Source: Escherichia phage PSD2001
Sequence record: OK254198.1
Length of the DNA: 64,000 nt
Direction: 5' to 3' (one strand)
Shown: in pieces, positions 1-64,000 of the stretch
Layout: each line of letters begins with the position of its first letter
How positions within the stretch are numbered: the first letter of the stretch is position 1
Made by a program: the position numbers and the translations under genes
The notes under the pieces: model-generated
Database searches by the model: none
Told to the model about the DNA's origin: nothing
The model's input: the letters and a program-made list of their open reading frames with translations, nothing else

Positions 1-617
1 CGCTTGAAGTCATTTATGATACCTTTAGTGATATAGGAGCAACAGGCTATCCTGTGCGCATAACGGAAGACGAGAGCACGTATTCATCAACAGGTGATGG
101 AACATCAACCGCAATTAGAAGGTTCCCCACAGAGGACCTGGTGACTCCTATGAGCACCTATAACCTTTTACCTTTGGATGTGCTTTACCTGAAGTTTCAG
201 ATGTCATTTGACGCCGCACTGAAAGCTGCCGGGACTGTAAGGACTTCGGTTCGATTCTTTAAAAGTCCTAGCACTTCTCCGATATCAAATACAAACATCG
301 ATATTGCGGCAAACGTTCCAGCTGGTGCATGGGCAAGTTTCGAAAGATATGTCGAGATTCCAGCGGGAGCCGATGGCTTTACAGTAGTAACATCAAGGAC
401 TGTAGCTGTGGGAACTGGGTCAATACGTAATATTGTTATTGGCGAGATAACCAGAGGCGATTCGGCATTCAAACCAGCTGAATTTGGTGTCAACGGCATA
501 AGGATGTCATATGCAAACGATGCAACAAATACAGGCAATACAATTGTAACATTACCAGATGCACAAGCTCCGAGAGCCGGCAAGATATATGCAGCCGAAC
601 TACGGGAAAAACAATAG
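1..617 (+). CDS. 35: Long tail fibre hinge/connector protein (gp35-like), 3' portion; 5' end lies outside the window
   Basis: Frame is open from window start to the stop at 615-617; sits directly upstream of the 36-37-38 block; followed by a hairpin terminator and a late promoter. Identity is positional only. Confidence 0.45.
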   Translation, partial: LEVIYDTFSDIGATGYPVRITEDESTYSSTGDGTSTAIRRFPTEDLVTPMSTYNLLPLDVLYLKFQMSFDAALKAAGTVRTSVRFFKSPSTSPISNTNIDIAANVPAGAWASFERYVEIPAGADGFTVVTSRTVAVGTGSIRNIVIGEITRGDSAFKPAEFGVNGIRMSYANDATNTGNTIVTLPDAQAPRAGKIYAAELREKQ

Positions 618-637
618 GACTCTTCGGAGTCCTTTTT
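616..637 (+). terminator. Rho-independent terminator after the gp35-like gene
   Basis: GGACTC-ttcg-GAGTCC hairpin followed by TTTTTT, overlapping the stop codon. Confidence 0.55.
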
Positions 638-641
638 TCGT

Positions 642-649
642 TATAAATA
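642..649 (+). promoter_or_regulatory. T4-type late promoter (TATAAATA) for the 36-37-38 operon
   Basis: Exact TATAAATA about 35 nt upstream of the gene 36 start; GAGGA Shine-Dalgarno before the ATG. Confidence 0.6.
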
Positions 650-684
650 CAAAATATCATATGCCGGTTGAAGAGGACTTATAA

Positions 685-1332
685 ATGGCAGATTTAAAAC
701 TAGGCTCAACAGCCGGAGGTTCGGTCCTCTGGCACCAGGGTAATTTCCCATTAACACCAGTCAGTAATGACTTATATTTCAAAACTTATAAAATTTATTC
801 CGAATATAACAAGCCACAAGCCGTCGATAACGATTTCGTTTCTAAAGCTCTTGGCGGTAATTATAAAGCAAATGTATATTTCGAACAAGGCCTGACATTT
901 AACGATTCAAATGGTTACGGGATTAAGTTGGGAGCGAGAACGGGCGGTGTACCATTTACCGCATCTTTCCGTATTAAGGGGCCGTTTGGATTTGAGACTG
1001 AAACGGGAACACCATTCGTTATTTTTGACCCTGACACTACAACAAGAGCAAAACGTCTTACTGTTATGGGTGATACGTTAGCTCGACAAATTTATGATGA
1101 AACAGGTCGTGTATTTTCTCCAGGGAATACTCCGTCAAAAGCTCAAGTTGGTCTTGGTAATGTAACTAACCAGCAACAGGTGGAACTAAATAATAGTACA
1201 TTGCAAACAATGACAGGTAACTTGTCAGCACCTAATTTCTTCTCTAGGAACCCTGCATCAGACCCGGCCCATGTGCCTCGTTTTGACCAAATCGTTCTTA
1301 AAGACTCCGTACAAGATTTTGGATATTATTAA
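685..1332 (+). CDS. 36: Long tail fibre distal connector gp36
   Basis: 215 aa; N-terminus MADLKLGSTAGGSVLWHQGNFPL resembles T4 gp36; lies immediately upstream of gene 37. Confidence 0.75.
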   Translation: MADLKLGSTAGGSVLWHQGNFPLTPVSNDLYFKTYKIYSEYNKPQAVDNDFVSKALGGNYKANVYFEQGLTFNDSNGYGIKLGARTGGVPFTASFRIKGPFGFETETGTPFVIFDPDTTTRAKRLTVMGDTLARQIYDETGRVFSPGNTPSKAQVGLGNVTNQQQVELNNSTLQTMTGNLSAPNFFSRNPASDPAHVPRFDQIVLKDSVQDFGYY

Positions 1333-1340
1333 GAGGCATT

Positions 1341-4300
1341 ATGGCTACTTTAAAACAAATACAATTTAAAAGAAGTAAGGTTGCCGGCGTTCGCCCGGCG
1401 CCAACAGTTCTTGCTGAAGGTGAACTGGCTATCAACCTGAAAGACCGCTTACTTTTTACTAAAGATGACACCGGCGCCATCATCGACCTTGGCTTTGCCA
1501 AAGGTGGTAATATCGACGGAAACGTTATTCATAACGGTAACTACAATCAAACCGGTGATTATACCCTAAATGGTACCTTTACCCAAACAGGTGATTTTAA
1601 TTTAACCGGTATTGCTCGTGTAACTCGTGATATTATTGCTGCAGGTCAGATAATGACTGAAGGCGGAGAACTTATTTCTAAGAGTGCTTCAACTTCTCAT
1701 TTGAGATTCTTTGATGGTGCATCACGTGAACGTGGTATTATCTTTTCTCCTAATAATGCAGGTTTGACAACTCAGGTAGTTAATATCCGCGTTCAAGATT
1801 ATGCCGCTGATAGCGAAAGCATTTATGCGTTTTCAGGCAACGGTGTATTTTCTTCACCTGAAGTATCGGCACGGAAATCTATTTCATCCCCACAAATTCT
1901 GACCGATAAAGTTATTACAGATGGGAAGAAGACGGGCGATTATGATATATCTTCATTAGCAAATAATAATTCTGACACGGATAAAAACTATTTGCGCATT
2001 GTACGTACCGACCCAGCGTCTGCAATACTTCATGAAATTTGCGAAAATAACGGCATAAGTTGGTATTCAGGTTCGACTCCAACTGAGTATATGTTGTCAT
2101 TTTCTTATTCCGGTGGGGTGCAGGCAGGACATTCTATTGCAGTAGGTATGGAATCAGGCCCGATGGTTGGTTCTGCCTTAGGTAAAGGTTCAATTGCCCT
2201 CGGTGATAATGATACCGGATTTAAATGGCATCAAGATGGGTATTTTTTTAGCGTTAATAACGGCACAAAAACTTTCCTTTCTGGCCCGGCGGAAACCACC
2301 AGTCTTAGAAAAATGGTTATGGGTTATTCTGTAAACGGTACCGATTTAACCACTCCTCCGGTGGAAAATTATGCTTTGGCTACTGTTGTCACTTATCATG
2401 ATAATAACGCGTTTGGAGATGGTCAGACTCTTTTGGGTTATTATCAAGGTGGTAATTATCACCACTATTTCCGCGGTAAGGGTACTACAAACGTTAACAC
2501 TGCTGGCGGTTTGTTAGTTACTCCTGGCAATATTGATGTTGTTGGTGGTTCTGTTAATATTGATGGCCGAAATAACAACTCAGTTTTGCTTTTTAAAGGT
2601 TATACCACTGGTCAGAGCTCTGTTGATAATATGTCTATTGCCGTATGGGGTAACACCTTTAATACAGTAGATGGCATCCGTAAAAACGTGATGGAAATTT
2701 CTGATGCAACTAGTTGGATGCATTATATTCAACGAACAACTGCAGGTAAAGTCGAATCTGTTATAAATGGCACCCAGATTGTTAATGAAAACTTGACAGT
2801 AGTAAAAAATGCTACATTTGACGGTACAATCAGCGCAGCCGGTGAAATCGCGACAAATGCTGTAAATGGTCTTCGTATTTGGAACAATGATTACGGTGCC
2901 ATTTTTAGACGTTCAGAAGGAAGTCTTCATATTATTCCTACAGCATTTGGCGAAGGACAGAATGGTGATATCGGCCCACTTCGTCCATTTAGTATATCTT
3001 TAGATACAGGTAAGGTTGTTATTCCTGACTTGGATTTGAGTTATGCTTCTTTTGCAGCAAACGGCTATATTAAATTCGGTGGGCATGGCGCTGGTGCAGG
3101 CGGTTACGATATTCAATATGCACAAGCAGCTCCTGTTTTCCAAGAAATTGATGATGACGCGGTAAGTAAATATTATCCTATTGTTAAGCAGAAATTCTTA
3201 CAAGGAAAAGCTGTTTGGTCTTTAGGTACTGAAATTAATTCCGGGACTTTTGTTTTGCATCATTACAAAGAAGACGGGACCCAAGGTCATACATCAAGAT
3301 TTAATGCCGATGGTACAGTTAACTTCCCGGATAACGTCCAAGTTGGTGGTGGTGAAGCTACTATTGCTAAAAATGGCAATATTTTCTCTGATATTTGGAA
3401 AACATTTACTTCAGCTGGCGATGTAACTAATATTCGAGACGCTATTGCCACCCGTGTTGCTAAAGAAGGCGATACAATGACCGGCAAATTAATCGTTAAA
3501 AGAGACTCCGACGCTATTAATATTGCTGCTGGTGATGAAACTGATTCTGGCTATTTACTTGGAACAGCAGGTGGAGTAAATTCTTGGTACGTTGGTAAAG
3601 GTGGAGCAGATGACAGTGTTTCATTTTATAATTTCAAAACTACCGCAGGAATTACTCTTAATAGTGTAGGTGATATTGATTTTAATGTTAAAAATCAAGC
3701 TACTGCAGCTTCATTAAATTTTTATCGCTTATATTTAAATGGAAGACAGTGGGTTGCTACACAAGGTCACGGTTATGGAAACCAATGGCAAACAGAAGCT
3801 CCTTATTTCGTCGACTTCGGTGAATCTGTTCCTAAAGATAGTTATATGCCAATTATCAAAGGAAAAAGCACTCTAATTACCGATGGATATTCTACTAAAG
3901 CAGACTTCGGTATTATTCGATTGGGTGGAGCTGCTACTTGGGGTTCTGCTGTTATTCGTGTGGGTTCTGCTGAAAGTGGCGATGCAAGTCACCCTAATGC
4001 TATATTCGTTTTTGGGGCCGACGGCACCTTAACCGCTCCCAATGCTTTGAATGCCTCAGGTCGAATGGGCATTGGTACAGCATGTACATTACCAAATGCT
4101 TCTCTTGCCATAGGTGATAACGATACAGGCTTTGCCACTAGAGGCGACGGAAGCCTAGGAGCCTATGCCAACGGTCAGAGTGTGTTCTTCTGGGAATTTA
4201 ACGGTATTACGACCGAGCAAAATAAGTTTTTAAACGTTAATGCCGGTATGTATGTTCGTGATAATATTGACGTTAATGACGTTTATATTCGTTCTGATAT

Positions 4301-4610
4301 CCGTTGTAAGTCAGAAATTAAGCTTATTGATAACGCCCAAGAGAAATCCAAACTCTTAGGTGGTTACACTTATTTGCTTAAAAACTCCGTTACTGATGAA
4401 GTTAAACCCTCTGCTGGTTTGATTGCACAGGAAGTTCAAGAAGTATTGCCTGAACTTGTGACTGAAGATAAAGAGACTGGCTTACTTCGTTTGAATTATA
4501 ACGGTATTATCGGTTTAAATACTGCTACTATCAACGAGCATACTGACGAAATCAAGGAATTGAAATCTGAAATTGCTGAATTGAAAGCATTAATTAAATC
4601 ATTATTATAA
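1341..4610 (+). CDS. 37: Long tail fibre distal subunit gp37 with a C-terminal intramolecular chaperone-like domain
   Basis: 1089 aa; N-terminus [13 protein letters not shown]...[12 protein letters not shown] matches T-even gp37; C-terminal about 110 aa ([15 protein letters not shown]...[25 protein letters not shown]) looks like an S74-type self-cleaving chaperone with a coiled-coil tail. Confidence 0.88.
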
Positions 4611-4613
4611 GAA

Positions 4614-4629
4614 AGGGCCTTCGGGCCCT
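4614..4629 (+). other. GC-rich hairpin with UUCG tetraloop between genes 37 and 38
   Basis: AGGGCC-ttcg-GGCCCT, 4 nt after the gene 37 stop and just before the GGAGG Shine-Dalgarno of gene 38. Confidence 0.5.
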
Positions 4630-4639
4630 GGAGGTTTTT

Positions 4640-5425
4640 ATGGCAGTAGTAGGAATACCTGGTTGGATTGGAACATCAGCAGTGGCCGAAACAGGTCAAC
4701 GTTGGATGTCTGCAGCTTCTAGAGAATTGCGTCTAGGGAACCCATCTTGGATGTCGCAATTTGCTGGTCGGTCAAGAGAAATTATTCACACAGTAAGTGA
4801 AAACCATAACTTTAACGGTCAATGGTTCCGCGACCGTTGCTTTGAAGCTGGCGCTGCCCCTATTGTGTTTAATATCGTCGGGAATATTGTATCTTATACT
4901 CGTGATGTTCCGTTGTTCTTTATGTATGGCGATACACCTAATGAATACGTTACTTTGAATATCCACGGCGGTGTTCATATGTGGGGACGTGGTGGGAATG
5001 GCTGGGCAGCAGGGGCGATAAATGCCTCAAACGGCGGGGATGTTATACAAAATGATATTGGGGGTCGATTACGTATATGGAACTATGGTGTCATTGCTTC
5101 AGGTGGCGGCGGTGGCGGTGGATATTCAATGGCCAACAACTGGGCTGGTAAGTATGTGGCCGGTGGTGGTGGTGGTCGTCCATATGGTTTAGGCGGTACT
5201 AATGGTGCCGCTTGGCCCGGTGGTAATGCTTCTTATGAAAGTCCAGGAGCTGGTGGTAATACAGGGCAATATTGGGCCGGTGCAGGTGGCGATGCTGGTG
5301 CCCCTGGTCAGGCTGCAAATCCTGGTCATGGTTATTCTACCCCTCCTATGGCCGCCGGACGCGCGGTGTTCGGAAGTTCTCCTGCTTGGGGGGCAACGGG
5401 CACTATCTATGGCTCATGGTTATAG
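4640..5425 (+). CDS. 38: Tail fibre adhesin gp38 (T2/T6-type, glycine-rich motifs)
   Basis: 261 aa; conserved N-terminus [11 protein letters not shown]...[13 protein letters not shown]; C-terminal half has poly-Gly blocks (GGGGGGG, GGGGG) separating short variable segments. Confidence 0.8.
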
Positions 5426-5436
5426 TACATAAGCGC

Positions 5437-5444
5437 TATAAATA
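5437..5444 (+). promoter_or_regulatory. T4-type late promoter (TATAAATA) upstream of holin t
   Basis: Exact TATAAATA about 18 nt upstream of the t start, followed by AAAGGAG Shine-Dalgarno. Confidence 0.55.
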
Positions 5445-5462
5445 TCTTTAAAGGAGAAAAGT

Positions 5463-6116
5463 ATGGAACCAAAAGTAGGAATATCAATACCCGACCTACT
5501 TTTTGGACTTCTTGATAGAATTTTTAAAGATAATGCGACCGGGAAAGTTGTTTTTTCCAGGGTACTAGTTATTGTTCTATTATTTTTAATGGCGGTAATC
5601 TGGTATAAAGGTGATGCACTTTTAGATGCGTACAGGGATGCTTCATATGCCTCATACACTGAAATGATAAGGCAAGACCAGGATAACAGATTTAAAATTG
5701 CAGCTATCGAGCAAATCCAGATAGTCCACTCGTCAAGTGGGGCAGACTTTACAGCAATATATTCTTTTAGACCAACTAACCTTAACTACTTTGTGGATAT
5801 GGTGGGATACGAGGGGATATTGCCTGATACAGTCGACGAAAAAAATTTAGGTGGGTTTCCAATAGATAAAACTTCGGCGGAATATTTGGCGGGGGTTAAT
5901 GGTAATTATTTTGAATCCAGTACGGAATCTGTATTCTTACCAACAAAGAAAAAAAGCAGCTTCACATATATGTTCAGCTGCCCATTCTTTAATTTGGAAA
6001 ACGTTTATGCAGGTACAGTCTCACTGTACTGGTATAAGCAAAAACCTAACCTTGGTTTTGATAGGCTTTCTGCTATGTGTGGACAAGCAGGTCGTACGCT
6101 CGGGCGTACACGTTAG
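5463..6116 (+). CDS. t: Holin (T4 gene t family)
   Basis: 217 aa; FGLLDRIFKDNATGKV, one N-terminal transmembrane segment and a large C-terminal domain (FRPTNLNYFVD, MFSCPFFNLENVYAGT), as in T4 holin T. Confidence 0.85.
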   Translation: MEPKVGISIPDLLFGLLDRIFKDNATGKVVFSRVLVIVLLFLMAVIWYKGDALLDAYRDASYASYTEMIRQDQDNRFKIAAIEQIQIVHSSSGADFTAIYSFRPTNLNYFVDMVGYEGILPDTVDEKNLGGFPIDKTSAEYLAGVNGNYFESSTESVFLPTKKKSSFTYMFSCPFFNLENVYAGTVSLYWYKQKPNLGFDRLSAMCGQAGRTLGRTR

Positions 6117-6388
6117 AATCCGGAGGTATACATCATAAGATAACGGTGTATATCTTCGAATCCTTCGTTAAATTGTTCAATGATTTGTTCAATTTCATCT
6201 TCAGATAAACTTTTAAACAATTTGTTAAACGATACATTGTTTAACTCATTCCCATTCTCATTTCTCAATCCCAACTCATTCAAAAACGCGATAAACACAT
6301 CACGCTTCATCGTAATATCTTCCCGGTCGGTTTTAATCAAAATTGAAGTTACAGTAACAATTTCAGAAACGATTTCAAATTTAGTCAT
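6113..6388 (-). CDS. asiA: Anti-sigma70 factor AsiA
   Basis: 91 aa; IVTVTSILIK...FIAFLNE...FNEGFE...RYLMMYT matches T4 AsiA (90 aa); located right after t as in T4. Confidence 0.85.
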   Translation of the reverse strand: MTKFEIVSEIVTVTSILIKTDREDITMKRDVFIAFLNELGLRNENGNELNNVSFNKLFKSLSEDEIEQIIEQFNEGFEDIHRYLMMYTSGF

Positions 6389-6437
6389 TTTAATTTACTC
6401 AAGTATTCAATAAGACATTCAATTATTCAGTAAGGAT

Positions 6438-6467
6438 ATTGTACTATTATTCCTCTGGGTTGTACAC
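6438..6467 (-). promoter_or_regulatory. Candidate T4-type early promoter upstream of asiA
   Basis: Minus strand reads GTGTAC, 18-nt spacer, TACAAT; matches the GTTTAC/TATAAT early consensus loosely. Confidence 0.35.
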
Positions 6468-6611
6468 ATGATTTTCCATCTGTACAACATATTCCTGATA
6501 CATCTGTTCAACCGGTTCCTGGAACTTAAAATCAGTCCCAAGGAATTCATCAAAGCAAGTCTGTTCGCGTGTGCGTTGCCCAGTGATGGTGTTCTCTAAG
6601 TTATGACTCAT
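6447..6611 (-). CDS. Small hypothetical protein (54 aa)
   Basis: ATG with GGAG Shine-Dalgarno directly after the stop of the upstream gene; below the ORF-track size cut-off. Confidence 0.3.
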   Translation of the reverse strand: MSHNLENTITGQRTREQTCFDEFLGTDFKFQEPVEQMYQEYVVQMENHVYNPEE

Positions 6612-6621
6612 AGTTTACTCC

Positions 6622-6903
6622 TCAATCAATATAATCTTCTAAACCAAAATCATCAATTTCTTCTTGAATTTCTCTTAATACTTGTTCTTCATCTAGACCA
6701 GGACCAAAAATCACTTTAGCGTAGCCAGGTCGTTCACTAGAGAATCGAATTGTATATTCCGGTTGAATATAGCCAAAGCTGCTATCCAAATCACAAAGAA
6801 TTTCTGCATAGATTTCGGCTGGAACTGAAGCATGGATTTTAAAAAGCTCATCAATAAGAATAACCAATTCAGTTGCTTGATATGTATGGAGTTTAGTAAT
6901 CAT
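6622..6903 (-). CDS. Acidic small protein, possibly Arn-like anti-restriction protein
   Basis: 93 aa, strongly acidic C-terminus (EEQVLREIQEEIDDFGLEDYID); position between asiA and motA matches T4 arn (92 aa). Not verified. Confidence 0.4.
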   Translation of the reverse strand: MITKLHTYQATELVILIDELFKIHASVPAEIYAEILCDLDSSFGYIQPEYTIRFSSERPGYAKVIFGPGLDEEQVLREIQEEIDDFGLEDYID

Positions 6904-6992
6904 AGCCTTTACCCTTGTGCTTCTGCTTGCGTTTGGACTGCATTTCAGTTTTCTTCTTATCCTTATGGACAGACGCCTTATTGAAATCGTGT

Positions 6993-7271
6993 TTAGCTAC
7001 CAGGTTGTTCATGTAATTTCCTTAATTGGTATTCAAGAGAGCTAATAATTTCTTTATTAGTCGCAATATACATATCACGCAGGAAGGGCTTCAGGCCTTC
7101 CCTAACTCTATATGTGTTATCACTAATATCCTTTATATATTCATGGTCTAAAGCATCCCAACCTGGCTGGTTAACATAAGTTCCCCAGTTGTCTTCCATC
7201 ATAGTATTCAGATGTTTGATATGATTAATATGGTTTTCAATCGCATCAATTTGGAGTTGTTTAAGGTTCAT
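6993..7271 (-). CDS. Hypothetical protein (92 aa)
   Basis: Minus-strand ORF in the asiA-motA interval; stop abuts the next gene. Confidence 0.5.
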   Translation of the reverse strand: MNLKQLQIDAIENHINHIKHLNTMMEDNWGTYVNQPGWDALDHEYIKDISDNTYRVREGLKPFLRDMYIATNKEIISSLEYQLRKLHEQPGS

Positions 7272-7732
7272 TAGTAAAGGTCCTCTGAATAAAGTTCTTT
7301 CTCACTACCGCCACGTTCAATACGCACCTGATTTGCATAAGTCGCAATAATCATTGCTTCTTCGCGGGTCCAGTAATTGCTGTATTGGTCAATAAACCCT
7401 TGGTTATCACCGCAAACATGGTCTGACACAAGTTTATCACTTACCTGGTCAAGCACTTCTGCCATATCTTTTGAATAATGTCTGGCACCAGGAATAACCA
7501 GAGTCCCACCATCTTTTAACTTAAAGCGGTTGGCTGCGCACACAATCCTGCGCTGATATTTTTCATTGTTGTTCCAATGAGCAATCTGCCAACAGATTTC
7601 AGGAACTTCCTTTAGAATATCTTCTTCTGTGCATTTATAACCATGTGCTTTAAATTTTTCAGCAAGACTTTCTGGAGTCTCACGAGATAAAGGAACATTC
7701 AGCATTTTTAAACGATTAATAAATGGGTTCAT
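7271..7732 (-). CDS. Hypothetical protein (153 aa)
   Basis: Minus-strand ORF coupled by overlap to neighbours; no recognisable motif. Confidence 0.55.
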
Positions 7733-8061
7733 TTAAACCATCCTTTAACACGTTGCCACAGACTTTTCTGTTGAGCTTTATTAACACCAATTGAGCGAAT
7801 AACTGGTTGTGATTCCAGGTATTCTTTATAGTCAGCTTTATAGACTTCATATGCTGCTGGAACAAAGGCACCAATCGCCGCCATGAAGTTCTTGCGAGCA
7901 CCAAATGGAGCTACTGCATCATCCTGGCGATGGATAAGATACTGACCAGCTTTGACCTTGACAATAGTCCCAAGGTAAGCGCCATGATACCAAACATCCC
8001 AACCCTCTTGAGTAGGTTCTACGCAAGCACGCAATTCATTAACAATATTCAGCTTATTCAT
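7729..8061 (-). CDS. Hypothetical protein (110 aa), motA.1 position
   Basis: Minus-strand ORF immediately downstream of motA. Confidence 0.5.
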
Positions 8062-8068
8062 AATTTCC

Positions 8069-8677
8069 TCACTTTAAGATGTTAATAACATGTTGAATGT
8101 TTTCAGTTGACATATGATTGTCAATGTAGGTATTCAATCCACCTACTTTAACGCTAAATCCCACGTCTGTAAACTGTTTTACTATCTTTTGTTCAGTATT
8201 ATACGCATGCACGCGAATCTGACCATCACGACGTACATCAATCTGTTTTAATGTCTTGACACGCTTGAACTTCACAATCAGATTGCTGCGGTCTTCTGAA
8301 ATGCTCTTAAAGTCAATACCAATAGACAACAATTGCTCTTTGATATATTCTGCAGTCGCTTCCATTTCATCAGTCACACCGCGTTTTGTTCTTGTCTTCT
8401 TCACTTCCAGAAGGTCAGGATTATTTTCATTCGCCCAAAGTTCAGCTGCATCCAGAATAAGGTCAACGCCTTTTTCTGTAACCATCAAACCATCACCAGA
8501 AGCTTCAACATAGTTGTTATTCAACAATGTCTGCACACTATCAATTGATGTGTTCTGCTGGTCTAAAACAACCTCTGGACTCACGAAGTTGTTTTTGTAT
8601 ACAAACACCAGAGCATTGACATCAGTCTCATGCAGCGCGTTCTGGGAGCATTTAACGATATAATTTAACTTGTTCAC
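8069..8677 (-). CDS. motA: Middle-transcription activator MotA
   Basis: 202 aa; position between asiA and gene 52; SGDGL motif and overall size match T4 MotA (211 aa). Confidence 0.65.
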   Translation of the reverse strand: MNKLNYIVKCSQNALHETDVNALVFVYKNNFVSPEVVLDQQNTSIDSVQTLLNNNYVEASGDGLMVTEKGVDLILDAAELWANENNPDLLEVKKTRTKRGVTDEMEATAEYIKEQLLSIGIDFKSISEDRSNLIVKFKRVKTLKQIDVRRDGQIRVHAYNTEQKIVKQFTDVGFSVKVGGLNTYIDNHMSTENIQHVINILK

Positions 8678-8679
8678 AA

Positions 8680-8907
8680 TTATCCCTTAATAGATTTCAT
8701 GTAATTTGATGCATATGATTGTACCACAGTACGTTTCATATGGGAAGTAGAAACAATCACATCAATTGCTTGTTTACGTTCTTCTTTAGAGTTTGCCAGT
8801 TTGAACATGTCAAAGTAGTAGTAGCAAGCTTCTTTGTTAGATTTGAATTTGATGTTGATGTATTCTTGACCTTCATTCTGTTGTGCAGTAAACATTTTAT
8901 TCTCCAA
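8680..8907 (-). CDS. Hypothetical protein (75 aa)
   Basis: First ORF downstream of promoter cassette 8945-8974. Confidence 0.45.
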   Translation of the reverse strand: MENKMFTAQQNEGQEYINIKFKSNKEACYYYFDMFKLANSKEERKQAIDVIVSTSHMKRTVVQSYASNYMKSIKG

Positions 8908-8923
8908 AGTTTTTGTGATTCAG

Positions 8924-8976
8924 TGTGTAACTCAGTATGGAATCATTATGTCCTAAGACAAGGGGGTTGTACACTA
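8924..8976 (-). repeat. 53-bp early promoter cassette, copy A (identical to 35247-35299)
   Basis: TGTGTAACTCAGTATGGAATCATTATGTCCTAAGACAAGGGGGTTGTACACTA is present identically at both sites. Confidence 0.8.
8945..8974 (-). promoter_or_regulatory. T4-type early promoter
   Basis: Minus strand: GTGTAC, 18 nt, CATAAT. Confidence 0.45.
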
Positions 8977-8983
8977 CTTTTTT

Positions 8984-9011
8984 TAAAATAAAAAAGGACC
9001 CCGAAGGGTCC
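8984..9011 (-). terminator. Rho-independent terminator downstream of gene 52
   Basis: GGACCC-cgaa-GGGTCC hairpin followed by a T-run on the minus strand. Confidence 0.6.
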
Positions 9012-9105
9012 TAGTCTTTATCTATCTTATTACCAATAAACATACCAACAATCACACCTGCGATTGCCGCAAAAATACAAAGCAATGCAAACTCAACTCC
9101 AAAAC

Positions 9106-10485
9106 TCATAGAGCCTCCAAGTCATTAAGGTATTCAGTTTTAACATCAGTTGTCTTCCAGTATTCATGCTCAGCTTTCTTAGCCTTTGCTTCGTCTGCAA
9201 GCTTCTTGGCTTCATCAGAGGTCATATGGTAGATGTTCATCGCCACTAACTTCTCTGCATAATCGCCATATATTTCACTTGCCTGGAGTTCCTCAATCAA
9301 CTTCTTACGAGGTTTCCCCTGGATAACAACCTTACCGTCAATCACTTCTTTAATAAAGAAGACTTTTGCCCGGGCCAGTTTAAATGCTGCTTCAGTTTCT
9401 TTAATCTTACTGTCAATTCGCACTTGAACATAAGTCTTACGGACATCAACGAAATCGCGAATCAGGTCAAGCGTGTTGGTGTATTCGGCCAGCTTACCTT
9501 TGTGATTAAGCACCGTTAAGTTCTGGGAGAGCTTCTCAATCAGACCGAAGTCTTTCATGATTTTCTCATGATTCTCTTCTTCAGTACCATCCAACTTGTA
9601 TTCTTTGCGGAATTTAATCTTAAACCCAAAACCATGCTCGCCGCAGTTATCTTTCCAGGTGATAAAACCTTTCTCTTCCAGCGGGTCCAGGATTTTACTT
9701 GTATACTTTTCCAGGTTCCATTGGACCGGGATTTCAGTAATTTCCATTTGGGTCCTGGAGGTCATTTTGTATGTGCCATGAAGTTCATACTTACCAGGCT
9801 CTTCCAGCTCAACAACTTCACCGCGGAATTCTGGATATTTTACTTTCGGAGCAACCGGCTCACGACCTTCCACGATAGCTTTAACAGCTTCCTTGACGTC
9901 CTGGAACGAATGAGGAAGTATATCAGTAGCGAAGCCAACAGCAATCCCAGAAGTGGCGTTAAGTAATACAGTAGGAATAACAGGAAGATAAAAAGCAGGA
10001 GGCTTATGTTCTTCATCAGGATGGACCGGAGCATATTCTGTATCCTTAAACAAGTTATAAAAGTTCTTTGAAACCCTTGCGAATACATAACGAGCTGATG
10101 ATGCTTCTGGCACCATTCTGGAACCAAAGTTGCCTTGCCCATCAAACATGGGGTATTCATTTTTATATGTTGCGACCAGACCAGAAGTTGCTTCTTCCGC
10201 CGATGCTTCGCCATGGTGATAACCATAATCAGCTACGCCGCCGGCGATAGATGCAACTTTATGGAATTTATTCTTATCACCACGAGCCAGGTCTAATGCT
10301 CTCGCCATAACAAATCTGTGAACTGGTTTAAAACCATCAATCATGTTTGGGATGGCACGACCTTCCACAGTGTAGATAGCATATGATAATGCTTCCACAT
10401 CAATAATGTCTTTTAGACTGCGTGGGTTAAGGGTCCCCATGGAATCACTGAACTGTTTGGACATCATACTTAAAACGTCAGACAT
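9106..10485 (-). CDS. 52: DNA topoisomerase II medium subunit gp52
   Basis: 459 aa; AIPNMIDGFKPVHRFV...AGGVADYGYHHGE...ARYVFARVS matches T4 gp52 (GyrA-like cleavage domain). Confidence 0.9.
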   Translation of the reverse strand: MSDVLSMMSKQFSDSMGTLNPRSLKDIIDVEALSYAIYTVEGRAIPNMIDGFKPVHRFVMARALDLARGDKNKFHKVASIAGGVADYGYHHGEASAEEATSGLVATYKNEYPMFDGQGNFGSRMVPEASSARYVFARVSKNFYNLFKDTEYAPVHPDEEHKPPAFYLPVIPTVLLNATSGIAVGFATDILPHSFQDVKEAVKAIVEGREPVAPKVKYPEFRGEVVELEEPGKYELHGTYKMTSRTQMEITEIPVQWNLEKYTSKILDPLEEKGFITWKDNCGEHGFGFKIKFRKEYKLDGTEEENHEKIMKDFGLIEKLSQNLTVLNHKGKLAEYTNTLDLIRDFVDVRKTYVQVRIDSKIKETEAAFKLARAKVFFIKEVIDGKVVIQGKPRKKLIEELQASEIYGDYAEKLVAMNIYHMTSDEAKKLADEAKAKKAEHEYWKTTDVKTEYLNDLEAL

Positions 10486-10493
10486 ATATCACC

Positions 10494-10634
10494 TTACCAG
10501 ATTAACGAATGTACTGCCATTATAGCATCAGAAATAAAAAGCACAACCTGCACTAATGCAAACATAACTCCATAATACAACGCCACCAATAAGGTAGCAA
10601 GGGCTAACGAGTAGCCCAGGATTTTCTTAATCAT
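10494..10634 (-). CDS. Small hydrophobic membrane peptide (46 aa)
   Basis: [25 protein letters not shown]...; ATG overlaps the upstream stop (ATGA). Confidence 0.3.
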   Translation of the reverse strand: MIKKILGYSLALATLLVALYYGVMFALVQVVLFISDAIMAVHSLIW

Positions 10635-10816
10635 TTGTTAACCGCTGATTCCAGAAATTTGACTAAGGCATCCAGTACAAACCATGTGCAAATAAATCCT
10701 GCAAAAAGAGTACTTGGGACCCATACACCTGTAGCAAAAAGAGTCACAGCAACGATAACAGCTACGAGCCAGATAAAAGTAAAAACTGTTTGCATATTTT
10801 CCTCAAGGGCGTCCAA
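10631..10816 (-). CDS. Small membrane protein (61 aa), possibly ac-like
   Basis: Two predicted transmembrane helices; position between 52 and ndd matches the T4 ac/stp region. Confidence 0.4.
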
Positions 10817-10884
10817 AGACGCCAGTTAATTTCAGATTATGACGATGCCATTGCATCACGTGCTCATTATGGAAATTACTCATA

Positions 10885-11334
10885 TTAATAGCTCTGCAGA
10901 ATGAATTTAAAGTTATCAGCAAGCATGCGATTCATTTCTGAAAGGGTCTGACAATCAGAACTATGTGAGCGTGTGAACGCCATCGCAATTTGACCTTTAC
11001 CATAACCAGTTGTCAAAGGTTTCATTTTAGAAACTGGAACAAACAGGACTTCATAGATAACACCATTGTTCGCCATTGTGCGCGACAGTTGTGAACGCTG
11101 TTTGCGGATGTGACTTAATACAGTGTCAAACCCTTGTTGTGAACGTTGGTTACCAACGTAAAAACGTGCAGCAACAATACGTGATTCGCCTTCACCTTTA
11201 ACCACGAAATAAAAACCTGGTTGGGTGATAGCTTCTTTAGTTGGACGCCCTACAACATAATTGCCATTATGGATGTGAGCAACAGTGGTAGCGCCAGCAT
11301 TCAGTACGTCACGACGGGTCATGTAAGTAGTCAT
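10885..11334 (-). CDS. ndd: Nucleoid disruption protein Ndd
   Basis: 149 aa; NAGAT...PGFYF...[28 protein letters not shown]...PLTTG.GKGQ.A.AFTR.H.....[13 protein letters not shown] matches T4 Ndd. Confidence 0.85.
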
Positions 11335-11372
11335 ATTAATTTCCTCAGTAAGTTAAAGTTTTGTGCTCCAGT

Positions 11373-11394
11373 GGGGTCATTATACTCTGACCCC
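11373..11394 (-). promoter_or_regulatory. Inverted repeat GGGGTCA/TGACCCC enclosing the -10 box of an early promoter
   Basis: Perfect 7-bp arms flank TTATACTC; similar structures at 22026-22047 and 52553-52574. Confidence 0.4.
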
Positions 11395-11408
11395 AAGAGT
11401 TTGTACAC
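11379..11408 (-). promoter_or_regulatory. T4-type early promoter upstream of ndd
   Basis: Minus strand: GTGTAC, 18 nt, TATAAT. Confidence 0.5.
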
Positions 11409-11776
11409 TATTTTTGAAGTTGTTCTAAAATAAATCCGCTGGTGTAAAAGGGAGCATTATAAACCTTGTTCAGTGGGTTCAAAGCCTGTCCGTAAGTATC
11501 ACATAGTTCTTTGATAACATTTTCATAGCTTACATAATAACCACTATGATAATACGGGTCCATACTCATACGAAATTTAATGAACCGATAAAAGCCTGTT
11601 TCTGGGTCTTGAACGAAAACGAAATCAGCACTCGTCATAATTTTTGAATCTACGCCGGGAATCATACTTTGATTGAATGCCGCCGATGCATCCTGAAGGC
11701 TGAGTTGTTTAAAGAACATCACCTTAGCATTACCAAAAAAGATTTTAGACATGATAATTTCCTTATTCAGCGTCAA
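11408..11776 (-). CDS. Hypothetical protein (122 aa)
   Basis: Minus-strand ORF in the ndd-denB interval. Confidence 0.5.
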   Translation of the reverse strand: MTLNKEIIMSKIFFGNAKVMFFKQLSLQDASAAFNQSMIPGVDSKIMTSADFVFVQDPETGFYRFIKFRMSMDPYYHSGYYVSYENVIKELCDTYGQALNPLNKVYNAPFYTSGFILEQLQK

Positions 11777-11975
11777 CAGAAATAGCCATCAGTTCATCAA
11801 CAGTAAGACACTGTACACTAGGACCTACGCAAAAACGCTTAGTTGAATCATTGAGGTCTGTAGCATTAACAGGTTGTAATTCGGTCCCAACTTGCAAAGG
11901 AGAAATACGAATAAGTTGTTGGCCATTATGCAATACAAAGCTCTCACCGACTACCACATCTTTAAAAAGTTTCAT
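11763..11975 (-). CDS. Hypothetical protein (70 aa)
   Basis: Minus-strand ORF preceded by the CTGAGGAAAATAT leader. Confidence 0.4.
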   Translation of the reverse strand: MKLFKDVVVGESFVLHNGQQLIRISPLQVGTELQPVNATDLNDSTKRFCVGPSVQCLTVDELMAISVDAE

Positions 11976-11992
11976 AATATTTTCCTCAGTAA

Positions 11993-12181
11993 TTAAAGAA
12001 TTTCTTCAATTTGAATGTATTTGCTATAACCTTCCTCAATGAGGATATCACGAGCACAATCAGCACTGATATAAGCATTAAAGCTAAGGGTTTTAATCAC
12101 TTTACCATGCAGCTTTACTTTATAAATTCGATTACCCATAATATTTTCCTCAGAAGTTAAAGAATACGCGTACATGGTCAA
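11993..12181 (-). CDS. Hypothetical protein (62 aa)
   Basis: Minus-strand ORF preceded by the CTGAGGAAAATAT leader. Confidence 0.4.
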   Translation of the reverse strand: MTMYAYSLTSEENIMGNRIYKVKLHGKVIKTLSFNAYISADCARDILIEEGYSKYIQIEEIL

Positions 12182-12286
12182 TCATAAAAACAATTGGGAA
12201 AATGCTCAGGACAACAAACAGTACAAACATGTTCCAAATGGCTTTAAGTAACTTTTTCATAATCATCTCCAGTAGTTGATAGGTTC

Positions 12287-12315
12287 ATTATACTACAACC
12301 ACTGGAGATGTACAC
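12287..12315 (-). promoter_or_regulatory. T4-type early promoter
   Basis: Minus strand: GTGTAC, 17 nt, TATAAT. Confidence 0.4.
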
Positions 12316-12405
12316 TCTTTTATGCAAGTTTCAATAATAATAAACTAAAACAAACGCAAATTACTGGGATGCACAACATCCAGATAAAACACCAGGTTCT
12401 GCTGC

Positions 12406-12669
12406 TCACAATTCCACCTCAATGATTTCAAGTTGATTTTCAACAATTGCATGCTGAATACATTTATACACATCAATGGACCAGGAATTATTATATTGCC
12501 CATCAATCAAACGTTGAAGGTCTTCGCGAGTTGACAGATATGGTTGGTCTGATTCCCATTTTGATAAAAACATTGTGGTGTATGTATCGCCTTCGCCGGT
12601 GACAAAGGTCGCGGATGCAACAAATTCCCCAGTAACTTTATGCTTGACATAGTAAAATTTAAATTTCAT
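12406..12669 (-). CDS. Hypothetical protein (87 aa)
   Basis: Start moved to the internal ATG at 12669, which has a GGAGA Shine-Dalgarno; the longer frame would run through promoter 12709-12738. Confidence 0.45.
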   Translation of the reverse strand: MKFKFYYVKHKVTGEFVASATFVTGEGDTYTTMFLSKWESDQPYLSTREDLQRLIDGQYNNSWSIDVYKCIQHAIVENQLEIIEVEL

Positions 12670-12708
12670 TTTGTTTCTCCAGTCTGTTTGGTAACTCAGT
12701 ATGAAGCC

Positions 12709-12738
12709 ATTATGCACTGACTCCATACTGATGTACAC
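12709..12738 (-). promoter_or_regulatory. T4-type early promoter
   Basis: Minus strand: GTGTAC, 18 nt, CATAAT; shares the AACTCAGTATG block with other cassettes. Confidence 0.45.
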
Positions 12739-12742
12739 TATT

Positions 12743-13018
12743 TTAATTGTGCATTTGTTCTTTAACTTCTTTATATGCGCCAACTGCATTCACGACCCCA
12801 GTAAAATCTGCAGTACCGCGATAGAGATATAAAGCAATTTCAGTCAGGTGGTAGACTTCAAATTCTGAAAGATAAACGATAACGTCATAATATGCAACTT
12901 GACCCTGGACTTCGTTGAATACCACATCAAAAATTTCATGAGTTGGAAAATTGATGTTGTTGTTTTTGAGTGCTTGGATAAGAATTTGTTTGATGTTGTG
13001 AGTAGTAACGTGTTCCAT
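12743..13018 (-). CDS. Hypothetical protein (91 aa)
   Basis: Start assigned to the ATG at 13018 (MEHVTTHNIK...); upstream in-frame region is probably leader. Confidence 0.4.
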   Translation of the reverse strand: MEHVTTHNIKQILIQALKNNNINFPTHEIFDVVFNEVQGQVAYYDVIVYLSEFEVYHLTEIALYLYRGTADFTGVVNAVGAYKEVKEQMHN

Positions 13019-13065
13019 GATAATGTCCTCATTTGTTGGTATGAGGACATTATTACACAGTTGGT

Positions 13066-13659
13066 TCAGCTTGTAAACCGGTGATAGGGAAATTTTTCTT
13101 CTGAACAAGAACGGAGGTACCAGCCATCCCCTTGTGACTTTTGCACAAGACCAGACTCAGGAACGAAAGCACCAGGTCCAGCAAGGAATTTTGGCTTAAA
13201 ACGATAACCTTTGATAGTCTCTTTTACATTAAACATAATCATAAGGTCAGCAAGCTTGTGTTGCATAAAAGGACCAAGATTGACCCCGTAACCATGCGGA
13301 TAATCGCCCTGGTGACCAGTATGCACGGATATCCATTTGGAACCGGACTGATGAGTCTTGACTTCAATTCTTACGCCTTCTTTCGAAACTACATCAAATG
13401 CAAAGGAATAAGGATTATCGTAATCTTCATCACCGCCGCATAAAAAGCCGGAGGTCCATTTGGCAATAGCTTGTTCTGCCATTGTAGCCACCATACATCT
13501 TTGCATGACTTGCTCACGGTCCTGGCCAGGGTCTTTACGTAATGAATACCTGGCAGTGTCTACAATCTTTTGCAGTGATTCTGGGGTTAAGTCTTCTTTT
13601 GTATAAAGAAAGGAAGGCATCTTTTTCAGATGCTCCCATGTTTTACTCTTCTGAATCAT
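13066..13659 (-). CDS. denB: Putative endonuclease IV (DenB-like)
   Basis: 197 aa; position between ndd and rIIB as T4 denB; FDVVSKEGVRIEVKTHQSGSKWISVHTGH block. Not verified. Confidence 0.45.
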   Translation of the reverse strand: MIQKSKTWEHLKKMPSFLYTKEDLTPESLQKIVDTARYSLRKDPGQDREQVMQRCMVATMAEQAIAKWTSGFLCGGDEDYDNPYSFAFDVVSKEGVRIEVKTHQSGSKWISVHTGHQGDYPHGYGVNLGPFMQHKLADLMIMFNVKETIKGYRFKPKFLAGPGAFVPESGLVQKSQGDGWYLRSCSEEKFPYHRFTS

Positions 13660-13912
13660 CTTTTACCTCATCGATACCGACGATTCCCCGGATATGAAGC
13701 TCGCCATAGTACAAACGGTCATTAGCATCAAATGTATCAGAATCCGGGTCAGGAAATTCCCCAACAACTACTTCATCACATTCCAACCAGCCATAGTGAA
13801 CATCACCTTCATGCTTGATAAGCTTACCACAGTAAACTATTCCTGCATAATGATGACCCCGGAGATTTGAAACTTTGATGTCACGGTCTGACACATTGAA
13901 ATGCTTAATCAT
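13643..13912 (-). CDS. Hypothetical protein (89 aa)
   Basis: Minus-strand ORF overlapping the downstream gene start. Confidence 0.45.
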   Translation of the reverse strand: MIKHFNVSDRDIKVSNLRGHHYAGIVYCGKLIKHEGDVHYGWLECDEVVVGEFPDPDSDTFDANDRLYYGELHIRGIVGIDEVKDDSEE

Positions 13913-13915
13913 AAT

Positions 13916-14113
13916 TTATTCACCAAAATAAGAGATACGAGTTGCCAGTACATGAGCATATGCGCCCATCGCATCTAACTGGGCAATCAAAAGACCTTGT
14001 TGACGAGCATCGAGAGTTTCAAAAACTCCACCCTTAATAAACTCTTCAAGAGCATTAATTTTCAAAACCAGCTGGTCATATTCTTCAACTACACGTGCTT
14101 GGAAACCTAACAT
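13916..14113 (-). CDS. Hypothetical protein (65 aa)
   Basis: Minus-strand ORF with GAGG Shine-Dalgarno just downstream of hairpin 14126-14139. Confidence 0.4.
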   Translation of the reverse strand: MLGFQARVVEEYDQLVLKINALEEFIKGGVFETLDARQQGLLIAQLDAMGAYAHVLATRISYFGE

Positions 14114-14125
14114 AAAGCCTCATTA

Positions 14126-14139
14126 GGGGCCGAAGCCCC
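14126..14139 (-). other. GC-rich hairpin (GGGGC-cgaa-GCCCC) between rIIB and the next gene
   Basis: Perfect 5-bp GC stem with tetraloop, no U-run. Confidence 0.4.
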
Positions 14140-14146
14140 GATTAAT

Positions 14147-15121
14147 TTAGAATTGTTCAGTTACATCATCAAGGACCAGATAACCACATACCCTCATTTT
14201 GGAATCATTATAATCCACCGGGATGCTTACAACATCGCGCGGGTGAACTTTACAGGATACGATGCGCCCATCACCATGACCAAAGCCACTTCCGATATAA
14301 CCTTTAGAACAAACGTGCAGCCCAGTTGAACAGGTCTGTTCGTCATTGTCATTCACACGAGAGCGCGGCATTTTAACATATTGGCCAGGGCTGTTGTCGA
14401 ATGTGTTTGAGTGGCAATCTTTGTAGGTTGAACGAACCATTTTCCATGCGATGAAATGGCCGTCTTCGGTGATTTCGATATCGTTCGCAACCAGGAAGTC
14501 AAACAAACGCTGTACGGCTTTCTCACTCGGGTTCTCAAGGAGATTCTCAAGGAACGGCAGATAAAATTCAAAGTCTTCGCCATTTTGCATTGAATCAATG
14601 ATACGAGTAACCAGGCCAGAGCGCAGTTCAATTCCCTGATAGAACAGACTACCACCTTCAATACGCACATCGCCTTTTACATATTTTTGTACTGCAGCTT
14701 TGATTGAAATAAACTCGATAGCATCATCAAAACGAGATTCAATCAATGCCTGAATAATATCATTAAAGTGTTTATGGTCTTTTGTTGCGTTCCAGACTGT
14801 ACGACCTTCAGTGATGGAAACGAATTTGCTTGATGCGTTCCATACGATTTCTGGACGGCTACCGCCGATTGTATCTTCAACAACCGGAACTTCAACCGTT
14901 ACTGTCACTGGAGCATTAATCGCCACACCAACAGCTGCTTTCAGTGATGCAGAAATGGTTTTAGATAATTTTGATTCTTTATCATTTTTCAAAACACGGC
15001 GAATGGTGTCAACCGATACACCGAAATTATCTGCTAGTTCCTGTTGGGTATAATTACCAGTTTTATAAAGAGAAACTACCTGGTTTTGGTCAAATTTGGA
15101 TAAAGCTTTAATATTAAACAT
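14147..15121 (-). CDS. rIIB: rIIB protein
   Basis: 324 aa; GNYTQQELAD..GVSVDTIRRVLKN and the C-terminal two-thirds match T4 rIIB. Confidence 0.85.
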   Translation of the reverse strand: MFNIKALSKFDQNQVVSLYKTGNYTQQELADNFGVSVDTIRRVLKNDKESKLSKTISASLKAAVGVAINAPVTVTVEVPVVEDTIGGSRPEIVWNASSKFVSITEGRTVWNATKDHKHFNDIIQALIESRFDDAIEFISIKAAVQKYVKGDVRIEGGSLFYQGIELRSGLVTRIIDSMQNGEDFEFYLPFLENLLENPSEKAVQRLFDFLVANDIEITEDGHFIAWKMVRSTYKDCHSNTFDNSPGQYVKMPRSRVNDNDEQTCSTGLHVCSKGYIGSGFGHGDGRIVSCKVHPRDVVSIPVDYNDSKMRVCGYLVLDDVTEQF

Positions 15122-15122
15122 A

Positions 15123-17357
15123 TTATTCCTTATTGGCCGCTTCCACGGCTTTCATGATTTGAGCAACGTTCTGTACTTGTTCAGTTGACATGGCGTTACG
15201 GTTATATAAAAAGTGTGAAACAATCGGGTGATTCTTTTCAAATTCAAAAACCATTTTATCGCTTGTTACCGAAGCGTTTTTGGTCAGGTCGTCATAAATC
15301 TTATTACAAAGGACCAGTGTTTCCTGCATGGTCTTATCAACCGTTCCACTGTTATATGCGTTATAAGCAAAGAACTTATTGAACTGCATTAGTTCGGCAT
15401 AGTCAGTATTCACATCTTTCTGAACATCTTTTGCATAAAAATACTTGAACATAAAATTCAGTTCTGCATATTCAGACAGGATAGGAATATAATAACGCGA
15501 ACGGCTTGAAGCGGCAATGTACTGGTCAGCATCAACCGCATCAATCAATTCCACATAACGATTGACTGCAGCTTCAATCAGACAATCACACTGCGCCAGC
15601 TTGGTAACCTTTTTCTGAAGCTGTGGACGAATAACACAGAATTCATTGATTTCCAACAGGTTTGCCAGTTTACACAATGTCTGGGTCCCGAAGGTCGTGG
15701 TGCCATATTCTTGATTCAACGGGGAAATGCTACTGCGGTTAATGAATACAGCATAACCATCGATTTCCTCTGCATCAGCTGCACATGTAAATTCTTCAAC
15801 AGACTGCCATTTGCCATTAGTTTTAGTCCAACGAATCAATGATGGAGTCTTTGACTTAACGCGCGCTTTCGGGTCAGCAACCGGAATCCAGTCTTTTACA
15901 AGGGCGGTCAGTTCAGACGTACGATAGATATTAACTGTATCGCCTTTAAATCGTTCTTGAAGTTGAACCATCAGACGTGTTTGAATTTCGCTGGTTGGGT
16001 CAACGAACAATAGACTACTACCTTGTACAGTCGGGACTTTACCAGATGCTTTGAGCTTTTTGGCTTTCGCGCTGGTGTCATATAGCATTGAACTGATACC
16101 ACGAATCATCGCAATTCGCCCTTTAGCATCGTCAATAACAATGTTCAAGGTATTATTCTGAATACCAAACATGCTCGTCAGACTTGCAGTATTCGTGTTC
16201 GAGCTTGAGTTACGCAGACGTTTCAGACGGGTAGTGCTATAGATATCATAGACAACCCCGGCATTAATAAGGTCTTTGTCCAGCTCGAACATTTCATACA
16301 TCTGGTTAAAGGTCAATTGCGATTTCGTAAATTTCGTTTCAGCATTACGAGCTTTCAGAAAATTACGAGCTTCATAACTCAGACTCTGTAATTCGCGATA
16401 CGTGTGGCGGATACATTCTGATTCCTGCCATTTCTTACAATCATCTTCCATGACTTTCTTATCAAGGGATTCAATACGTTCAACGATATTTGCGACCGTA
16501 CGTTTATCCAGTGATAATGCTTCGCGAGAAGGTGCAATATCCAACGAACCCATCGGGAACTTAATAAAGACAACATCATTTTTGGCAGTCATCCAGGTTT
16601 TCTTTGTATAACCGTCGGCAATTGGATAAACAATTCCACCGTAAATTGCATAAAGACCATAACGTTCTGGGCTGCTATAATTAATACGCTCTGGAGCATA
16701 ATAATCATCAAATTCCGGGAAATAATTAATTTCGCCTACGCCTTGTACTTCAGCCAGTCCAGCAAATGGGCGCATGATATATGCAATCTCGTGGCGGAAC
16801 TTACCAAAATCATTACTATCAACCGGGACAACAACTTCAATCCCTGTGCGGTCGCCAGGTTTCATTGGTTCGCTAAAGGTTGGCTTAATCTGTGGACCAT
16901 CACCATCCATATAAGCGACATAACCATTAACTTGACCATCATGATACGAAATCAGGCTAAACGTCTCTGTATAACTGAACGGAGATTTAGAACCCAGACC
17001 AAAGCCACCAATAAAATCATTGGATTCAGCCTTGGATGATGCAAAGAAACTGTTATACAGACCTGGGGTATTTTCATCACCACGAATCTGGAAATCACTC
17101 ATACCCGGACCAAAGTCACGACACACAAAACGTGGGTCCAGTTCACCAGGAGCCTGGACAATGAATTTATCCTGACAACCATTGAGCATATGAGCATCAA
17201 TCATATTGGTAATCAGCTCACGAACAACCGCACGCACCTTGTTTGTATAAAGGTCGCTGGTCAGAATCTTAAACACCTTTGGAGATGCCTGGATTGTGAA
17301 TGCTGATGCCTTGGCACCATTACCAAGGATTGTTTCCTTTTCAGTTTCTAAAATCAT
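15123..17357 (-). CDS. rIIA: rIIA protein
   Basis: 744 aa; directly upstream of rIIB; N-terminal GHKL-type ATPase signatures (ELITNMIDAH, DFGPGM); size matches T4 rIIA. Confidence 0.85.
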   Translation of the reverse strand: MILETEKETILGNGAKASAFTIQASPKVFKILTSDLYTNKVRAVVRELITNMIDAHMLNGCQDKFIVQAPGELDPRFVCRDFGPGMSDFQIRGDENTPGLYNSFFASSKAESNDFIGGFGLGSKSPFSYTETFSLISYHDGQVNGYVAYMDGDGPQIKPTFSEPMKPGDRTGIEVVVPVDSNDFGKFRHEIAYIMRPFAGLAEVQGVGEINYFPEFDDYYAPERINYSSPERYGLYAIYGGIVYPIADGYTKKTWMTAKNDVVFIKFPMGSLDIAPSREALSLDKRTVANIVERIESLDKKVMEDDCKKWQESECIRHTYRELQSLSYEARNFLKARNAETKFTKSQLTFNQMYEMFELDKDLINAGVVYDIYSTTRLKRLRNSSSNTNTASLTSMFGIQNNTLNIVIDDAKGRIAMIRGISSMLYDTSAKAKKLKASGKVPTVQGSSLLFVDPTSEIQTRLMVQLQERFKGDTVNIYRTSELTALVKDWIPVADPKARVKSKTPSLIRWTKTNGKWQSVEEFTCAADAEEIDGYAVFINRSSISPLNQEYGTTTFGTQTLCKLANLLEINEFCVIRPQLQKKVTKLAQCDCLIEAAVNRYVELIDAVDADQYIAASSRSRYYIPILSEYAELNFMFKYFYAKDVQKDVNTDYAELMQFNKFFAYNAYNSGTVDKTMQETLVLCNKIYDDLTKNASVTSDKMVFEFEKNHPIVSHFLYNRNAMSTEQVQNVAQIMKAVEAANKE

Positions 17358-17364
17358 GTTTTTC

Positions 17365-17574
17365 TCACTTTATGTTACGTTTGATTAATTCTGCAACTTC
17401 AAGAAGTTCATCCTTTGTTGCGGTGTCTGAAGCTATTTTAATACGGATTTCTTTGAAGCGTTCTTTAAACTCTTCAGCTTCTCTTATATCAAAAAATCGT
17501 TGGATAACGCGGTATTCTTTATGGACAGCCTTATCAAACAGTTCCATATTAACTTTGAAGTTCGTCATTTCCAA
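17365..17574 (-). CDS. Hypothetical protein (69 aa)
   Basis: Minus-strand ORF upstream of rIIA. Confidence 0.45.
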   Translation of the reverse strand: MEMTNFKVNMELFDKAVHKEYRVIQRFFDIREAEEFKERFKEIRIKIASDTATKDELLEVAELIKRNIK

Positions 17575-17833
17575 TCTCCTGTAATATTTTTCTCATACTA
17601 CGCATGGTAGCTTTATGTTCTTGGTCATGGTATATCAATGCAAGGAGTGCTTCAATTCGCTCCTCAGGAACCTTCTGACCAGCTTTAATGCTCATGGCTG
17701 TTGTTCTTACAGCCAACAAGTAACTTCGCTTCCTGTCGCTATCTGGGAGCTCCTGCACCTTCCTCAGGCCTGCTTCCATAATACAACGAGCAACATTCTG
17801 TAGATTAACTAAACTTCCGTCAGACATAATCAT
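17549..17833 (-). CDS. Hypothetical protein (94 aa)
   Basis: Minus-strand ORF overlapping the next gene. Confidence 0.45.
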   Translation of the reverse strand: MIMSDGSLVNLQNVARCIMEAGLRKVQELPDSDRKRSYLLAVRTTAMSIKAGQKVPEERIEALLALIYHDQEHKATMRSMRKILQEIGNDELQS

Positions 17834-17881
17834 ATTTTCACCTCAAGGACATCTTAACGCAATTTTTATGGCTTGTACATA

Positions 17882-17902
17882 ATAAAAAAGGACCCGAAGG
17901 TC
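17882..17902 (-). terminator. Rho-independent terminator
   Basis: GGACC-cgaa-GGTCC hairpin followed by a T-run on the minus strand. Confidence 0.55.
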
Positions 17903-17909
17903 CTTTTGG

Positions 17910-18062
17910 CTACTCAACTTTATAGACTTGCCCATATGCGGTATAGTATTCACCATCCCAGGTCTCGCACATAATGGTGACAAAGGATGCAAACAGGGGT
18001 TTAGTATCGGCCCACAGATAACCGTATTCGCCATTTGACAACGTAACCCACCACTTTTTCAT
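17910..18062 (-). CDS. Small hypothetical protein (50 aa)
   Basis: MKKWWVTLSNGEYGYLWADTKPLF...; GGAGA Shine-Dalgarno 5 nt upstream; preferred over the track ORF 17843-18034. Confidence 0.3.
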   Translation of the reverse strand: MKKWWVTLSNGEYGYLWADTKPLFASFVTIMCETWDGEYYTAYGQVYKVE

Positions 18063-18104
18063 GGACTTCTCCTATAAGACGGGAGAATATTCTCCCACAT
18101 CTAT

Positions 18105-19937
18105 TTATAGCGTCGCATTCATCCAGTCTTTACGCTGCTGGGAATCTTTACCGAATAGCATTTCGAACAGTTCTTTCCAGTTGTCGGGCAATTGAACAAC
18201 TTCGAATACCGGTTCGAGCAATACACGTTTATACTCGGAATCTTCCAGAGAACCAAGTCCCTTGATATATCGGATGGTGTGCTTCGGAAGTTTATCCTTA
18301 GCTTCTTCATAGTCAGGAAGAGAATAGAACCATTCTTGTTTATCTTTGAGCTGTGCAATAATAACAGGAGTTTTCACAAAGCGAATTCGTCCTTCATGGA
18401 ACAGCTCCGGCCAGTTACTGAAAAACGCCAATAATGATGGATAGATACTACCGACACCATCCACATCCGCATCTGTCATGATAGCAATGTTTCGGTAATT
18501 CATATTCTCGGCCGGCTGACCAATCGTTAACCCAGTAATTGCACACACATCAAAGGCTTCGGCGTTCTTCATAACGTCAACGGCTTTCAGACCCCATGTG
18601 TTTTTAAACTTACCACGTAATGGATAAGCACCTTGCAATTCACGGTCGCGAACCTTGATAAATGGACCAGTTGCAGAATCACCCTCGGTCAGGAACAGAG
18701 TCGTTTCCAGCTTATCATTGCCCCATTCGTTGGCCTTGATATGCTTCTGTACCTTGGCCTTTGAAGCTTTCTTATTTGCCTTAGTCTCTGCTGCTTTCTC
18801 TGCAGCCAATTTACGGGCTAACGCAGCTTCAACAATCGGCATAATCAGCGGTTCATTTTTCAGAATAGCTTGCGCGATTTTCTTAGCATCAATCTTAATG
18901 TGATTTCGGATTTCACCAGCCGGAGAAGTCAATCGCTCCTTGGTCTGGGAATCAAATCGCATGTTGCTCATATCGCGGATGAACATAAGCATGGTGAGAC
19001 ATTCTTTAACTCGTGCCTTGGTCACCTCGATGCCTTTATATTTGCGCTTAATCGCCGGCTGAAGGTGTTCACAGATATCATCCATAACACATTCAACGTG
19101 GTGTCCGCCATTCTTTGTATGAATGTTGTTGACATAAGTCAGCTGACGGAAACCGTCCGGGCTGGTCGTAAAGGCCATCGATACTGTATCAGTTTCCTGG
19201 ATAACAACTTCAGTCCCGAATTGCTTGGAGAACTTCTTGAAATTACCATCAACCTTTTTACCATTAAAGGTGAACTGAATATCCGGATAAACAACCGCGA
19301 GAGTTTGCAGACGGTCCAATGTAATATCCAGATAAATCTGGGACAGACTATTTTCTTCAAAGTGACTAAAATCTGGAACAAATATAACAGTTGTACCTTT
19401 GCCCTTAGATTTCTTGGTGGACCAACCTTTGTTTTCCATACCGTTGGAGCAGTTAACGGTGATTTCATTTGCACCATCAGCGGTAATCCCGGTGAACAAT
19501 ACAGAGAAAATATTGGTCAGAGAAGACCCGACACCATTCATCCCGCCAGTTTTACGTTCAGCATCATCACCGAAGTTGCCACCGGCTTTTGGAATAGTCC
19601 ATGCTGCAACAGGGCCAGGGATTTGTTCACCGTTTTGGTCTGTAACCATTGCTTGTGGAATACCACGGCCATTATCAGAAACCGAAATCTGATTATCTTT
19701 AATTTGGACATCAATTTTATTGGCAAATTTAAAACTGGTGCGAATTGCTTCATCAACAGAGTTATCGATAATTTCATCAATCAGTTTTACAATACCAGGA
19801 ACATAGCTTACGGACTTATATTCACCAAACAAGAATCGCTCATGCGCTTCATTTGAACTGGAACCAATATACATCCCGGAACGTTTTTTGATATGTTCGA
19901 CGTCCGAGAGTACTTTAATTTCATTATTAATCATCAT
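18105..19937 (-). CDS. 39: DNA topoisomerase II large (ATPase) subunit, single uninterrupted gene equivalent to T4 genes 39 plus 60
   Basis: 610 aa; GyrB-type ATPase (RSGMYIGS, IIDNSVDEA, SDNGRGIP) and Toprim region in one frame; no 50-nt bypass element or split. Confidence 0.9.
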   Translation of the reverse strand: MMINNEIKVLSDVEHIKKRSGMYIGSSSNEAHERFLFGEYKSVSYVPGIVKLIDEIIDNSVDEAIRTSFKFANKIDVQIKDNQISVSDNGRGIPQAMVTDQNGEQIPGPVAAWTIPKAGGNFGDDAERKTGGMNGVGSSLTNIFSVLFTGITADGANEITVNCSNGMENKGWSTKKSKGKGTTVIFVPDFSHFEENSLSQIYLDITLDRLQTLAVVYPDIQFTFNGKKVDGNFKKFSKQFGTEVVIQETDTVSMAFTTSPDGFRQLTYVNNIHTKNGGHHVECVMDDICEHLQPAIKRKYKGIEVTKARVKECLTMLMFIRDMSNMRFDSQTKERLTSPAGEIRNHIKIDAKKIAQAILKNEPLIMPIVEAALARKLAAEKAAETKANKKASKAKVQKHIKANEWGNDKLETTLFLTEGDSATGPFIKVRDRELQGAYPLRGKFKNTWGLKAVDVMKNAEAFDVCAITGLTIGQPAENMNYRNIAIMTDADVDGVGSIYPSLLAFFSNWPELFHEGRIRFVKTPVIIAQLKDKQEWFYSLPDYEEAKDKLPKHTIRYIKGLGSLEDSEYKRVLLEPVFEVVQLPDNWKELFEMLFGKDSQQRKDWMNATL

Positions 19938-19983
19938 CTTTCCTCTTGTGTATGGAGGTATTATAAGTCACATATTTTAAAGC

Positions 19984-20006
19984 AAAAAGGCCCGAAGGCC
20001 TTTTAT
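19984..20006. terminator. Bidirectional rho-independent terminator
   Basis: GGCC-cgaa-GGCC hairpin flanked by an A-run upstream and a T-run downstream. Confidence 0.5.
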
Positions 20007-20407
20007 TTGAATCGAAGCTGCTCTAACATTTTAATAGCTTGTAGGCGCCCGGCTTCAGTTTTAACCGTAATAATAACATCGCCGCCGGTAACAACGATAT
20101 CCTCTTTTGATTCCTGTTCGGTTATTTCAGAATCATATTCCTTTATCGGGGTTTCTTCAAAATATTTAAATTCATCACCAAAAATAAGACCGGTTCCATT
20201 ACGGCTATGGAAAGAAAATTCAGTTCCATCGATAGTACTAAATTCCGTAACAACATTTGCTTCCATCTTAGTGACTGAAAACTCTTTGGTAGTAACCAAA
20301 TCAATGATAGAGGTTCCTTGTTGGTTCAAAATGCTACCAGGCATACCGACATGTTTAAGGAAGCCATCTAAATCTTTAATGTGATAACTCTTTCCAATTT
20401 TAAACAT
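20003..20407 (-). CDS. Hypothetical protein (about 135 aa)
   Basis: Start placed at the ATG at 20407 (GAGGA upstream), avoiding a 170-nt overlap with the lipoprotein gene; the track start is 20584. Confidence 0.4.
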   Translation of the reverse strand: MFKIGKSYHIKDLDGFLKHVGMPGSILNQQGTSIIDLVTTKEFSVTKMEANVVTEFSTIDGTEFSFHSRNGTGLIFGDEFKYFEETPIKEYDSEITEQESKEDIVVTGGDVIITVKTEAGRLQAIKMLEQLRFK

Positions 20408-20414
20408 AATATCC

Positions 20415-20675
20415 TCATTCGAATCGGATGGTTGAATTCTTAAACAGCAATCCAGAACAAACAGTTCCTTTAACTTTCTTACCAGTTGGCCCGACGGCCG
20501 TAAAGCCTGTATGTTGGAAATCATCTTCAGAGCAACCCATCCAGTTATATCCGGTGATTTGGATTTGCTCATAGCCGTTTGCATCTAATACACGAATGGC
20601 ATTATCTGCATCAGTACAACCAGCCAATGAAACCGCCAGTACCAGTGCTGCAATAGAACGATTAATGTATTTCAT
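20415..20675 (-). CDS. Small lipoprotein (86 aa)
   Basis: Signal peptide with lipobox LAGC (MKYINRSIAALVLAVSLAGC). Confidence 0.5.
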   Translation of the reverse strand: MKYINRSIAALVLAVSLAGCTDADNAIRVLDANGYEQIQITGYNWMGCSEDDFQHTGFTAVGPTGKKVKGTVCSGLLFKNSTIRFE

Positions 20676-20681
20676 AATTTC

Positions 20682-20858
20682 TCACTTAGTCAGCAGGTCG
20701 TAAAAACCGCCATTAACATGTTTAGGAGCCGAGACTAACCGAACAGCCAGCCGATGGCAATCAGGACAAACATCATTATCTCTTTCAGAGATTTTCTTGA
20801 TTTTTTCGTATTCTTTCGCGCAGTCATTGGATTGGCATTTGTAGTCATAAAGTGGCAT
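20682..20858 (-). CDS. Small zinc-ribbon protein (58 aa, FmdB-like)
   Basis: MPLYDYKCQSNDC...CPDC: two CxxC pairs in an FmdB-like arrangement. Confidence 0.4.
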   Translation of the reverse strand: MPLYDYKCQSNDCAKEYEKIKKISERDNDVCPDCHRLAVRLVSAPKHVNGGFYDLLTK

Positions 20859-20859
20859 G

Positions 20860-21234
20860 TTATTCCTTAAAATGTGCTTTCAACATCTGGTAAACGGTCC
20901 AGGCTTCAGAGTTATTAGAAATAGTGATTTTAGTCAAAGGGAATTCGCTTGGTTCAAATGCTTCATCAGCGTCTTCACATTCATCTTCAGTATCGTCATC
21001 TTTTTCTTCTTCAAAGAAACGACGTTCATCTTCCTTTATGAATATTCTCTCTATTCCACCGGTCGAAAATTCTATCCGATATACATCACCACCTTCAATT
21101 CCGACTGGTCTAAATCCTTCACCATTGATTATAGCATCAGCTATATTATCATTATCAGAGCATAACAAACGGAATCTGCTTTCAGCAACATTATCTTTAA
21201 AATAATACCATTTATCAGTTTCAAATTTCAACAT
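20860..21234 (-). CDS. Acidic hypothetical protein (124 aa)
   Basis: Start moved to the ATG at 21234 (AAGGAGA 7 nt upstream); Asp/Glu-rich stretch EEEKDDDTEDECEDADE. Confidence 0.45.
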   Translation of the reverse strand: MLKFETDKWYYFKDNVAESRFRLLCSDNDNIADAIINGEGFRPVGIEGGDVYRIEFSTGGIERIFIKEDERRFFEEEKDDDTEDECEDADEAFEPSEFPLTKITISNNSEAWTVYQMLKAHFKE

Positions 21235-21451
21235 GATAAGTCTCCTTCCAAAAATCTGTACCATCTTCTGATTCTTCGCGGAACAGCGCATAGCTGGGTA
21301 GTTCCGCACCTTCATACGCATACACATAAATGATGTCAGTGGTGCAAAGAAATTCATTGATATTTTTCTTAACAATCACTTTATCACTTTCAGCGGTTTC
21401 CCAGAACTCTTCAGCGGTCAGGGAAGTGGTCACGCAATCTTCATTAAACAT
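21221..21451 (-). CDS. Hypothetical protein (76 aa)
   Basis: Minus-strand ORF immediately upstream of the previous gene. Confidence 0.4.
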   Translation of the reverse strand: MFNEDCVTTSLTAEEFWETAESDKVIVKKNINEFLCTTDIIYVYAYEGAELPSYALFREESEDGTDFWKETYHVEI

Positions 21452-21497
21452 AATATTCTCCTCAATGATAGGGCAAAAACCCTATCATTTTTATAAT

Positions 21498-21989
21498 TTA
21501 GGCAAAATGAATATCAGCATACTCAACGATAAAGCTCTCAGGAACAACCTTAAAGGTTCCAAGGAATACGATATTATACAGTTTGACACCTTCTTCAACC
21601 CACTGGTCGGTGATGTAACCGGACATACTAGTGGTTTCATAAGTCGGACCGTACTTGCAATTGTATTCAAACGGTTTAGGTGAAACGAAAAAGACACCTT
21701 TACCTAATTTCCATTTAAAATCAACCCCAACATGAGACTGGTCGATGGTTTCAACTTCTTCAACCACAGGGGCGATATATCCAGTAAATTCAGTTGATTC
21801 CAGGAATTTAGGATGTACATAAGCCAATTGAGTTTCAGCATGACCATGTTTAGGAATAATACGCACTTTAACTTCTTTAATTCCACCCACTAAATTAGTG
21901 CGAAGACCTACAACCTCAACAAAACGACCAGCAGCTTTAGAACGAGATTCTTTAGAAACACGTACAATATCACCAGCTTCAACTTTCAT
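21498..21989 (-). CDS. Hypothetical protein (163 aa); C-terminal domain paralogous to the next gene
   Basis: C-terminus ITDQWVEEGVKLYNIVFLGTFKVVPESFIVE parallels the C-terminus of ORF 22069-22824; size is close to T4 MotB (162 aa) but unverified. Confidence 0.5.
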   Translation of the reverse strand: MKVEAGDIVRVSKESRSKAAGRFVEVVGLRTNLVGGIKEVKVRIIPKHGHAETQLAYVHPKFLESTEFTGYIAPVVEEVETIDQSHVGVDFKWKLGKGVFFVSPKPFEYNCKYGPTYETTSMSGYITDQWVEEGVKLYNIVFLGTFKVVPESFIVEYADIHFA

Positions 21990-22031
21990 AATTTTCTCTC
22001 TTGGTTAATAAGTTTATTCTCCAGTGGGACC

Positions 22032-22061
22032 ATTATACTCTGGCCCCAAGAGTTTGTACAC
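22032..22061 (-). promoter_or_regulatory. T4-type early promoter
   Basis: Minus strand: GTGTAC, 18 nt, TATAAT; -10 sits inside inverted repeat 22026-22047. Confidence 0.5.
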
Positions 22062-22068
22062 TTTAAAT

Positions 22069-22824
22069 TTAATTAAAAATTTCAACAACCATGGAACGTG
22101 GTACAACAGTAAATTCACCAGCATGGACAACGTTCAGGAGTTCAACACCATCCTCAATCCACTGGTCTGTTACCCAACCACAAATGGAACTGTTAAATGG
22201 GCGTTTGATTTGAACTGGTTTACACAACAAGTCAATAGGGTCACCCAGTTCGCTAACTTCTTTCAGCAGCACAGATTCACGCGGATAAAGGATAGCTTCA
22301 AGATTGTCACCTGATTCATTGACTGCAGTAAATTCAAAGATGCTTTGGTGATTGTGGTACTTAACTGTTTTAACGGTAAATGGAGTAAATCCAAAAATAC
22401 CTTTCAGTACGCGCCAACCAGCATGCATTGCAACAGTCTTTCCAAATTGACTATCATCTTCAATAAGCTGATAGGTTTTACCAACTTTGATAGGAGTTTC
22501 TTCAACTTCTTTGAAGAGTTCAATCTCAGCTTCATAAACCATAATTTTTTCTACTTCATTAGTATCAAGGCGACGTGCATGCAGAATATATGCTTTATCA
22601 AACCAGTTACTTTTTACAAAAGTTTCAACAATAAATTCGCCTTCACCTAAAGCATCAGTCAAAGTATTATATCCAGAAACCATAGCTGCGTTTTGAATAA
22701 TAGGTTCAATCAGTTGATAAGTTTTGTTAATTTCAATAGTCATATTTTGTTTCTCAAGTTTTAATGGTTTAATTGGGCGAACATACATACTTACAACATC
22801 AAAGTCAATAAATTCTGGTTTCAT
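22069..22824 (-). CDS. Hypothetical protein (251 aa) with internal repeat
   Basis: KTYQLIE occurs twice; C-terminus VTDQWIEDGVELLNVVHAGEFTVVPRSMVVE is paralogous to the previous gene. Confidence 0.5.
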   Translation of the reverse strand: MKPEFIDFDVVSMYVRPIKPLKLEKQNMTIEINKTYQLIEPIIQNAAMVSGYNTLTDALGEGEFIVETFVKSNWFDKAYILHARRLDTNEVEKIMVYEAEIELFKEVEETPIKVGKTYQLIEDDSQFGKTVAMHAGWRVLKGIFGFTPFTVKTVKYHNHQSIFEFTAVNESGDNLEAILYPRESVLLKEVSELGDPIDLLCKPVQIKRPFNSSICGWVTDQWIEDGVELLNVVHAGEFTVVPRSMVVEIFN

Positions 22825-23081
22825 TATGCAACCTTATTGAACATCGCCAGTTGATTAGGTTGTACAACCATAATTTCACGACGACCTTTTGCATTTGACA
22901 CGTTCAGGTAGATGCCTTTGTTCATGTCTGTTTCTTTATCATATACCGCAATTTTATTGACAGTAAAGATTTTACCACGAATATTTGTAAATGCACATTC
23001 AAACGCTTTAGTCAGACCTGCTTCAGCAGCTTGAAGAGCAGACATTTCATATTGTTGGCCAATTTCAAAAGAAGTAATCAT
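22824..23081 (-). CDS. Hypothetical protein (85 aa)
   Basis: Start at the ATG at 23081; the track N-terminus (ISSTTDEDNKM) is the translated shared 5' leader. Confidence 0.45.
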   Translation of the reverse strand: MITSFEIGQQYEMSALQAAEAGLTKAFECAFTNIRGKIFTVNKIAVYDKETDMNKGIYLNVSNAKGRREIMVVQPNQLAMFNKVA

Positions 23082-23090
23082 TTTGTTATC

Positions 23091-23109
23091 CTCATCAGTA
23101 GTTGATGAG
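23091..23109 (-). promoter_or_regulatory. Shared 5' leader hairpin partly sequestering the Shine-Dalgarno
   Basis: mRNA CUCAUCA-ACUAC-UGAUGAG-GA: perfect 7-bp stem whose 3' arm overlaps GAGGA; variants recur at 27206, 33923, 35553, 53526, 39569. Confidence 0.4.
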
Positions 23110-23113
23110 ATGA

Positions 23114-23142
23114 TTATGTCTCTTTCCATTGGCCTTGTACAC
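23114..23142 (-). promoter_or_regulatory. T4-type early promoter
   Basis: Minus strand: GTGTAC, 17 nt, CATAAT. Confidence 0.4.
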
Positions 23143-23148
23143 TACTTT

Positions 23149-23835
23149 TTATCGTTTTTTCGGCAAAGATAATGGGTCTGCATCTTCTTCGGAAGGAACT
23201 TCATCTAAACCAAGAGCATAGCGCTGGGCATACTTCAACATCAAAATATCTTTCGCGCAGTCATGTACCGAATCGTGCGCCACAAATCCATCTAAAGTCC
23301 CTTTTGGTAATGGGGTTTCACACATCTTACGGACGAGTGACAGGGCTTCGATTGCTGTCCTAATATCACGCTGGTTCCAGAATACAACCGGCTCCAGGTC
23401 ATAGGTATTCAATTCACGCTCAGGAATCCCCTCATTGCGCTGTAGGTCGCGGATAAGGTCAACAAACAACGGGAAGTCAAAAGACATTCCACGGCACCAC
23501 ATAAGGCTTTCGTATTTGTTAATTCCATTGCCATTCAGATAGTCAATCGCCTGTTGGATACCGGTCAGAGTATCAATATCATGCGCAGAAGGAGCCAGGT
23601 TAACACGAGCTTCTGGTGATTGTTTTTTCCACCAACCCATGGTTGTTGTGTCGAACAACCGCTTACCTTTTTGGTATTCGAGGCTGAACTTAATACGTTT
23701 GCCGCGATTAACCAGGGTTTCGAATGATTCCACAATAGCAGGGTCAGATTCGAATGTAATCAGAGCCAGGTCAATAACGGCCCCCTTCGAGCCGTTTCCC
23801 AGAGTTTCAAAGTCAATAATAGCATCAATCATCAC
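23149..23835 (-). CDS. dexA: Exonuclease A (DexA)
   Basis: 228 aa; DEDDh-type motifs (IIDFETLG near the N-terminus, HDSVHDCA near the C-terminus); size and position match T4 dexA. Confidence 0.75.
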   Translation of the reverse strand: MMIDAIIDFETLGNGSKGAVIDLALITFESDPAIVESFETLVNRGKRIKFSLEYQKGKRLFDTTTMGWWKKQSPEARVNLAPSAHDIDTLTGIQQAIDYLNGNGINKYESLMWCRGMSFDFPLFVDLIRDLQRNEGIPERELNTYDLEPVVFWNQRDIRTAIEALSLVRKMCETPLPKGTLDGFVAHDSVHDCAKDILMLKYAQRYALGLDEVPSEEDADPLSLPKKR

Positions 23836-24064
23836 ACATCTCTTTTAATTTCTGAATTTCGCCAGCAACATAATCAGAGATAAAAATCCCTGGCTCTTCA
23901 TTGTTAAAATATTCAATCGCGGCCATACGTTTCCGAATAAGATTCAGTTCCAGTAAAACGTAATTACCCTGTTGGACGATAGTCGGATTATCTTCGAAAA
24001 ATTCAACCGCGTCCTGAATACCATAGATAAGAGTATCTAAATCTTCTTTATGTACTTTATACAT
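23825..24064 (-). CDS. Hypothetical protein (79 aa)
   Basis: Minus-strand ORF between dda and dexA. Confidence 0.45.
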   Translation of the reverse strand: MYKVHKEDLDTLIYGIQDAVEFFEDNPTIVQQGNYVLLELNLIRKRMAAIEYFNNEEPGIFISDYVAGEIQKLKEMCDD

Positions 24065-25385
24065 AATATGCGTCGTACCTCGCTCGTGTGATTCCTACAT
24101 AAGCCAACTGGCTCGCTAATGAAGCTTCGGCCATATGGATGCATGGAGTATAGATGAATGCTTTGTCCACTGAAACGCCCTGGGCCTTGTGGATTGTACT
24201 GACCGGAAGAGCACGAACTTTCAAGAAGGTCCGGCGAGCTTTCCAGAAGTCTTTCCACTCTGGACGTTTACCAGCGGCTTTCATCTGTTTGTATGTGTCA
24301 GCAACTTTAGCCAGATATGCCTGGAATTTCGGTTGCTGGTCTTCTGGTAAAACTTTGATGCGGTCAACCTGATATTCTTCATCTTCATCAATTGACTCAA
24401 CTTCCAGGTCCCAGTAATTAATCACTAACTGGTGCGATTCACCTTTACAACGGAGAATTGTGGAAGTGTATTTGCAATCCTTGATGCGAACCAACTGACC
24501 ATTATTAAAAATGGTTTCGCTGAATTTCTTACCTTCAAATTCCAGCTCTTTCATGTGTGGCTCTTGCATAACCAGGACTTCATACGGTAAAAATGCTTTA
24601 TCCGTTTCATAGAGCTTACGGCGAATGATATTGTTCAGTTTTTCAACTGATTTATTCGTGTAAGCATACATCCGGTTTTCCATCAACATATCAGCATCTT
24701 TTACAATACTGAAATAGTTTATCATGAAATCCTTTAAAGCGGTTTGTGAGGTGAAACCTTGTACGCCATGACCTTCATACATACAATCACGGAACCAGCC
24801 ACCATTACGAATTTCTGTCGCCACTTCAATGATAGGAGCATTGCTTCGCATGACCTCAGTCAGATGAATCTGTTTGAACTTAGGATGCGTAAAGAATGGG
24901 CTTATCTTTTGTTGTGTGCTTCCTGGGTCAACTGGTTGCAGCTGGTGCATATCACCAATCCCAAGAATAGTACACCATTCAGGAACAGAGTTAAGAATAA
25001 TCTTAAACAGAGACCCGTCATACATACTTGCTTCATCACAAACCAGAACATTGCATTTTGACATGTCAGGCATTTCGCGCTGTTCAAAAACGTTTTGGTC
25101 TTCATATGTGGTCGGGTTAATCTTCAGAATACTATGGATTGTATTCGCCGTTTGACCAGACAATTTAGATAGAACCTTTTTTGCCTGGTGAGTTGGTGCA
25201 GCAAGCACAATTCCCATAACTCCATTACGCACTAAGTGGTCAATGACAAATTTTGTCAGAGTAGTTTTACCTGTGCCAGCTGGGCCATTCAGAGTGATAC
25301 ATTCCCCTGAACGTCGCTGAATAGCTTCAGTGATATAATCAAAAGCTTCTTTTTGTCCTGTGTTCAAGTCTTCAAATTTAATCAT
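24057..25385 (-). CDS. dda: DNA helicase Dda (SF1B)
   Basis: 442 aa; Walker A GPAGTGKTT plus AAPTHQAKK, VLVCDEASM, HKAQG, YVGITRAR align with T4 Dda. Confidence 0.9.
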   Translation of the reverse strand: MIKFEDLNTGQKEAFDYITEAIQRRSGECITLNGPAGTGKTTLTKFVIDHLVRNGVMGIVLAAPTHQAKKVLSKLSGQTANTIHSILKINPTTYEDQNVFEQREMPDMSKCNVLVCDEASMYDGSLFKIILNSVPEWCTILGIGDMHQLQPVDPGSTQQKISPFFTHPKFKQIHLTEVMRSNAPIIEVATEIRNGGWFRDCMYEGHGVQGFTSQTALKDFMINYFSIVKDADMLMENRMYAYTNKSVEKLNNIIRRKLYETDKAFLPYEVLVMQEPHMKELEFEGKKFSETIFNNGQLVRIKDCKYTSTILRCKGESHQLVINYWDLEVESIDEDEEYQVDRIKVLPEDQQPKFQAYLAKVADTYKQMKAAGKRPEWKDFWKARRTFLKVRALPVSTIHKAQGVSVDKAFIYTPCIHMAEASLASQLAYVGITRARYDAYYV

Positions 25386-25681
25386 GCCAATTTTACTCGC
25401 TTAACATATAAAGTATCTAAAACTAATTTCAATTCTCGTGCGTGTTCTTCAGTAGGAAAAACTGTTTTTGTTTCGCGCTTATCAAACCACCATTTTCTGG
25501 GAATATACCGTGTTTCAATACGTCCCATGCGTAAATAGCGGTTTGTAGTATATGAATAGTTGGCAAGTTCATATTCTGCGCCCGCTTTTGTGGTGTATAA
25601 GGTAACCTTTCCATCATACTCCAATGGGCGTTCAAAACCATCTTTATCTTTGTGAACCAGCACATATGCGTAGTACATCAC
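25382..25681 (-). CDS. Hypothetical protein (99 aa)
   Basis: Minus-strand ORF overlapping the dda start by 4 nt. Confidence 0.45.
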   Translation of the reverse strand: MMYYAYVLVHKDKDGFERPLEYDGKVTLYTTKAGAEYELANYSYTTNRYLRMGRIETRYIPRKWWFDKRETKTVFPTEEHARELKLVLDTLYVKRVKLA

Positions 25682-25682
25682 A

Positions 25683-26426
25683 TTAACCTCTAATCAGTTT
25701 AAAAATTGACGCGTTCAAAGGTAGACCACGTTTCAGTTTAAGGCGGTCAATGAATGACAACTTATCTAAACGCTCCAGACCTTGAATAATTTTATCATAC
25801 ATATCGTAACGCGTTTCAGCGTCAGATGATTTCATTTTCAGACGCCAGTCAGGACCACCCATAACCATTTTCAGCCCACGTTGACTAGTTCCGATGGAAG
25901 CCATTTGTCCATGGATACGAGCCTTGACTGCAATCACAGAAGGGGTGGTATCTTTAGCGCCACTTTTATAAAGCTCTTTTAAATGTTTTTGACGTTTCTT
26001 GATTCCACGTTCGGTATCTTTAATATTTTTAACAATTTTGCGAATTTTATAATAGTCAGCAGGAGTTACTTTAAAACTATTGGGCATCTTAGAACCGCCA
26101 TTAATACGCACCGCCAAACGAGTCTGCGCACGTTTAAGTTCATCAAGAGATAAATCAGCACGTAAACCGTTGTACTTAGTTTTGACAGGGATAACATTGC
26201 CTTCAATATAACCTATATCATTGTTAAAGCGTTCAAAGGAAACTTTATCTTGAGTTGAATTTTCATCAAAACGTTCACCAGAATACGCACAGAATTCTTG
26301 TTTCAAAAGATTGGCGATATACTTACTAGACAGATTGAAATCCTTGTTACGACGTTTTGCAGACGTTTTGGTATGCTCGCGACGTTTGTAAACTTTTAAT
26401 TCAAACTCTTCTTTTGACATATTCAT
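25683..26426 (-). CDS. Hypothetical basic protein (247 aa), Srd position; contains a degenerate HNH-like motif
   Basis: Lies where T4 srd lies (between dda.1 and modA/modB); CAYSGERFDEN...SFERFNNDIGYIEGNVIPV resembles an HNH_3 core with the catalytic His residues replaced. Confidence 0.5.
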   Translation of the reverse strand: MNMSKEEFELKVYKRREHTKTSAKRRNKDFNLSSKYIANLLKQEFCAYSGERFDENSTQDKVSFERFNNDIGYIEGNVIPVKTKYNGLRADLSLDELKRAQTRLAVRINGGSKMPNSFKVTPADYYKIRKIVKNIKDTERGIKKRQKHLKELYKSGAKDTTPSVIAVKARIHGQMASIGTSQRGLKMVMGGPDWRLKMKSSDAETRYDMYDKIIQGLERLDKLSFIDRLKLKRGLPLNASIFKLIRG

Positions 26427-26472
26427 GATATTTTTCTCATCTTACGGACGATTGAAAACTCAGTATGGATTC

Positions 26473-26501
26473 ATTATACACTATACATCTTTTATGTACA
26501 C
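26473..26501 (-). promoter_or_regulatory. T4-type early promoter
   Basis: Minus strand: GTGTAC, 17 nt, TATAAT. Confidence 0.45.
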
Positions 26502-26582
26502 TACTTTTTAGCCTTTAACGCTTTTATTTTTACTGTGTATAATGGTTCTAAGGTCTTTGGCCTTTTGTTAACCCAGAATACT

Positions 26583-27197
26583 TCAGTAAGAAAGAACGGA
26601 AAGATTCCATAATTTATAGTCTTCCCATCTATAAATGCTCTCAATAGAGTCCACGCGTAGCGTAGTTCCCGCAGGGAACATCATCTCATCTTCATCATTT
26701 ACTAATTGCAAGTTTGAAGAACGAGTTATTTCAGGATATAGTCCATTGAACTCTTCAGGAGGTGCCGCACAAATCATTTTAAAAATCGCTTCCTGATAAT
26801 CAAATGCGAATGGTGCATCATTAATACAGAAAATATTTTTGGTTCCATAGAAGCTAAAGGAAGCAAAGTTACGCGCAACACTGAAATCTTTGGAGAAACT
26901 CATTACACGGTCAAACTCAATCGTAGCACCAACACATCCTACGGTTTCAAGATATGCCAAAGTTTTCTTAGAAATCCCGCGATATAACTTACCAGGCACA
27001 ACAGAAGTCAAATTCTTACGAATAATTTTGTTCAAAGTTTCCTGGATAGTGTCTGGCTTATTTTCCATGCACTGCCAGAGTGTACTCTGTTCCAACTCAG
27101 AGTAAATTTCATCAATTTCAATCTGGGTATTTTCACGAAAATATTCACATTTAACTGCATTGATGTACTCTGCTAATTGGTGACTTGCGTACAGCAT
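26583..27197 (-). CDS. ADP-ribosyltransferase, ModA/ModB family (204 aa)
   Basis: R-S-E triad candidates: LYRG, SFSKDF, acidic DEDEMMF; start at the ATG after the shared leader; paralog of the adjacent gene. Confidence 0.5.
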   Translation of the reverse strand: MLYASHQLAEYINAVKCEYFRENTQIEIDEIYSELEQSTLWQCMENKPDTIQETLNKIIRKNLTSVVPGKLYRGISKKTLAYLETVGCVGATIEFDRVMSFSKDFSVARNFASFSFYGTKNIFCINDAPFAFDYQEAIFKMICAAPPEEFNGLYPEITRSSNLQLVNDEDEMMFPAGTTLRVDSIESIYRWEDYKLWNLSVLSY

Positions 27198-27241
27198 TTT
27201 ATTATCCTCATCAGTAGTTGATAGGAACATCTTAACGTGTC

Positions 27242-27802
27242 TTATTGCTCTTGTATACAGTCAAGAACATAATAATCACCAACAAATCCAGCATCAACTA
27301 TCACGAATTTCTGGTCAACTGGAACAAACCATTCAAGCTCAGAATCAATCATGTCCATGTATTCTTCACGTCTTAACGTTGCCGCCTGTTCGGAACCAGA
27401 AGCAGTATTGAAGAATTCCAGTGGAACGTCAAGCGCGATTTTGCGCATCGCATCATGGTAACAAAAAGCTTTGGTCTGATTCAATCTGATGATAGTCCTT
27501 GACACATATTCCATTGCAGCAAAATCCCTGGCAATACCATAGTCTTCTGTAAAGGAGGTTATCCTTCCAAATTCAAAAGGTTGCATTGATTCTTTTGCTT
27601 CATCTAACAAATCAATCTCTTGCTGGGTTACCCCACGATACAAGACTGTATCAGGTACAGATAACCTTGACTTGATGATTGAGTTAACGTTTGAATGCAA
27701 GGTCTTATCGACTTTTGATGTGCGGCATTCAAATAATGAAGCTATCTCCATTTCACTAAATTTTAACTGGTTGGGTTCGGTATCAGATTTGATGATGTTC
27801 AT
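27242..27802 (-). CDS. ADP-ribosyltransferase, ModA/ModB family (186 aa)
   Basis: LYRGV, ITSFTEDYGIARDF and acidic residues; tandem paralog as with T4 modA/modB. Confidence 0.5.
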   Translation of the reverse strand: MNIIKSDTEPNQLKFSEMEIASLFECRTSKVDKTLHSNVNSIIKSRLSVPDTVLYRGVTQQEIDLLDEAKESMQPFEFGRITSFTEDYGIARDFAAMEYVSRTIIRLNQTKAFCYHDAMRKIALDVPLEFFNTASGSEQAATLRREEYMDMIDSELEWFVPVDQKFVIVDAGFVGDYYVLDCIQEQ

Positions 27803-27858
27803 AATGGCCTCTCTGTTGTAAGAAAGACCATTATGTCATTAGGAGGGGAGTAAGTAAA

Positions 27859-28092
27859 CTACTTAAATACTCCAAGTGGGACGCCAAAGACTGCAATGTC
27901 TGCGGCCATGCCAATCGGAGATTGATATGATGAGTAAGAACTTTTCGATTCTGTCGGGCGTTTGACTTTAATTGTCTCGGATTCAGTCTTAATCCTTTGT
28001 AAGCGATTAATTTTTTGTTGCTCAATTTCCTTATGAGCGTGTTTACGGTCGATATCCAGCGCCGATGTGGGAATATTTGTTAACCAGTTCAT
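27859..28092 (-). CDS. Hypothetical protein (77 aa) with SSYSSY motif
   Basis: Start at the ATG overlapping the upstream stop (ATGA); begins MNWLTNIP; paralogous features with ORF 29094-29453. Confidence 0.4.
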   Translation of the reverse strand: MNWLTNIPTSALDIDRKHAHKEIEQQKINRLQRIKTESETIKVKRPTESKSSYSSYQSPIGMAADIAVFGVPLGVFK

Positions 28093-28268
28093 CGTTTCAC
28101 CCATGGTGCCCATGGAGGTGGGTCGTCGTAATATGAGGCCAGGTCGCGTAGAACTTCCATTGGGAGACTAAAACCATGCTTCTGTATAATCGCATCAAGT
28201 TCGTCAACTAGGTCCACACGGGCTTCCGTAGGAGCTTTAGGCTCTTCAAAAAGTTCAAATAAATCCAT
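28089..28268 (-). CDS. Small acidic hypothetical protein (59 aa)
   Basis: [33 protein letters not shown]...; start overlaps the upstream stop (TAATG), stop overlaps the next start (ATGA). Confidence 0.35.
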   Translation of the reverse strand: MDLFELFEEPKAPTEARVDLVDELDAIIQKHGFSLPMEVLRDLASYYDDPPPWAPWVKR

Positions 28269-28756
28269 TAGTAACCACCAATCGGACCGTAACCATACAT
28301 ACGAGCACGCATTTTAGTATCTTGAATAGCTTCTTCTGTTAAAGTAAAGCGTAGACCAATATCAAAGTGCTTCCAAATCTGACGTTCAACTTCAGCAAGG
28401 TCGTCGGTAGTGGAAATCAGATATGTGCGACCTTTAAGGCGTTCTTCTGAAATTCTATCGGTATCTTTATAGAAGATATCCGCAGTACCTTCTGCATAAG
28501 GGTCCGGGTGACGATAGCCTTTAATGTGTAGAGCTTCGGAAACAGTAAACGGACACCCTTCAGCCACATTAACGTTTTTGTTATGAAATACCTTCATCGT
28601 GATATTTTCTGGCATTGTCAGGTTCATTAATTTTGTTTCCAACTCAGTAACCGAATCCATGCCATTATATGCAAAGATAAGACAGGCTGTTGCATCGTAA
28701 GGTCGTGTTTGCCCAGCAGAATCACGGACATAGAATTCTAATTCATATACTTTCAT
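28268..28756 (-). CDS. Hypothetical protein (162 aa)
   Basis: Minus-strand ORF; size is near T4 Mrh but unverified. Confidence 0.5.
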
Positions 28757-28902
28757 AATGTTTTCCTCTTACCAACTAATGGACCATCAGGAACTTTATT
28801 TTCCTTGATGTACTTTTCATTTTCTTCCATCATTTTACTGCCAATTTTCAAAAGCAAATCCAGTGCTTCTTTTGCCTGACGTTCAGCTTCTTCTTGTGTC
28901 AT
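28753..28902 (-). CDS. Small hypothetical protein (49 aa)
   Basis: [49 protein letters not shown]; ATGA overlaps at both ends. Confidence 0.3.
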
Positions 28903-29093
28903 GATTTATCTCCGTAGATATCACGCATCAGTTTAAGCACAGCTCGTTCGGTCTTCTTTTCCTGCATATCTTTGACGCTTGCGGCGGCCCATTCTTCAGC
29001 TTCGCGCTGCATTTCTTCCTCGGCTCTGGCCACCCAGGAATCATCAATCCCCGGGGTAACCAACCAATCTTTAAGCCAACTTGTAATTCTCAT
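28899..29093 (-). CDS. Hypothetical protein (64 aa)
   Basis: Minus-strand ORF; acidic and basic helical segments. Confidence 0.45.
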
Positions 29094-29453
29094 TTAATCA
29101 CACGAGCTGGAAGATGAATCACAGCTTCCTGAATCATAGGAGGAATAAGACGAATCACCAGTCCACGAACTGACAGCGGCCGCAGTAACCACAATCGGAG
29201 TCATATCAATATGCGGTGTAGTATCGACATGGCTTGTAGAACGTCTTGAATCCAGATGCTCTTTTAACTTTTTCGAATTCAATGGCAATGCGCCTGGTCC
29301 GACATTACCGGCTTTTTCTGGGCGGCGACGAACTTCTTCCATCATACCATCGCCCATGTAAACATATTCTCTTAGTTTAACATCTGGCAGGCTAACAGGA
29401 ACCACCCCTTCACCAGGTTTAGTCTTGAATAAATTCTTGAGCCAACTAATCAT
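29094..29453 (-). CDS. Hypothetical protein (119 aa) with Ser/Cys-rich C-terminal tail
   Basis: Begins MISWLKNLF; ends SSWTGDSSYSSYDSGSCDSSSSSCD. Confidence 0.45.
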   Translation of the reverse strand: MISWLKNLFKTKPGEGVVPVSLPDVKLREYVYMGDGMMEEVRRRPEKAGNVGPGALPLNSKKLKEHLDSRRSTSHVDTTPHIDMTPIVVTAAAVSSWTGDSSYSSYDSGSCDSSSSSCD

Positions 29454-29647
29454 AGGAAACCTCGTTTAAATTCAACTTGACCATCATCATAACGGATTTC
29501 AATATTGAATTCTAAAGAATCATCATCGTGCATCATGAATGAATGTACGATAACCTCATCAAACACACCCAGACCATACTTAAAATGCACATCATGGGCA
29601 ATAACTTCATCTAAAGTTTTATTTGGTTTAATCCAACGGTTTAACAT
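29450..29647 (-). CDS. Hypothetical protein (65 aa)
   Basis: Minus-strand ORF overlapping the next gene. Confidence 0.4.
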   Translation of the reverse strand: MLNRWIKPNKTLDEVIAHDVHFKYGLGVFDEVIVHSFMMHDDDSLEFNIEIRYDDGQVEFKRGFL

Positions 29648-29692
29648 AGTATTCTCCTCTGTAGTTGAGATAATTATACCATCTCTATTAAA

Positions 29693-29719
29693 AGCAAAAA
29701 AGGGAACCCGAAGGTTCCC
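29693..29719 (-). terminator. Rho-independent terminator downstream of soc
   Basis: GGGAACC-cgaa-GGTTCCC hairpin followed by a T-run on the minus strand. Confidence 0.6.
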
Positions 29720-29724
29720 TATAA

Positions 29725-29958
29725 TTAAACTACTGGGGTAGGCGTAAACATCGCCGCGTTCTTAGTTCGCCAATCGGCTGCATCAGTCACTACAGTAGTA
29801 TAGGCTGCAACGGCCGAAGGGAAAGTCTGATAATGAGCATTGGCAATACGGTGCTCGTTTGAATAGATTTCAAACGGAACAGATACTTCAACACCTTTAA
29901 CTTCTTTACCTTCACCAGCTGGATGCGTAAAGGTTTTGATATTAACGAAACCACCCAT
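29725..29958 (-). CDS. soc: Small outer capsid protein Soc
   Basis: 77 aa; VNIKTF...AHYQTFPS..AAY.TV matches T4 Soc; has its own late promoter and terminator. Confidence 0.8.
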   Translation of the reverse strand: MGGFVNIKTFTHPAGEGKEVKGVEVSVPFEIYSNEHRIANAHYQTFPSAVAAYTTVVTDAADWRTKNAAMFTPTPVV

Positions 29959-29989
29959 AATAAACTCCTTTGTTGTTTAATTACAGGTG

Positions 29990-29997
29990 TATTTATA
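29990..29997 (-). promoter_or_regulatory. T4-type late promoter (TATAAATA) for soc
   Basis: Exact TATAAATA on the minus strand about 32 nt upstream of the soc ATG. Confidence 0.6.
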
Positions 29998-29999
29998 AC

Positions 30000-30281
30000 T
30001 TACAATTTGGCGGCTTGGACTGCTTTATTGGCTTCAGTCATTTTAGCTAGATTTTCAGCAGTAGGATTGACAATGTATTCGGCTGTAGCTTGAGCAAAAA
30101 CATTATGAGTTTCGATTACATTTTTAGCATTTTCAATATTCATATCAATTTCTTGTTTAGATAAATTTTTTAGTTGATTGGCTAAGAGTTCTACAAAGAT
30201 TTCAACATTAGCGTTTTCAATTATATCATTAATATGCTTCTTACGAGCTTTCTTAAGCTGACGTTTATTTAAACGAGGCAT
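30000..30281 (-). CDS. Hypothetical protein (93 aa)
   Basis: Minus-strand ORF between 56 and soc; basic N-terminus. Confidence 0.45.
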   Translation of the reverse strand: MPRLNKRQLKKARKKHINDIIENANVEIFVELLANQLKNLSKQEIDMNIENAKNVIETHNVFAQATAEYIVNPTAENLAKMTEANKAVQAAKL

Positions 30282-30799
30282 TAATAACCTCGGTCCTGAC
30301 GAGCAAAGTTCTCGGCATTTTTCAGGTAATACAGTTTAAAGATTTCTTCTGCAGTCAGTCCAAGACCATGGAACATATTTAGAACGAAATGTAGAATATC
30401 AATCATCTCGAATTTAATTTCTAGCTGGTCTTCAGGAGACAATTCATCAATACGACGATTACGGAATTCAGCATGTTGCGCTTTCCACGGCTTCCAGCAA
30501 CTGGATGCGGCTTTCTCACCATTAGACATGCCACCGAGCGAAGTCAGAAGTTCACGGAATTCGTCGTCAACATAATCTTTCTGGTTGCGAAGCCATGCAA
30601 CAACATCGCCTGCGGTTGCCAATTCATCTGGATGTGCGTTATATTCTGGTTTTTCTGTAGCCAGACGAACCTGCAAAGATTTCTGCATATCAAGCATAAT
30701 CTGCAGAGGGTCATCATTGCCTTTTAGGACATCATTATACGCATCTTGCGCTTTATCAACACCAGCAATCAGTTGAGAACACTCGTTAAAATGAGCCAT
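30281..30799 (-). CDS. 56: dCTP pyrophosphatase (dCTPase/dUTPase) gp56
   Basis: Start at the ATG giving MAHFNEC...; GVDKAQ, DPLQ.MLDMQ, ETAGDVV.W, DDEFRELLTSLG, SPEDQLEIKFE, EEIFKLYYLKN.ENFARQDRGY match T4 gp56. Confidence 0.85.
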   Translation of the reverse strand: MAHFNECSQLIAGVDKAQDAYNDVLKGNDDPLQIMLDMQKSLQVRLATEKPEYNAHPDELATAGDVVAWLRNQKDYVDDEFRELLTSLGGMSNGEKAASSCWKPWKAQHAEFRNRRIDELSPEDQLEIKFEMIDILHFVLNMFHGLGLTAEEIFKLYYLKNAENFARQDRGY

Positions 30800-30859
30800 T
30801 ATATTTTTCCTTATCAATTCATATTGTTTGTATGTTAATTATATCATATTGGTTTAAAG

Positions 30860-30867
30860 CATAAATA
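30860..30867 (+). promoter_or_regulatory. Candidate late-promoter-like box (CATAAATA) on the plus strand
   Basis: 7 of 8 match to TATAAATA, 17 nt upstream of a strong Shine-Dalgarno and ATG. Confidence 0.3.
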
Positions 30868-30883
30868 CAAGAAAGGAGGATGT

Positions 30884-31081
30884 ATGCTCAAACTATCTAG
30901 TCTAATTCAAGCCATCAAAGGCAGTCGTAAGCGAACGATTCTGGTCCTTTCGATACTCTGTTTTGTTCTACTCTGGAATTTCATTGTTGCCCCTATTGCA
31001 TTGACACATGGTGTTATATTACCAGTCGTCGCGCTCGAATCAGTTGTAGATGTTTCACTAGCATTAATCGGCCTTATATAG
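30884..31081 (+). CDS. Small hydrophobic membrane protein (65 aa) encoded antisense to the early gene array
   Basis: AAAGGAGGA Shine-Dalgarno 4 nt before the ATG; two predicted transmembrane helices; only the S/T-rich frame 30907-31116 opposes it. Confidence 0.35.
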   Translation: MLKLSSLIQAIKGSRKRTILVLSILCFVLLWNFIVAPIALTHGVILPVVALESVVDVSLALIGLI

Positions 31082-31189
31082 GTGGAACTTACTGGTTGTG
31101 CCCATCGCTGCAACACAAGGGGTGCACTTACCCCAGGTCACAATGGAACATATCCATTCCATCATCGGTTACTTTACCGGAATCCCTTC

Positions 31190-32218
31190 CTAAACTTTTG
31201 CGTACTTCGAAAGTCGCATTCTCGCCATCAATCCTTGAGCAACGTTATCGGCCATATATGATTCGATTTGTTCAGGGGTTGCCCCTTCTGATTTAACCAT
31301 CTCATTTATGTCTTTTGTATGCCATGGCGCATTGTCCCAGAACATAACAGCTTCGCCAGCTTCAACGAGCTTCTTCATACGTTTAATCGTATCCGGATGT
31401 CTTGGCTCGTTGTCCATCACCCACACTCTGGTTTCTGGATAAGGAACAGCTTCTAATGCTAATGTTCCACCGGTTATCGCAATGCTGTTAGGGATAAACA
31501 AACTATCAATCGGACCTTCCATTACCCATACACGTTTACGCTCATCAATCTTGTCTACGCCATAGACTTTGGAAGCTTCTGGGTGAGCTTTGATTGTGAT
31601 ATATTTTTGTGGTGCATCTTTGCGAAGAGCTCGTCCTTGGAAAGATTCGATTTCTTTTTTGCCGTTGAAGATAGGAATAACCAAGCGTGGTTCATTCGTT
31701 TCATTCTTATACGTCCCAGGATTAACGGAGTTAACTAATGCAGGCCATTGGTTTGTAAACCATAGTCGGTTCCAAACATTGCTTGGAATACATCGACTTT
31801 TTACATACTTAACTATCGGATGTGCTTCTGGTAAAGTATCGAGTCTTTCACAAAAAGCAAGCTGCTCGATAACCGGAGTTTTTTCTGGTTCTTTCGGAGT
31901 TTCAATGACTTCATTGCGTTGTCGCCCGAAGGCGTTCTCCTTGTACTTCTCAACCATATATTCCCGGTGTAAATCAGGCTCAAACTCTTTTATGTATTTG
32001 CTTATATGCGTGGAGTAGTCACAGTTAAAACATTTCACATAAACCGCACCATCAGACGGATTGGTATACGCCCAGAATCGAGCCTTGTGTGAATCTTTCT
32101 GGGAGTCCCCGCAAACCTTACAACGACAGTTTGCTTTAAATGTGCTCCCGGTGACTTCTCTATAACGTGGTTGATACGATAAAGCTCTGACTGCAAATTC
32201 TTTATCAATATATGACAT
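31190..32218 (-). CDS. 61: DNA primase gp61
   Basis: 342 aa (same as T4 gp61); N-terminal zinc ribbon CRCKVCGD...CFNCDY followed by a Toprim region. Confidence 0.9.
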   Translation of the reverse strand: MSYIDKEFAVRALSYQPRYREVTGSTFKANCRCKVCGDSQKDSHKARFWAYTNPSDGAVYVKCFNCDYSTHISKYIKEFEPDLHREYMVEKYKENAFGRQRNEVIETPKEPEKTPVIEQLAFCERLDTLPEAHPIVKYVKSRCIPSNVWNRLWFTNQWPALVNSVNPGTYKNETNEPRLVIPIFNGKKEIESFQGRALRKDAPQKYITIKAHPEASKVYGVDKIDERKRVWVMEGPIDSLFIPNSIAITGGTLALEAVPYPETRVWVMDNEPRHPDTIKRMKKLVEAGEAVMFWDNAPWHTKDINEMVKSEGATPEQIESYMADNVAQGLMARMRLSKYAKV

Positions 32219-32249
32219 AGTTTCCTCATTTCAATGGCCCCGAGGACCA

Positions 32250-32417
32250 TTATACTGTAGGTTTATCGTCTTTGTTCTTACGCTTTTTTGATGGGATTTG
32301 TTCAGGGCCTTTATTGACAACTGCCCCGGAAGTGGTACCTGTTGCGATATTAGTTGGGTTTCCACCTGCATCGCCAGCAACCATATCTTCGTTGATAAAA
32401 TCTTTGAATGTTTTCAT
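32250..32417 (-). CDS. Small hypothetical protein (55 aa)
   Basis: MKTFKDFINEDMVAGDAGGNPTNIATGTTSGAVVNKGPEQIPSKKRKNKDDKPTV; G-rich Shine-Dalgarno; below the track cut-off. Confidence 0.3.
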   Translation of the reverse strand: MKTFKDFINEDMVAGDAGGNPTNIATGTTSGAVVNKGPEQIPSKKRKNKDDKPTV

Positions 32418-32436
32418 AACACCCCCTTTCCGCTAT

Positions 32437-32628
32437 TTATACAACGAAGATAGCTTTATCACCATTTGCATCAGTCACTTCATAAGTGTCTTCATGATAC
32501 AACGGAATAATCCAGGTAACACCATCATCAGCGATAACATGGATTGCTTCTTGGTCTTGCGACACGATTTCATATTCTTCAAAAATCTGGAAGACCGAAA
32601 TCTTAGAGCCCGTACACATTGCACTCAT
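32437..32628 (-). CDS. Hypothetical protein (63 aa)
   Basis: Minus-strand ORF in the 61-41 interval. Confidence 0.35.
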   Translation of the reverse strand: MSAMCTGSKISVFQIFEEYEIVSQDQEAIHVIADDGVTWIIPLYHEDTYEVTDANGDKAIFVV

Positions 32629-32824
32629 ATTGTTCCCTTCTTTTAATTAGTTGACGATGCGCCTTTTTAAGTTTACGAATCTGGCGTTTAGTTGGTCGAG
32701 CAACGTAAGCTTGAGTAGTTACTCGTCCAAAAACTCCATACTTGGGAGACGGCGTATCAATAAAGACTTCCCATTGGCAAGAGTAACTATATATTGCTTT
32801 AGAGAATTGGGTCAAAACAAACAT
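32603..32824 (-). CDS. Hypothetical protein (73 aa)
   Basis: Minus-strand ORF, basic. Confidence 0.4.
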   Translation of the reverse strand: MFVLTQFSKAIYSYSCQWEVFIDTPSPKYGVFGRVTTQAYVARPTKRQIRKLKKAHRQLIKRREQYECNVYGL

Positions 32825-32825
32825 A

Positions 32826-33179
32826 TTAACCTCGCTTCATGAAGGCATTAAAAATCTGGTCGTCGACAGACTGTTCTTGAGCTTTGACCCAAGCCCCTTC
32901 CAAAATGTCATTTGCTTCAGTAGATAGCATGACCCCAATTTCAGGGTTTCCGGTTATCCATGCTGCACAATCACGTACATTCTTTTTATCAAATGGATAG
33001 CCGCGAGTATCTTCATAAGGTCCATTCATTACCATAAATGAGCGAGCCTTTATGATAACACCATCTTTAACGATAATATAACCAATCGCCTGATTAAACC
33101 GAGGCTCACGAAATTCATAATGAGCATTACCATCATTATTGCTCGTCAGTTCAAAATTCAGAAAATTATAATAACTCAT
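32826..33179 (-). CDS. Hypothetical protein (117 aa) ending SVDDQIFNAFMKRG
   Basis: C-terminal 13 aa and about 40 nt of 3' sequence are near-identical to the 3' end of the adjacent gene. Confidence 0.5.
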   Translation of the reverse strand: MSYYNFLNFELTSNNDGNAHYEFREPRFNQAIGYIIVKDGVIIKARSFMVMNGPYEDTRGYPFDKKNVRDCAAWITGNPEIGVMLSTEANDILEGAWVKAQEQSVDDQIFNAFMKRG

Positions 33180-33180
33180 A

Positions 33181-33621
33181 TTAATCTCGCTTCATGAAAG
33201 CATTAAAAATCTGGTCGTCAACTGAATAAACAGGGGTTTCCAGAAGTTTCAAAAGACTGTTTTTGATGTACTTACCAGGGATACCCATATTAACAATACT
33301 GTCATTCAATTCATTATCTGGGATGATGTCTTTAAATTCAAACCCGTCAAACTCAACCTTGTCAGGAATACCGTCAGCGAAAAAATAAACCAATTGGTGC
33401 ATTGTATTGCGCGAAAATAATTTAGACTTGACCGCAATAAGTTCTTGCCAATGGTTTAATTCTTTGTTAAGAAGTTTATGAGCAAACGTAATTCTATTGT
33501 CACTATCGACAAGAAAATAACCCAGGTATTGAATGGGTTCGTCGCTCCAAAACATCCTGTATGCTTGTGCATTTTGATTTTTACAACGAAGTTTTTTGAT
33601 AACTAAATTTCTGTTAATCAT
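33181..33621 (-). CDS. Hypothetical protein (146 aa) ending SVDDQIFNAFMKRD
   Basis: Start at the ATG at 33621 (AGGTGA Shine-Dalgarno), 1 nt after the upstream stop; shares its C-terminal tail with the previous gene. Confidence 0.5.
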   Translation of the reverse strand: MINRNLVIKKLRCKNQNAQAYRMFWSDEPIQYLGYFLVDSDNRITFAHKLLNKELNHWQELIAVKSKLFSRNTMHQLVYFFADGIPDKVEFDGFEFKDIIPDNELNDSIVNMGIPGKYIKNSLLKLLETPVYSVDDQIFNAFMKRD

Positions 33622-33622
33622 T

Positions 33623-33916
33623 TTATTCACCTGTAACCCATTGAACAATCTTGCTGTTGTCAAATGAAGCATCGCAATACAGAACATAGTTATACTGCAT
33701 AACGTCACCAGAAGCCAGTTGGTCAGATACTTCTTTAACCATATCAGGGTGGTCACGTTTAGTAATGTTCATGATATCAGCATAAATCTGATGTTCAACA
33801 TCGGTCTGGTCAGCAGTCATGGACCACTCACAAAGGTCTTTATCAAGTCCAGCAGTAACTGGAGCTGTACCACATGATGCTACGGTAAGAATTGCTGCGA
33901 TTAATAACTTTTTCAT
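33623..33916 (-). CDS. Secreted/lipoprotein-like small protein (97 aa), possibly Spackle (Sp)-like
   Basis: Signal peptide MKKLLIAAILTVASCG; four Cys; size and position in the 61-41 interval match T4 sp. Unverified. Confidence 0.4.
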   Translation of the reverse strand: MKKLLIAAILTVASCGTAPVTAGLDKDLCEWSMTADQTDVEHQIYADIMNITKRDHPDMVKEVSDQLASGDVMQYNYVLYCDASFDNSKIVQWVTGE

Positions 33917-33974
33917 TTCAATCTCCTCAGTAGTTGATAGGGATAATATACTGCATTATCCCTTTGATGTACAC

Positions 33975-34316
33975 TTATTTTTCACCTTCAACTGAAAAAC
34001 CGGTCAATTTGTAATATTCGGCACGTGCAATATGAAGAGCTGCTTCAATATCAGTAAGGCAGATTTCTTCATTTAACAGTTGCGCTTCAACGGTCAAAAT
34101 CAGATTACGCAATGCGGTACCCTTACGCATGTCTACTTTATGAATTAGCTTGTCATCAACAAAAGCTTCAACCAGCGCATTATAGTTATCAGCAGTCTTC
34201 TGGACATACCAGTGAATACCTGCGGGGTGGAACATGCTAGAACGTTCAAAAGATGGTACACCAACAGCACTCACTTTGATTGTTACTTTTACGCGGTCTT
34301 CTGGATTAAAAGCCAT
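33975..34316 (-). CDS. Hypothetical protein (113 aa), paralog of the following small gene
   Basis: YNALVEAFVDDKLIHKVDMRKG parallels NNALVKAFVNDNKVFECDYR in ORF 34317-34529. Confidence 0.45.
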   Translation of the reverse strand: MAFNPEDRVKVTIKVSAVGVPSFERSSMFHPAGIHWYVQKTADNYNALVEAFVDDKLIHKVDMRKGTALRNLILTVEAQLLNEEICLTDIEAALHIARAEYYKLTGFSVEGEK

Positions 34317-34529
34317 TTAGATTTCCTCAGATAAGTGGATACGATAATCACATTCAAAAACTTTATTGTCATTAACAAAGGCTTTCACCAGCGCATTATT
34401 CACTTCTGCATACTGCACTGTAACCCATTCAATCATATTTTGGTCACTAACATCCAGCGCAGTTTCTTTGGTAAACATATTACCATTTTCAAACCAACCA
34501 ATAAACACTACGTTCTCTAATTTATACAT
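34317..34529 (-). CDS. Small protein (70 aa), possible Dmd-like antitoxin
   Basis: Size and position adjacent to the 61.x/sp block fit T4 dmd; assignment is positional and low confidence. Confidence 0.3.
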   Translation of the reverse strand: MYKLENVVFIGWFENGNMFTKETALDVSDQNMIEWVTVQYAEVNNALVKAFVNDNKVFECDYRIHLSEEI

Positions 34530-34847
34530 TTAGATTTCCTCACAAAACGCCCAGTCTGCATGATAAACTGTTGCGCCTTTAGTATCATTTAAACAAACCA
34601 CGTCAACAGGTGCAATCACACGATAAAGACGGGGTTCTCCTCCATACGAGCGAGCTGCTCTTCCTGCATAGATACGCGCCAAACCAATATCTTCAGTAAA
34701 AAACACACGCCCTAAATTTTTCTTACGCCCAACTTCTGACAGAACACCAGTTACATCAGGAGGACAAAGCATATTTTGGATTCCAGCATTAGAGCTTGAC
34801 CCATGATAATAAACTTTGTATTCTGCCTTGCAATCAATGGTTTTCAT
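34530..34847 (-). CDS. Hypothetical protein (105 aa)
   Basis: Minus-strand ORF preceded by the shared leader. Confidence 0.45.
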   Translation of the reverse strand: MKTIDCKAEYKVYYHGSSSNAGIQNMLCPPDVTGVLSEVGRKKNLGRVFFTEDIGLARIYAGRAARSYGGEPRLYRVIAPVDVVCLNDTKGATVYHADWAFCEEI

Positions 34848-34885
34848 TTTATTCTCCAGTAGTTGATAGAGTCATTATAACATAA

Positions 34886-34906
34886 GAAAAAGGGGCTGTA
34901 AGCCCC
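34886..34906 (-). terminator. Rho-independent terminator
   Basis: GGGGC-ttaca-GCCCC hairpin followed by TTTTTT on the minus strand. Confidence 0.55.
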
Positions 34907-34915
34907 TTTATTCAC

Positions 34916-35218
34916 TTACGCCAACTCATAGTTGTGCATAGTCAGACAACGAATTTTCCCAGTAGTTGGGTGCATAACAGTCACACTAATTGTGTAATCA
35001 TCGCACACGTTAACAAAAGGTTCAGCGATAACATATACTTCACCGCCTGCAAGCAGATACTCACGAAGAGAGCTGCGAACAGATGAAGGTTGAACATCGC
35101 TTTTGAGCTTTATTAATTTACCAGTTTGAATGCCTGATGCGATAAGAGCAGCACAGTTTTCATCACGGCGAGCGAATTGTCCAAAATAGTAACGATTCAT
35201 GTCGGTTTGATTAAACAT
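34916..35218 (-). CDS. Hypothetical protein (100 aa)
   Basis: First ORF downstream of promoter cassette copy B. Confidence 0.45.
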   Translation of the reverse strand: MFNQTDMNRYYFGQFARRDENCAALIASGIQTGKLIKLKSDVQPSSVRSSLREYLLAGGEVYVIAEPFVNVCDDYTISVTVMHPTTGKIRCLTMHNYELA

Positions 35219-35246
35219 ATGGTTTTCCTTTTAACAGTTGGTTTAT

Positions 35247-35299
35247 TGTGTAACTCAGTATGGAATCATTATGTCCTAAGACAAGGGGGTTGTACACTA
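35247..35299 (-). repeat. 53-bp early promoter cassette, copy B (identical to 8924-8976)
   Basis: Exact 53-nt identity with copy A. Confidence 0.8.
35268..35297 (-). promoter_or_regulatory. T4-type early promoter
   Basis: Minus strand: GTGTAC, 18 nt, CATAAT. Confidence 0.45.
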
Positions 35300-35545
35300 T
35301 TTTAATTCATTAATTAAATGAAAATCTTGTGCATTGAAAGTAATGAAAAAATAATCATTCCCTTCAACTGAAGCATGACAAGCAACACTACACCAGCGCC
35401 TTGCTCTGTTCAATGAGCAATCCAAAATTTTAAAAGGCTTCAGACCAACAATGTCAGCTGTTCTTTTATTATGCTCACAAATATCAGCATACTTTTGGAG
35501 AGCTTCTTCAGATTTGAACTGGTAATGCACATTAACTAATAACAT
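35297..35545 (-). CDS. Hypothetical protein (82 aa)
   Basis: Minus-strand ORF preceded by the shared leader hairpin and a GTTTACA/TACTAT promoter. Confidence 0.45.
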   Translation of the reverse strand: MLLVNVHYQFKSEEALQKYADICEHNKRTADIVGLKPFKILDCSLNRARRWCSVACHASVEGNDYFFITFNAQDFHLINELK

Positions 35546-35613
35546 TTTATTATCCTCATCAGTAGTTGATGGGATAATAGTACACTCTTTTTATGGTGAT
35601 GTAAACCCCTAAA

Positions 35614-35632
35614 TGAAAAAGACCCGAAGGTC
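35614..35632 (-). terminator. Rho-independent terminator downstream of gene 41
   Basis: GACC-cgaa-GGTC hairpin followed by TTTTT on the minus strand. Confidence 0.5.
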
Positions 35633-35633
35633 T

Positions 35634-37073
35634 TTAGAATTTCATTTGAGCAGCAAGGTCGTCCAGGTCGCTCCTGTTGACCCTGGTTTGTCTATTCATT
35701 TCAGCCTGGCGATTCATCTCACCGGTGGCTTCTTTAACCGTAGGGCCTTGTTTAGGAGCTGAATCATCATCAATCTCGTACCAGCGCTGATTGCCTTTCT
35801 TAACACCCATCTTGAATTTATTATAGTAGTTCTTATCGCCATAACGAGACTTAAGCTGTTTGATTAACTGTAGTCCCATTTGAGCGAATTCTTCGGTCTC
35901 AACAACACCCAACATAAAGTCGGCCGTGTGAGCAATACCAAAGGATTCTGCGATGTCAGCCATATCAATCTCAGCTGCAACGTTTGCGCCCCTTGTTGTC
36001 TGCGCTGCAGTCCACAGGACTACATTTTTCTCGACCGCCAGACCACGAAGTTCTTCTGCAACCATCTTAATCAGACCGTAACTGTTTTCGGTAAACGTTT
36101 TCAGTCTTGAGCTTGCACAGATTGCCAGGTAGTCAACAATAATCACATCCGGCACAAACCCTTGCTTCAGTTTGTATTCATTCAATAATGCACGGAAGGT
36201 ATCCGCATGAGCACCGCCAGTTGGATATTGTTTTATCTTCAGAGTCCCAAGAGTCCCGGCTGCACGCCATTTTTCCATCTTAGCTTTATATTCCGCCCAT
36301 GACACATGACCTTCATCAATATCATCCAGAGATACATCCAGCAAGTTGGCATCAATACGTTTGGCACATACTTCTTCAGCCATTTCCATGCTTATATAAA
36401 GCACGTTATGACCAGTCTGAAGATAGTCGGCCGCTAACGAACAAAGTCCCAGAGATTTCCCGACGTTGGTCCCGGCCAGTAAAACGTTCTCTGTGCCGTA
36501 CTCAACTCCACCCTTCGTGATTTTATTCAGGATGTTAATGCGGAACGGAACCTTTTTCGATTTGTTCAGATAAGTCTGGAATCGAGCTTCGTAATCGTTT
36601 AACCAATCATGGCCCAGAGCAGAGTCAAAACAGATAGACAATGCATCGCGCATGATGTCGGGGATAGCACCAATATCCGGGATTCGTTTATCACGTTTAT
36701 CTTTCGGAAGTTCGGCATTACTCTGGATTTCGATAATCCTGGATGTGGCATTGAACATCGCAGATTTCTGCACATACTTCTCGGTTTCTCTAACCAACCA
36801 TTCTTGGTCTTCTGGAGTATCGGCCAGGACTCCTAAGAGTTTCTTTGTGCCTTCATATTCGACTTCAGAAAGGTCAGAACTGTCGAGCGCGATATCAAGT
36901 GCAGTCTTAGTTGGTACCGCTTGATATTCTTTTACGTGTTCGTTAATCGTATTAAAAAGGGTCTTCGCGGGACCCTTTTCAAAATATGTGTTATTCAGAT
37001 ACGGCCAGACTTTAACAAAATATTCCTTGTTAAAGAGTAGCTGGGATAAAATAGTTTCTACCACTTCCACCAC
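35634..37073 (-). CDS. 41: Replicative DNA helicase gp41 (DnaB family)
   Basis: 479 aa; Walker A GTNVGKS; LYISMEMAEEVCAKRIDAN, VDYL, KQYPTGGA match T4 gp41. Confidence 0.9.
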   Translation of the reverse strand: MVEVVETILSQLLFNKEYFVKVWPYLNNTYFEKGPAKTLFNTINEHVKEYQAVPTKTALDIALDSSDLSEVEYEGTKKLLGVLADTPEDQEWLVRETEKYVQKSAMFNATSRIIEIQSNAELPKDKRDKRIPDIGAIPDIMRDALSICFDSALGHDWLNDYEARFQTYLNKSKKVPFRINILNKITKGGVEYGTENVLLAGTNVGKSLGLCSLAADYLQTGHNVLYISMEMAEEVCAKRIDANLLDVSLDDIDEGHVSWAEYKAKMEKWRAAGTLGTLKIKQYPTGGAHADTFRALLNEYKLKQGFVPDVIIVDYLAICASSRLKTFTENSYGLIKMVAEELRGLAVEKNVVLWTAAQTTRGANVAAEIDMADIAESFGIAHTADFMLGVVETEEFAQMGLQLIKQLKSRYGDKNYYNKFKMGVKKGNQRWYEIDDDSAPKQGPTVKEATGEMNRQAEMNRQTRVNRSDLDDLAAQMKF

Positions 37074-37402
37074 CTCTTTTTCATTTTAATCTTATCAATT
37101 TCATCTTGTATTTGCATTGTAACACACTTTTCTACATGCACTGCAAGCTCCGCTTTGCGGTCTTCAGAAGGGGTGCCGAAATCAACTGAAACTTTTCCAG
37201 ATGGTTCAATTTTAATTCCGGTTACGTACACAATGTGACTGGACCCATCAGGGAGTGATAACAGAATTTCCTGCCGTACAGTTCCCATGGATTGCCGGAT
37301 AATCTCCAAACTTTTTTCGTAGTAAGGTACAGAAGGAGCCTTAGCTCCCTCCGCATCTTTCTCGAAATTATCTAAATCAGATAAATCGATATCATTCATC
37401 AA
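37058..37402 (-). CDS. 40: Head vertex assembly chaperone gp40
   Basis: 114 aa (same as T4 gp40); lies between uvsX and 41, overlapping the gene 41 start. Confidence 0.6.
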   Translation of the reverse strand: MMNDIDLSDLDNFEKDAEGAKAPSVPYYEKSLEIIRQSMGTVRQEILLSLPDGSSHIVYVTGIKIEPSGKVSVDFGTPSEDRKAELAVHVEKCVTMQIQDEIDKIKMKKRWWKW

Positions 37403-38570
37403 GGTCTTCCATCATATCTAAATCGTTTTCGATATCTGCCGCAGATGGTTTTGCCTTACCTTCAGGAGCAGTGTATTTTTCAACCTTGGAGGCAATAAGC
37501 GCATCAACTTCGGCATCAACAACAGCATTGCTATCGATTGCACCCAGTTGGTAATGGCGTTTGATTGCATCACGGAAAGGTTCGTGTTTGAACAGTGGGC
37601 CCCAGAATTCGGTGCAGTTAGTATCTTTTGCGCGCCATGATTTTTCTTCGCGGACCATTTCACCGGTCTCAACATCAAGATATTCACGGTTATACCAACC
37701 AACTTTTGGTTTCACCACAAATCCGATTTCCATTGCCATATCAAGCAGGCCAGAATACGGGTCAATACCGCCATCGAATTTTACATCAATGAAGAATTTA
37801 CTTTTCTCTTTGACCATACGAGATTTTTCGGCGTTCAGAACAAATTGGAAGCCTTCAAGTTCTTTACCAGTTTCTTTAATCTGGCGTTTGCCGATAATGA
37901 ATACGGTGTCCGCGGAATACATAACACCTGTACCGCCGGTCATAACGGTTTTGCTATACATCTCAATCGTCTCGATTGTATGGTTAACCGCGACACAAGG
38001 AATATCCTTGATGCTAAAATACGGGGTAACAATACGGAACAGAGATTTCAGGGATTTGGCACGAGTCATATCACCAACGACTTTTTCGTTCATTGCATCT
38101 TCTGTTTCTTTTTTCGACGCCATGTTACCGATTGAGTCAATAAAGATAATGACTTTTTCACCACGCTCAATTGCTTCAAGCTGATTAACCATATCAACTT
38201 TCAATTGTTCAACCGACTGGATTGGTGTATGGATAACACGTTCCGGGTCAACTTTCATTGCACGAAGATATGCTTCTGTGATACCAAATTCTGAATCATA
38301 GAACAAACAGATTGCATCGGGGTATTTGTTCATATATGCAGAGACCATCGTTAAACCCATATTGGATTTAAAGTGTTTTGACGGACCAGCAAAAATAGTC
38401 AAACCTGACTGCATACCACCATCTAGTGCACCGCTGATTGCAATGTTCAGCATCGGGATTTTTGTACGAACTACATCTTTATCATTAAAGAACTTGGACT
38501 TGGTAAGAGTCGCGGTCATTTTGGATGTAGAAGCTTTAATCAAACGGGATTTCAAATCTGCAATAGACAT
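37392..38570 (-). CDS. uvsX: Recombinase UvsX (RecA/Rad51 family)
   Basis: 392 aa; near-identical blocks to T4 UvsX (MSIADLKSRLIKASTSK, FAGPSKHFKSN, FIDSIGNMASKKETEDA, KFDGGIDPYSGLLDMA). Confidence 0.92.
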   Translation of the reverse strand: MSIADLKSRLIKASTSKMTATLTKSKFFNDKDVVRTKIPMLNIAISGALDGGMQSGLTIFAGPSKHFKSNMGLTMVSAYMNKYPDAICLFYDSEFGITEAYLRAMKVDPERVIHTPIQSVEQLKVDMVNQLEAIERGEKVIIFIDSIGNMASKKETEDAMNEKVVGDMTRAKSLKSLFRIVTPYFSIKDIPCVAVNHTIETIEMYSKTVMTGGTGVMYSADTVFIIGKRQIKETGKELEGFQFVLNAEKSRMVKEKSKFFIDVKFDGGIDPYSGLLDMAMEIGFVVKPKVGWYNREYLDVETGEMVREEKSWRAKDTNCTEFWGPLFKHEPFRDAIKRHYQLGAIDSNAVVDAEVDALIASKVEKYTAPEGKAKPSAADIENDLDMMEDLDE

Positions 38571-38655
38571 TCATTTTTTCCATAGGCACCATTATATTTT
38601 TCTCACAGGTTTAAGATAGGATAATTATATCACTGTATTTTCAGAGCAATTAATG

Positions 38656-39159
38656 TTAGTTAATACCTTGGCGTGCTTTCTCTTTAGCTACACATTTATT
38701 AATATAGCTCAGACGGTTTTGAGCAGAACGCTGATACATATCGCGATACTCATTGGCTTTTGGAGAACCCGTCTCCGCTGCCTGATAAGCTTCAGCGCGC
38801 ATGATGTTTATCTGCATATTGATATATGACATGCAGACCTGTGAAATCTGGTTAACAGTATCCAGGTCATTTTGTCGCTTGGTTTTTGCTTCCAGCTTGG
38901 CAATGATTTCGTCATGCTTCGCCGCTTGCTCGCGTTTGTACTCAATTTCACGTTGAGCATATTTCGCGCAGTTGTTTCCGCATTGATTGTTGTCGCGTTT
39001 GTAGATAAGTCCAGTACCACCTTTGAAATCAAAGGAACCATTATGCACCTGACGGTCCGCAGCAATTCGCGCTTTACCAATCTCGTTGGCATTAACAACA
39101 TCACCCTGGTAAGCACAACCAGATAGCAGCATAACAGCTGCGATAGCTAACTTTTTCAT
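38656..39159 (-). CDS. Lipoprotein (167 aa) of unknown function
   Basis: Signal peptide with lipobox LLSGC; charged helical mature part with six Cys; AGGAAG Shine-Dalgarno overlaps the stop of the upstream peptide. Confidence 0.55.
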   Translation of the reverse strand: MKKLAIAAVMLLSGCAYQGDVVNANEIGKARIAADRQVHNGSFDFKGGTGLIYKRDNNQCGNNCAKYAQREIEYKREQAAKHDEIIAKLEAKTKRQNDLDTVNQISQVCMSYINMQINIMRAEAYQAAETGSPKANEYRDMYQRSAQNRLSYINKCVAKEKARQGIN

Positions 39160-39167
39160 TTTGCTTC

Positions 39168-39311
39168 CTAATTAAAACATTCATAGCGGGCTTGGAGCCC
39201 CAAAAATACCCAACCCAAAATTAAAGTTGGAATCATATGTGGAGTCATTATTGCCCAGTAGATTGACATACTAAAAAATGCAATCAGTACAATAATTGTA
39301 ATTATCTTCAT
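39168..39311 (-). CDS. Small membrane peptide (47 aa)
   Basis: MKIITIIVLIAFFSMSIYWAIMTPHMIPTLILGWVFLGLQARYECFN; ATG overlaps the imm-like stop (ATGA). Confidence 0.35.
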   Translation of the reverse strand: MKIITIIVLIAFFSMSIYWAIMTPHMIPTLILGWVFLGLQARYECFN

Positions 39312-39550
39312 TTTGCTTCCTTGATGATAATTACTTGTGCGTTTGATTTACGTTCAGCAACGAGTGCCCAGATAAATGCAATAAACCATCCGACCATTGT
39401 CCAACCTAACAGGAGGTTAACAAAGAAGATTCCGCAATTACTTTTGGTTCCACGCAGTAGCGCGATAATCCACGGCAGAAAATATGCTAGTGCAGCCAGG
39501 AAGAAAGAACCTGCACCAAGAACAACAGTACCCGCAATTAATGTTTCCAT
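39308..39550 (-). CDS. imm: Superinfection immunity protein (Imm-like)
   Basis: 80 aa with two transmembrane helices and a GWxxxWFIAFIWA-type motif; immediately downstream of gene 43 as T4 imm. Confidence 0.55.
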   Translation of the reverse strand: METLIAGTVVLGAGSFFLAALAYFLPWIIALLRGTKSNCGIFFVNLLLGWTMVGWFIAFIWALVAERKSNAQVIIIKEAK

Positions 39551-39619
39551 TTTAATATCCTTAAGTTATTCATCAGTTGATGAGGTAATCATACGGCAAT
39601 CCATTGCCGTTGTAAACAC

Positions 39620-42334
39620 TTAAAAGTCAAACATGTCAAAAAGAGTTGCTTTCTTTTCGTAATCAACCTTTGCAGCTTCAGAGAAACCTGTTAATGGCTT
39701 AACAAAAGTCTTCTGGAACAGTGTGTTGTAGTCCATCCACTGCAGAACCTGGTCACGGATTTCAATCGGGAGTTCAATCCCAGATGGCCATGCAATCACG
39801 GTTTCACCAAACGGGTTACCAACTTTAAGAGGAAGTACATACACCTTTTCCCCTTCCATGATTTGCGGAACAGTCTTCAGACCTTTAGTTGCACGCATAT
39901 ATGCAAGCACACCTTTGATATGAGCAGGACACTTAAATCCAGGGAAACCGCCTTCATTATATTTCTGGATGTTGTTAACCGATGATACACCAGCGATGGT
40001 CATGTAGTTAAGCTCATTAAATTCCTTATTGAATTCCTTGAAGTATGTCTGCAGAGATTCTTCGCCTTCTTGCAGCATACGGCGGATACATTCTTTCAGA
40101 GCTTTCTGACATGCCTTTGGAGTACTCGACTTTTGAGTTTCCAGACCCATGATTTTCAGTTTCGGAACAGCATATCGCGTGCCTTCCATATCGTACACGT
40201 TCAACGCATAACGCTTCTTCGCCGTCCAGAATCCACCCACACCTTTAGAACCCAGCGGAGGACATGCAATCGCCTCACGGTCCATAAACATAAGGTGCTG
40301 TTTGTTGTTCATGTATTCAGCCAGCTCACGGAAAGCTTTATCGATTGCCGGTTCCAGACGGTCTTTCGCAAACTTGTCCATGAAGTCAACCAGGTGGTTT
40401 GTATCACGGAATTTAGATTCGCCACCAACCTTTTTAATCAGGTTATCGCATTGGATATAAATGGAGTCAGTATCGCCATAGAACACATAAGTTTCGCCGC
40501 TTGTCCCACAAACACTATCGAAGTATTCGTTAACTTTACGCTCAATCCACTGCAATGCAAGTTGTCCGAAAGATGTAATCGCGGTTGCATTTCGCAGGTC
40601 AAAGTAACGGAACCAGATATTGCCCAGAGCGCCATAACAACTGTTGATAAGCAGTTTACGGTTAATCTGTGCGGTCATGCCTGCAACTTCTTCCATCTGT
40701 GCTTTGTACAACATACCATTCAGGACTGTTTGATTCAGACCATGCAAGGTTGTTTTCATATTGTCATCAAAGTCATGACGATAATCAACTTCAGGCTCGG
40801 TTGTACCAGTTCCTGGATTACGCAGAGCTTCCTTAATCAGTTCACCATTACGTTGAGCCGCAAGCATATAGCCTTTGTGTTCTTTACGCTGATTAAACAC
40901 CTTGGTGACTTCTGTCGGAATAATACCCGCAACATCTTTAAAATACATCATACCATTTGGAGCACAACTAAATGTATCAGACGGACGGTCAGCAGTTCCT
41001 GCGATGTATTCATACATCTGGGCTGGTGCAAATGAACCGGCAATCGTTTCTGGACTGATGTTAATCTGTCGGATAATGCTTGGATACAGAGATGTTAAGT
41101 CACAGCTCATTACATATTTGTATGCGTTCGGAATCGGTTCCTTAACAAATGCACCAGGGAATGATTGACGAACATGTGATTTGGTTTCCGGAATGACTTT
41201 GTTTTGAGTCTTCAGGCTGTTAAAGATAATCGCATCCCAAGTTTTGATTGGGCTGAATACAGACTGAATCTGCATTTTTGCATAATAACCCATTGACTGG
41301 CTCAGATTAATAAACTGTCGCTTACGGTCAATCTGCACAACACGATAAACGTCGATGATGTTATAAGAAATATACCGCTGGTGATTTGATTCGCGCAGTT
41401 TAGAAATCGGGCCATCATACGGGAGTTTACCAACACCCAGTTCAGATTCCGCAACATAATCCAACGAATAAGACGGTTGGTTTGTGAAGCTGAACTTTTT
41501 ATACAGGTCCAGATAATCCAGAACAGAGATACCCAGAATCTGAATGATTTCTTGTTCTTCACCAAAGCCATTGTTAATGACCTTAACTTTTGTACGACGA
41601 TGTGGACTCAGACGTTTTGCCGTAGCTTCACCAAATACATTTTTAAGGCGGTTGTAGATATATGGAATATCAAATTTCTCGATGTTCCAACCAGTTAACA
41701 TAACCGGAGTTTTCTCGTTCCAGAATACCAAATACTGCTGGAGCATTTCTTCTTCTGAATCGAAAGCCATATAAACAATTTTTTCCAGGATTTCTTCAGG
41801 GACTTCATCGCCACCGTCTTCCTGCAGCTTAGCAGCAATATCAATAGACCATTGCTCCACAGTGGCGTATGGTGAGCTCAAAAGGTCAAAGACATAGAAT
41901 TTATCGTCTACCGAATCATAGTGCGTCAGGGCATCAATAGGGTGACGTGCTTCAGACGGCTCAGGAAACCCATCGGGAGATGTCACCTCGATATCGAAGT
42001 TAGCAACACGGATTTTACTTGAATCATATTTGATTTCGTGCGGGTAACGGTCGGACAAGTATGCGAGTTTAAAGTCGTCCATACCCATAGCTTCGAGACC
42101 CATGTCATTCATTCGCTTCATCCACTGGGATGCATCACGCATGGAATCGAATTCTTTTTTCACACAACCTTTATTATAGATGTCTGTATACTTTGCAGCT
42201 TGGTCTTCACGGGCGTGCATAAACAAGCATGGAGCATAAGGGATTTCACGAACACGTTCATGACCATTCTTGTCAATATATCGTTCGTGTAGGTTGTCAC
42301 CGATTTGTTCGATAGTTAAATAAAATTCTTGCAT
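39620..42334 (-). CDS. 43: DNA polymerase gp43 (family B)
   Basis: 904 aa; exonuclease and polymerase motifs (FDIEV, NIIDVYRV, DLTSLYPSII, YGDTDS, KKRYALNV); long blocks match RB69 gp43 more closely than T4. Confidence 0.95.
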   Translation of the reverse strand: MQEFYLTIEQIGDNLHERYIDKNGHERVREIPYAPCLFMHAREDQAAKYTDIYNKGCVKKEFDSMRDASQWMKRMNDMGLEAMGMDDFKLAYLSDRYPHEIKYDSSKIRVANFDIEVTSPDGFPEPSEARHPIDALTHYDSVDDKFYVFDLLSSPYATVEQWSIDIAAKLQEDGGDEVPEEILEKIVYMAFDSEEEMLQQYLVFWNEKTPVMLTGWNIEKFDIPYIYNRLKNVFGEATAKRLSPHRRTKVKVINNGFGEEQEIIQILGISVLDYLDLYKKFSFTNQPSYSLDYVAESELGVGKLPYDGPISKLRESNHQRYISYNIIDVYRVVQIDRKRQFINLSQSMGYYAKMQIQSVFSPIKTWDAIIFNSLKTQNKVIPETKSHVRQSFPGAFVKEPIPNAYKYVMSCDLTSLYPSIIRQINISPETIAGSFAPAQMYEYIAGTADRPSDTFSCAPNGMMYFKDVAGIIPTEVTKVFNQRKEHKGYMLAAQRNGELIKEALRNPGTGTTEPEVDYRHDFDDNMKTTLHGLNQTVLNGMLYKAQMEEVAGMTAQINRKLLINSCYGALGNIWFRYFDLRNATAITSFGQLALQWIERKVNEYFDSVCGTSGETYVFYGDTDSIYIQCDNLIKKVGGESKFRDTNHLVDFMDKFAKDRLEPAIDKAFRELAEYMNNKQHLMFMDREAIACPPLGSKGVGGFWTAKKRYALNVYDMEGTRYAVPKLKIMGLETQKSSTPKACQKALKECIRRMLQEGEESLQTYFKEFNKEFNELNYMTIAGVSSVNNIQKYNEGGFPGFKCPAHIKGVLAYMRATKGLKTVPQIMEGEKVYVLPLKVGNPFGETVIAWPSGIELPIEIRDQVLQWMDYNTLFQKTFVKPLTGFSEAAKVDYEKKATLFDMFDF

Positions 42335-42393
42335 TTGGTTTCCTTTATAGTCGAGTGATTGACTTTTGTTTTATGACTTGACGCTATTATACT

Positions 42394-42414
42394 ACAAAAG
42401 GGACCGAAGTCCCT
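42394..42414 (-). terminator. Rho-independent terminator downstream of regA
   Basis: GGGAC-cgaa-GTCCC hairpin followed by a T-run on the minus strand. Confidence 0.5.
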
Positions 42415-42424
42415 TTGCTTTAAA

Positions 42425-42793
42425 TCAATTACCAATTGTATATTTGGCTACGAGCTTCCAGTCGTCTTTTTGTTTGAATGAAATAACACGGAAGTTATTT
42501 GTTACTGCGAACAATTCATTATGCTCTTCTTCTTTGATAGCAATTAAGCCCCAGTCTTCAAGCAGTTGGGCGATGGAATCACGGCGCTGATAGTCTTCGC
42601 CGTCAATATCAACCTGACGACCATCCATGCGCAGCATTTCTTTGAAGTGAACAATATAATAACGACCTTGCTTTTGGAGGATGTGGCAGCTCTGGTACAG
42701 TACACGGTCTTTATTATTTGCGATGCCCATACGGGTCAGAGTTTCTTTAACTTTCAGGAAGTCTTCAGGTTGCTTTAATGTAATTTCAATCAT
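42425..42793 (-). CDS. regA: Translational repressor RegA
   Basis: 122 aa (same as T4 RegA); MIEITLKQPEDFLKVKETLTRMGIAN...YIVHFKEM match T4 RegA. Confidence 0.85.
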   Translation of the reverse strand: MIEITLKQPEDFLKVKETLTRMGIANNKDRVLYQSCHILQKQGRYYIVHFKEMLRMDGRQVDIDGEDYQRRDSIAQLLEDWGLIAIKEEEHNELFAVTNNFRVISFKQKDDWKLVAKYTIGN

Positions 42794-42794
42794 T

Positions 42795-43373
42795 TTACCA
42801 TTCCAATATTTGTTTTTTAATTTCTTTTTGTTCTTTCACATTACTGGTAACGGTCTTTAAGAATTCATCCGTTACCAGACCTTTTGTCTTTTTCAAAACA
42901 TCTTTAAGACTACCTTTGACTTTCAATGTTTCCATATACATCAAAGCATCATCTGCATTAATTGTATAATATTTCATCAAAAGCTTAAGCACAAGCTGGA
43001 CGTTGACTACATCCGGTTCAGCCTTGGCCCATTTGCCATAACGCTTGCCTTGTGGAACTGCATGCAGCAAATAATTATAATGCTGCTGGTCTGTTAACCC
43101 GGAACCGATTAAGTTCATCACGTTCACCTGCATGATGCAATCAACATGTTGACTCAATGCGTTATCCAGCCAGAATTTATTGTAGTTTTCCGATTGAATC
43201 AGGTTCCGTGGTTTTTTGCTAACGGTTATGTCGTTAAGAATCGCGAACAATTCATTTTCTGCTTTCTCTTTGTATGAATCGGACAATTCCTGAATTTTGT
43301 TAAAGTCGCGTGATTTCCACGCAACTTCATGTTCGTTTAATTGAACGTCATCATCAAAGAGACTTACAGCCAT
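42795..43373 (-). CDS. 62: Clamp loader small subunit gp62
   Basis: 192 aa; DDVQLNEHEVAW, NLIGSGL, VPQGKRYGKWAK, GLVTDEFLK.VT.NVKEQK match T4 gp62. Confidence 0.85.
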   Translation of the reverse strand: MAVSLFDDDVQLNEHEVAWKSRDFNKIQELSDSYKEKAENELFAILNDITVSKKPRNLIQSENYNKFWLDNALSQHVDCIMQVNVMNLIGSGLTDQQHYNYLLHAVPQGKRYGKWAKAEPDVVNVQLVLKLLMKYYTINADDALMYMETLKVKGSLKDVLKKTKGLVTDEFLKTVTSNVKEQKEIKKQILEW

Positions 43374-44323
43374 TTCATTTCCCCAGCCAGTTGAGCAAAC
43401 AGATAAGTCAAGTGAACTTCGGTATTGGCCGCAATGCCATGATACTGATTATTCTCACCCACAATCTCATACATGCGGATGATACTTGCACCAGTCAGTT
43501 TGCCATACATTTCATCAGCCAGCTTTGCAATGAAGCTTGAATAATCATTTGCATGCTTAGGAGCCAGCCCACGGAGAACTTTAAAGTTACGGTCCTTAAG
43601 GGCATCAATCACATCATCAATTGGCGTGCGATTGTTTGTCACGATACTCAGAATACCAGAATCGATAACACCCTTTGCAGAGTAACGGTCAAGCTCGTTA
43701 ATTGTCTTACGCAGGTCCGGGAAGTTATGCTTAACCAGAGCAGCAACAACTTTCAGGTCTTCGATTTCAACACCTTCATTTTTACATACCGCAACTGCAC
43801 GATGAATCATCTCTTTCATCATGGTAGTCTGGTCAGCCGGAGTTGCTTCACCAAACTTAATTACGCGACAACGAGACTGCAACGGAGTAATGATGCCATC
43901 GATATTGTTTGCAGTCATAATGATTGAACAGTTGCTCGAATAAGCTTCCATAAAGCTACGGAGGTGACGTTGTGATTCAGCCAGCCCCGCGCGGTCGAAC
44001 TCATCGATAACGATTACCTTGCGGCGACCTTCGATTGATTTAGATGATGCAAAGCGAGTCAATTCATTACGCACAAAGTCAATTCGGCAATCGGAGCCGT
44101 TAACAAACAGCATATCAGAATTCGTATCTGCACACATAGCTTTTGCAACTGTTGTCTTACCAGTACCAGGGGAACTACTGACCAGAATCAAGTTAGGAAT
44201 CAAACCTTTTTTAACAATCGCCTCTAATGTTTCTTTATCATGAGCCGGGAGAATACACTCTGATAATGTACCTGGGCGGTATTTTTGTTCCCACATGAAT
44301 TCTTTGTCATTAACCGTTAACAT
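43364..44323 (-). CDS. 44: Clamp loader large subunit gp44 (AAA+)
   Basis: 319 aa (same as T4 gp44); Walker A SSPGTGKTT, Walker B VIVIDEFD, sensor and arginine-finger regions. Confidence 0.9.
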   Translation of the reverse strand: MLTVNDKEFMWEQKYRPGTLSECILPAHDKETLEAIVKKGLIPNLILVSSSPGTGKTTVAKAMCADTNSDMLFVNGSDCRIDFVRNELTRFASSKSIEGRRKVIVIDEFDRAGLAESQRHLRSFMEAYSSNCSIIMTANNIDGIITPLQSRCRVIKFGEATPADQTTMMKEMIHRAVAVCKNEGVEIEDLKVVAALVKHNFPDLRKTINELDRYSAKGVIDSGILSIVTNNRTPIDDVIDALKDRNFKVLRGLAPKHANDYSSFIAKLADEMYGKLTGASIIRMYEIVGENNQYHGIAANTEVHLTYLFAQLAGEMKWL

Positions 44324-44360
44324 ATATTTTCCTCATATTAGTTTCTACTTTGTACTCCAT

Positions 44361-44374
44361 GGGGCCGGAGCCCC
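44361..44374 (-). other. GC-rich hairpin (GGGGC-cgga-GCCCC) between genes 45 and 44
   Basis: Perfect 5-bp GC stem between the 45 stop and the 44 Shine-Dalgarno; no U-run. Confidence 0.35.
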
Positions 44375-44379
44375 ATTTA

Positions 44380-45075
44380 TTAATCTTGGAATTCGTGGCT
44401 AGAGCCTTGTTCCATTGCAATCACATAGCTTGCTTGTGTACCTTCAAACTTCGTAGCAAATTTATCATCTTTCGCCCAAAGCATAACACGGTAATCAGCC
44501 GGAATCATTTTCATGTTCAGTTTGTTAATGATAAATTTGAACGCTGCATCGCCTTCGTAATCGCCACACACCAGGGAATACAATGGACGTGCTAATTCTT
44601 TATCTTCGAGCTGGTTATAACCATGGATAACAATCTTACCGTCTTTGTTGGTGATTGCAAAGGTGTCTAGAGACAAACCACCAGCCACACGCAGAAGCTG
44701 CTGCAGGTCACTGCCTTTCAGGTCGAAGATAACCTTAGCTACCGGGAAAGGAATCTTCTTAGCAGGAAACACGATAGTGCTCGGGTCTGCTGCAGGCCAG
44801 TGAATCGTTGAACGTTGGTCTTTGATAATGATATTCGATGCATCTTCAGCCAGGGATACTTCAGCTTGGTCAGTTACCAGACCCAGGATACTTAAGAAGC
44901 CATTCAGGTCATAAATTGCAGCTTCAAAGTCGATTGTATCATTGATTTCAGATTCACCATATGACGCTCCAGTTACGGAACGAGTCAGGATGGTATTACC
45001 TGGCTTAAGCATAATGCCAGAGTAGATAGAAGTGAAGTTTTTCAGAACTGCGATAGTGTCTTTAGAGAATTTCAT
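44380..45075 (-). CDS. 45: Sliding clamp gp45
   Basis: 231 aa; LKNF..I.SGIMLK, IDF..AIYDLNGFL.IL.LV, WPAADPST.V, DLQQLLRV, MKM.P..Y.L.LWAK match T4 gp45. Confidence 0.9.
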   Translation of the reverse strand: MKFSKDTIAVLKNFTSIYSGIMLKPGNTILTRSVTGASYGESEINDTIDFEAAIYDLNGFLSILGLVTDQAEVSLAEDASNIIIKDQRSTIHWPAADPSTIVFPAKKIPFPVAKVIFDLKGSDLQQLLRVAGGLSLDTFAITNKDGKIVIHGYNQLEDKELARPLYSLVCGDYEGDAAFKFIINKLNMKMIPADYRVMLWAKDDKFATKFEGTQASYVIAMEQGSSHEFQD

Positions 45076-45105
45076 TTAATTACCTTTTATTCAAATCAAA
45101 ATTAA

Positions 45106-45537
45106 TTAAGCAACAACTGCCATTTGTTTGCGGATAGCTTCTGGAAGAGATTCAATATACTCTGGAAGTTGCGCAGCAATAATAGAACCAGCTTGCGCCA
45201 GATGGTCATCAGAGTTAACACAATAATCATCTTCAAGACGTTCGGAACCGTCACGGTCGATAACCAGTTTAGCACCAGCAGCCAGTGAATCGTTGTAATG
45301 ACGTTGCATCAGTTCAATCCACTTATCAGATACATCAGTATCAATCACACCGTACAGCATGAATTTAACTTCTTGAGGAAGTGATTTCAAACGGGTGGCA
45401 GATACTTCATCACATGCCAGGACCCAGGATTTGCGGATGCGGTTTTGGTTATGTGGGTTAGCGTCGGTGCGGATGGTTTTAACTTGGATATCTTTAGCAG
45501 TTACGTTGTTCATAATATTCTCTCTATTCATTATCAA
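45106..45537 (-). CDS. Hypothetical protein (143 aa), RpbA position
   Basis: Position between 45 and 46 and size fit T4 rpbA (129 aa); unverified. Confidence 0.45.
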   Translation of the reverse strand: MIMNRENIMNNVTAKDIQVKTIRTDANPHNQNRIRKSWVLACDEVSATRLKSLPQEVKFMLYGVIDTDVSDKWIELMQRHYNDSLAAGAKLVIDRDGSERLEDDYCVNSDDHLAQAGSIIAAQLPEYIESLPEAIRKQMAVVA

Positions 45538-45756
45538 TTAATCAAAGTATTCATATGCAAACCAGGCATTGTGTCTGTTCGCGATTATTTTAACATATTC
45601 TTCACCGAAAGCGTTTTGTAAGTCACGTTCAGTAACAAGGTGTTCATCTTTCGAAAAGGTATTAACTAACACATACCGTTTAATTTCAGGGACAGCCAGT
45701 AAATGCTGCCCGGTTAAAAAATTGCTCATAAATAATATTATCCGTTGCAGTATCAA
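45538..45756 (-). CDS. Hypothetical protein (72 aa)
   Basis: Minus-strand ORF divergent from the HNH gene. Confidence 0.4.
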   Translation of the reverse strand: MILQRIILFMSNFLTGQHLLAVPEIKRYVLVNTFSKDEHLVTERDLQNAFGEEYVKIIANRHNAWFAYEYFD

Positions 45757-45769
45757 ACAAGGGTCTGAT

Positions 45770-46486
45770 ATGAATTATAACATCATTTACCAAAAGCTTA
45801 TTAGCAGAGCATTGAATCGCAAATTAACCACATACTCTGAAAGTCATCACATTATACCCCGTTGTATGGGTGGGGCAGACGATGCTTCAAATCTTGTTGA
45901 TTTAACTCCCGAGGAACATTTCGTTTGTCATCAACTGTTGGTCAAAATGCATCCAAATAATGCTTCTTTGGTCTATGCCGCGCGCATGATGACAGTTTCC
46001 TCACCAAACGCCGACAGAAGCAAAAACAAATTATTTGGATGGCTTCGTCGTAAAAACTTGGAAGCTCAACAAAATAAAATTTTCTCCGATGAAACCAGAA
46101 AGAAAATGTCAGAATCCGCCAAATTAAAACCGAGAGTTGAATGTCCACACTGTGGAAAAACCGGTCTCGTTGGCAATATGAATCGTTGGCATTTTGATAA
46201 CTGTTCCAAAGGTCCAAACAAGGTTGTTCATACTATTCCAGAAAAACAAAAGCAAAAAATTTCAGTAGGATTAAAACAAGCTAAACATGAAATTTTAACT
46301 TGTGAATTTTGTGGTCTTGAAGGTAAAAAGTGTGTTATATCCACTCACCAACAATTCTGCAAATCCAATCCAAACCGGAAGAAAAAGGTGGACCCCAAAA
46401 TTCAGTGTCCACATTGTAATGTAGTCGGTACGCCAGCCAATATGAAACGTTGGCATTTTGATAACTGCAAAATGAAGCCTCAATAA
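45770..46486 (+). CDS. HNH homing endonuclease with three C-terminal zinc-finger-like repeats
   Basis: Start at the ATG at 45770 (MNYNIIYQK...); HNH core SESHHIIPRCMGGADDASNLVDLTPEEHFVCH; repeats ECPHCGKTGLVGNMNRWHFDNC, TCEFCGLEGKKC...QQFCKSN, QCPHCNVVGTPANMKRWHFDNC; opposite strand to all neighbours. Confidence 0.7.
   Translation: MNYNIIYQKLISRALNRKLTTYSESHHIIPRCMGGADDASNLVDLTPEEHFVCHQLLVKMHPNNASLVYAARMMTVSSPNADRSKNKLFGWLRRKNLEAQQNKIFSDETRKKMSESAKLKPRVECPHCGKTGLVGNMNRWHFDNCSKGPNKVVHTIPEKQKQKISVGLKQAKHEILTCEFCGLEGKKCVISTHQQFCKSNPNRKKKVDPKIQCPHCNVVGTPANMKRWHFDNCKMKPQ
45770..46486 (+). mobile_element. Free-standing homing endonuclease gene inserted between 45.2 and 46
   Basis: Single opposite-strand gene wedged between conserved replication/recombination genes, the usual arrangement for T-even mob/seg elements. 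Confidence 0.55.
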
Positions 46487-46491
46487 GAGGC

Positions 46492-48174
46492 TCATTCCAG
46501 AACAGTAAATCGACCGACTTTTTTCATTTGAAGATGCTGCCCATATGCTTCTGGGTCGTGTTCACGATGGCTAATGATAAACACGTTTTGACCTTCCAAT
46601 TTATTAATAATTGCCTGGATAGCTTTGATGCCTTCGGCGTCAGTGGCTGAATCCATGACCTCATCCAGAATCAACGTACTAATTTGCACACCAGATACTT
46701 TCGCAGCAATATCACGCCATGTAAACAGCAATGCAATATCGATACGAGCTTTTTCGCCCTGGCTAAATGATGCATAGCTGAAGTCTTCACGTCCACGAGA
46801 TTTAATCGTTTCGTTGAACTCTTCATCTAACGTAAAACTATAATCAGCTTCCATAACTTTAAGGTAAGCGTTTATCTGCTTATTAAAGATAGGAATATAT
46901 TTCTTAATAATCGCACCTTTGATACCAGAATCTTTCAACATATCCGTTAGGATGCCACGTTGATATTTTTCCATCACAAGGTCAGATTTCTGTTTGACTA
47001 TTTTATCAAGCTGGTCTTGAAGCATTTTAATGTCTGCTGCATGGTCAATAAATTCTGACTTAGCTTGCTCGATTAATGCTTTAACCTTTTTAGCCTTTTC
47101 AACAGTCTGGACTAAGGTTTGTTTCTTAGTTTGAATGTCTTGGGCTATTGTACGCTGGTTTTGTCTTGCAGCAGAATACGTATCAAATTGCTCCTGAACA
47201 GCATTCTGACGAGCTTTATGCTTATCAGCTGATGCATTACATTCTTCAATCTTTGACTCAATCCTGGCGACAATGGGGTCTCCTGGATGCAACTGACTGG
47301 CACAAGTCTGACAGCAACCACCTTTCTCGTACAGACCAACAACCTTTCGGTAATCGTCAATCTTCGATTTAATCAGGAATGATTCCTGCTTTAACTTCGT
47401 GAGTTCATGCTCAGGGTCTTCTCCCAAGATTATCTCGGTCAGTCTTGTCGTTGCTTCTTCGATAGTCGTTTTGATTCCACGTGCTTCCGTGGCAAGTTCA
47501 TCATACATCGTTTGCAGCCGCAACAGATTATCACCTGATAATTTTCTTTGACGGTCTTCGTTGTCCTGATAGATTTTAATCTGTTGAACAATACCATCAT
47601 GCTGCACATCCATCACCTGGATTTGACTATTGACTTCGCGGATAAGAGATTTGTTCAGCTTATCCATATCGGCCAGTACAGAAACCTCTAAAAGGTCTTC
47701 GACAAGTTTTCTTCTTGCAGGAGTGGATAGGCCCATAAAAGGGGTATATCCAGCTGTGCCGAGTACGACAATCTGTTTGAAGCTTGCATAGGACATTCCG
47801 ATAAGCTGTTCAAATTCTGCTTGGAAGTCTTTACTGCTGGCAGATTCATCAAGACGTTTACCGCCACAAGAGATTTCAAAAACATTGGGTTTTTGCCCGC
47901 GTTTGATATAGTATTCTTTTCCATCATATTCCATCCACAATTCAACGAGCATATCTTTTTTGTTGCTCGAGTTAATCAACTGGCCTTTCTTTACATCACG
48001 GAAAGGCTTACCGAACATAGCAAAGGTAACCGCTTCAAGGAACGTAGATTTACCCGCACCATTCTTACCGGTGACCAGAGTTTTTTGGACTTTATCCAGT
48101 TCAACAGTAATCGGTTGAGCACCAACCGACATAATATTTTTATAGATAACTTTCTTAAGCTTAAAAGTCTTCAC
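46492..48174 (-). CDS. 46: Recombination endonuclease subunit gp46 (Rad50/SbcC-like)
   Basis: 560 aa (same as T4 gp46); Walker A GKNGAGKST, long coiled coil, signature and D-loop region near the C-terminus. Confidence 0.9.
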   Translation of the reverse strand: MKTFKLKKVIYKNIMSVGAQPITVELDKVQKTLVTGKNGAGKSTFLEAVTFAMFGKPFRDVKKGQLINSSNKKDMLVELWMEYDGKEYYIKRGQKPNVFEISCGGKRLDESASSKDFQAEFEQLIGMSYASFKQIVVLGTAGYTPFMGLSTPARRKLVEDLLEVSVLADMDKLNKSLIREVNSQIQVMDVQHDGIVQQIKIYQDNEDRQRKLSGDNLLRLQTMYDELATEARGIKTTIEEATTRLTEIILGEDPEHELTKLKQESFLIKSKIDDYRKVVGLYEKGGCCQTCASQLHPGDPIVARIESKIEECNASADKHKARQNAVQEQFDTYSAARQNQRTIAQDIQTKKQTLVQTVEKAKKVKALIEQAKSEFIDHAADIKMLQDQLDKIVKQKSDLVMEKYQRGILTDMLKDSGIKGAIIKKYIPIFNKQINAYLKVMEADYSFTLDEEFNETIKSRGREDFSYASFSQGEKARIDIALLFTWRDIAAKVSGVQISTLILDEVMDSATDAEGIKAIQAIINKLEGQNVFIISHREHDPEAYGQHLQMKKVGRFTVLE

Positions 48175-48389
48175 AAAAGATTCCTTTTAATGTATCTTTT
48201 AGACCATTCTATCATATCATCATAATCTAAAAAGCATTCATCAAATTCAGCCATGCAAACCACTCCCTGCGCCGTTTTTGATGTGATATAAATTATTCCG
48301 ACATATCTCGAATCTTCTTCGGTATAATCAATATTTGCTACAAATTCATCATCAAGATTAAATTCAAAAGTCTTCATCATAATAAGCAT
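48171..48389 (-). CDS. Hypothetical protein (72 aa)
   Basis: Minus-strand ORF between 47 and 46, overlapping the 46 start. Confidence 0.45.
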   Translation of the reverse strand: MLIMMKTFEFNLDDEFVANIDYTEEDSRYVGIIYITSKTAQGVVCMAEFDECFLDYDDMIEWSKRYIKRNLL

Positions 48390-48627
48390 CCTTGATGCAT
48401 GATTCAGCCATATGAATTAATGTCTCTGGGGTATCATCTTCCATTACATTAAAGCTAAATTCTACGGCCCAATCGGTGACTACATAGACTTTGATAAGTT
48501 GACCGGTTTCCCGGTCAGTGATAGCTTCAAACCAATACTTAATAGTATTCGGTTGATTATCGTCGTCAACCACATCACATTCGCGGATATGTTCAAGACC
48601 CGCTTCATTAAAATCATAAAGTCTCAC
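48364..48627 (-). CDS. Hypothetical protein (87 aa)
   Basis: Minus-strand ORF between 47 and 46; acidic. Confidence 0.45.
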   Translation of the reverse strand: MRLYDFNEAGLEHIRECDVVDDDNQPNTIKYWFEAITDRETGQLIKVYVVTDWAVEFSFNVMEDDTPETLIHMAESCIKDAYYDEDF

Positions 48628-49643
48628 GGTTGCACCTCAAGGTATAATTTGTTGGCCAATGCTTTGAGAGCTTTTGACTCTTTCTCATTGGCGTCAGGTA
48701 ATGCATCGATATATTCTGCCATCATATCTGTTAAGCGTTTTATGTCTAACTCTTCATCAGAGTCTGATGTGTCAACACTGTTATCAACCTTATTGACAAC
48801 ACGCAATTCATGCACACGCTTTTCTAATTCAGATTCAAACTTGGTCAGGTCTTTATCGACTTTTTCTACAATAACACGGACTGATAAGTCTTTGAAGTCG
48901 TCGTAATTAATAGTTTCGTTTGGATAGAAAATCTTCCGATGCCAGGTGGTTTCATTCGGAATAAATTTCATCTCTTCGGTTTCTGTATCAAATTCCCAGA
49001 ATCCGCGCGGGTCATTCTCATCACCTGCTGTTAATGTCCATGGTGTCCCGATGTACTTAACGTTTGCAGCTTCTGAAATTGTGTGGAAGTGACCAGACCA
49101 AACTTGCTTGTACTTCTTAAGGAAATCAGGCTCAAGTCCGTGAGATTTCAATCCTTTATAGAAATAAAACCCAGTTAATTCCCAGTGACCGATGCAATAT
49201 TCAGCCCCAGAAGTTTTGATGTGTTGATGAATGTCAGTTGCGTTCTCGTCGCACATCCATGGAATCATATCAATCTGGCAACCGTCAAAATCAACAGTCG
49301 TTGGCTTATCATAGATTTTAACATGGTCATACTTATTCAGGAGTTCGGTGATAGCATTAGGATGAATCTTATTCTTCAGATTCATGTCATGATTCCCGAC
49401 TATCGTGTGCATAGTAATTCCTGCTTCACGAAGGAGTTCCATAATCTCACGGCTGAATTCCATCGTCTTATGCGTTACGGCCTTACGGACGTCAAAAATA
49501 TCCCCATATTGAATCCAGACTTTAATCCCATTCGCTTTGGAATATGCAATCGCTTGTAAAATACCATCGCGTTGAATGTTTTGAGCCCATGGGTCGTCAG
49601 CTTTGACACCTAAGTGCCAATCACCTAAATTTAAAATTTTCAT
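48624..49643 (-). CDS. 47: Recombination endonuclease subunit gp47 (Mre11/SbcD-like)
   Basis: Start at the ATG at 49643 (MKILNLGDWHLG), giving 339 aa as in T4 gp47; phosphoesterase motifs GDWH, GDIFD, GNHD. Confidence 0.9.
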   Translation of the reverse strand: MKILNLGDWHLGVKADDPWAQNIQRDGILQAIAYSKANGIKVWIQYGDIFDVRKAVTHKTMEFSREIMELLREAGITMHTIVGNHDMNLKNKIHPNAITELLNKYDHVKIYDKPTTVDFDGCQIDMIPWMCDENATDIHQHIKTSGAEYCIGHWELTGFYFYKGLKSHGLEPDFLKKYKQVWSGHFHTISEAANVKYIGTPWTLTAGDENDPRGFWEFDTETEEMKFIPNETTWHRKIFYPNETINYDDFKDLSVRVIVEKVDKDLTKFESELEKRVHELRVVNKVDNSVDTSDSDEELDIKRLTDMMAEYIDALPDANEKESKALKALANKLYLEVQP

Positions 49644-49783
49644 AAGCCAAGCACCGTTATCGCAATGCAAAATAAAATTACTGAAATGAACCCGTCAGGA
49701 GTAGAAAAGAATCCTATCCAACAAGCTCTTGTGAATGTGTAGAATGCCATGAATAACACGACATATCCTAAAAATAATTCCAT
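49640..49783 (-). CDS. Small hydrophobic peptide (47 aa) translationally coupled to gene 47
   Basis: MELFLGYVVLFMAFYTFTRACWIGFFSTPDGFISVILFCIAITVLGL; GAGGAG Shine-Dalgarno 5 nt upstream; stop overlaps the 47 ATG (ATGA). Confidence 0.35.
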   Translation of the reverse strand: MELFLGYVVLFMAFYTFTRACWIGFFSTPDGFISVILFCIAITVLGL

Positions 49784-49825
49784 ATACTCTCCTCAGTTGG
49801 TTCATTTTATCATCCCGAATATAAA

Positions 49826-49850
49826 GCAAAAAAGGAAGCGCTAGGCTTCC
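49826..49850 (-). terminator. Rho-independent terminator
   Basis: GGAAGC-gcta-GCTTCC hairpin followed by TTTTTT on the minus strand. Confidence 0.55.
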
Positions 49851-50072
49851 TTTCCAATTAATACACCGTACAGAGGTTCGTGAGAAGACCTGAACTTGAT
49901 AGGCTTATAGGTAATAGTACCTTCATTTTCTGCTTTAATGCGAGCGGCTTCAAATTGAAGAATCATCTCGTTTTTGTCAGATTTAATCTTATCAAAATCC
50001 ATCGAATTCATCATTCATATAACCTCTTAAACTTTTTCGTATTCGTCGTTCATTAGCCTGCTGTCCATGTTA

Positions 50073-50279
50073 TCATCGTTGCCACCATTTCTTAAGTTGA
50101 TGTGAGTCTACCCAAACTTTGGATGTCGGCTCAATTTTAACAATACCTTTTGGAACACCATAAGGGCCAAGGAGCTTACATTCGGTTTCGGTCTGCTTGA
50201 TACAGATATCACCATATGAGCGAAATCTGAAAGCGGCCCCTACACGAAGCCGCTTAAACGGTTTATTTACTAATGCCAT
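50073..50279 (-). CDS. Hypothetical protein (68 aa)
   Basis: Minus-strand ORF in the 47-55 interval. Confidence 0.4.
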   Translation of the reverse strand: MALVNKPFKRLRVGAAFRFRSYGDICIKQTETECKLLGPYGVPKGIVKIEPTSKVWVDSHQLKKWWQR

Positions 50280-50574
50280 TTACGATTTCCCAAATTTGTT
50301 TGCGAGTAGTTTCCCACATCAACTTAATCAGGTCTTCCGTAACTGGTTGGCGGTAAATTCCACGCAGTTTAACTAAAGCATATTTGTATGCTTCAAAATT
50401 GTTTTCCAGCACTGCCCCTTGAGCATGCTTATTCAGTCGTGCAATTTCACGAGCATTCTTTTTCAGAATCTTTGCTGCTTGACTCTGTGCTTCGAGTGCG
50501 TTCGCTTCTTCGAGACGTTCCTGTGCTTCTTCAATCTGCTTATCGGTCAGTTGAGAAATATCTGGAGCTTGCAT
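50263..50574 (-). CDS. Hypothetical protein (103 aa)
   Basis: Minus-strand ORF in the 47-55 interval; predicted helical. Confidence 0.45.
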   Translation of the reverse strand: MQAPDISQLTDKQIEEAQERLEEANALEAQSQAAKILKKNAREIARLNKHAQGAVLENNFEAYKYALVKLRGIYRQPVTEDLIKLMWETTRKQIWEIVNGISK

Positions 50575-50575
50575 A

Positions 50576-50827
50576 TTAATCCTTGGGAGTTAACTCAATT
50601 GTAAAATATAGATTAGCATTATCCACATGATAACGGTAATCAACGTTATTATCCGGTGAAGTAAATTCCAGATTCCGGACGTTTAAAGGGTCGATATCAA
50701 TTGGAAGACCTTTTATGTCTCGTAGATAAAGTTTAATGAAATATGGGAGAGCCGTAAAGTCTTCCTCGATTTTATCTAAAAAATCGGTAATATCAAATTG
50801 ATGTTCCATATAAAAAATCCAAATCAC
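50576..50827 (-). CDS. Hypothetical protein (83 aa)
   Basis: Minus-strand ORF overlapping the 3' end of gene 55. Confidence 0.4.
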
Positions 50828-51350
50828 CCTCTTTATCTTTGGCGCTCTTATCAGACCCTGGCGCTTTAACTAAAGAGGATTCGTACTGTGTCATTTTGTC
50901 ATAGATGTCCTGGATAAATGTTTCATCAGCCAGAGCCACCATATCGTCGTCACGTGAATCATATACGTTATGGACGAAGTAGCTATATTTCTTTGCCATT
51001 TCTTTACGTTCTTTTTTGATACGCTGAACGAAAGCATTGAAGCAAGCCATTGTTATGTAAGCATGTGGATTATCGTATTTTGTTTCGTCGAAGTTGTGAA
51101 GACCTTTTATTGCGGCCTCAATTCCGTCTGCTATCATTTCTTGCTTCCAGGATTGGGTATATCCGGAGAAGTTGAAACGTTTGCTAAGACCTTCGGCTAT
51201 AAGCATAATCGCCAGACCGATAACATCGTTCTGGCGAATAATTTTGTTCGGGTCGGTGTTCGCATTCAGCTTCTGTTTCCACTCCGAAATAGCTTTCAAA
51301 AGCTCTTTATTATTTACATAGTTATTCTTGGTTAATTTAATTTCGTTCAT
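50793..51350 (-). CDS. 55: Late-transcription sigma factor gp55
   Basis: 185 aa (same as T4 gp55); long blocks [115 protein letters not shown] match T4 gp55. Confidence 0.92.
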
Positions 51351-51398
51351 ATCGCCTCACTTAGTATATGAATATTATATCATCCTTAATACAAAGCA

Positions 51399-51665
51399 TT
51401 AGCGAAGTAAACAGTAAGCCTGGAAGACCTTCTCCATAATTGCCTTAAATTCATGGATGTCAATATAAGGGATAACCTCGGCATCACTAATGAATTCCAT
51501 CAGACGGTCATGCTCGTTGCGGTATTGTCCTTCATTCAACATACTGATATGGGACTCCCAAGAGCCATACCCTTCTGCGTGTGGGAAGAATGTTATTTTC
51601 ATGAATTCATCCACCCAAAACGTTCCCAGGTCCTGGATGGATATCATTGTATGATTGATGTGCAT
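51399..51665 (-). CDS. Hypothetical protein (88 aa)
   Basis: Minus-strand ORF in the 55-nrdG interval. Confidence 0.45.
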   Translation of the reverse strand: MHINHTMISIQDLGTFWVDEFMKITFFPHAEGYGSWESHISMLNEGQYRNEHDRLMEFISDAEVIPYIDIHEFKAIMEKVFQAYCLLR

Positions 51666-51931
51666 CAGTACACCATCTGGGCAGCTTCTAAAACATCGTC
51701 AAGCTTATCAAACTGGTCAACATAATCAATCCCACCTACTTCATCTTTAGCATACAACCAATACTGGTGGAATTCATATTCAATAATAAAGTGGTCACCT
51801 TCAATCTGGAGAACCCCATCACCATTAAATTGAACTGCATAACCCGTAAAGCGGACATCATTCAGGAGTTCTTCTTTCATAGTAATCATTTCCAAGTTTT
51901 TATCGTAATTAGAGAGTTTTATTTTAATCAT
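51665..51931 (-). CDS. Hypothetical protein (88 aa)
   Basis: Minus-strand ORF abutting neighbours. Confidence 0.45.
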   Translation of the reverse strand: MIKIKLSNYDKNLEMITMKEELLNDVRFTGYAVQFNGDGVLQIEGDHFIIEYEFHQYWLYAKDEVGGIDYVDQFDKLDDVLEAAQMVY

Positions 51932-52187
51932 TTAAGTAGTCCAGGAATTCGTCTAATGTCATGCCTTCCGCCCAAGCTTCCCAAGCATCGATTTTAGTGT
52001 ACTTGGTTTTAGTACACATAGGATAGATTTTGAATTCATACCCCATTGAAATGAAATAATTTAAAGTCCTTTGTAAATAGTAACCTTGACTAATTTTATG
52101 AGCTCGGCGAATTCCATTAGCATACGTATGTTTGTATGATACTATTACCGCAACACCTTCAGGTAATTCAATAGCGGGACACATCAT
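51924..52187 (-). CDS. Hypothetical protein (87 aa)
   Basis: Minus-strand ORF abutting neighbours. Confidence 0.45.
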   Translation of the reverse strand: MMCPAIELPEGVAVIVSYKHTYANGIRRAHKISQGYYLQRTLNYFISMGYEFKIYPMCTKTKYTKIDAWEAWAEGMTLDEFLDYLND

Positions 52188-52534
52188 TTCGCACCCTTAA
52201 TAATTTTCAGGTCAACAAAACCTTTCTTGCGCTGGGAGTTCATACGCTTGATGGCTTTATCGGAAACTTCTTTGTTTTCACGTGGGAGCGGTAGACCAAA
52301 CGCTACTACATCAAATTCATTCAGGATATACTGGACAAGGCTTTCACGAATACGCGCTTTACCCATTGTCTGACCTTCTGCAATAATTAGCTTCTGTACA
52401 TCGCCTTCCCACTGGTCCAGAATTTCAGGGGTAACGAAACCAGATTTCATGAGAGTGTTGACTTTAGCAAACGCGAAATTAGCGATGGTGTTAGTGATAG
52501 ATGCAGTCATGATATATTCCTCAGTCTCATTCAA
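52184..52534 (-). CDS. Hypothetical protein (116 aa)
   Basis: Minus-strand ORF downstream of inverted repeat 52553-52574. Confidence 0.45.
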   Translation of the reverse strand: MNETEEYIMTASITNTIANFAFAKVNTLMKSGFVTPEILDQWEGDVQKLIIAEGQTMGKARIRESLVQYILNEFDVVAFGLPLPRENKEVSDKAIKRMNSQRKKGFVDLKIIKGAK

Positions 52535-52582
52535 TTAAAATTTTATTATCCTGGGGTCATTATACCATGACCCCGTTGGTTT

Positions 52583-52780
52583 TTATTGCGCTTTAGCGGC
52601 TTTCCAGCCTTCATACATCATTGCGGCGGAAATTAACAAAGCACCCGAGCAACTTGAATATTTGTGATTCCAAAACCAGTTTAGAAAAACTTCGTCATCA
52701 ATACCTTGAGCTATCATATTTTCAAAGAACCGACGACGAGATTCAGCAATTCGCTGTGATAATTTAGATTCAGGATTCAT
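52583..52780 (-). CDS. Hypothetical protein (65 aa)
   Basis: Start at the ATG at 52780 (AGGA upstream), 7 nt after the upstream stop; the longer track frame overlaps the neighbour. Confidence 0.4.
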   Translation of the reverse strand: MNPESKLSQRIAESRRRFFENMIAQGIDDEVFLNWFWNHKYSSCSGALLISAAMMYEGWKAAKAQ

Positions 52781-52787
52781 GTTTTCC

Positions 52788-53081
52788 TCAGCTATAACGA
52801 TAGCACTCGTTTGATTTACGTTTTGCAACACGGTGAGAAGTATTATAATCAAAATCATCCTCAACGTATACATCTTTTTTCAACTGACGAACTTCTTTAC
52901 GCAGTTGACGATTCATCTCATTCTTGACTTCTGAATCAACACCACGCATACGCTTCCATTTGTCTGAACGGAAGATATTTTCTTCAACTTGTTCCTGACT
53001 TACACCATCAGGCGCCTGACGACGCCCTGAATAATAAAAATCTTTTACAGACAATTCTTTGCGACGAATAGTTTTACCCAT
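52788..53081 (-). CDS. Hypothetical basic protein (97 aa)
   Basis: Minus-strand ORF. Confidence 0.45.
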   Translation of the reverse strand: MGKTIRRKELSVKDFYYSGRRQAPDGVSQEQVEENIFRSDKWKRMRGVDSEVKNEMNRQLRKEVRQLKKDVYVEDDFDYNTSHRVAKRKSNECYRYS

Positions 53082-53083
53082 AG

Positions 53084-53338
53084 TTACCTCAGCAGTTTGT
53101 ATCCAATAAGATTTTTAATGTACTGGATATCTTTGACATCCAAATCCAACTTAAGGTCTTTCAGACGGTCGCCCAGGGTCAAAAAGGTTACATGTTTCCA
53201 ATTCTTCACTGGGCAACAATAAGTCTTAGGACCATTTGCAATTTCAATATTCTTATCAGTGACGGTGATAAAAATCAAACGTTCATCATCCAGATTAAGG
53301 GTGGCGACATTTTTAATTGAATGTAATTTCAGGCTCAT
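53084..53338 (-). CDS. Hypothetical protein (84 aa)
   Basis: Minus-strand ORF. Confidence 0.45.
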   Translation of the reverse strand: MSLKLHSIKNVATLNLDDERLIFITVTDKNIEIANGPKTYCCPVKNWKHVTFLTLGDRLKDLKLDLDVKDIQYIKNLIGYKLLR

Positions 53339-53517
53339 AATTTAGGTCCTTTTGCAACTGTATTGAACAAGCTACGGTCACACACCATCAACGGAGCATC
53401 AGGCCATTTCAAAGGACGATACCATACATCTTGGTCAGTCACTTTGGTTACTTGTACAGGATAACCATTTACAGAATAATACTGGTCGGCTTTAATTTCT
53501 TTATCTTCAATAGCCAT
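53335..53517 (-). CDS. Hypothetical protein (60 aa)
   Basis: Start at the ATG after the shared leader; the track N-terminus (IPSTTDEENKM) is translated leader. Confidence 0.4.
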   Translation of the reverse strand: MAIEDKEIKADQYYSVNGYPVQVTKVTDQDVWYRPLKWPDAPLMVCDRSLFNTVAKGPKL

Positions 53518-53584
53518 TTTGTTTTCCTCATCAGTAGTTGATGGGATAATGATACACCGTTCAAAGGGGCTTGTACACCCCTTT

Positions 53585-53950
53585 TTAATCTTCAATTAAG
53601 TCCTGGTCATACCCCAGGGATATCAGTTTTGTTTTAAAGGCAGGAATATTTGTCATTTTTTCATCATTGACAAAAATCACTGGGTAACGAATGTTAAGGG
53701 TAGGATATCCAGCACGCTTAGCCAAAGACACGATTAATGGCCTGTCATAAGCGATTTCAGAGCCTTGTTTGTTAAGGACTGAATAGAATGTATAAGGAAG
53801 GTTTAAGGAGCCCAGAAGGCTCCTGACGTGCATACAACCAGGGCATCGACCGACTTCTTCGGGGATACCATAGATTTCAATTTTAGTTAACTTTTGGTCC
53901 ACAGGAAATAACTCCTTGGTAGTCCCAAGTTGTGATATCTTCTTCGTCAT
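53585..53950 (-). CDS. Thioredoxin-fold protein with CPGC motif (possible NrdH-like redoxin); start uncertain
   Basis: IEIYGIPEEVGRCPGCMHV resembles a redoxin active site; the track frame extends to 54082 and overlaps the upstream ORF. Confidence 0.4.
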   Translation of the reverse strand: MTKKISQLGTTKELFPVDQKLTKIEIYGIPEEVGRCPGCMHVRSLLGSLNLPYTFYSVLNKQGSEIAYDRPLIVSLAKRAGYPTLNIRYPVIFVNDEKMTNIPAFKTKLISLGYDQDLIED

Positions 53951-54182
53951 CACCAGTTTTATATGGGATGTAAATCTGGATAAGGAATCCAGTGTCATCG
54001 AAAGAGAAATAAACCGTCGGTTTGATTCCGTGAATCTCTGATAGAGCATAGATGTCTTTAAGGTCTTCTTCCTTATCGACAAAGAATTCCGGGTTCAGGT
54101 CACAGTCATGGAAGTACCATTCATCACCGAACTTGTCCCATGCGGTCCAATTAGTAGTTACATATTCTTCAAAACGTTTCAT
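53883..54182 (-). CDS. Hypothetical acidic protein (99 aa)
   Basis: Minus-strand ORF. Confidence 0.45.
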   Translation of the reverse strand: MKRFEEYVTTNWTAWDKFGDEWYFHDCDLNPEFFVDKEEDLKDIYALSEIHGIKPTVYFSFDDTGFLIQIYIPYKTGDDEEDITTWDYQGVISCGPKVN

Positions 54183-54418
54183 TCTTTCACCTTCATCATT
54201 TTTGCAATGGTACTATGGACAGCCTGGATTCGTTTGTCGAACTCAGACCCTTCAAGGTCAGGATTGGTGCTTAACCAACCGATGATAACAAACAGCAAAC
54301 CAAACGGAATAGCCAGAATAAGCAGACAAACGATGAACAAAACAAGCGTTATGTTTGCCAGAATATCTGCTGCAGCATTTCTAAATTTATCCATATTTAC
54401 CCTTAATTGATTAACCAA
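54179..54418 (-). CDS. Small membrane protein (79 aa)
   Basis: One strongly hydrophobic helix (ITLVLFIVCLLILAIPFGLLFVIIGWL). Confidence 0.45.
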   Translation of the reverse strand: MVNQLRVNMDKFRNAAADILANITLVLFIVCLLILAIPFGLLFVIIGWLSTNPDLEGSEFDKRIQAVHSTIAKMMKVKE

Positions 54419-54508
54419 GCATTGATAAGCACTAAACTATACTGCGAATAAAATTCTGGACCAAAATGAAAAATCATATCATTTATAGTATCCATAATAT
54501 AATTAAAT

Positions 54509-54979
54509 TTAATCATGTTTCCACACCCCATCGGTATTTGACCAAAGTCGCTGATTATCTGACCCTCGCCACAGTTTTTTGGTCGGAAGATTTTTCTCAT
54601 ACTTCCCATCAATAATAACATCAACATATTTAAGCATTTCTAGTTGTTTAATATCTTCAAACTTATATCCTGTCCACAGCCAAATGCTTTTATTGGGATA
54701 AAGATTTTTAATAGTTTGAACCACAGAGTGAATAACATCTCGGTTATCAGGATAGAGAGGGTCTCCTCCAGTTATAGTTAATCCTTCTATATAATCATTA
54801 TTCAAACATTCAATTAATTGTTCTAGTGTTTCACCAGTGAATGGAACACCATTTCTAGCATTCCATGTTGATTTATTATAACACCCTTCGCATTTATGCA
54901 AACAACCTGTAACGAAAAGAACGACCCTACAACCAGGGCCATTCACAAAATCGCAAGGATAAAATCTATCATAATTCAT
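54509..54979 (-). CDS. nrdG: Anaerobic ribonucleotide reductase activating protein NrdG (radical SAM)
   Basis: 156 aa (same as T4 NrdG); Cys cluster CLHKCEGC. Confidence 0.9.
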   Translation of the reverse strand: MNYDRFYPCDFVNGPGCRVVLFVTGCLHKCEGCYNKSTWNARNGVPFTGETLEQLIECLNNDYIEGLTITGGDPLYPDNRDVIHSVVQTIKNLYPNKSIWLWTGYKFEDIKQLEMLKYVDVIIDGKYEKNLPTKKLWRGSDNQRLWSNTDGVWKHD

Positions 54980-56793
54980 TGGTGTTTAACCCTATGCATG
55001 ATTTCTTTATTTTTGCCGAGATTAAATCCACGTTCGTTCGGATTCCCCAAATAGCCGCATGTTCTTCTTATTGTGTTCATCTTTTTAGGGTCAGTTTCTC
55101 CACAAACAGAACAAACAAATCCGTTCTCGGTTGGAGTCATTTCATGGGTACTTCCACATGTAAAACATTTATCTACTGGCATATTAACACCAAAATAATC
55201 TAAATGTTGTGCAGCATAATCCCACACAGCCTCAAGACCTTTTAGGTTATTTTTCATATCAGGAAGTTCAACATAAGAAATGTGACCACCTGTTGCAATG
55301 AAATGATATGGGGCTTCGCGAGAAATCTTTTCAAACGGAGTAATATTTTCTTCTACTGAAACGTGGAAACTGTTAGTGTACCAGCCTTTATCAGTAACAT
55401 CTTTTACACTTCCATATTTTTCGGTATCGAGTTTACAGAAGCGATAACACAGGTTTTCAGCAGGAGTAGAATACAAACTAAAAGCAAATCCGGTTCTTTC
55501 AGTCCACTGCTTAAGACGAGCATTCATTTTAGTTAAAATTTCTTGCCCAATATCACGACCGACAAGAATATCCAATTCGTGAATACCAATGTATCCTAGG
55601 GACACTGAACTTCTACCGTTTTTAAATAACTCAATTATATCATCATCAGGTTTAAGACGAACCCCGAATGCACCTTCTTGATAAAGAATAGGAGCAACAG
55701 TCGCTTTAACTCCTTTTAAGGAACTAATTCTACACATCAAAGCTTCAAAACATAAATCCATTCGTTCATTGAACAATTCGGCAAATTTCTGTTCATTGAA
55801 CTGTGTTCCAATATAAGAATCTAACGCAATACGAGGAAGATTCAGTGTTACAACACCAAGATTATTACGTCCATCAAGAATTTCATTACCAGTCGAATCT
55901 TTCCATACGCCCAAGAAACTACGGCAACCCATTGGAGAAACAGGAATAGATGAACCTGTGATAGCTTTGTTATTCTTAGCTGAAATGATATCAGGATACA
56001 TTCTTTTGCTTGCACACTCTAAAGCAAGCTGCTTAATATCATAGTTCGGGTCGTCTTTATAAAGATTAACACCTTCTTCAACGAACATAACAAGTTTAGG
56101 GAAAATAGGAGTTATCCCATCACGACCAAGACCTTTAATACGATTTTTCAGAATTGCTTTCTGAATCATTCGTTCAGTCCAATCAGTTCCCGTACCAAAT
56201 GTAATGGTTACAAAAGGCGTTTGTCCATTTGAACTAAAGAGAGTATTTACTTCATATTCATAAGCTTGGAATGCATCGTATACGTCTTTTTCTGTTTTAG
56301 ATTGGGCATAATTCAATGCATCAGTGATTTGCCATTTTTCTGCGTCTTCAATATGTTTTGCGTATGTACGTTTAACATAAGGAGAAAATACTTTGTCTAC
56401 ATTAGCAAAAGTCGTTCCGCCATATTGGTGAGAAGCAACTTGTGCAGTAATTTGTGCCATAATTGCAGTAGCAACACCAATTGATTTAGGAGTTTCAATC
56501 TGTGCATTACCGAGTTTAAATCCGTTCTCAAGCATTCCTTTTAAATCTACTAAACAGCAATTAGTAAATGGAAGAGCAGGGGAATAATCAATATCATGGA
56601 AATGAATAATTCCGCTTTCATGTGCTTTCATAATAAAAGACGCGACCATATTTTTGGCAATGTGTTTAGATACAATACCAGCCATAAGGTCACGTTGAGT
56701 TGGAAAAACACGAGAATCTTTATTAGCATTCTCGTTTAAAAGGTCTTTATTAGTTTTATGAATCAATCCTTCAATTTCGTTTTCAATTGTCAT
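54976..56793 (-). CDS. nrdD: Anaerobic ribonucleoside-triphosphate reductase NrdD, intron-less
   Basis: 605 aa (same as T4 NrdD); C-terminal glycyl-radical motif RRTCGYLG and Cys-rich zinc site CFTCGSTHEM...CSVCG; single uninterrupted frame. Confidence 0.9.
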   Translation of the reverse strand: MTIENEIEGLIHKTNKDLLNENANKDSRVFPTQRDLMAGIVSKHIAKNMVASFIMKAHESGIIHFHDIDYSPALPFTNCCLVDLKGMLENGFKLGNAQIETPKSIGVATAIMAQITAQVASHQYGGTTFANVDKVFSPYVKRTYAKHIEDAEKWQITDALNYAQSKTEKDVYDAFQAYEYEVNTLFSSNGQTPFVTITFGTGTDWTERMIQKAILKNRIKGLGRDGITPIFPKLVMFVEEGVNLYKDDPNYDIKQLALECASKRMYPDIISAKNNKAITGSSIPVSPMGCRSFLGVWKDSTGNEILDGRNNLGVVTLNLPRIALDSYIGTQFNEQKFAELFNERMDLCFEALMCRISSLKGVKATVAPILYQEGAFGVRLKPDDDIIELFKNGRSSVSLGYIGIHELDILVGRDIGQEILTKMNARLKQWTERTGFAFSLYSTPAENLCYRFCKLDTEKYGSVKDVTDKGWYTNSFHVSVEENITPFEKISREAPYHFIATGGHISYVELPDMKNNLKGLEAVWDYAAQHLDYFGVNMPVDKCFTCGSTHEMTPTENGFVCSVCGETDPKKMNTIRRTCGYLGNPNERGFNLGKNKEIMHRVKHQ

Positions 56794-56930
56794 TTTAAAC
56801 TCTTTCTAAGCTGCTTCTTAAATGAAGCCATTAATTGTGTTTTGGTGTCAGATTCATTATAAGTCATACCATTCAAAAGCATTTCCCGAATCATTTCTTC
56901 TTTCCCCAGGCGACGGATAATATCATTCAT
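56790..56930 (-). pseudogene. 49: Remnant of endonuclease VII (gene 49) C-terminal domain
   Basis: 46-codon frame MNDIIRRLGKEEMIREMLLNGMTYNESDTKTQLMASFKKQLRKSLK matches my recollection of the T4 gp49 C-terminus; no credible Shine-Dalgarno; upstream continuation has an in-frame TAA and a frameshift; no N-terminal catalytic domain in any frame. Confidence 0.4.
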
Positions 56931-56988
56931 AGATTCGACTAAAGCATAAAATGTTTAGCCGTAAAAATTAATCATTTGAGCGATTTCC

Positions 56989-58065
56989 TCAGTTGTTTTT
57001 TAAATACTGTATATAGCTTTCTAGCCATACTGTTAAGTTATCTCTTTCAGTTTGAGATAACGGATTAACCATATCTTTGAAAAAGTTTAATTCCATTTGT
57101 GAAACTTTTTCATGTCGAACTGTTTTGACTAAATTCATGGTTGCAAGTTTTGCTTTATGAGATTTTTTGTCTTCCATAACTAACTTTTTAATTTTTCCAT
57201 CTTTTAATATTTTTGCACAACCACCGCGCCCGACACCAAAATGTTGTTCAACATCAGCGTTCGATATAAATTTTACACTATCATCAACCAAAGCAAATTT
57301 GTATCTTTGTCGTGCAATGGTCGGGGGTAAGCCCCAACGTTCCTGGATTAGGTCCAAATCACCCTGTAACAGTCTGGTTAAATGACTTGCAGAGATTTTG
57401 TTTTCTTGTGCGAACTTGGTTTGGTTAACGACTTCAACTTCCGTATTAGTCTGGTAATCCCAAATTTTATACGAAGAGCAATTGGTAATTATTCCGTGTT
57501 TTTCGGAACGAGACCGCCCAAACTGCCAACCCTTTGTCAAATAATTTTCAACTTCTTCAGGTTTAACATATTTGGTTTTCTGGCCCATTTTATACATCAC
57601 GGGCCAATTAACATGTTCATTGCCTTTATCAAATTCAATCCATCGGGCAATATCGTCTTGAGTCAAATCATCAAAGCAGTTGGGGTTGAAATGTCCACCA
57701 ATCTGTTTATTGAGCCACATTGGGTCACGCAAAACATCATTAGCTAGTTGCATTTCCATTTCAGCCATAAGAGTTTTACCCCAAGTTGGATACCAACCCA
57801 CGATAATCATTTCTTTTGGCTTTATACCATTTTCTAGAATTGAGTTTAACTCATTTGATGATGATGTGTAGGTTTTCCAATCAGATTCTTCAAAACCTTT
57901 TTTGGGACCGCGCTTGAATGTACATGGAGCTGCTTTGATTCGTTTCCAAATCTTTTTAGCGCCAACATATTTGTGACCATCTTCAAATGTAATTACATAT
58001 ACAAATCCCAAATATTGATTGATGTCAGCTTCTTCAAATACTGACCAATGACCATAATCAGACAT
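56989..58065 (-). CDS. GIY-YIG homing-endonuclease-like protein (358 aa) in the gene 49 slot
   Basis: N-terminus GFVYVITFEDGHKYVGAKKIWKRIK resembles the GIY-(10)-YIG core and following basic residues of I-TevI/Seg enzymes; last about 18 aa (DNLTVWLESYIQYLKNN) resemble a mid-region of T4 gp49. Confidence 0.55.
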   Translation of the reverse strand: MSDYGHWSVFEEADINQYLGFVYVITFEDGHKYVGAKKIWKRIKAAPCTFKRGPKKGFEESDWKTYTSSSNELNSILENGIKPKEMIIVGWYPTWGKTLMAEMEMQLANDVLRDPMWLNKQIGGHFNPNCFDDLTQDDIARWIEFDKGNEHVNWPVMYKMGQKTKYVKPEEVENYLTKGWQFGRSRSEKHGIITNCSSYKIWDYQTNTEVEVVNQTKFAQENKISASHLTRLLQGDLDLIQERWGLPPTIARQRYKFALVDDSVKFISNADVEQHFGVGRGGCAKILKDGKIKKLVMEDKKSHKAKLATMNLVKTVRHEKVSQMELNFFKDMVNPLSQTERDNLTVWLESYIQYLKNN

Positions 58066-58103
58066 ACCAAATACCTTTAATGTTAATTAGATATAGGTAT
58101 TTA

Positions 58104-58301
58104 TTATTTTTCAAATGTGCTATAGAACGAACGATGCAACCGTTTAAATTGACGAATCATCTTTTTGGTAGGACGAGTATACAATCCCACACAGGTGGCC
58201 ATAAACTGGTCAGTAGGACTTCCTTTGATAAGGAGTTTCCAGACCTTACTGCCATCCAACTTTTCGGTATAAATCAGTTCAGTTTTCATAGTAAAACCCA
58301 T
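58104..58301 (-). CDS. Hypothetical protein (65 aa)
   Basis: Minus-strand ORF. Confidence 0.35.
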   Translation of the reverse strand: MGFTMKTELIYTEKLDGSKVWKLLIKGSPTDQFMATCVGLYTRPTKKMIRQFKRLHRSFYSTFEK

Positions 58302-58554
58302 ATTCTATATCGATTAAATCGTTGTTTGAAGGTTCATTATACTCTATTTCGGAATCGTTGTAAACCGGTTCCTCTGGCTCGGTAGTTTTCCACCGAGCGA
58401 CATACCATGGCTTAACGGTCACTCCAATAGCTTGATACTTCAAAATCAGGCTCGCCGTTTTCCCAGTACCAAGGACCAACCGGATGCCAATCGCCATGCT
58501 TATCTTCTTCATATTCTTCAGATTCAAGCCCAACGTATTGCCATTGGACTTCAT
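58279..58554 (-). CDS. Hypothetical acidic protein; start uncertain
   Basis: C-terminal half (TTEPEEPVYNDSEIEYNEPSNNDLIDIEYGFYYEN) looks coding; N-terminal half overlaps ORF 58412-58720 in another frame. Confidence 0.25.
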   Translation of the reverse strand: MKSNGNTLGLNLKNMKKISMAIGIRLVLGTGKTASLILKYQAIGVTVKPWYVARWKTTEPEEPVYNDSEIEYNEPSNNDLIDIEYGFYYEN

Positions 58555-58720
58555 AAGCAGTGCCGCCGATTACAACAGTGTTCTCACCATACGGGTGAGC
58601 CACAGCAAAGTCAATACCTTCTGCTTTAGCCAACCAAACCATATATTCGTATAGTTTATATTCCAGGTCATCTTCGGTACCATCACCTAGAAAAATGGTT
58701 TGTTCGTTTAATTCAATCAT
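58412..58720 (-). CDS. Hypothetical acidic protein (102 aa)
   Basis: Minus-strand ORF, Trp/Tyr/Glu-rich. Confidence 0.45.
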   Translation of the reverse strand: MIELNEQTIFLGDGTEDDLEYKLYEYMVWLAKAEGIDFAVAHPYGENTVVIGGTAYEVQWQYVGLESEEYEEDKHGDWHPVGPWYWENGEPDFEVSSYWSDR

Positions 58721-58905
58721 AATTCCACCATAAATTCAAATAGCTGGTCACGTACACAAGTATCAGTCCAACCCCATTCGTTGGCTTCTTCTTTTAACCA
58801 ATCCGGGAGATTTGCCAATACGGTTTCTTTACTAGGCGCGGGAGTATCAAACTCTCTCGTCAACTCTCTTGCGCAGGTTTTATAGGCCATATCAAATTCA
58901 GTCAT
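58717..58905 (-). CDS. Hypothetical protein (62 aa)
   Basis: Minus-strand ORF overlapping the downstream start. Confidence 0.4.
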   Translation of the reverse strand: MTEFDMAYKTCARELTREFDTPAPSKETVLANLPDWLKEEANEWGWTDTCVRDQLFEFMVEL

Positions 58906-59059
58906 TTAAAGTTCCAGAATGAAGCACCAACCAGAAATAAAGGCCAACAAATCATAGACGTCAGCCACCAACAAAAGTCACCTGAATCATCTAATTTAGC
59001 TAGGGTCTTAGCATAACCAATACCGATGATAAGATACAAAACAACCAACATTAATTCAA

Positions 59060-59323
59060 TCATTTGAAATACGCTCGCAGTTGGTCAAAGCCACCAATAT
59101 GACTTCCATCAGGGGCAAATACCTGTGGCAAGGTCAAACCAATTTGAGATTCACGACCAAGTGCCGCCAGGAGTTGAGCAATCTTCTCATCATCAAACAC
59201 ACCTTTTTCTGGCATAACGTTGATGAACTCGTAAGGTTGTTTTTTAACATCCAAAAAACGTTTTGCATTATCGCAGAATACACAGCGATGAATAGATGAA
59301 TCATAACCATATACTTTAAACAT
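59060..59323 (-). CDS. nrdC: Thioredoxin/glutaredoxin NrdC
   Basis: 87 aa; MFKVYGYDS.IH.CV.CDNAKR.L.VKKQP.EFIN.MPEKGVFDDEKIA.LL..LGR..QIGLT.PQVFAPDGSHIGGFDQLR.YFK is near-identical to T4 NrdC. Confidence 0.88.
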   Translation of the reverse strand: MFKVYGYDSSIHRCVFCDNAKRFLDVKKQPYEFINVMPEKGVFDDEKIAQLLAALGRESQIGLTLPQVFAPDGSHIGGFDQLRAYFK

Positions 59324-59324
59324 A

Positions 59325-59582
59325 TTATTCCTTAATTCCTAATACTTGTTTGAAGGTCTCAGTATAATCGGGGTATTGACCGGTTTGTTCTTTATGTTTG
59401 ACCATAATACCATAAACTTCTGAACGCATATTATTATATGAACGAGTTAAAGCAGATTTCAATACTGAATAACTATCCGGAAGTTTACCGTGTTCTTTAT
59501 AATAGGCCAGAGTTAATTCACGGACCGCCTTATCAGCAGTCTCAAGATATTCTTTACGCTTTGCCATTTTCTTCTCGCTCAA
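59325..59582 (-). CDS. Hypothetical protein (85 aa)
   Basis: Minus-strand ORF immediately upstream of nrdC. Confidence 0.45.
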
Positions 59583-59847
59583 ATTTGTGTTTGCAATGTC
59601 TGCATTTATAACGAAGATTACTAGTCTGCCAATGGACTAACTGGACCTGTTCAGTTCCACATTCTGGACAGTTTGGAACGCTCTTAGAAGCACGTTCCCG
59701 GCGGCGAACCATAGCCATTACCATATCCCAATCAGGAACCTGACTATAATCATCAGTCCAGTTTATAAGACCTTTATTAACCCCCGCTGCGGGGGTCCAT
59801 TCTGGAAATGCAGTTTCTGCAATATCTTCAGCTAAACGTTGTTTCAT
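59554..59847 (-). CDS. Zinc-ribbon hypothetical protein (97 aa)
   Basis: Two CxxC pairs: CPECG...CRHC. Confidence 0.45.
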
Positions 59848-60833
59848 TTCAGCAGCTCCAGAGCTTGTTCCAGTTTATCCAGACGATTGGTTGATTCTTC
59901 CCAAAGTCGCTTGGCTTTAGTATAGTCTTCAGTTGCCTTTTTATTAACAGCAAGAGCTTTATTATACGCCATTTCCAGAGCAATAATTTCAGGCGCTTTT
60001 TGTTTCACTGGCTCATTGTTCAGATTATCAATCAGGTCTTCAAGGGTGGTTTCTTGTGGTGCATTCATAATTTCCTCACTTTTCTTTTTATGGATTTCTG
60101 TAACAGTTGGTTGCTTTGCACATTTAACTTCGCGTAATGTCACCACAATTTTCCAACCTTTCCAACCATGAGTACTGGTGATAGGGTCTACTTTAATTTT
60201 TTCAACAGTGCGCATATAGTTAAGGGCACACACCAGCTGATGAGTAAGCGTACAGGCAACATCAAGATACTTTTTGACATTTTCTGGAGTAGCCACCGGC
60301 GTAAAGAACTCATGCTTAACTGTAATAATTACCTGGTTTTCACCAGACTCTTTAACCTTTATCATGTGCTCAGCCAAATGGGAGATAGTGCGAAAATCAC
60401 CGCCCATCAATTTTGTCGCTGATTTTATGATAGACATTTTGTTATCTCTGAATTCACGAGCCCAGCAATGTGCGAATTCAGAAACAGTATAGCCTTGTTT
60501 ATCAAGGTAGTATTTTTCAACATCGCCAAACCAATGATACCCAATTGTACCTTTACCGCGGTTGGATTCAACACCAAACTTATGAAGAAGGTCTTTATTA
60601 ACCAGGTACGCCAGGACTCTGGAACCTTTAAAAGTTTTCTTGATATCATCATTACCGGCACGACTCGCAATAGTTGCAATGTCTTTCTTGAAGCGACCAG
60701 ATGCAACAATCGTCGAATCAATCTGATTTAACCAGAAATTGATAATCGAAAGGATAACCAATTCACCTGTTAATGGTTTTACTTTTGCATCGATAGTGGT
60801 GTTAAAGGCCTGGATATATTCGTTACGTGTCAT
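59844..60833 (-). CDS. Hypothetical protein (329 aa)
   Basis: Long minus-strand ORF; C-terminal coiled-coil-like region. Confidence 0.5.
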   Translation of the reverse strand: MTRNEYIQAFNTTIDAKVKPLTGELVILSIINFWLNQIDSTIVASGRFKKDIATIASRAGNDDIKKTFKGSRVLAYLVNKDLLHKFGVESNRGKGTIGYHWFGDVEKYYLDKQGYTVSEFAHCWAREFRDNKMSIIKSATKLMGGDFRTISHLAEHMIKVKESGENQVIITVKHEFFTPVATPENVKKYLDVACTLTHQLVCALNYMRTVEKIKVDPITSTHGWKGWKIVVTLREVKCAKQPTVTEIHKKKSEEIMNAPQETTLEDLIDNLNNEPVKQKAPEIIALEMAYNKALAVNKKATEDYTKAKRLWEESTNRLDKLEQALELLK

Positions 60834-60891
60834 AGTGTTCTCCTCATAAAGTAGGAATTCATTATACTCCCTCCATCCTTGGAAGTAAACA

Positions 60892-61797
60892 TTATTTTAA
60901 TGCTAAAATCGCCGCCTGCAATTTATTGCGTTGTGTTTCCATGTTCTTGATGCGATTCAGAACATCCTGGATACCCTTTTTCTCATCTTCAATCAGACCA
61001 TTTAAGCGGTTGACTGATTCCTGGATAGCATCAGCATGATGTTTCTCAATAGGCTTCATTGATGGGTTAAAGATTCCAAGAGAGCTAGCCGGTTTGACTT
61101 TCCATTGGTACATATTTTTAACGTCCAGCGGTGAAATAGGCTGTGTTTTATATTGACCTGCAAATGCTGGACCATATGATGCGGATGATGCGATAGGGGT
61201 ACGTTCTGTCATTTCTGGTTCCTTTTTCTCCTGATAAGGAGCGTAAGACAAAAGATATTCTTTAGTCAATTTAATATCAATGGTTATAGTTTTAAGGAAT
61301 TTTTCCGTTTGGTGGATATAATTTGTATCTTCTTCAAACGTGTATGCTTCAACAGCATGGCGCATATAAAACAGCGCAATACCCATAACCTCTTTAAAGG
61401 TATCACAAAGAGCAACATCACCCTTGGTGGTTGGCTTGAACTTAATCTGCACACCATCATTCTTGATATTGATAATCAAGTTACTGGAGGTAAAATTATA
61501 GTTCTTGATGTTAACTGGAGCTTTACGAATACGAAGTCCAGCTGCCAGGATTTCCTTGATACTCTTACGAACTGTGACACCAAACAAAAACGCAGGGCGG
61601 CGGCAGTAATCATTCAGAGAGTTAATTCTTACAATACGTTGACCATACCCCTGGGTGGCAGAACCAGATTTGATTTTGCCAAAGTTAACCAGAGAATTCA
61701 TCGCAATAAGACGGGTTGCACGTCCTTCACGCTGTTCAAATCGAGAATATTCTTTACGTGTTTTAATGTTCATATCAGAGTCCAAATAATTTTTCAT
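60892..61797 (-). CDS. Hypothetical protein (301 aa)
   Basis: Long minus-strand ORF; C-terminal coiled-coil-like region. Confidence 0.5.
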   Translation of the reverse strand: MKNYLDSDMNIKTRKEYSRFEQREGRATRLIAMNSLVNFGKIKSGSATQGYGQRIVRINSLNDYCRRPAFLFGVTVRKSIKEILAAGLRIRKAPVNIKNYNFTSSNLIINIKNDGVQIKFKPTTKGDVALCDTFKEVMGIALFYMRHAVEAYTFEEDTNYIHQTEKFLKTITIDIKLTKEYLLSYAPYQEKKEPEMTERTPIASSASYGPAFAGQYKTQPISPLDVKNMYQWKVKPASSLGIFNPSMKPIEKHHADAIQESVNRLNGLIEDEKKGIQDVLNRIKNMETQRNKLQAAILALK

Positions 61798-61990
61798 AGA
61801 GTTTAGCGATAGGCCACAGAATTAGCATACATAACCAGGCAAAGCAAAATACTGGCCATACAAATGTAATGAATACCGCATCATAGCTTGATTCAATTTT
61901 AACCGGGTTCCATGCGCCTGTTTTATGCGCAATCAAAGCAGTAATAAATCCTATCACAAGATAAGCAAGAATAAAACCAATAATTTCCAT
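61775..61990 (-). CDS. Small membrane protein (71 aa)
   Basis: Two predicted transmembrane helices. Confidence 0.45.
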   Translation of the reverse strand: MEIIGFILAYLVIGFITALIAHKTGAWNPVKIESSYDAVFITFVWPVFCFAWLCMLILWPIAKLYEKLFGL

Positions 61991-61992
61991 AA

Positions 61993-62835
61993 TTAATCCT
62001 TAAGAAGATTTAGGATATCGATATATTTCTGACGTTCAGCCTTGGCTTTAGCATTCAGACCGGAGAGTCGGAAAATCTCATCATCTTGTTGTTGAATTGT
62101 AACATTCAAGCAAGTAAGCAAATTGCTAAAATACTCAATCTGGGCTTGATGCTTCTCATTGCTTCGCACTGGAACAGGTTCCATTTTAGGAGCTTGTTCT
62201 GAAGAGTCTTCAGCCAGGTCTTTAATTTTATAAAGTTTAATACGCTGACCTGCTCCAGTTTCGGCATCACCAAAACTAAGAACACCGTGCTGTTCTAATT
62301 CAGACAAGGCCAATCGGAGATGGAACTTCCAGTTTTCGTATTGACATCCACTAAAAGAAGAAATACTGTATTCGCCTTCATTTTGACCTTTAATAACATT
62401 GAATACTTTATAATCTAAAGAATTATTGGTTTTAAAGGTCATTTGTTTATCTTGACCTTTTGCAAGGCGAGCACCTAGTGCTAGTAAACGTCGTTGGTTG
62501 GCATGAAGGTCTTTAACCACTTCATCAAACGTCATGGTGTTAATCGCACGACCATAAAGGTCGTAGCCTTTGTTATATTTTTTAAGAATAATTTTGGCAT
62601 TAGCACGAGACAACATACCTGTTTTACGAAGAGTTTTCATGACTCGGTCTTCTAACGTAAACGAACCGTTAGTCTTGTCAAAGATTTTAGTGAAGTCATT
62701 TTTAACAGTACAAACATTGAACTTGTCCCACATCATATATAGAACCTTTTCAACCACTTCTTTAGAACTCGGAATACGACCAAATTTAATAACTTTTTTA
62801 ACTTCAGAACGAATTTCATTAATTGCTTGCGACAT
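61993..62835 (-). CDS. Hypothetical protein (280 aa)
   Basis: Long minus-strand ORF; C-terminal coiled-coil-like tail. Confidence 0.5.
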   Translation of the reverse strand: MSQAINEIRSEVKKVIKFGRIPSSKEVVEKVLYMMWDKFNVCTVKNDFTKIFDKTNGSFTLEDRVMKTLRKTGMLSRANAKIILKKYNKGYDLYGRAINTMTFDEVVKDLHANQRRLLALGARLAKGQDKQMTFKTNNSLDYKVFNVIKGQNEGEYSISSFSGCQYENWKFHLRLALSELEQHGVLSFGDAETGAGQRIKLYKIKDLAEDSSEQAPKMEPVPVRSNEKHQAQIEYFSNLLTCLNVTIQQQDDEIFRLSGLNAKAKAERQKYIDILNLLKD

Positions 62836-62898
62836 AATAATTTCCTCAATAGATTAATCAAAGGTCAGAACCATTATACCATCCTTGGTATAAAGCGT

Positions 62899-63423
62899 TT
62901 ATGCGAGAACCGTCTTTAAACGCTCTTCAAACTTCTGAAGGAGTACCTGGCGCTCTGCTCTTTGTTTGGTATAGGTTTCAATACGCTCTGAAGTGAGATT
63001 GTATTGTTCATTAACTGATTCCCTCATGAATTCAGGAATCTCTTTACACGCCTTGATTTCATTGAACTTATCAAGCACCGCTTGTTGTTCAGCAATCAGA
63101 CCATCATAATATTGGATATCTGATTTGATGTTTTGTACATCAGATTCAGTAGGCATATTTTTCTTTGCTCTTGTCGCTTGATATTCTGCATTAGTCTCTC
63201 TTGACCAGAACAAAGAACGGTTTTTGTTGGTGTTTTTATACACATCAACAATACCAACTGAATCAACAGTCACAATCCAGTTCCAGGCGTTTTTATAAGT
63301 CTGACCACCTGATACTGTAATCTCACCTGCACAAGCAACATCATTAAAGAACTTACTTTGTGCTTCTGATTTAAAATTACCATTATTGTAATTAATCAGA
63401 TTAAAGATTGATTTGGCTTCCAT
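62899..63423 (-). CDS. Hypothetical protein (174 aa)
   Basis: First ORF downstream of promoter 63460-63489. Confidence 0.5.
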   Translation of the reverse strand: MEAKSIFNLINYNNGNFKSEAQSKFFNDVACAGEITVSGGQTYKNAWNWIVTVDSVGIVDVYKNTNKNRSLFWSRETNAEYQATRAKKNMPTESDVQNIKSDIQYYDGLIAEQQAVLDKFNEIKACKEIPEFMRESVNEQYNLTSERIETYTKQRAERQVLLQKFEERLKTVLA

Positions 63424-63459
63424 TTTATTCTCCAGTATTTGGTAACTCAGTATGGGAAC

Positions 63460-63489
63460 ATTATACGTCTATCCCCATACTATGTACAC
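63460..63489 (-). promoter_or_regulatory. T4-type early promoter
   Basis: Minus strand: GTGTAC, 18 nt, TATAAT; shares the AACTCAGTATGG block with other cassettes. Confidence 0.45.
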
Positions 63490-63491
63490 AT

Positions 63492-63794
63492 TTAATTAAA
63501 AGTTCTTTCAGTATTTTCACCACTGAACCAGACGCTCTTAACGGCTTGCTGGGTGCGATGGAGCTGCTCTGCCATATAAACACCAAGGGCCTCAGCTTTA
63601 CGCGTCCTGTGGGCTTCTGCGGCGACCATTTGCAGCTTATCCATCATGATAAGAGCTTTACATTTCTCCTTCAGAGCATATCGCTTCTTCTCTTCTGGAG
63701 TTTTGACCATTCCTCTTAACTTGTGCATTTTCAGCTTAAAATGGTCAGCAGATTTCAGACATGCATCAATCATGTCAAGTTCATACTTCTTCAT
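63492..63794 (-). CDS. Hypothetical protein (100 aa)
   Basis: Minus-strand ORF. Confidence 0.45.
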   Translation of the reverse strand: MKKYELDMIDACLKSADHFKLKMHKLRGMVKTPEEKKRYALKEKCKALIMMDKLQMVAAEAHRTRKAEALGVYMAEQLHRTQQAVKSVWFSGENTERTFN

Positions 63795-63800
63795 AATTCC

Positions 63801-63995
63801 TCACTTGCGACGACGTTTTGGTAATGGCATTGCTTTACCTGCAGGGGTCAAAGTCACACGCAAAGCATTACCAATACCAAGGGATGCTTTAACCAGACCT
63901 TTGGCTTTTAACTCACCAAATGCTTGGCGTTGTTCAGGGTCACGAGTGTTAACCATCAGACCTTTTTCACCAGCAGCTTTGATTAATTCTAACAT
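63801..63995 (-). CDS. Hypothetical basic protein (64 aa)
   Basis: Minus-strand ORF near the window edge; ends with KRRRK. Confidence 0.4.
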   Translation of the reverse strand: MLELIKAAGEKGLMVNTRDPEQRQAFGELKAKGLVKASLGIGNALRVTLTPAGKAMPLPKRRRK

Positions 63996-64000
63996 TTTAT

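Follow-up and report, generated by a model that had tools for sequence, protein, structure and literature searches.

The interval between uvsX and gene 43 of Escherichia phage PSD2001 (sequence record OK254198.1) is best read as the form that the conserved imm locus of T-even phages takes in Gaprivervirus, with accessory proteins that would act in the Imm/Spackle pathway of entry blocking or in envelope protection; we give this reading a probability of about 0.6. The window, which is the whole stretch of 64,000 nucleotides analysed, belongs to a VR7/SP18-like T4-type coliphage of the genus Gaprivervirus, and phages CJ20 and DK-13 are 98% identical to it. The interval shows three minus-strand ORFs, present at the coordinates given by an earlier note on this DNA (Table 1). 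All three are real; purifying selection acts on them, and they are conserved across hundreds of phage genomes. The locus is already known: the VR7 and SP18 annotations carry these genes, which are named imm, 42.1 and VR7ORF049c in VR7. Taken at face value, the earlier note suggested a new envelope module displacing DNA-modification genes, and the evidence points to an ordinary T-even imm locus. Beta-gt and gene 42 are absent from the interval, as claimed, but the wording that the module stands "instead of" them is misleading, because T4 also has imm, an ATGA-coupled 49-aa ORF and Imm.1, which are counterparts of all three genes. The T4 genes listed by the earlier note between uvsX and gene 43 (beta-gt, gene 42 and imm) were an incomplete set, since segA, imm.1 and the unannotated 49-aa ORF are also there. 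The gene order is that of the Dhakavirus type (gene 43, imm, 42.1, lipoprotein gene, modification cassette, uvsX) minus the cassette. Hundreds of T4-like genomes encode lipoproteins of the Imm.1 type and the 47-aa Y02C peptide, conserved proteins without known function that annotators often miss or misname.

Table 1. Features of the uvsX-gene 43 interval, with positions in the window
Feature	Position	Strand	Remarks
uvsX flank	37392-38570		
Lipoprotein-uvsX spacer	38571..38655	(-)	85 bp; the window passes straight into uvsX
TATAAT in the lipoprotein-uvsX spacer	38624-38629		TGCT motif 12 nt upstream; read directly
167-aa predicted outer-membrane lipoprotein, homologue of VR7ORF049c and JS98 orf43	38656-39159	(-)	phrog_1754; lipobox
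15-nt translation-initiation sequence AGGAAGCAAAATGAA, copy 1	39155..39169	(-)	Heads the lipoprotein gene
Gene 42.1 (T4 Y02C family), 47-aa membrane peptide	39168-39311	(-)	phrog_3610; ATG overlaps the imm stop as ATGA
RNA hairpin at the imm/42.1 junction	39298..39334	(-)	13-nt inverted repeat, 92% complementary
15-nt translation-initiation sequence AGGAAGCAAAATGAA, copy 2	39307-39321	(-)	Heads 42.1
imm, 80-aa inner-membrane superinfection immunity protein, T4 Imm orthologue	39308-39550	(-)	PF14373, phrog_1039
Sigma-70/T4-early-type promoter candidate	39588..39616	(-)	TTTACA, 17-nt spacer, TATGAT; between the gene 43 stop and imm
7-bp inverted repeat CGGCAAT-GG-ATTGCCG	39594-39609		Inside the spacer of the promoter candidate
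Gene 43 flank	39620-42334		

Genes and expression signals of the imm locus

The Imm assignment made by the earlier note is correct: the window protein matches the Pfam family PF14373 Imm_superinfect (E=1e-17, 64.2 bits, with a cut-off of 27.9) and phrog_1039 (E=1.9e-30), and it shares 54% identity with T4 Imm. The Imm proteins of the window, T4, JS98, MM02 and VR7 all have R33 and W50. In T4 Imm, the changes R33A and W50A reduce exclusion, and the protein binds the tape-measure protein gp29 of the superinfecting phage (bioRxiv 10.64898/2026.03.06.709160). Imm shows protein-level matches in 1230 phage records, and the comparison of imm between the window and VR7 gives a ratio of synonymous to non-synonymous codon changes of 16:11.

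The peptide encoded by 42.1 shows two hydrophobic stretches (residues 1-23 and 25-41), matches phrog_3610 along residues 1-47 (E=7.6e-27) and is 57% identical to the T4 49-aa ORF over 30 aa (BLASTP, E=3e-13). Its metagenomic homologues belong to the precomputed Pfam family PF26865 Phage_T4_Y02C; the Pfam profile search with the window peptide itself gave no match. Matches at the protein level were found in 573 phage records, the ratio of synonymous to non-synonymous changes between the window and VR7 is 4:1, and residues I17, Y18, P24, M26, P28, T29, I31, W34, Q40, C45 and N47 are invariant. The overlap of the imm stop and the 42.1 start as ATGA (39308-39311 in the window, and 7374-7377 of L004 in T4) is also present in JS98 and in the metagenomic relatives L015 and L016. 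Several GenBank records, such as those of CJ20 and the T4 RefSeq, carry the 47-aa ORF without annotation. The Emp peptide of Mosigvirus, described in a preprint, is the product of a different gene, near motA.

The product of the third gene starts with MKKLAIAAVMLLSGC and contains the lipobox reported by the earlier note, LSGC at residues 12-15 with Ala at position +2, in a signal formed by MKK and a hydrophobic stretch at residues 3-18; the protein has four cysteines besides that of the lipobox. Its probable destination is the inner leaflet of the outer membrane, because none of the aligned lipobox-bearing family members shows Asp at +2. The lipoprotein matches phrog_1754 (E=1.2e-46, residues 1-161), as does T4 Imm.1 (E=6.1e-43, residues 1-124), and a profile comparison of the two with hhalign gave a probability of 96% (E=1.5e-9) over only 31 N-terminal columns, which contain the shared post-cleavage motif GC..QG.VVN..[DE][VI]GK. 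The Pfam family DUF5481 (PF17578) scores T4 Imm.1 at E=5e-72 and the Mosigvirus protein at E=4e-9, and does not match the lipoproteins of the window, JS98 or CBH8 at E<=1; homology of the window lipoprotein to T4 Imm.1 is thus only partly confirmed by the profiles. Matches at the protein level were found in 122 phage records, and the ratio of synonymous to non-synonymous changes against VR7 is 19:3. A word-index search returned eight proteins, and an exhaustive profile search only 18 cluster representatives among 1.84 billion proteins; the 14 representatives that were retrieved have the appearance of small lipoproteins belonging to this family, and the gene neighbourhood, checked for three of them, is in each case that of a T4-like phage.

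AlphaFold2 models of the lipoprotein reached a pLDDT of 69 and then of 79.5, and the latter predicts a tether, a beta-hairpin and a long helical hairpin. The Foldseek comparison that the earlier note proposed gave no match pointing to a function: the best hit in the PDB has E=2, with no functional lead, and among the BFVD viral models only close family members (JS10, CIP9) were found. Pfam searches returned only sub-threshold noise (FerB, DUF553, PoNi_N). The lipoprotein therefore falls only in families without known function, and not in a well-characterised family of unrelated function, an outcome that the earlier note had counted against its proposal.

The promoter candidate upstream of imm has 10 of 12 consensus matches in a consensus scan and probably drives the imm operon, and the interval contains no late-promoter motif. 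Each small ORF is preceded by a strong Shine-Dalgarno sequence. The hairpin at the imm/42.1 junction has a folding energy of -9.7 kcal/mol (z=-4.4) and is kept in VR7 (-10.9 kcal/mol, z=-5.2); it is absent in JS98, L015 and T4. Its loop contains the Shine-Dalgarno sequence and its 3' arm the AUG of 42.1, so it is likely a translational-coupling device. The two copies of the 15-nt initiation sequence form an exact direct repeat with a spacing of 152 nt. The earlier note described three translationally coupled genes, which is borne out for the ATGA overlap of imm and the 47-aa ORF; the lipoprotein ATG does not overlap, being located 8 nt downstream of the 47-aa stop, which is covered by the Shine-Dalgarno sequence AGGAAG. 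The Rfam search of the whole window gave no match.

Gene 42 and the spacer next to uvsX

The spacer between the lipoprotein gene and uvsX differs in length between Gaprivervirus genomes, and its TGCT and TATAAT motifs may form a middle promoter of the MotA type that serves uvsX. The absence of gene 42 in spite of the presence of gene 56, pointed out by the earlier note, holds: T4 gp42 gives no tblastn match in the 64-kb window (best E=2.6), where a gp56-type dUTPase_2 protein is encoded at 30281-30817. The search for a gene 42 homologue that the note had asked for is likewise negative with the gp42-like protein of JS98 in the window by tblastn, and with both queries in positions 1-100 kb and 118-167 kb of VR7. 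Possible substitutes for gene 42 were also considered and rejected: VR7 ORF134c-136c, 147c and 148c are HNH-like or have no known function, VR7ORF006c is by eye of the HNH/endonuclease VII type and is absent from the window, and several window ORFs without assignment show no informative Pfam match. VR7 carries both alc and denB. Gene 42 appears to be missing throughout the Gaprivervirus genome. The literature already raises this absence as an open question, for which the imm interval offers no explanation, and the lack of gene 42 alongside gp56 is a more surprising fact of this neighbourhood than the imm locus itself.

Possible roles of the peptide and the lipoprotein

It is reasonable to propose that the peptide and the lipoprotein act in exclusion or in the envelope. 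On this proposal, a short operon would be transcribed from the early-type promoter that immediately follows gene 43, and Imm would block genome translocation of the superinfecting phage at the inner membrane. The gp42.1 (Y02C) membrane peptide would be made by translational coupling to imm, as in T4, and the Imm.1-class lipoprotein would hold a helical rod, with a 69-residue helix, in the periplasm from the outer membrane. Peptide and lipoprotein would then be separable, non-essential layers and not obligate partners of Imm. A tighter arrangement, in which the three proteins form an envelope-spanning entry barrier whose periplasmic rod meets the tail tube or tape measure while Imm and the peptide stop the inner-membrane pore, seems unlikely to us; if true, it would give a function to two long-ignored T-even ORFs and add a third layer to exclusion. 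Since these genes repeatedly lie by imm, and in Mosigvirus also by spackle, exclusion assays on them would be inexpensive and well motivated, the more so after the preprint's report that Imm binds the tape-measure protein. No functional study of Imm.1, 42.1 or the lipoprotein (searched as imm.1, DUF5481, Y02C and phrog_1754) was found in the searchable literature, and the three proteins have no match in PADLOC-DB at E<=1.

The linkage of the accessory genes to imm bears on the alternative that peptide and lipoprotein are unrelated to exclusion, being early envelope proteins with some other task (host-envelope takeover, lysis timing or defence against unrelated phages or host systems, for instance) that are near imm by ancestral order downstream of gene 43. 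In Winklervirus and Kanagawavirus the lipoprotein gene is located right after gene 43 with no imm between them, and in these two genera and in Mosigvirus 42.1 is flanked by the genes for an arabinose-5-phosphate isomerase and for a protein of about 560 aa, away from imm. In Kanagawavirus PEi20 the lipoprotein gene and 42.1 are present, and a search of the first 34.6 kb gave no Imm homologue, a result that speaks against obligate partners. Imm, in turn, is found in hundreds of phages without the lipoprotein, its 1230 records comparing with about 780 for both lipoprotein types together, and from a plasmid it excludes T4 without the other two proteins (bioRxiv 10.64898/2026.03.06.709160). The adjacency to imm may be inherited synteny and need not mean a shared function. 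Against this, the imm.1-like lipoprotein gene of Mosigvirus moved together with imm to a position next to spackle, a contiguity of imm.1, imm and spackle that favours an exclusion-related role, and the ATGA coupling of imm and 42.1 is maintained in T4, JS98, Gaprivervirus and distant metagenomic relatives. We regard the unrelated role as possible, if rather doubtful, and keep the reading of a T-even imm locus with accessory proteins in the entry-blocking or envelope-protection pathway.

Three further explanations were considered and rejected. The lipoprotein is small, early and probably located in the outer membrane of a lytic phage, features that would suit an exclusion protein that masks the outer-membrane receptor of the phage, in the manner of T5 Llp or phi80 Cor, by binding its periplasmic face and inactivating it, and the lipoprotein weakly matches the Cor family phrog_1119 (E=0.023). 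This match, however, is confined to the signal peptide (residues 1-17), the structure searches linked the lipoprotein neither to Llp nor to any other solved protein, and the gene is not linked to a tail-fibre gene. The T4-type Imm.1 is also 95-100% identical in about 500 Tequatrovirus records, where a receptor-specific blocker should vary more; since the receptors of Tequatrovirus include OmpC, Tsx, FadL, OmpF and OmpA, receptor masking is less expected and we consider it quite improbable. Still less credible is that lipoprotein and peptide are lysis components, either an o-spanin/i-spanin-like pair or a lysis-inhibition factor. A small lipoprotein gene beside a small membrane-protein gene is superficially like a spanin pair, but VR7 has pseT.2 and pseT.3 (the spanin genes of T4) as well as t, rI and rIII elsewhere, the genes appear to form an early transcription unit without late-promoter motif, and the peptide differs from an i-spanin in having two hydrophobic segments and hardly any periplasmic part. 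That the small ORFs are chance reading frames that are not expressed is hardly conceivable: the gaps in the GenBank annotation would agree with it, but the excess of synonymous changes, the 50-60% conservation at the protein level across five genera with invariant residues, the dedicated PHROG and Pfam families and the strong Shine-Dalgarno sequence before every start all contradict it.

Comparison with known exclusion proteins and T-even loci

T5 Llp and the Cor proteins of phi80 and N15 are, like the window lipoprotein, small phage-encoded envelope lipoproteins, and they give a precedent for the exclusion of secondary phages; they show no similarity to it in sequence or fold beyond the signal peptide, and the window gene is not linked to a receptor-binding gene. 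T4 Spackle (gp61.3) is an early periplasmic exclusion factor of T-even phages that is also present in VR7, and it differs from the lipoprotein in being a soluble periplasmic inhibitor of the gp5 lysozyme (PF25676), with no similarity detected between them. In Mosigvirus the gene encoding Spackle is contiguous with imm.1 and imm: MM02 shows a cluster of imm.1-like gene, imm and sp between genes 41 and 61, away from gene 43, in which the phrog_1754 lipoprotein gene adjoins imm as in the window. The Mosigvirus lipoprotein is of the T4 (DUF5481) type, unlike that of the window, and 42.1 has been left behind in this genus, where its start in MM02 overlaps as ATGA with the upstream gene, encoding the arabinose-5-phosphate isomerase.

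The T4 locus shows the order gene 43, imm.1, imm, Y02C/42.1 and gene 42. It shares with the window the families PF14373/phrog_1039, phrog_3610 and phrog_1754; in both phages the locus comes immediately after gene 43, imm and the gene for the small peptide are coupled through ATGA, and Imm has R33 and W50. The T4 locus differs in that the lipoprotein gene is upstream of imm, and not downstream of 42.1, in that gene 42, beta-gt and segA follow before uvsX, and in that the imm/42.1 junction has no hairpin; Imm.1 is also shorter (125 aa, DUF5481) and aligns to the window lipoprotein only over the signal peptide and about 16 mature residues. The closest arrangement is that of Dhakavirus JS98, where orf45 (imm), orf44 and orf43 follow gene 43 in an order identical to that of the window, and the metagenomic relatives L015 and L016 show the same order of imm, 42.1 and lipoprotein gene. 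The identity of the lipoprotein to that of the window is 46-53% in JS98 and 25% in the metagenomic protein P0016. In JS98 and the metagenomic relatives, unlike in the window, these genes are followed by one encoding an NTP_transferase protein of about 557 aa, isomerase-like and kinase-like genes, a gp42-like thymidylate-synthase homologue and uvsX, and the metagenomic contigs with the 25%-identical lipoprotein contain NTP_transferase and Thymidylat_synt genes after the lipoprotein gene.

The three-gene set and its expression signals

The earlier note had described an operon of three translationally coupled genes between uvsX and gene 43, in place of beta-gt and gene 42, and regarded it as a candidate superinfection-exclusion or envelope-remodelling module. 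The observation is confirmed, with all three ORFs where it had placed them, and the interpretation is supported in part: the three genes are the usual imm locus of T-even phages, annotated already in close relatives, and each has a T4 counterpart. The minus-strand order around the interval is 41, 40, uvsX, three small ORFs, 43, regA, 62 and 44. In a similarity search, the 1.2-kb region matched 495 phage records; the top full-length matches (98% identity) belong to Gaprivervirus phages, such as CJ20, DK-13, SP18 and VR7. In VR7 the genes already bear the names imm, 42.1 and VR7ORF049c, the last with the remark "similar to JS98 ORF043c". Translational coupling, claimed for the whole set, is probable between imm and 42.1, where the 42.1 ATG overlaps the imm stop codon (ATGA); the lipoprotein gene starts 8 nt beyond the peptide stop codon, a close spacing without overlap.

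Features of the window discussed in the text
Feature	Position	Strand	Remarks
Early-type promoter candidate	39616-39588	minus	sequence-inferred
7-bp inverted repeat	39594-39609		CGGCAAT-GG-ATTGCCG; occupies the spacer of the promoter candidate, directly after the gene 43 stop codon
imm	39308-39550	minus	80 aa; PF14373, 64 bits (cut-off 27.9); phrog_1039, E=2e-30
RNA hairpin, imm/42.1 junction	39298-39334	minus	-9.7 kcal/mol, z=-4.4
Exact 15-nt repeat	39155-39169 and 39307-39321	minus	AGGAAGCAAAATGAA (coding strand); ribosome-binding site and start of lipoprotein gene and 42.1
42.1	39168-39311	minus	47 aa
Lipoprotein gene	38656-39159	minus	167 aa; basic N-terminus, hydrophobic core, lipobox LSGC, Ala at +2
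Lipoprotein gene-uvsX spacer	38571-38655		85 bp
gp56-type protein	30281-30817		
193-aa ORF	20003-20584		no family match

Transcription probably starts at the early-type promoter, and no late-promoter motif was found in the interval. The inverted repeat could form a hairpin at which the gene 43 transcript ends or is processed, or could be a regulatory site; the 15-nt repeat could be no more than a preferred initiation sequence, or could mark a joint at which gene modules are swapped. In the junction hairpin, the loop holds the Shine-Dalgarno sequence of 42.1 and the stem buries the 42.1 AUG; VR7 keeps the hairpin with loop differences, and the corresponding junctions of T4, JS98 and the metagenomic contig L015 do not have it. 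Among Gaprivervirus genomes, the distance from the lipoprotein gene to uvsX is variable: CJ20 has about 230 bp (L002 1572-1800) and phage 212 about 340 bp (L003 1572-1913), with two additional small ORFs of 35 and 42 aa annotated in the latter.

Imm, 42.1 and the lipoprotein

The Imm-like call holds, since the Pfam and PHROG matches of the 80-aa protein make it an Imm family member. The tape-measure protein, gp29, is a binding partner of T4 Imm, and the changes R33A and W50A reduce exclusion by T4 Imm expressed alone from a plasmid (bioRxiv 10.64898/2026.03.06.709160). Both R33 and W50 are invariant, also in the window protein, so this protein very probably acts as T4 Imm does. The Imm proteins of the window and SP18 are 100% identical. 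Against VR7 (L001 3965-4207), imm shows 14% nucleotide divergence and 11 changes in 80 residues, unlike 42.1, the lipoprotein gene and uvsX, which show only 3-5% divergence. This suggests that imm alone was exchanged by recombination, or that diversifying selection acts on it, perhaps in step with the tape-measure protein.

The hydrophobic peptide of the earlier note is likewise found, with two hydrophobic segments read from the sequence. Synonymous changes exceed non-synonymous ones relative to VR7 in 42.1 (4:1) and in the lipoprotein gene (19:3), so both are real genes. The T4 counterpart of 42.1, a 49-aa ORF, aligns with the window peptide at 57% identity across 30 residues (E=3e-13) and has the same ATGA overlap with the imm stop codon; like the window peptide, it matches phrog_3610. 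In metagenomic homologues the Pfam label is PF26865 Phage_T4_Y02C. This 47-49-aa ORF is without annotation in T4 RefSeq and CJ20. The phage collection contains 1230 records of Imm, 573 of 42.1, 122 of the window-type lipoprotein and 657 of T4-type Imm.1.

The lipoprotein call is borne out by the N-terminus of the 167-aa protein, which, having no Asp at +2, probably goes to the outer membrane; four cysteines lie beyond the lipobox Cys. T4 Imm.1 is also a lipoprotein (lipobox LAGC), both proteins share the motif QG.VVN..[DE][VI]GK after the lipidated Cys, and their phrog_1754 matches span the full lengths (E=6e-43 for T4 Imm.1, E=1e-46 for the window lipoprotein). Profile-profile alignment of the window family, built from a 20-sequence alignment, with T4/Mosigvirus Imm.1 gives 96% probability over 31 N-terminal columns only. 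The window lipoprotein has no match to Pfam DUF5481, the T4 Imm.1 family, and a fold search of viral models with it did not recover T4 Imm.1. Because independent homology support stops at the N-terminus, it is termed Imm.1-class and is not a proven orthologue of T4 Imm.1. The family is very small: a search of 1.84 billion proteins yielded only 18 cluster representatives. Fourteen were retrieved and resemble small lipoproteins of this family, and all three homologues examined in genomic context lie in T4-like phage gene neighbourhoods. The AlphaFold2 model (mean pLDDT 79.5, 20-sequence alignment) shows a disordered tether, a helix (residues 24-38), a beta-hairpin (41-55) with a conserved GGTGLxY motif, a CxxxC motif (60-64), a 69-residue helix (61-129) and two helices (135-163) packed back onto the long helix. 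Across the family, no variation is seen at G48, G50, Y53, G61, C109 and C156, and very little at C60 and C64. PDB searches returned generic helical matches only, so the fold offers no functional clue. Wrong annotations of these genes have spread through records: T4 RefSeq names Imm.1 (L004 7637-8014) "iduronate sulfatase", an annotation error, and some homologues of the window lipoprotein are mislabelled "capsid and scaffold protein" or "DNA endonuclease IV".

An auxiliary role of 42.1 and the lipoprotein in entry blocking or envelope protection is favoured by their recurrent association with imm and by the joint relocation of lipoprotein and imm genes beside spackle in Mosigvirus. The partnership cannot be obligate, since for each gene there are lineages that have it and lack the others, and since Imm is active by itself. 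The lipoprotein is unlikely to mask a receptor as T5 Llp does: it shows no similarity to Llp or Cor, and T4-type Imm.1 is 95-100% identical across about 500 records of Tequatrovirus, a genus in which several different receptors are in use. Both proteins are uncharacterised and simple to test.

Gene 42 and gene order among T4-like phages

Gene 42 is missing from the interval, as the earlier note stated, and the absence extends past it: in the wider search that the note proposed, tblastn with T4 gp42 and with the JS98 gp42-like protein found no match in the window and none in the 149 kb of VR7 covered (1-100 kb and 118-167 kb). A gp56-type protein is encoded in the window, in line with the note. 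In the regions inspected, the VR7 annotation lists 56, denA, denB and alc, and no gene 42. Gaprivervirus appears to have no gene 42 (dCMP hydroxymethylase) homologue genome-wide, and no substitute enzyme was found among the unassigned ORFs scanned. The genus has been described as without any known hm-dCMP enzyme, with an unknown base possible (PMC8056088; PMC12115623). VR7 encodes, immediately upstream of gene 39, a protein of 231 aa (L005 4816-5511) that from its sequence looks HNH/endonuclease VII-like; it is absent from the window, where a 193-aa ORF takes its place and only the first 72 residues resemble VR7 sequence.

Winklervirus and Kanagawavirus show the order 43, lipoprotein gene, arabinose-5-phosphate isomerase, 42.1 and an about 560-aa protein, and imm is not in their uvsX-43 interval. 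In the Kanagawavirus PEi20 (Edwardsiella phage), the first 34.6 kb (early region) holds spackle, gene 42, a phrog_1754 lipoprotein and 42.1, and no Imm homologue was detected there. Mosigvirus MM02 has the isomerase, an ATGA-coupled 42.1 and the about 560-aa protein beside gene 43, and an imm.1-type lipoprotein gene, imm and spackle, contiguous, between genes 41 and 61. In L014, from a metagenomic relative, a gene for a 469-aa protein (575-1984) stands between the lipoprotein gene and uvsX; this protein matches PHROG families that carry homing or HNH endonuclease annotations (phrog_3339, E=2e-136), and its gene is counted as another sign that the interval is an insertion hotspot.

Dhakavirus JS98 shows the order 43, imm, 42.1, lipoprotein gene, an about 557-aa protein, isomerase-like, kinase-like and gp42-like proteins, the last 24.5% identical to T4 gp42 (E=1e-7). 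Two metagenomic contigs (L015 and L016) begin with this order, their lipoprotein being 25% identical to that of the window; L015 runs on to uvsX and its downstream genes encode Pfam NTP_transferase and Thymidylat_synt proteins. The T4 interval reads 43, imm.1, imm, the unannotated 49-aa ORF, 42, beta-gt, segA and uvsX. The Gaprivervirus window has the JS98 order minus the modification cassette; this lost or absent cassette is the Gaprivervirus-specific trait, and has already been published.

Follow-up and report, generated by a model that had tools for sequence, protein, structure and literature searches.

A Gaprivervirus genome region without known DNA glycosyltransferase genes, and a genus-wide Asn177-to-Asp substitution in thymidylate synthase that may point to 5-methylcytosine DNA

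Genetic work on phage T4 has assigned the glucosylation of its DNA to two genes, a-gt and b-gt. The first of these (400 aa) lies between genes 47 and 55, in an interval of 3152 bp that also holds 47.1, the homing endonuclease gene mobB and a-gt.2 to a-gt.5. Phage RB69 carries arabosylated 5-hydroxycytosine rather than hydroxymethylcytosine (PMC13326640); it has a 5-hydroxy-dCMP synthase (gp48), NDP-arabinose genes and two arabinosyltransferases (the synthase, the NDP-arabinose genes and the second transferase being among gp45 to gp55), together with a thymidylate synthase (Td) that has Asn at position 177. In the unrelated siphovirus Xp12 of Xanthomonas, whose cytosine is completely replaced by 5-methylcytosine, Asp occupies the Asn177 position of a ThyA-family enzyme whose gene is clustered with a DHFR gene and a dCMP-deaminase-family gene of the 5mC-selective type, and phages of the Xp12 type obtain dTTP by deaminating 5mdCTP (bioRxiv 10.1101/2024.12.05.627091). 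The change N177D switches thymidylate synthase to dCMP, with 5mdCMP as the product (PMC8670742; PMC13326640), and, as cited in these two papers, the laboratory mutants N177D of the E. coli enzyme and N229D of the L. casei enzyme are reported to become dCMP methylases. When seven phage enzymes with D177 were co-expressed with T4 gp1, which accepts 5mdCMP, five put 5mdC into E. coli DNA (bioRxiv 10.1101/2024.12.05.627091).

For the genus Gaprivervirus, the comparative studies of 2021 (PMC8056088) and 2025 (PMC12115623) found gene 42 to be missing and left the base unsolved; their authors withheld a recommendation for therapeutic use because these phages have the genes for destroying cytosine-containing DNA and no known enzyme for a replacement base. 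We have considered here a stretch of 64,000 nucleotides of Escherichia phage PSD2001 (OK254198.1; "the window" below, features being numbered from its first letter), a T4-like phage of the VR7/SP18 group of Gaprivervirus. The window is a mosaic that is 90-98% identical to any single record, and no near-identical genome was found with three of its segments in the phage collection or with the RNase H gene in IMG/VR. In the region from gene 47 to gene 55, VR7 (NC_014792), SP18 and P479 are 94-98% identical to it at the DNA level and share its small ORFs and terminator; their slot between uvsX and gene 43 is equally empty, and genes 56, denB and ndd are found there too. The window differs from VR7 in having 47.1, nrdD/nrdG, an ORF resembling Arn, and additional endonuclease genes of the HNH and GIY-YIG types.

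The interval between genes 47 and 55 (49644-50792, 1149 bp) contains five minus-strand ORFs of 47, 57, 68, 103 and 77-83 aa, which tblastn with T4 proteins identified as the homologues of 47.1, a-gt.2, a-gt.3, a-gt.4 and a-gt.5, in the T4 order. All features described here are on the minus strand. Gene 47, encoding the SbcD-like recombination nuclease subunit, occupies 48624..49643 (339 aa from the ATG at 49643; 97% identity to VR7 gp47 and 72% to T4 gp47), its mechanical ORF extending to a TTG at 49670. The 47.1 homologue, a predicted membrane peptide of 47 aa at 49640..49783 (80% identity to T4 gp47.1, E 4e-21 by tblastn; phrog_6693, E 6e-31), shares 4 bases at its stop codon with the start of gene 47; it is found in the window and in P479 and is missing from VR7 and RB69, as a clean presence or absence of 140 bp. 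Next in coordinate order is a hairpin resembling an intrinsic terminator (49855..49829; 49819..49855 with its U-rich tail), which has an 11-bp stem and a 5-nt loop (-13.2 kcal/mol, z -1.6) and is located where T4 has mobB and a-gt. The hairpin is kept in P479, VR7 and RB69, the RB69 stem differing by paired, compensatory changes, and the stop codon of a-gt.2 sits inside its loop. The a-gt.2 homologue itself (57 aa, 49841..50014) matches T4 a-gt.2 with E 9e-17 and DUF5486 with E 6e-20. Then come the homologues of a-gt.3 (68 aa, 50073..50279; tblastn E 2e-13, phrog_1648 E 1e-27), of a-gt.4 (103 aa, 50263..50574; tblastn E 3e-22, DUF2654 E 9e-25), which is the largest ORF within the interval, and of a-gt.5 (77 aa from the ATG at 50809, 50576..50809; tblastn E 3e-12, DUF5491 E 2e-12). 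The ORF of the last reaches a GTG at 50827; counted from its ATG, the gene has 17 bases in common with the end of gene 55, an arrangement also seen in T4. Gene 55, for the late-transcription sigma factor, is at 50793..51350 and its product is identical to VR7 gp55 (100%) and 80% identical to T4 gp55.

A first-pass annotation, made from the sequence alone, had described this interval as holding small ORFs and a terminator and no a-gt, and had reported b-gt as absent from the uvsX-43 slot; both statements are borne out. The interval has the compact order 47, 47.1, terminator, a-gt.2 to a-gt.5, 55 that is common to the T-even relatives outside Tequatrovirus, the intervals of RB69 and VR7 being also without a-gt, and the extra DNA of T4 consists of a-gt and mobB. 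Some records carry an "anti-restriction nuclease" label at 48.5-52 kb, which we did not retain as PHROG scans of the ORFs at 48.2-52.5 kb of the window gave families of unknown function only.

The uvsX-43 slot of the window (38571..39619) encodes a lipoprotein of 167 aa (38656-39159), a membrane protein of 47 aa (39168-39311) and Imm of 80 aa (39308-39550), and a PHROG scan of the slot gave phrog_1754; judging by ORF content and tblastn, this slot has neither b-gt nor gene 42, nor an arabinose cluster of the RB69 type. The absence of gene 42 from the slot is a point that the earlier annotation had not made. Its other identifications stood as well: gene 56, for dCTPase/dUTPase, is at 30281..30799 (70% identity to T4 gp56 over 172 aa, E 7e-80); the homologue of denB, for endonuclease IV, is at 13066..13659 (46% identity to T4, E 6e-51); and ndd, for the nucleoid disruption protein, is at 10885..11334 (61% identity to T4, E 5e-60). 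The denB product of T4 attacks cytosine-containing DNA. At the position of T4 arn, an ORF of 93 aa (6622..6903) matches phrog_8202 (E 2e-40) and, distantly but over nearly its full length, the profile of phrog_3151 (E 5e-6), "inhibitor of MrcBC restriction"; direct tblastn gives no match between this ORF and T4 Arn. Arn is an inhibitor of McrBC, a nuclease that cuts DNA containing 5mC or 5hmC.

Compared with the T4 glucosyl-hydroxymethylcytosine system, the gene order is alike and 56, denB and ndd are present in the window, while gp1, cd, alc and denA are found in the relatives (gp1 in VR7 and P479; cd of the T4 type and away from td). By contrast, gene 42, a-gt with its mobB, b-gt, dam and a close Arn are missing, and Td has Asp for Asn177.

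The first-pass annotation had also proposed searching for transferases and gene 42 beyond these sites. We used tblastn, profile HMMs and phmmer on three sequences, namely the window, the complete genome of VR7 and the remainder of P479, a close relative, and none was found there by sequence or profile. T4 a-gt gave best tblastn E-values of 5.8 (window) and 1.9 (VR7) and a best phmmer E-value of 0.37; T4 b-gt gave 4.6 by tblastn and 0.69 by phmmer, and no ORF of about 350 aa is present in the uvsX-43 slot. Over the same three sequences, a-gt, b-gt, gp42, dam, RB69 ORF003c and RB69 gp45 to gp55 had no tblastn match, the RB69 arabinosylation genes (ORF003c, gp48, gp50, gp51 to gp55) had none by tblastn or phmmer, and phmmer with the transferase queries returned noise only. 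A ThyA-family profile HMM run over 2521 six-frame ORFs recovered td alone (E 6e-93; next best 0.12), and proteins of the gene 42 or RB69 gp48 type (ThyA superfamily, about 240 aa, Asp177, acidic residue 143) had no match other than this td, which is of the canonical type with Leu143. Among 50 ORFs scanned with Pfam (40 of the window, 10 of VR7), none had a glycosyltransferase, methyltransferase, TET or additional ThyA domain; for the glycosyltransferases this concerns family profiles, and two of the window proteins, nrdC.4 (329 aa) and nrdC.6 (280 aa), have no Pfam assignment, both having T4 homologues. VR7ORF147c, which carries a deaminase-like annotation, was set aside as a candidate second deaminase: Pfam gave no match for it, and its C-terminal part turns up again in unrelated small ORFs, including one of the window upstream of motA.

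As judged by these sequence searches, Gaprivervirus is without the hydroxymethylcytosine pathway (gene 42, a-gt, b-gt) and without the arabinosyl-5-hydroxycytosine pathway of RB69 across the genus. The expectation that this phage does not glucosylate hydroxymethylcytosine in the T4 way therefore held, whereas the assumption that hydroxymethylcytosine is the base probably does not: gene 42 being missing from the genus, there is probably no hydroxymethylcytosine to glycosylate.

The td gene, sole member of the ThyA family in Gaprivervirus, lies outside the window. In place of the GLPFNIASY of E. coli ThyA and T4 Td, VR7 Td has GLPFDIGSY, so that Asp stands at the position of Asn177. This Asp occurs in all nine Gaprivervirus Td examined and in none of the 132 other T4-like Td examined, that is, 116 close homologues and 16 loci of Dhaka-, Mosig- and Tequatrovirus, all of which have Asn. 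For the phage studied here Asp177 is presumed from these nine relatives because of the location of its td. Gaprivervirus Td, which is 65-69% identical to the ordinary T-even Td, keeps R21, E58, W80, Y94, R126, R127, L143, C146, H147, Q165, R166, S167, D169, H207 and Y209 as well as the C-terminal lid; the residues of reductive methyl transfer (folate, hydride) are retained and the gene of the DHFR partner, frd, is present, adjoining td in VR7 and P479. A further 30 differences are fixed besides Asn177 to Asp, among them A179G, A182G and F149L. A hydrophobic residue at position 143 as a mark of methyl transfer was not accepted as proof, this rule not being universal (Xp12 aligns with Asn at 143), and the case rests instead on the canonical site as a whole, together with frd. 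Acinetobacter phages 133 and ZZ1, the other lineages listed with DenB, Alc and dCTPase and no known modifying enzyme (PMC8056088), also lack gene 42 and have a Td with Asp, while the control Acj61 has Asn; Asn177 is replaced in three lineages that are without gene 42. The synthase of Xp12, only 30% identical and differing at positions 143, 147 and 165, indicates an independent origin of the Asp, the Gaprivervirus enzyme being a Td of the T4 type. The substitution is the one made in the laboratory mutants, but in Gaprivervirus it is natural and fixed in the genus.

We consider it probable that Gaprivervirus replaces cytosine by 5-methylcytosine by means of a dCMP-methylating Td. In the pathway that we propose, gp56 would hydrolyse dCTP and dCDP to dCMP, removing dCTP from the pool; the Asp177 enzyme encoded by td, beside frd, would methylate dCMP to 5-methyl-dCMP; and the dNMP kinase gp1 with host NDP kinase would convert this to 5-methyl-dCTP for incorporation by the polymerase. 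The chemistry so proposed is identical to that of Xp12. Thymidylate would then come from deamination of 5-methyl-dCMP by Cd, from host ThyA with phage thymidine kinase, or from both, and DenB, Alc and Ndd could still act against the unmodified host DNA. The identity of the base and the origin of dTMP are, like Asp177 of this particular phage, deduced and not observed. As 5-methylcytosine has no hydroxyl group for a glycosyltransferase, this base would explain why no transferase gene is found anywhere. By restriction analysis VR7 DNA has modified, unglycosylated cytosines, and BREX restricts VR7 fully, like unglycosylated T4; the study in question lists VR7 apart from hydroxymethylated T4147 and leaves its modification unnamed (PMC6326788). 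No published nucleoside analysis of DNA from a Gaprivervirus came to light. The Arn-like ORF of the window counts for 5-methylcytosine, but DNA fully substituted in this way is expected to be open to attack by McrBC, McrA and Mrr, yet VR7 does not have this ORF. It also speaks against this base that the Xp12-type synthase clusters with a 5mC-selective deaminase, the Cd of Gaprivervirus being of the ordinary T4 type and encoded elsewhere in the genome.

It is possible, though we think it unlikely, that cytosine bears a different modification, either because the 5-methyl-dCMP made by the Asp177 enzyme is processed further or because the base is made by an unrecognised ORF. The two comparative studies speak of an "unknown non-canonical base" (PMC8056088, PMC12115623), most of the small ORFs are without known function and RB69 demonstrates that a ThyA homologue is capable of unexpected chemistry. 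The complete canonical site for reductive methylation and the frd partner argue for methylation, however; the 5hm and 5ho synthases, with their acidic residue 143, are distant relatives of this Td, and neither Pfam nor profile searches detected an enzyme for further modification.

It appears improbable that the base is 5-hydroxymethylcytosine left unglucosylated, whether synthesised by the Asp177 Td or by a hydroxymethylase that is hidden or non-homologous. That BREX restricts VR7 exactly as it does the unglycosylated hydroxymethylcytosine mutant T4147 would agree with it, as would the Asp177 of gp42 and an Arn-like protein, which is compatible with 5mC or 5hmC. The profile searches found no gp42-like protein, though, and the Leu143, C-terminal lid and adjoining frd of Td are typical of reductive methyl transfer. 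Furthermore, the supplement of the BREX study, in which treatment with T4 beta-glucosyltransferase was used, separates T4147, called "hydroxymethylated", from VR7, called only "modified" (PMC6326788).

We regard it as quite improbable that the DNA contains ordinary cytosine, which would require a functional drift of the gp56, denB and alc homologues and a Td that tolerates the substitution with unchanged specificity. Restriction analysis found modified cytosines in VR7 (PMC6326788), Alc and DenB are confined to lineages with modified bases (PMC8056088, PMC12115623), and a position that is Asn in 132 of 132 other Td examined has been replaced in three lineages lacking gene 42; on the other side, homologues of dCTPase/dUTPase and denA are known also from T4-like genera whose cytosine is believed to be unmodified (PMC12115623, Table 4). 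The first-pass annotation had favoured another sugar on cytosine, as in RB69, with transferases encoded elsewhere, and its comparison of polymerases was correct (75% identity to RB69 gp43 and 60% to T4 gp43), just as the interval from 47 to 55 resembles that of RB69 in lacking a-gt and conserving the terminator, but this suggestion is hardly credible given that RB69 ORF003c, gp48, gp50 and the NDP-arabinose genes have no homologue in the window, the whole of VR7 or the rest of P479, that the uvsX-43 slot of the window, where RB69 has its cluster, holds very little, that VR7 DNA is reported to be unglycosylated (PMC6326788) and that Gaprivervirus is absent from the genera listed with arabinosylation clusters (PMC13326640).

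Returning to 5-methylcytosine, Asn177-to-Asp in the only ThyA-family enzyme offers a specific and cheaply testable answer to the Gaprivervirus case. A broader proposal, for and against which we see the balance as even, is that Gaprivervirus and, independently, Acinetobacter phages 133 and ZZ1 abandoned hydroxylated-cytosine chemistry, shedding gene 42 and all DNA glycosyltransferases, and that their cytosine became fully 5-methylcytosine when a single Asn-to-Asp change turned Td into a dCMP methylase; such phages would have no true thymidylate synthase and would draw thymidylate from deamination of 5-methyl-dCMP or from the host. If 5-methylcytosine is indeed the base, Gaprivervirus Td would be of practical use as a natural, well-expressed dCMP methylase closely similar to the much-studied Td of T4. 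Gaprivervirus phages would then be sensitive to BREX, as seen for VR7, and to McrBC, MspJI-type enzymes and Mrr, and would be unaffected by systems specific for glucosyl-hydroxymethylcytosine, and the Asn177-to-Asp change would represent a short evolutionary path between types of DNA modification within one phage family.

The reading frame of gene 47 ends at 49643 and the stop of gene 55 lies at 50793, leaving 1149 bp in which the first-pass annotation had seen small ORFs of 47-103 aa, a terminator and no alpha-glucosyltransferase gene (a-gt). All three observations hold, the terminator as a hairpin. T4 a-gt has no match anywhere in the window (tblastn, best E 5.8), and the interval contains only five minus-strand ORFs which, according to tblastn with T4 proteins, are homologues of 47.1 (49640-49783, 47 aa, 80% identity, E 4e-21; phrog_6693), a-gt.2 (57 aa, E 9e-17; DUF5486), a-gt.3 (68 aa, E 2e-13; phrog_1648), a-gt.4 (103 aa, E 3e-22; DUF2654) and a-gt.5 (77 aa, E 3e-12; DUF5491). 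Family scans agree for all five, the families being without assigned function. The equivalent interval of T4 (3152 bp) reads 47, 47.1, a-gt, mobB, a-gt.2 to a-gt.5, 55 and differs from that of the window by exactly the a-gt and mobB cassette, which is likewise lacking in RB69 (987 bp) and in the Gaprivervirus VR7 (1034 bp). The absence of a-gt is real, yet it is an already known property of Gaprivervirus.

The terminator is a hairpin (49855..49829, minus strand; 11-bp stem, -13.2 kcal/mol) whose folding energy is by itself unremarkable (z -1.6); in an alignment it is kept in P479, VR7 and RB69, with paired stem changes in RB69. It occupies the spot of the a-gt and mobB cassette in T4 and, in the same alignment, 47.1 is a clean 140-bp presence/absence, found in the window and P479 and not in VR7 or RB69; the 47.1/terminator junction is therefore a place where genes have repeatedly been gained and lost. 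The 47.1 peptide gene directly adjoins the conserved terminator and its presence is polymorphic within Gaprivervirus.

Homing-endonuclease genes occur elsewhere in the window. An HNH homing-endonuclease gene (45767-46486, plus strand; phrog_655, E 6e-67), with an N-terminus 44% identical to T4 MobB (E 3e-26), lies between 45.2 and gene 46 on the strand opposite to all its neighbours, a position where VR7 has no gene. A 358-aa SegE-like GIY-YIG homing endonuclease (56989-58065, minus strand; PF19835, E 2e-32) adjoins nrdD/nrdG (54509-56793), which are present in P479 and SP18 and not in VR7.

By megablast with 48500-52000 as query, 43 phage records reach a coverage of 80% or more, and the best are all Gaprivervirus (P479 98.0% identity, P896 97.4%, VR20 96.6%, SP18 96.2% and VR7 94%; VR7 is classified as Straboviridae; Tevenvirinae; Gaprivervirus). 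Since the matches of other window segments to these genomes are piecewise and no better than 90-97%, the source phage is a mosaic Gaprivervirus. In the tail-fibre region, identity to known genomes is only about 90%, again piecewise; this region encodes a T2/T6-type gp38 adhesin (4640-5425, plus strand, 261 aa; PF05268, E 7e-75) longer than the gp38 annotated in VR7.

The slot between uvsX (37392-38570) and gene 43 (39620-42334) holds segA, beta-glucosyltransferase (b-gt), 42, imm and imm.1 in T4, and an eleven-gene 5-hydroxycytosine and arabinose cluster in RB69. Here it holds three ORFs only (a 167-aa lipoprotein ORF, a 47-aa membrane ORF and imm), so that b-gt is missing, as had been noted, and gene 42 as well. 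We extended the search to the whole VR7 genome and the part of P479 not covered by the window: tblastn over this scope found none of T4 a-gt, b-gt, gp42 and dam at E <=0.1, nor RB69 ORF003c and gp45-gp55, save a weak match of RB69 gp48 to td. Among all 2521 six-frame ORFs with a length of 50 aa or more, a ThyA-family profile HMM matched td alone (E 6e-93; next best 0.12) and phmmer with transferase queries returned only noise. Pfam scans covering 50 ORFs, 40 of the window and 10 of VR7, found no glycosyltransferase or DNA methyltransferase.

Unlike T4, the window carries neither a dam gene between 56 and 61 nor segF beside 56 (30818-31189), and no T4 Dam homologue occurs in the window or VR7. 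VR7ORF147c, annotated as deaminase-like, has no Pfam match; its C-terminal part is a small repeated domain that comes back, at 39-42% identity, in a further two small ORFs, one of which lies just upstream of motA in the window (the loci concerned are window 8692-8868, minus strand, and sequence pieces L002:15136-15561 and L009:40277-40495). Adjacent ORFs of 77 and 167 aa annotated as Alc-like occur in VR7 (L003:36496-37243) and P479 (L008:19727-20477) and may represent either a duplication or a split gene.

A 2021 comparison reported that Gaprivervirus have no known enzyme for a non-canonical base, yet possess DenA, DenB, Alc and dCTPase, and suggested an unknown protein (PMC8056088). A study of E. 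coli BREX, which restricts VR7 by more than 10^11, probed VR7 DNA with enzymes sensitive to methylation or glycosylation, both in the presence and in the absence of T4 beta-glucosyltransferase; it concluded that T4 and VR5 are glycosylated, T4147 is hydroxymethylated, and VR7 DNA is modified at its cytosines and unglycosylated (PMC6326788). The RB69 base is arabinosylated 5-hydroxycytosine, made by a ThyA homologue, and the genera listed as having the RB69-type cluster do not include Gaprivervirus (PMC13326640). Our literature search found no paper naming the Gaprivervirus base.

The sole ThyA-family gene of VR7 is td, adjoining frd. Aligned with E. coli ThyA RSCDVFLGLPFNIASY, VR7 Td RSVDVFLGLPFDIGSY has Asp in place of Asn177, and the same change is seen against the T4 Td crystal sequence 1TIS, without gaps in the motif region; R21, E58, W80, Y94, R126, R127, L143, C146, H147, Q165, R166, S167, D169, H207 and Y209 are all retained. 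The nine Gaprivervirus Td seen all carry Asp; they come from VR7, P479, VR20, VR25, VR26, Yersinia phage YenM_P8, two metagenomic clusters and the SP18 cluster, which has 73 member sequences. The other best homologues, 116 in number, all carry Asn, as do another 16 loci from Dhaka-, Mosig- and Tequatrovirus. The dCMP methylase of Xp12 also has Asp, but is only 30% identical to Gaprivervirus Td, against 65-69% for the Asn-type Td; the gene is therefore an altered T-even td and not an import. As td lies outside the window and was seen in relatives, we infer that this phage's own copy carries Asp. Acinetobacter phages 133 and ZZ1 are the other lineages listed as lacking a modifying enzyme while possessing DenB, Alc and dCTPase (PMC8056088), and their td (L094:28517-29464 and L095:18347-19279) also encode Asp (PFDIASY) and Leu143; Asn is found in Acj61, a phage with homologues of the gp42-like and arabinosyltransferase kinds. 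With 53% identity between the 133/ZZ1 and VR7 Td, the change arose independently, at least twice, and phages 133 and ZZ1 may share the predicted 5-methylcytosine chemistry. In both their Td an insertion of 20-30 residues precedes the catalytic Cys.

Asn177 sets pyrimidine specificity, and Asp there shifts it from dUMP to dCMP, giving 5-methyl-dCMP (PMC8670742; PMC13326640). Hydroxymethyl and hydroxy synthases have in addition an acidic residue at 143 (PMC13326640), unlike Gaprivervirus Td with Leu, a rule that is not universal as Xp12 aligns with Asn. Of seven metavirome enzymes that had been predicted on the basis of Asp177, five gave rise to 5mdC in the DNA of E. coli when co-expressed with T4 gp1; Xp12-type phages convert 5-methyl-dC to dT nucleotides by a deaminase and can dispense with a separate thymidylate synthase (bioRxiv 10.1101/2024.12.05.627091).

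The most likely mechanism is a 5-methyl-dC route. gp56 (30281-30799) would strip dCTP to dCMP, Td(Asp177) with Frd would make 5-methyl-dCMP, and gp1 with host NDP kinase would supply 5-methyl-dCTP to the polymerase; thymidylate would come from Cd and/or host ThyA plus phage Tk, and cytosine-containing host DNA would be attacked by DenB and Ndd, which like gp56 are present in the window as first annotated, and by Alc and DenA, known from relatives. Both the base, 5-methylcytosine, and the thymidylate source are what we infer. Having no hydroxyl, a methyl group would offer no substrate to a DNA glycosyltransferase, which would explain why the slots of a-gt and b-gt are empty. Where T4 has arn, the window has a 93-aa ORF (6622-6903, minus strand) with a distant, near-full-length profile match to the Arn family of McrBC inhibitors (phrog_3151, E 5e-6) and no direct similarity to T4 Arn; such an Arn-like protein would make sense with unglycosylated, C5-modified DNA. 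The corresponding place in VR7 is taken by other small ORFs.

Another, unknown modification is unlikely, even though most small ORFs are without assigned function. Unglucosylated hydroxymethylcytosine, while consistent with the BREX phenotype, is rather improbable, as no hydroxymethylase was found in the window, VR7 or the P479 remainder and the BREX supplement sets VR7 apart from hydroxymethylated T4147 (PMC6326788). Plain cytosine is more doubtful still, at odds both with the VR7 restriction data (PMC6326788) and with the fact that Asn177, elsewhere invariant, has been lost more than once. The first-pass interpretation is only partly right: the absence of a-gt and b-gt was correctly noted, but its alternative sugar attached by transferases encoded elsewhere is scarcely credible, since all its RB69-type genes are missing from the window, VR7 and the P479 remainder and VR7 DNA is unglycosylated (PMC6326788). 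A thymidylate synthase with a natural N177D change, producing 5-methylcytosine, would be a specific and testable answer to a question left open in two papers.

Follow-up and report, generated by a model that had tools for sequence, protein, structure and literature searches.

A GIY-YIG nuclease gene in the gene 49 position of Escherichia phage PSD2001, a candidate substitute for endonuclease VII

Results

A GIY-YIG gene and a gp49 stump lie upstream of nrdD

Endonuclease VII (EndoVII, gp49) is the textbook phage junction resolvase. In the stretch of DNA analysed here (the 64-kb window), which comes from a Gaprivervirus-like phage, the gene 49 slot upstream of nrdD holds an intact 358-aa GIY-YIG gene and a 46-aa ORF (Table 1), with the coordinates and sequences that an earlier sequence-only reading had assigned to them. 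The adjacent nrdD shares 95.8% nucleotide identity with P896 nrdD (dN/dS 0.036). On the other side, the DUF7279 gene is almost identical in the window, TH15, P896 and Bp7, and a homologous crossover could have occurred here.

Table 1. Features of the locus, in window coordinates
Feature	Position	Strand	Basis
Native orfX copy, 37 aa (MIKFNY...FGPEFYSQY...), ATGA-coupled to nrdG	54403..54516	-	sequence and alignment
nrdG	54509..54979	-	ORF; Pfam families in identical contigs
nrdD (anaerobic ribonucleotide reductase), P896-type	54976..56793	-	ORF
46-aa chimeric ORF: MNDIIRR from orfX plus gp49 118–157 (dimerisation helices)	56790..56930	-	
Right recombination junction, 11–13 nt microhomology (CGYCGCMTGGG)	56905..56917	-	homology end points
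orfX 5′ fragment, donor-derived, TAA-interrupted (MINFYG*TFYALVESMNDIIRR)	56918..56975	-	
Out-of-frame relic of an older gp49 3′ end (FKKQLRKSLK + TGA)	56972..57004	-	second tblastn match
GIY-YIG nuclease gene, 358 aa, gp49-replacing family	56989..58065	-	ORF, Pfam, PHROG 7363
C-terminal helix WLESYIQYLKNN, homologous to gp49 87–98	56992..57027	-	tblastn and family conservation
Middle region, residues 193–310, repeated beta-hairpin/helix modules	57136..57489	-	
GIY-YIG catalytic domain, residues 9–122	57700..58041	-	Pfam PF19835 SegE_GIY-YIG
Late-promoter-like TAATAAATA, then hairpin (ATACCT...AGGTAT) over the Shine-Dalgarno of the GIY-YIG gene	58071..58106	-	
Left boundary of the incoming cassette	58086..58096	-	blastn end point and four-way alignment
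DUF7279 gene, conserved left flank	58104..58301	-	Pfam PF23945, E=2.5e-16

The 358-aa protein matches PHROG 7363 over its full length (E=1.4e-172). The nuclease signature noticed at its N-terminus is genuine: PF19835 matches with E=1.6e-32 and 112.7 bits (cut-off 25) over the ~100-aa catalytic domain, which places the protein in the GIY-YIG superfamily as a SegE-like member with the GIY-YIG fold. Residues Y23, Y33, G35, K37, K38, E102 and N119 are invariant across 29 sequences, and by analogy they may supply the catalytic tyrosine pair, basic residue, glutamate and asparagine. The middle region resembles the DNA-binding region of homing endonucleases (I-HmuI-like); a search of PDB sequences with the family profile gave no useful match. 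The C-terminal helix corresponds to the last helix of the EndoVII catalytic domain. Taken alone it is identical to gp49 at 7/12 positions (tblastn), and its pattern, WLExYIxYLK, is conserved throughout the family.

The His-Me-finger domain with the Cys4 zinc site (PF02945) that defines EndoVII is missing from the 358-aa ORF, and Pfam gave no match to it at E<=1 in either ORF. The dimerisation domain, PF09124, is not on the same polypeptide, as it is in EndoVII; it sits on the separate 46-aa ORF. The GIY-YIG gene does have EndoVII's position upstream of nrdD and its late-gene leader. The leader hairpin, as predicted from sequence, sequesters the Shine-Dalgarno of the gene. The same promoter and hairpin layout precedes intact gp49 in P896 and DK-13, and this leader is found ahead of nearly all family genes examined, with stems that differ but compensate; the exception is the P0024 hairpin, which leaves the Shine-Dalgarno free. 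The arrangement has been described both for late genes of T4 and for homing endonucleases (PMC2988022). Since it is also typical of ordinary T4 homing endonucleases, the leader does not discriminate between the readings weighed below.

The gp49 remnant is truncated and undecayed

The 46-aa frame matches PF09124 with E=4.2e-17 and is identical at 39/40 positions to residues 118–157 of the intact 157-aa gp49 of phage P896 (E=3e-20), so the resemblance to the gp49 C-terminal helices is significant. The remnant had been described as decayed. It is truncated yet undecayed: 3/125 nt differ from P896, compared with 76/1818 nt in the nearby functional nrdD. Its stop codon overlaps the nrdD start (ATGA), and the native translation-initiation region of nrdD is thereby kept. 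No obvious Shine-Dalgarno sequence precedes its ATG. As the sequence-only reading had held, no gp49 catalytic N-terminus is encoded: gp49 residues 1–115 were unmatched anywhere in the 64-kb window by tblastn, and tblastn, phmmer and hmmsearch profiles found no EndoVII catalytic domain there. Weak gp49-like tblastn matches at 20.4–20.8 kb of the window were rejected as chance; they fall in a lipoprotein-like ORF of 86 aa and in a frame next to it.

Two further relics separate the ORFs. FKKQLRKSLK now overlaps the stop codon of the GIY-YIG gene and carries the Shine-Dalgarno and ATGA start of a small downstream ORF. Its codons differ from the native gp49 tail at 9/33 nt, and the same relic is found in TH15, phiR1-RT, TG1 and P0003; S16-type genes terminate in frame (YLKKGLK*). 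The second is the orfX fragment, homologous to 33–42-aa ORFs that follow the family gene at the TH15, Bp7, Eco005, phiR1-RT and P0002/P0003/P0009 loci; the 41-aa ORF of this type in TH15 has no Pfam match. Because a native orfX is present after nrdG, the fragment at 56918–56975 is a partial second copy brought by the cassette. We had considered MNDIIRR and its surroundings as a relic either of the NrdD C-terminus or of gp49 110–117 and rejected both; they are the 5′ part of orfX. The local 46-aa remnant is a fresh recombination by-product and not a decayed piece of the 358-aa protein. The ORF itself most likely has no function and is a recent leftover, kept for the nrdD start region that lies within it.

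We weighed whether the two ORFs form a split or recoded EndoVII, joined by frameshifting or readthrough or acting as two subunits, and judged this improbable. Long relatives with exactly this domain order do exist, and P0024 resembles such a secondary fusion with its two parts in frame. The 46-aa ORF, which starts with an ATG of its own, is undecayed and identical in at least 8 contigs, and the 358-aa ORF ends in a slippery T_TTA_AAA. However, there are stops in every frame between the ORFs, and the 46-aa frame can be reached only by a shift and passage of a TAA, both of which are real, as first noticed. A −1 slip adds just KQLRKSLK before a stop, no Shine-Dalgarno precedes the 46-aa ATG, TH15, LQ5 and phiR1-RT lack the peptide entirely, and a small unrelated ORF supplied its first 7 codons. 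Recent origin and overlap with the nrdD start region account for the absence of decay. A programmed −1 frameshift at T_TTA_AAA (...YLKKQLRKSLK) need not be invoked: the slippery site is missing from P0002, P0009 and Bp7, and the DNA conserved there is a stop codon with the Shine-Dalgarno and ATGA of the next ORF.

That an assembly or sequencing artefact conceals an intact gene 49 has a negligible chance of being right. Homopolymer runs do lie near the end of the 358-aa ORF, but the same 1.6-kb region recurs at 98.9–100% identity in at least 9 independent contigs derived from SRA data of different sequencing runs. The ORF end is common to TH15 and P0001, and an exchange of 363 nt for 1,168 nt is beyond indel-scale error.

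A recombined cassette has taken the place of most of gene 49

Homology breaks sharply at both ends of the gene. At the right junction, similarity to TH15 and Bp7 stops at 56905 and similarity to P896 begins at 56917 (blastn); the microhomology joins donor orfX to codons 116–119 of the recipient gene 49. At the left boundary, the sequence upstream is common to P896 and the 5′ UTR from this point is of the Bp7 (Dhakavirus) type; the left junction of TH15 differs and lies at the ATG. The foreign insert thus spans 1,168 nt in place of 363 nt of gene 49. Among 795 related phage records, TH15 alone covered the GIY-YIG gene with its flank, and 7 Dhaka-type records matched the 5′ part of the gene at ~85% identity.

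By these end points, the cassette, comprising the family gene and the start of the small downstream ORF, came from a TH15/Dhakavirus-type donor without 49-nrdD-nrdG into a P896-type genome. The left crossover was homologous, in the DUF7279/promoter region, and the right junction illegitimate, at the microhomology inside gene 49. This event deleted gp49 codons 1–115 and kept the last 42 codons, the nrdD translation-initiation region, nrdD and nrdG.

The family is conserved, selected and exclusive of gp49

Full-length homologues of the 358-aa protein (55–96% identity) occur in many T4-like phages, and this small family was found only there. Its members fill the gene 49 slot in Gelderland-, Teguna-, Dhaka- and RB16-like phages, Ac42 and some KVP40-like phages (phiR1-RT, STP4-a, RB16 and Ac42 are such loci), and their stop codon often overlaps the nrdD start, as in STP4-a. 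In phage 65 the family member is found between nrdA and gene 35 and runs on the opposite strand. The family evolves under purifying selection (dN/dS 0.10–0.16), and the gene is intact across the genera whose listed members all carry it. A broken copy in Bp7 (271 + 35 aa) was set aside as evidence of dispensability, its two frame changes lying near each other at A-runs in an old record; LQ5, E33, FB and ABTNLS3 have intact genes.

gp49 was absent from three complete family-bearing genomes (TH15, the S16-like UTK0003, and LQ5), no EndoVII catalytic domain was detectable in those of UTK0003 and LQ5, and no gp49 N-terminus was found in the flanks examined of family loci. In D484 the family gene sits exactly at the gene 49 position of KVP40, and none of the listed family-bearing vibriophages is among 33 close matches to KVP40 gp49. 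By this distribution, the family gene and gp49 are mutually exclusive alleles at one locus among vibriophages. TH15, the closest relative with the cassette, has at its mobA locus a further, separate ORF of 235 aa in which Pfam recognises a genuine Endonuclease_7 domain, and this EndoVII-fold nuclease could carry out debranching there.

The sequence-only reading had proposed that a homing endonuclease invaded and destroyed gene 49. The destruction stands, in that the cassette deleted codons 1–115. The gene also shows presence/absence polymorphism and lies at an exchange boundary, as expected of homing endonucleases, on the basis of the sharp breaks described above and of D484 compared with KVP40 and K566. 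A homing endonuclease gene should, however, be a dispensable passenger that leaves host function in place; here the gp49 catalytic domain is lost and the gene is under selection. Judged by its conservation, the GIY-YIG gene belongs to a long-conserved selected family and is not a sporadic selfish insert.

Long relatives point to a chimeric ancestry

In the long relatives P0023, P0024 and P0026, PF09124 occurs in frame together with PF19835 and still passes the Pfam threshold. Residues 359–430 of P0026 match gp49 86–157 (BLASTP, E=2e-15), and a long form matches residues 84–157 of T4 EndoVII in the PDB with E=1.4e-14. Aligned with short forms, the long relatives run colinearly from the C-terminal helix into gp49 99–157. 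Because they carry gp49 84–157 in frame, the WLESYIQYLK tail is truly gp49-derived, and its noted resemblance to the middle of gp49 is homology. The alternative proposal, a chimera that had borrowed gp49 sequence, was right about the C-terminus. The tail is conserved across the whole family; it arrived with the cassette and not from the local gene 49.

By these long members and the exclusivity with gp49, the family began as a GIY-YIG::EndoVII chimera. A Seg-type GIY-YIG module took the place of the EndoVII His-Me-finger catalytic domain, and short forms such as the 358-aa protein later lost the dimerisation domain by internal deletion, leaving the out-of-frame FKKQLRKSLK* relic.

Discussion

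A probable substitute for endonuclease VII

Our preferred explanation combines a chimeric family, a recombined cassette and a GIY-YIG protein that substitutes for gp49; as a whole we consider it probable, with considerable room for doubt. Position, conservation and exclusivity lead us to infer that the debranching job of gp49 is done by the GIY-YIG protein. As the family sits in the gene 49 position of many phages that lack gp49, it is probably more than a parasite, namely a substitute enzyme. The sequence-only reading had left open whether the resolvase was elsewhere or replaced; with 64 kb in view, a conserved family in the slot of gp49-less phages favours replacement. The protein would be made late in infection and cut branched replication and recombination intermediates before and during packaging. 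It may also cleave rival genomes bearing gene 49, which would explain the repeated spread of the family in situ.

The slot, the exclusivity and the dimerisation domain of the long forms indirectly support the protein as a candidate Holliday-junction or branched-DNA enzyme. Against this, its middle region resembles the sequence-reading DNA-binding domain of a homing endonuclease and no known junction-binding fold; the short form is without the dimerisation domain that EndoVII uses for paired cuts; and the Endonuclease_7-domain ORF of TH15 could do the job at least in that phage. We found no experiment on a substitute function of the family in the literature searched.

The main competing reading is that a selfish homing endonuclease destroyed gene 49, and that branches are resolved by another enzyme (a protein with an Endonuclease_7 domain encoded elsewhere, the nuclease of the terminase, or RuvC of the host) or gp49 is dispensable in these backgrounds. 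The Seg-type architecture of a GIY-YIG domain with an I-HmuI-like DNA-binding region speaks for it, as do the gene's variable presence in close relatives and its mosaic boundaries, the 235-aa ORF of TH15 and the label 'homing endonuclease' given to the family by both PHROG and RefSeq. We nevertheless regard it as rather unlikely. UTK0003 and LQ5 are complete without a detectable EndoVII catalytic domain, the invade-fix-decay cycle that selfish endonuclease genes go through does not fit an intact gene under strong purifying selection across genera, and the dimerisation domain kept in long forms would be useless to a monomeric homing enzyme. Moreover, gp49 is essential in T4 (PMC2993671).

A bolder form of the substitution reading, which we put forward tentatively and think somewhat less likely to be true than false, makes the family homing endonuclease and junction-resolving, packaging nuclease of the phage at once. 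The mobile gene could then home into and erase an essential gene 49 because the replacement activity comes along, and the window would record a recent take-over with the gp49 stump still in place.

Whole T4-like genera (S16-like, Dhaka-, Teguna- and RB16-like) and some vibriophages lack gp49 and have in that position a gene that databases call a homing endonuclease. If substitution is correct, the family would be a new non-orthologous phage resolvase built on the GIY-YIG domain, a bacterial-virus counterpart of SLX1, and a clear case of catalytic-domain swapping with the dimerisation scaffold retained. As a model, it would illustrate how an essential gene can arise from a selfish nuclease, or how such a nuclease can spread by taking an essential gene's place, and annotations would need correction in more than 80 records of phage genomes (the collection searched contains 84).

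Comparison with known systems

With T4 endonuclease VII (PDB 1EN7, 1E7L, 2QNC) the family shares the slot upstream of nrdD, with a stop/start overlap in several lineages, the leader with late promoter and ribosome-binding-site hairpin, and the helix equivalent to gp49 87–98; long forms keep gp49 84–157 with the dimerisation domain. It differs in having a GIY-YIG catalytic domain instead of a zinc-bound His-Me finger, with gp49 1–83 missing, and in its length (358 versus 157 aa), to which a DNA-binding-like middle region is added. The short form is without the dimerisation domain, and junction cleavage by the family is putative.

The modular layout of nuclease and DNA-binding regions, the late promoter and hairpin, and inter-phage movement by recombination that leaves mosaic boundaries all recall the free-standing Seg proteins of T4 and the intron-encoded I-TevI. 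The family protein is ~130–150 aa longer than T4 Seg proteins. Unlike Seg proteins and I-TevI, the family is conserved at full length across subfamilies (dN/dS about 0.1), replaces an essential gene rather than sitting between genes, and carries EndoVII-derived sequence. SegH reportedly replaces mobC, as Sandegren et al. are said to have described in 2005. We rejected SegH as the identity of the GIY-YIG gene: mobC is located between nrdG and nrdD (PMC2988022, Table 1), and in the window these two genes overlap and no gene separates them.

RB16 and Aeromonas phage 65 were described as circumventing gp49 by replaced or newly acquired 'putative alternative nucleases' (PMC2993671), namely RB16ORF270c and 65ORF061w (Petrov et al. 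2006, 2010; PMC2993671). Both phages carry family members, that of RB16 in the gene 49 slot, and we infer that these ORFs are the present GIY-YIG family despite the differing ORF numbering. RB16p270 was rejected as the nuclease in question; its prediction as a membrane protein means that the earlier ORF number and today's locus tag do not correspond. Protein domains are not analysed in the review, which also contains no mention of an EndoVII-derived C-terminus and no experiment.

SLX1, ANKLE1 and At-HIGLE establish that Holliday junctions, like branched DNA of other kinds, can be cut by a GIY-YIG domain (PMC9071465, PMC10287932), a mechanistic precedent for the function proposed here. These proteins are eukaryotic and have other partner domains, and sequence kinship with the family is not detectable beyond the GIY-YIG fold. 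Finally, the homing endonuclease F-CphI of cyanophage S-PM2 works with the EndoVII catalytic motif (PMC6083498), and by analogy the 235-aa ORF of TH15 may be of this kind. F-CphI is the mirror image of the family described here: there an EndoVII catalytic domain went into a homing enzyme, whereas here a homing-type catalytic domain has been joined to an EndoVII C-terminus.

The gene-49 slot of the window

The 358-aa ORF in the gene-49 slot matches Pfam SegE_GIY-YIG over residues 9–122 (E = 1.6e-32), and the downstream 46-aa ORF matches PF09124, the EndoVII dimerisation domain (Pfam, E = 4.2e-17). The phages closest to the window are Gapriverviruses, and one relative, P896, has an intact 157-aa gp49 in the corresponding slot, with its stop overlapping the nrdD start. 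A sequence-only reading had described a 46-aa frame resembling the gp49 C-terminus, separated from the 358-aa ORF by a frameshift and an in-frame TAA. Both points were correct, and the frame is identical to P896 gp49 residues 118–157 at 39 of 40 positions. Its statement that the gp49 catalytic N-terminus is encoded nowhere also held: neither P896 gp49 residues 1–115 nor EndoVII catalytic-domain profiles found a match in the 64-kb window. It had called the remnant decayed, but the remnant and P896 disagree at only 3 of 125 nt, against 76 of 1818 nt for nrdD; by this measure it is undecayed.

Public data from different sequencing runs contain the 1.6-kb region in at least nine contigs, at 98.9–100% identity. 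This excludes an assembly artefact and marks the arrangement as genuine. It is unlikely that the 46-aa peptide serves as part of a split or recoded enzyme; this rival and the artefact are both weaker than that of a purely selfish endonuclease.

Features of the gene-49 slot, its surroundings and the TH15 mobA locus
Feature	Record	Coordinates	Strand	Remark
Native orfX copy	window	54403-54516	minus	directly after nrdG, ATGA-coupled
nrdG	window	54509-54979	minus	ORF
nrdD	window	54976-56793	minus	ORF
46-aa ORF	window	56790-56930	minus	PF09124 match
Truncated orfX copy	window	56918-56975	minus	
358-aa ORF	window	56989-58065	minus	SegE_GIY-YIG match
DUF7279 gene	window	58104-58301	minus	
TH15 235-aa ORF	MT446392	about 52-800	plus	mobA locus, just upstream of gene 39

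At 58279–58720 (minus strand), the window is without two genes that TH15, P896 and a same-lineage contig (L055) possess: pin (the Lon inhibitor) and a neighbouring 89-aa gene. A 47-aa GTG-start ORF, part of a 91-aa ORF (58279–58554), overlaps the end of a 102-aa gene there.

Recombinational origin of the locus

Homology to P896 ends at 58086, 17 nt upstream of the ATG of P896 gp49, and restarts at 56917, in gp49 codon 116; between these points the window has 1,168 nt in place of 363 nt. Homology to TH15 (92%) and Bp7 (74%) runs from 58289 to 56905. The two stretches of homology therefore overlap in an 11–13 nt microhomology, CGYCGCMTGGG. The interval from the 358-aa ORF to the right junction is not gene 49 but the 5′ part of orfX, a small ORF of 33–42 aa with the motif FGxE[FY]PSQ[YW], which is ATGA-coupled to the GIY-YIG gene in TH15, Bp7, vB_EcoM_005, phiR1-RT and three metagenomic loci. 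TH15 has neither nrdD nor nrdG in its whole genome, Bp7 and phiR1-RT have neither at the GIY-YIG locus, and in all three orfX lies immediately 3′ of the GIY-YIG gene. The homology breaks, the orfX copies and the nrdD/nrdG pattern therefore identify the window as a recombinant of two genome types.

A donor of the TH15/Dhakavirus type, with the order DUF7279 - GIY-YIG - orfX, supplied the cassette to a P896-type recipient with the order DUF7279 - 49 - nrdD - nrdG - orfX. The left exchange fell within the conserved DUF7279/promoter region, and the right junction was illegitimate, within gene 49. The 46-aa ORF is consequently chimeric, with MNDIIRR from orfX and the remainder from gp49 118–157. 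The left junction of TH15 differs (at the ATG), so more than one exchange has occurred at the gene-49 locus.

Outside the window, orfX was placed at 4451–4576 in L001 and at about 4088–4190 in L009; several records leave it unannotated.

A family conserved in sequence and position

Full-length relatives of the 358-aa protein were found by tblastn in 84 phage records, at 55–96% identity over about 356 aa. They include those of Tegunavirus (phiR1-RT, TG1), Gelderlandvirus (S16, STP4-a, STML-198 and others), Dhakavirus-type phages (Bp7, LQ5, E33), RB16, Klebsiella and Cronobacter phages, Acinetobacter phage Ac42 and Aeromonas phages; vibriophage versions are shorter. The full-length family makes up only about ten clusters among 1.84 billion representative proteins. 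Databases already list it as 'homing endonuclease', the label of PHROG 7363, which matches the 358-aa protein end to end. As with gene 49, the stop of the family gene overlaps the nrdD start in STP4-a, RB16 and one metagenomic T4-like contig, and in phiR1-RT and Ac42 the gene lies at the corresponding point behind the nrdC/pin block. The dN/dS of the window gene was 0.10 against TH15, 0.135 against phiR1-RT and 0.11 against STP4-a.

The annotation of the Bp7 gene (L003, NC_019500, 3900–4970) divides it into products of 271 aa and 35 aa; its two frame changes fall at A-runs close together, which suggests errors in sequencing homopolymers and not a pseudogene.

Intact gp49 genes and almost all family genes examined have a leader with a late-promoter-like ATAAATA and a hairpin in which the Shine-Dalgarno sequence is buried. 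The stems vary among lineages, and the hairpin of one family gene (P0024) leaves the Shine-Dalgarno sequence free. This layout points to late expression. T4 late genes and T4 homing endonucleases both typically have it (PMC2988022), so the leader cannot discriminate between a substitute for gp49 and a homing enzyme. Upstream of the DUF7279 gene is a strong sigma-70-type promoter-like site (TTTACA-17-TATAAT, 11/12; 58336–58364, minus strand), from which early transcripts would read through; the RBS hairpin of the GIY-YIG gene can form in them.

Mutual exclusion with gp49

Three complete family-bearing genomes, TH15 (171,591 bp), the S16-like UTK0003 (160,221 bp) and LQ5 (171,908 bp), gave no gp49 hit with tblastn or with phmmer --max on six-frame ORFs, and a profile of three diverse EndoVII catalytic domains was unmatched in UTK0003 and LQ5. 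The gp49 N-terminus was in no flank of any family locus. In vibriophage KVP40, gene 49 lies elsewhere, flanked by gene 31 and rnlB on the opposite strand, and vibriophage D484 has a 326-aa family member at exactly that place and orientation, with flank homology stopping at the gene ends. KVP40 gp49 has 33 close matches, all of them listed, and none is from the listed family-bearing phages (D484, D490, K571 and others); the sister isolates K566 and K567 carry gp49 at the same map position. In the genomes compared, the family and gp49 are mutually exclusive.

RB16 and Aeromonas phage 65 are said to circumvent the need for gp49 via 'putative alternative nucleases' (Petrov et al., PMC2993671). Each has a family member; because the numbering differs, we can only infer that these are the ORFs meant.

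T4-like Cronobacter phages with genomes of about 182 kb have either the family gene, as in leE (KX443552 / NC_048646, at about 155.5 kb), or gp49, as in S13 (KC954775, at about 152 kb); OM638103 (LPCS28) stands beside S13 in this contrast. They may be a third clade in which the two are alternative alleles.

Chimeric origin of the family

Three long members among database proteins (P0023, 427 aa; P0024, 499 aa; P0026, 432 aa) and one in a viral contig (L031) end in an in-frame PF09124 domain, and long forms also occupy the gene-49 slot. Residues 359–430 of P0026 align with gp49 86–157 (E = 2e-15), and residues 357–430 with residues 84–157 of the solved T4 EndoVII structure (E = 1.4e-14). In the family alignment, the conserved C-terminal WLExYIxYLK of the short forms falls exactly at the start of this gp49-like segment. 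The likeness of WLESYIQYLKNN to gp49, which the sequence-only reading had noticed, is therefore true homology to gp49 87–98, brought by the cassette. Directly after YLK, one base out of frame, the window, TH15, phiR1-RT, TG1 and P0003 encode FKKQLRKSLK followed by TGA. These are the last ten gp49 codons, with codon usage unlike the native tail; S16-type genes end in frame with YLKKGLK and a stop. The alignments mark the family as an old GIY-YIG::EndoVII chimera. On the simplest reading, the long form would be ancestral, an internal deletion would then have taken out the equivalent of gp49 99–147, and the last codons would have been kept because the translation-initiation region of the next gene lies there.

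At the end of the 358-aa ORF is a canonical −1 slippery heptamer, T_TTA_AAA (56992–57010, minus strand), where a slip would give YLKKQLRKSLK and a stop, the gp49 C-terminal tail. The heptamer is conserved in TH15, phiR1-RT and TG1, absent from P0002, P0009 and Bp7, and probably a by-product of the start region of the next ORF. In contig L021 (logan SRR14300940_297, 6001–7500 and 7497–10732), P0024 has two tandem dimerisation-like segments, a diverged one and then a T-even-like one, and resembles the secondary fusion of the window, but in frame. An I-HmuI/NUMOD-type endonuclease gene interrupts nrdD in L021, and in L023 an HNH_3/NUMOD4 gene lies within nrdD.

A nested C-terminal gp49 product has been described in T4. 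PHROG 24351 holds 90-aa 'endonuclease VII' proteins comprising gp49 residues 68–157 only, and some Gaprivervirus records (MW233709 UPEC01, MW250787 UPEC07) annotate gene 49 as just 'endonuc-dimeris domain-containing protein'. Such annotations may reflect start-site differences or a nested product.

Substitute or selfish endonuclease

In the AF2 model of the 358-aa protein (mean pLDDT 78), a poorly defined linker joins the GIY-YIG domain to a confidently modelled region of beta-hairpin/helix modules (residues 193–310), and two helices form the C-terminus, so the N-terminal two thirds have a homing-endonuclease-like ancestry. This HEG-like architecture fits the main rival, that the gene is purely selfish and its phages manage without gp49, as does an additional EndoVII-fold ORF in TH15. 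That 235-aa ORF, of which the end of the record (about 171306) holds a second copy, has a genuine C-terminal Endonuclease_7 domain (Pfam, E = 4.5e-18); it may be an alternative resolvase or a homing endonuclease of the F-CphI kind. UTK0003, LQ5 and the window lack it, the window having nothing at the mobA locus. A selfish gene fits poorly, however, with long-term purifying selection, with whole genera in which each listed member has the gene intact, and with the dimerisation domain retained in the long forms. We infer that the 358-aa protein would perform the late debranching of gp49 with a GIY-YIG active site. It may also retain homing activity towards genomes that bear gene 49; the repeated in-situ replacements would then be explained.

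Replacement of gp49 by another nuclease in some T4 relatives was an idea put forward in 2006 and 2010, with neither analysis nor experiment (PMC2993671), and we found nothing further on such nucleases in the literature searched. Apparently new are the EndoVII-derived C-terminus with its long-form intermediates, the allele-like exclusivity of family and gp49 in two different genome architectures, and the fresh take-over in the window, where the gp49 stump is still intact. For junction cleavage by a GIY-YIG enzyme, the eukaryotic SLX1 and ANKLE1 (PMC9071465, PMC10287932) provide a precedent.
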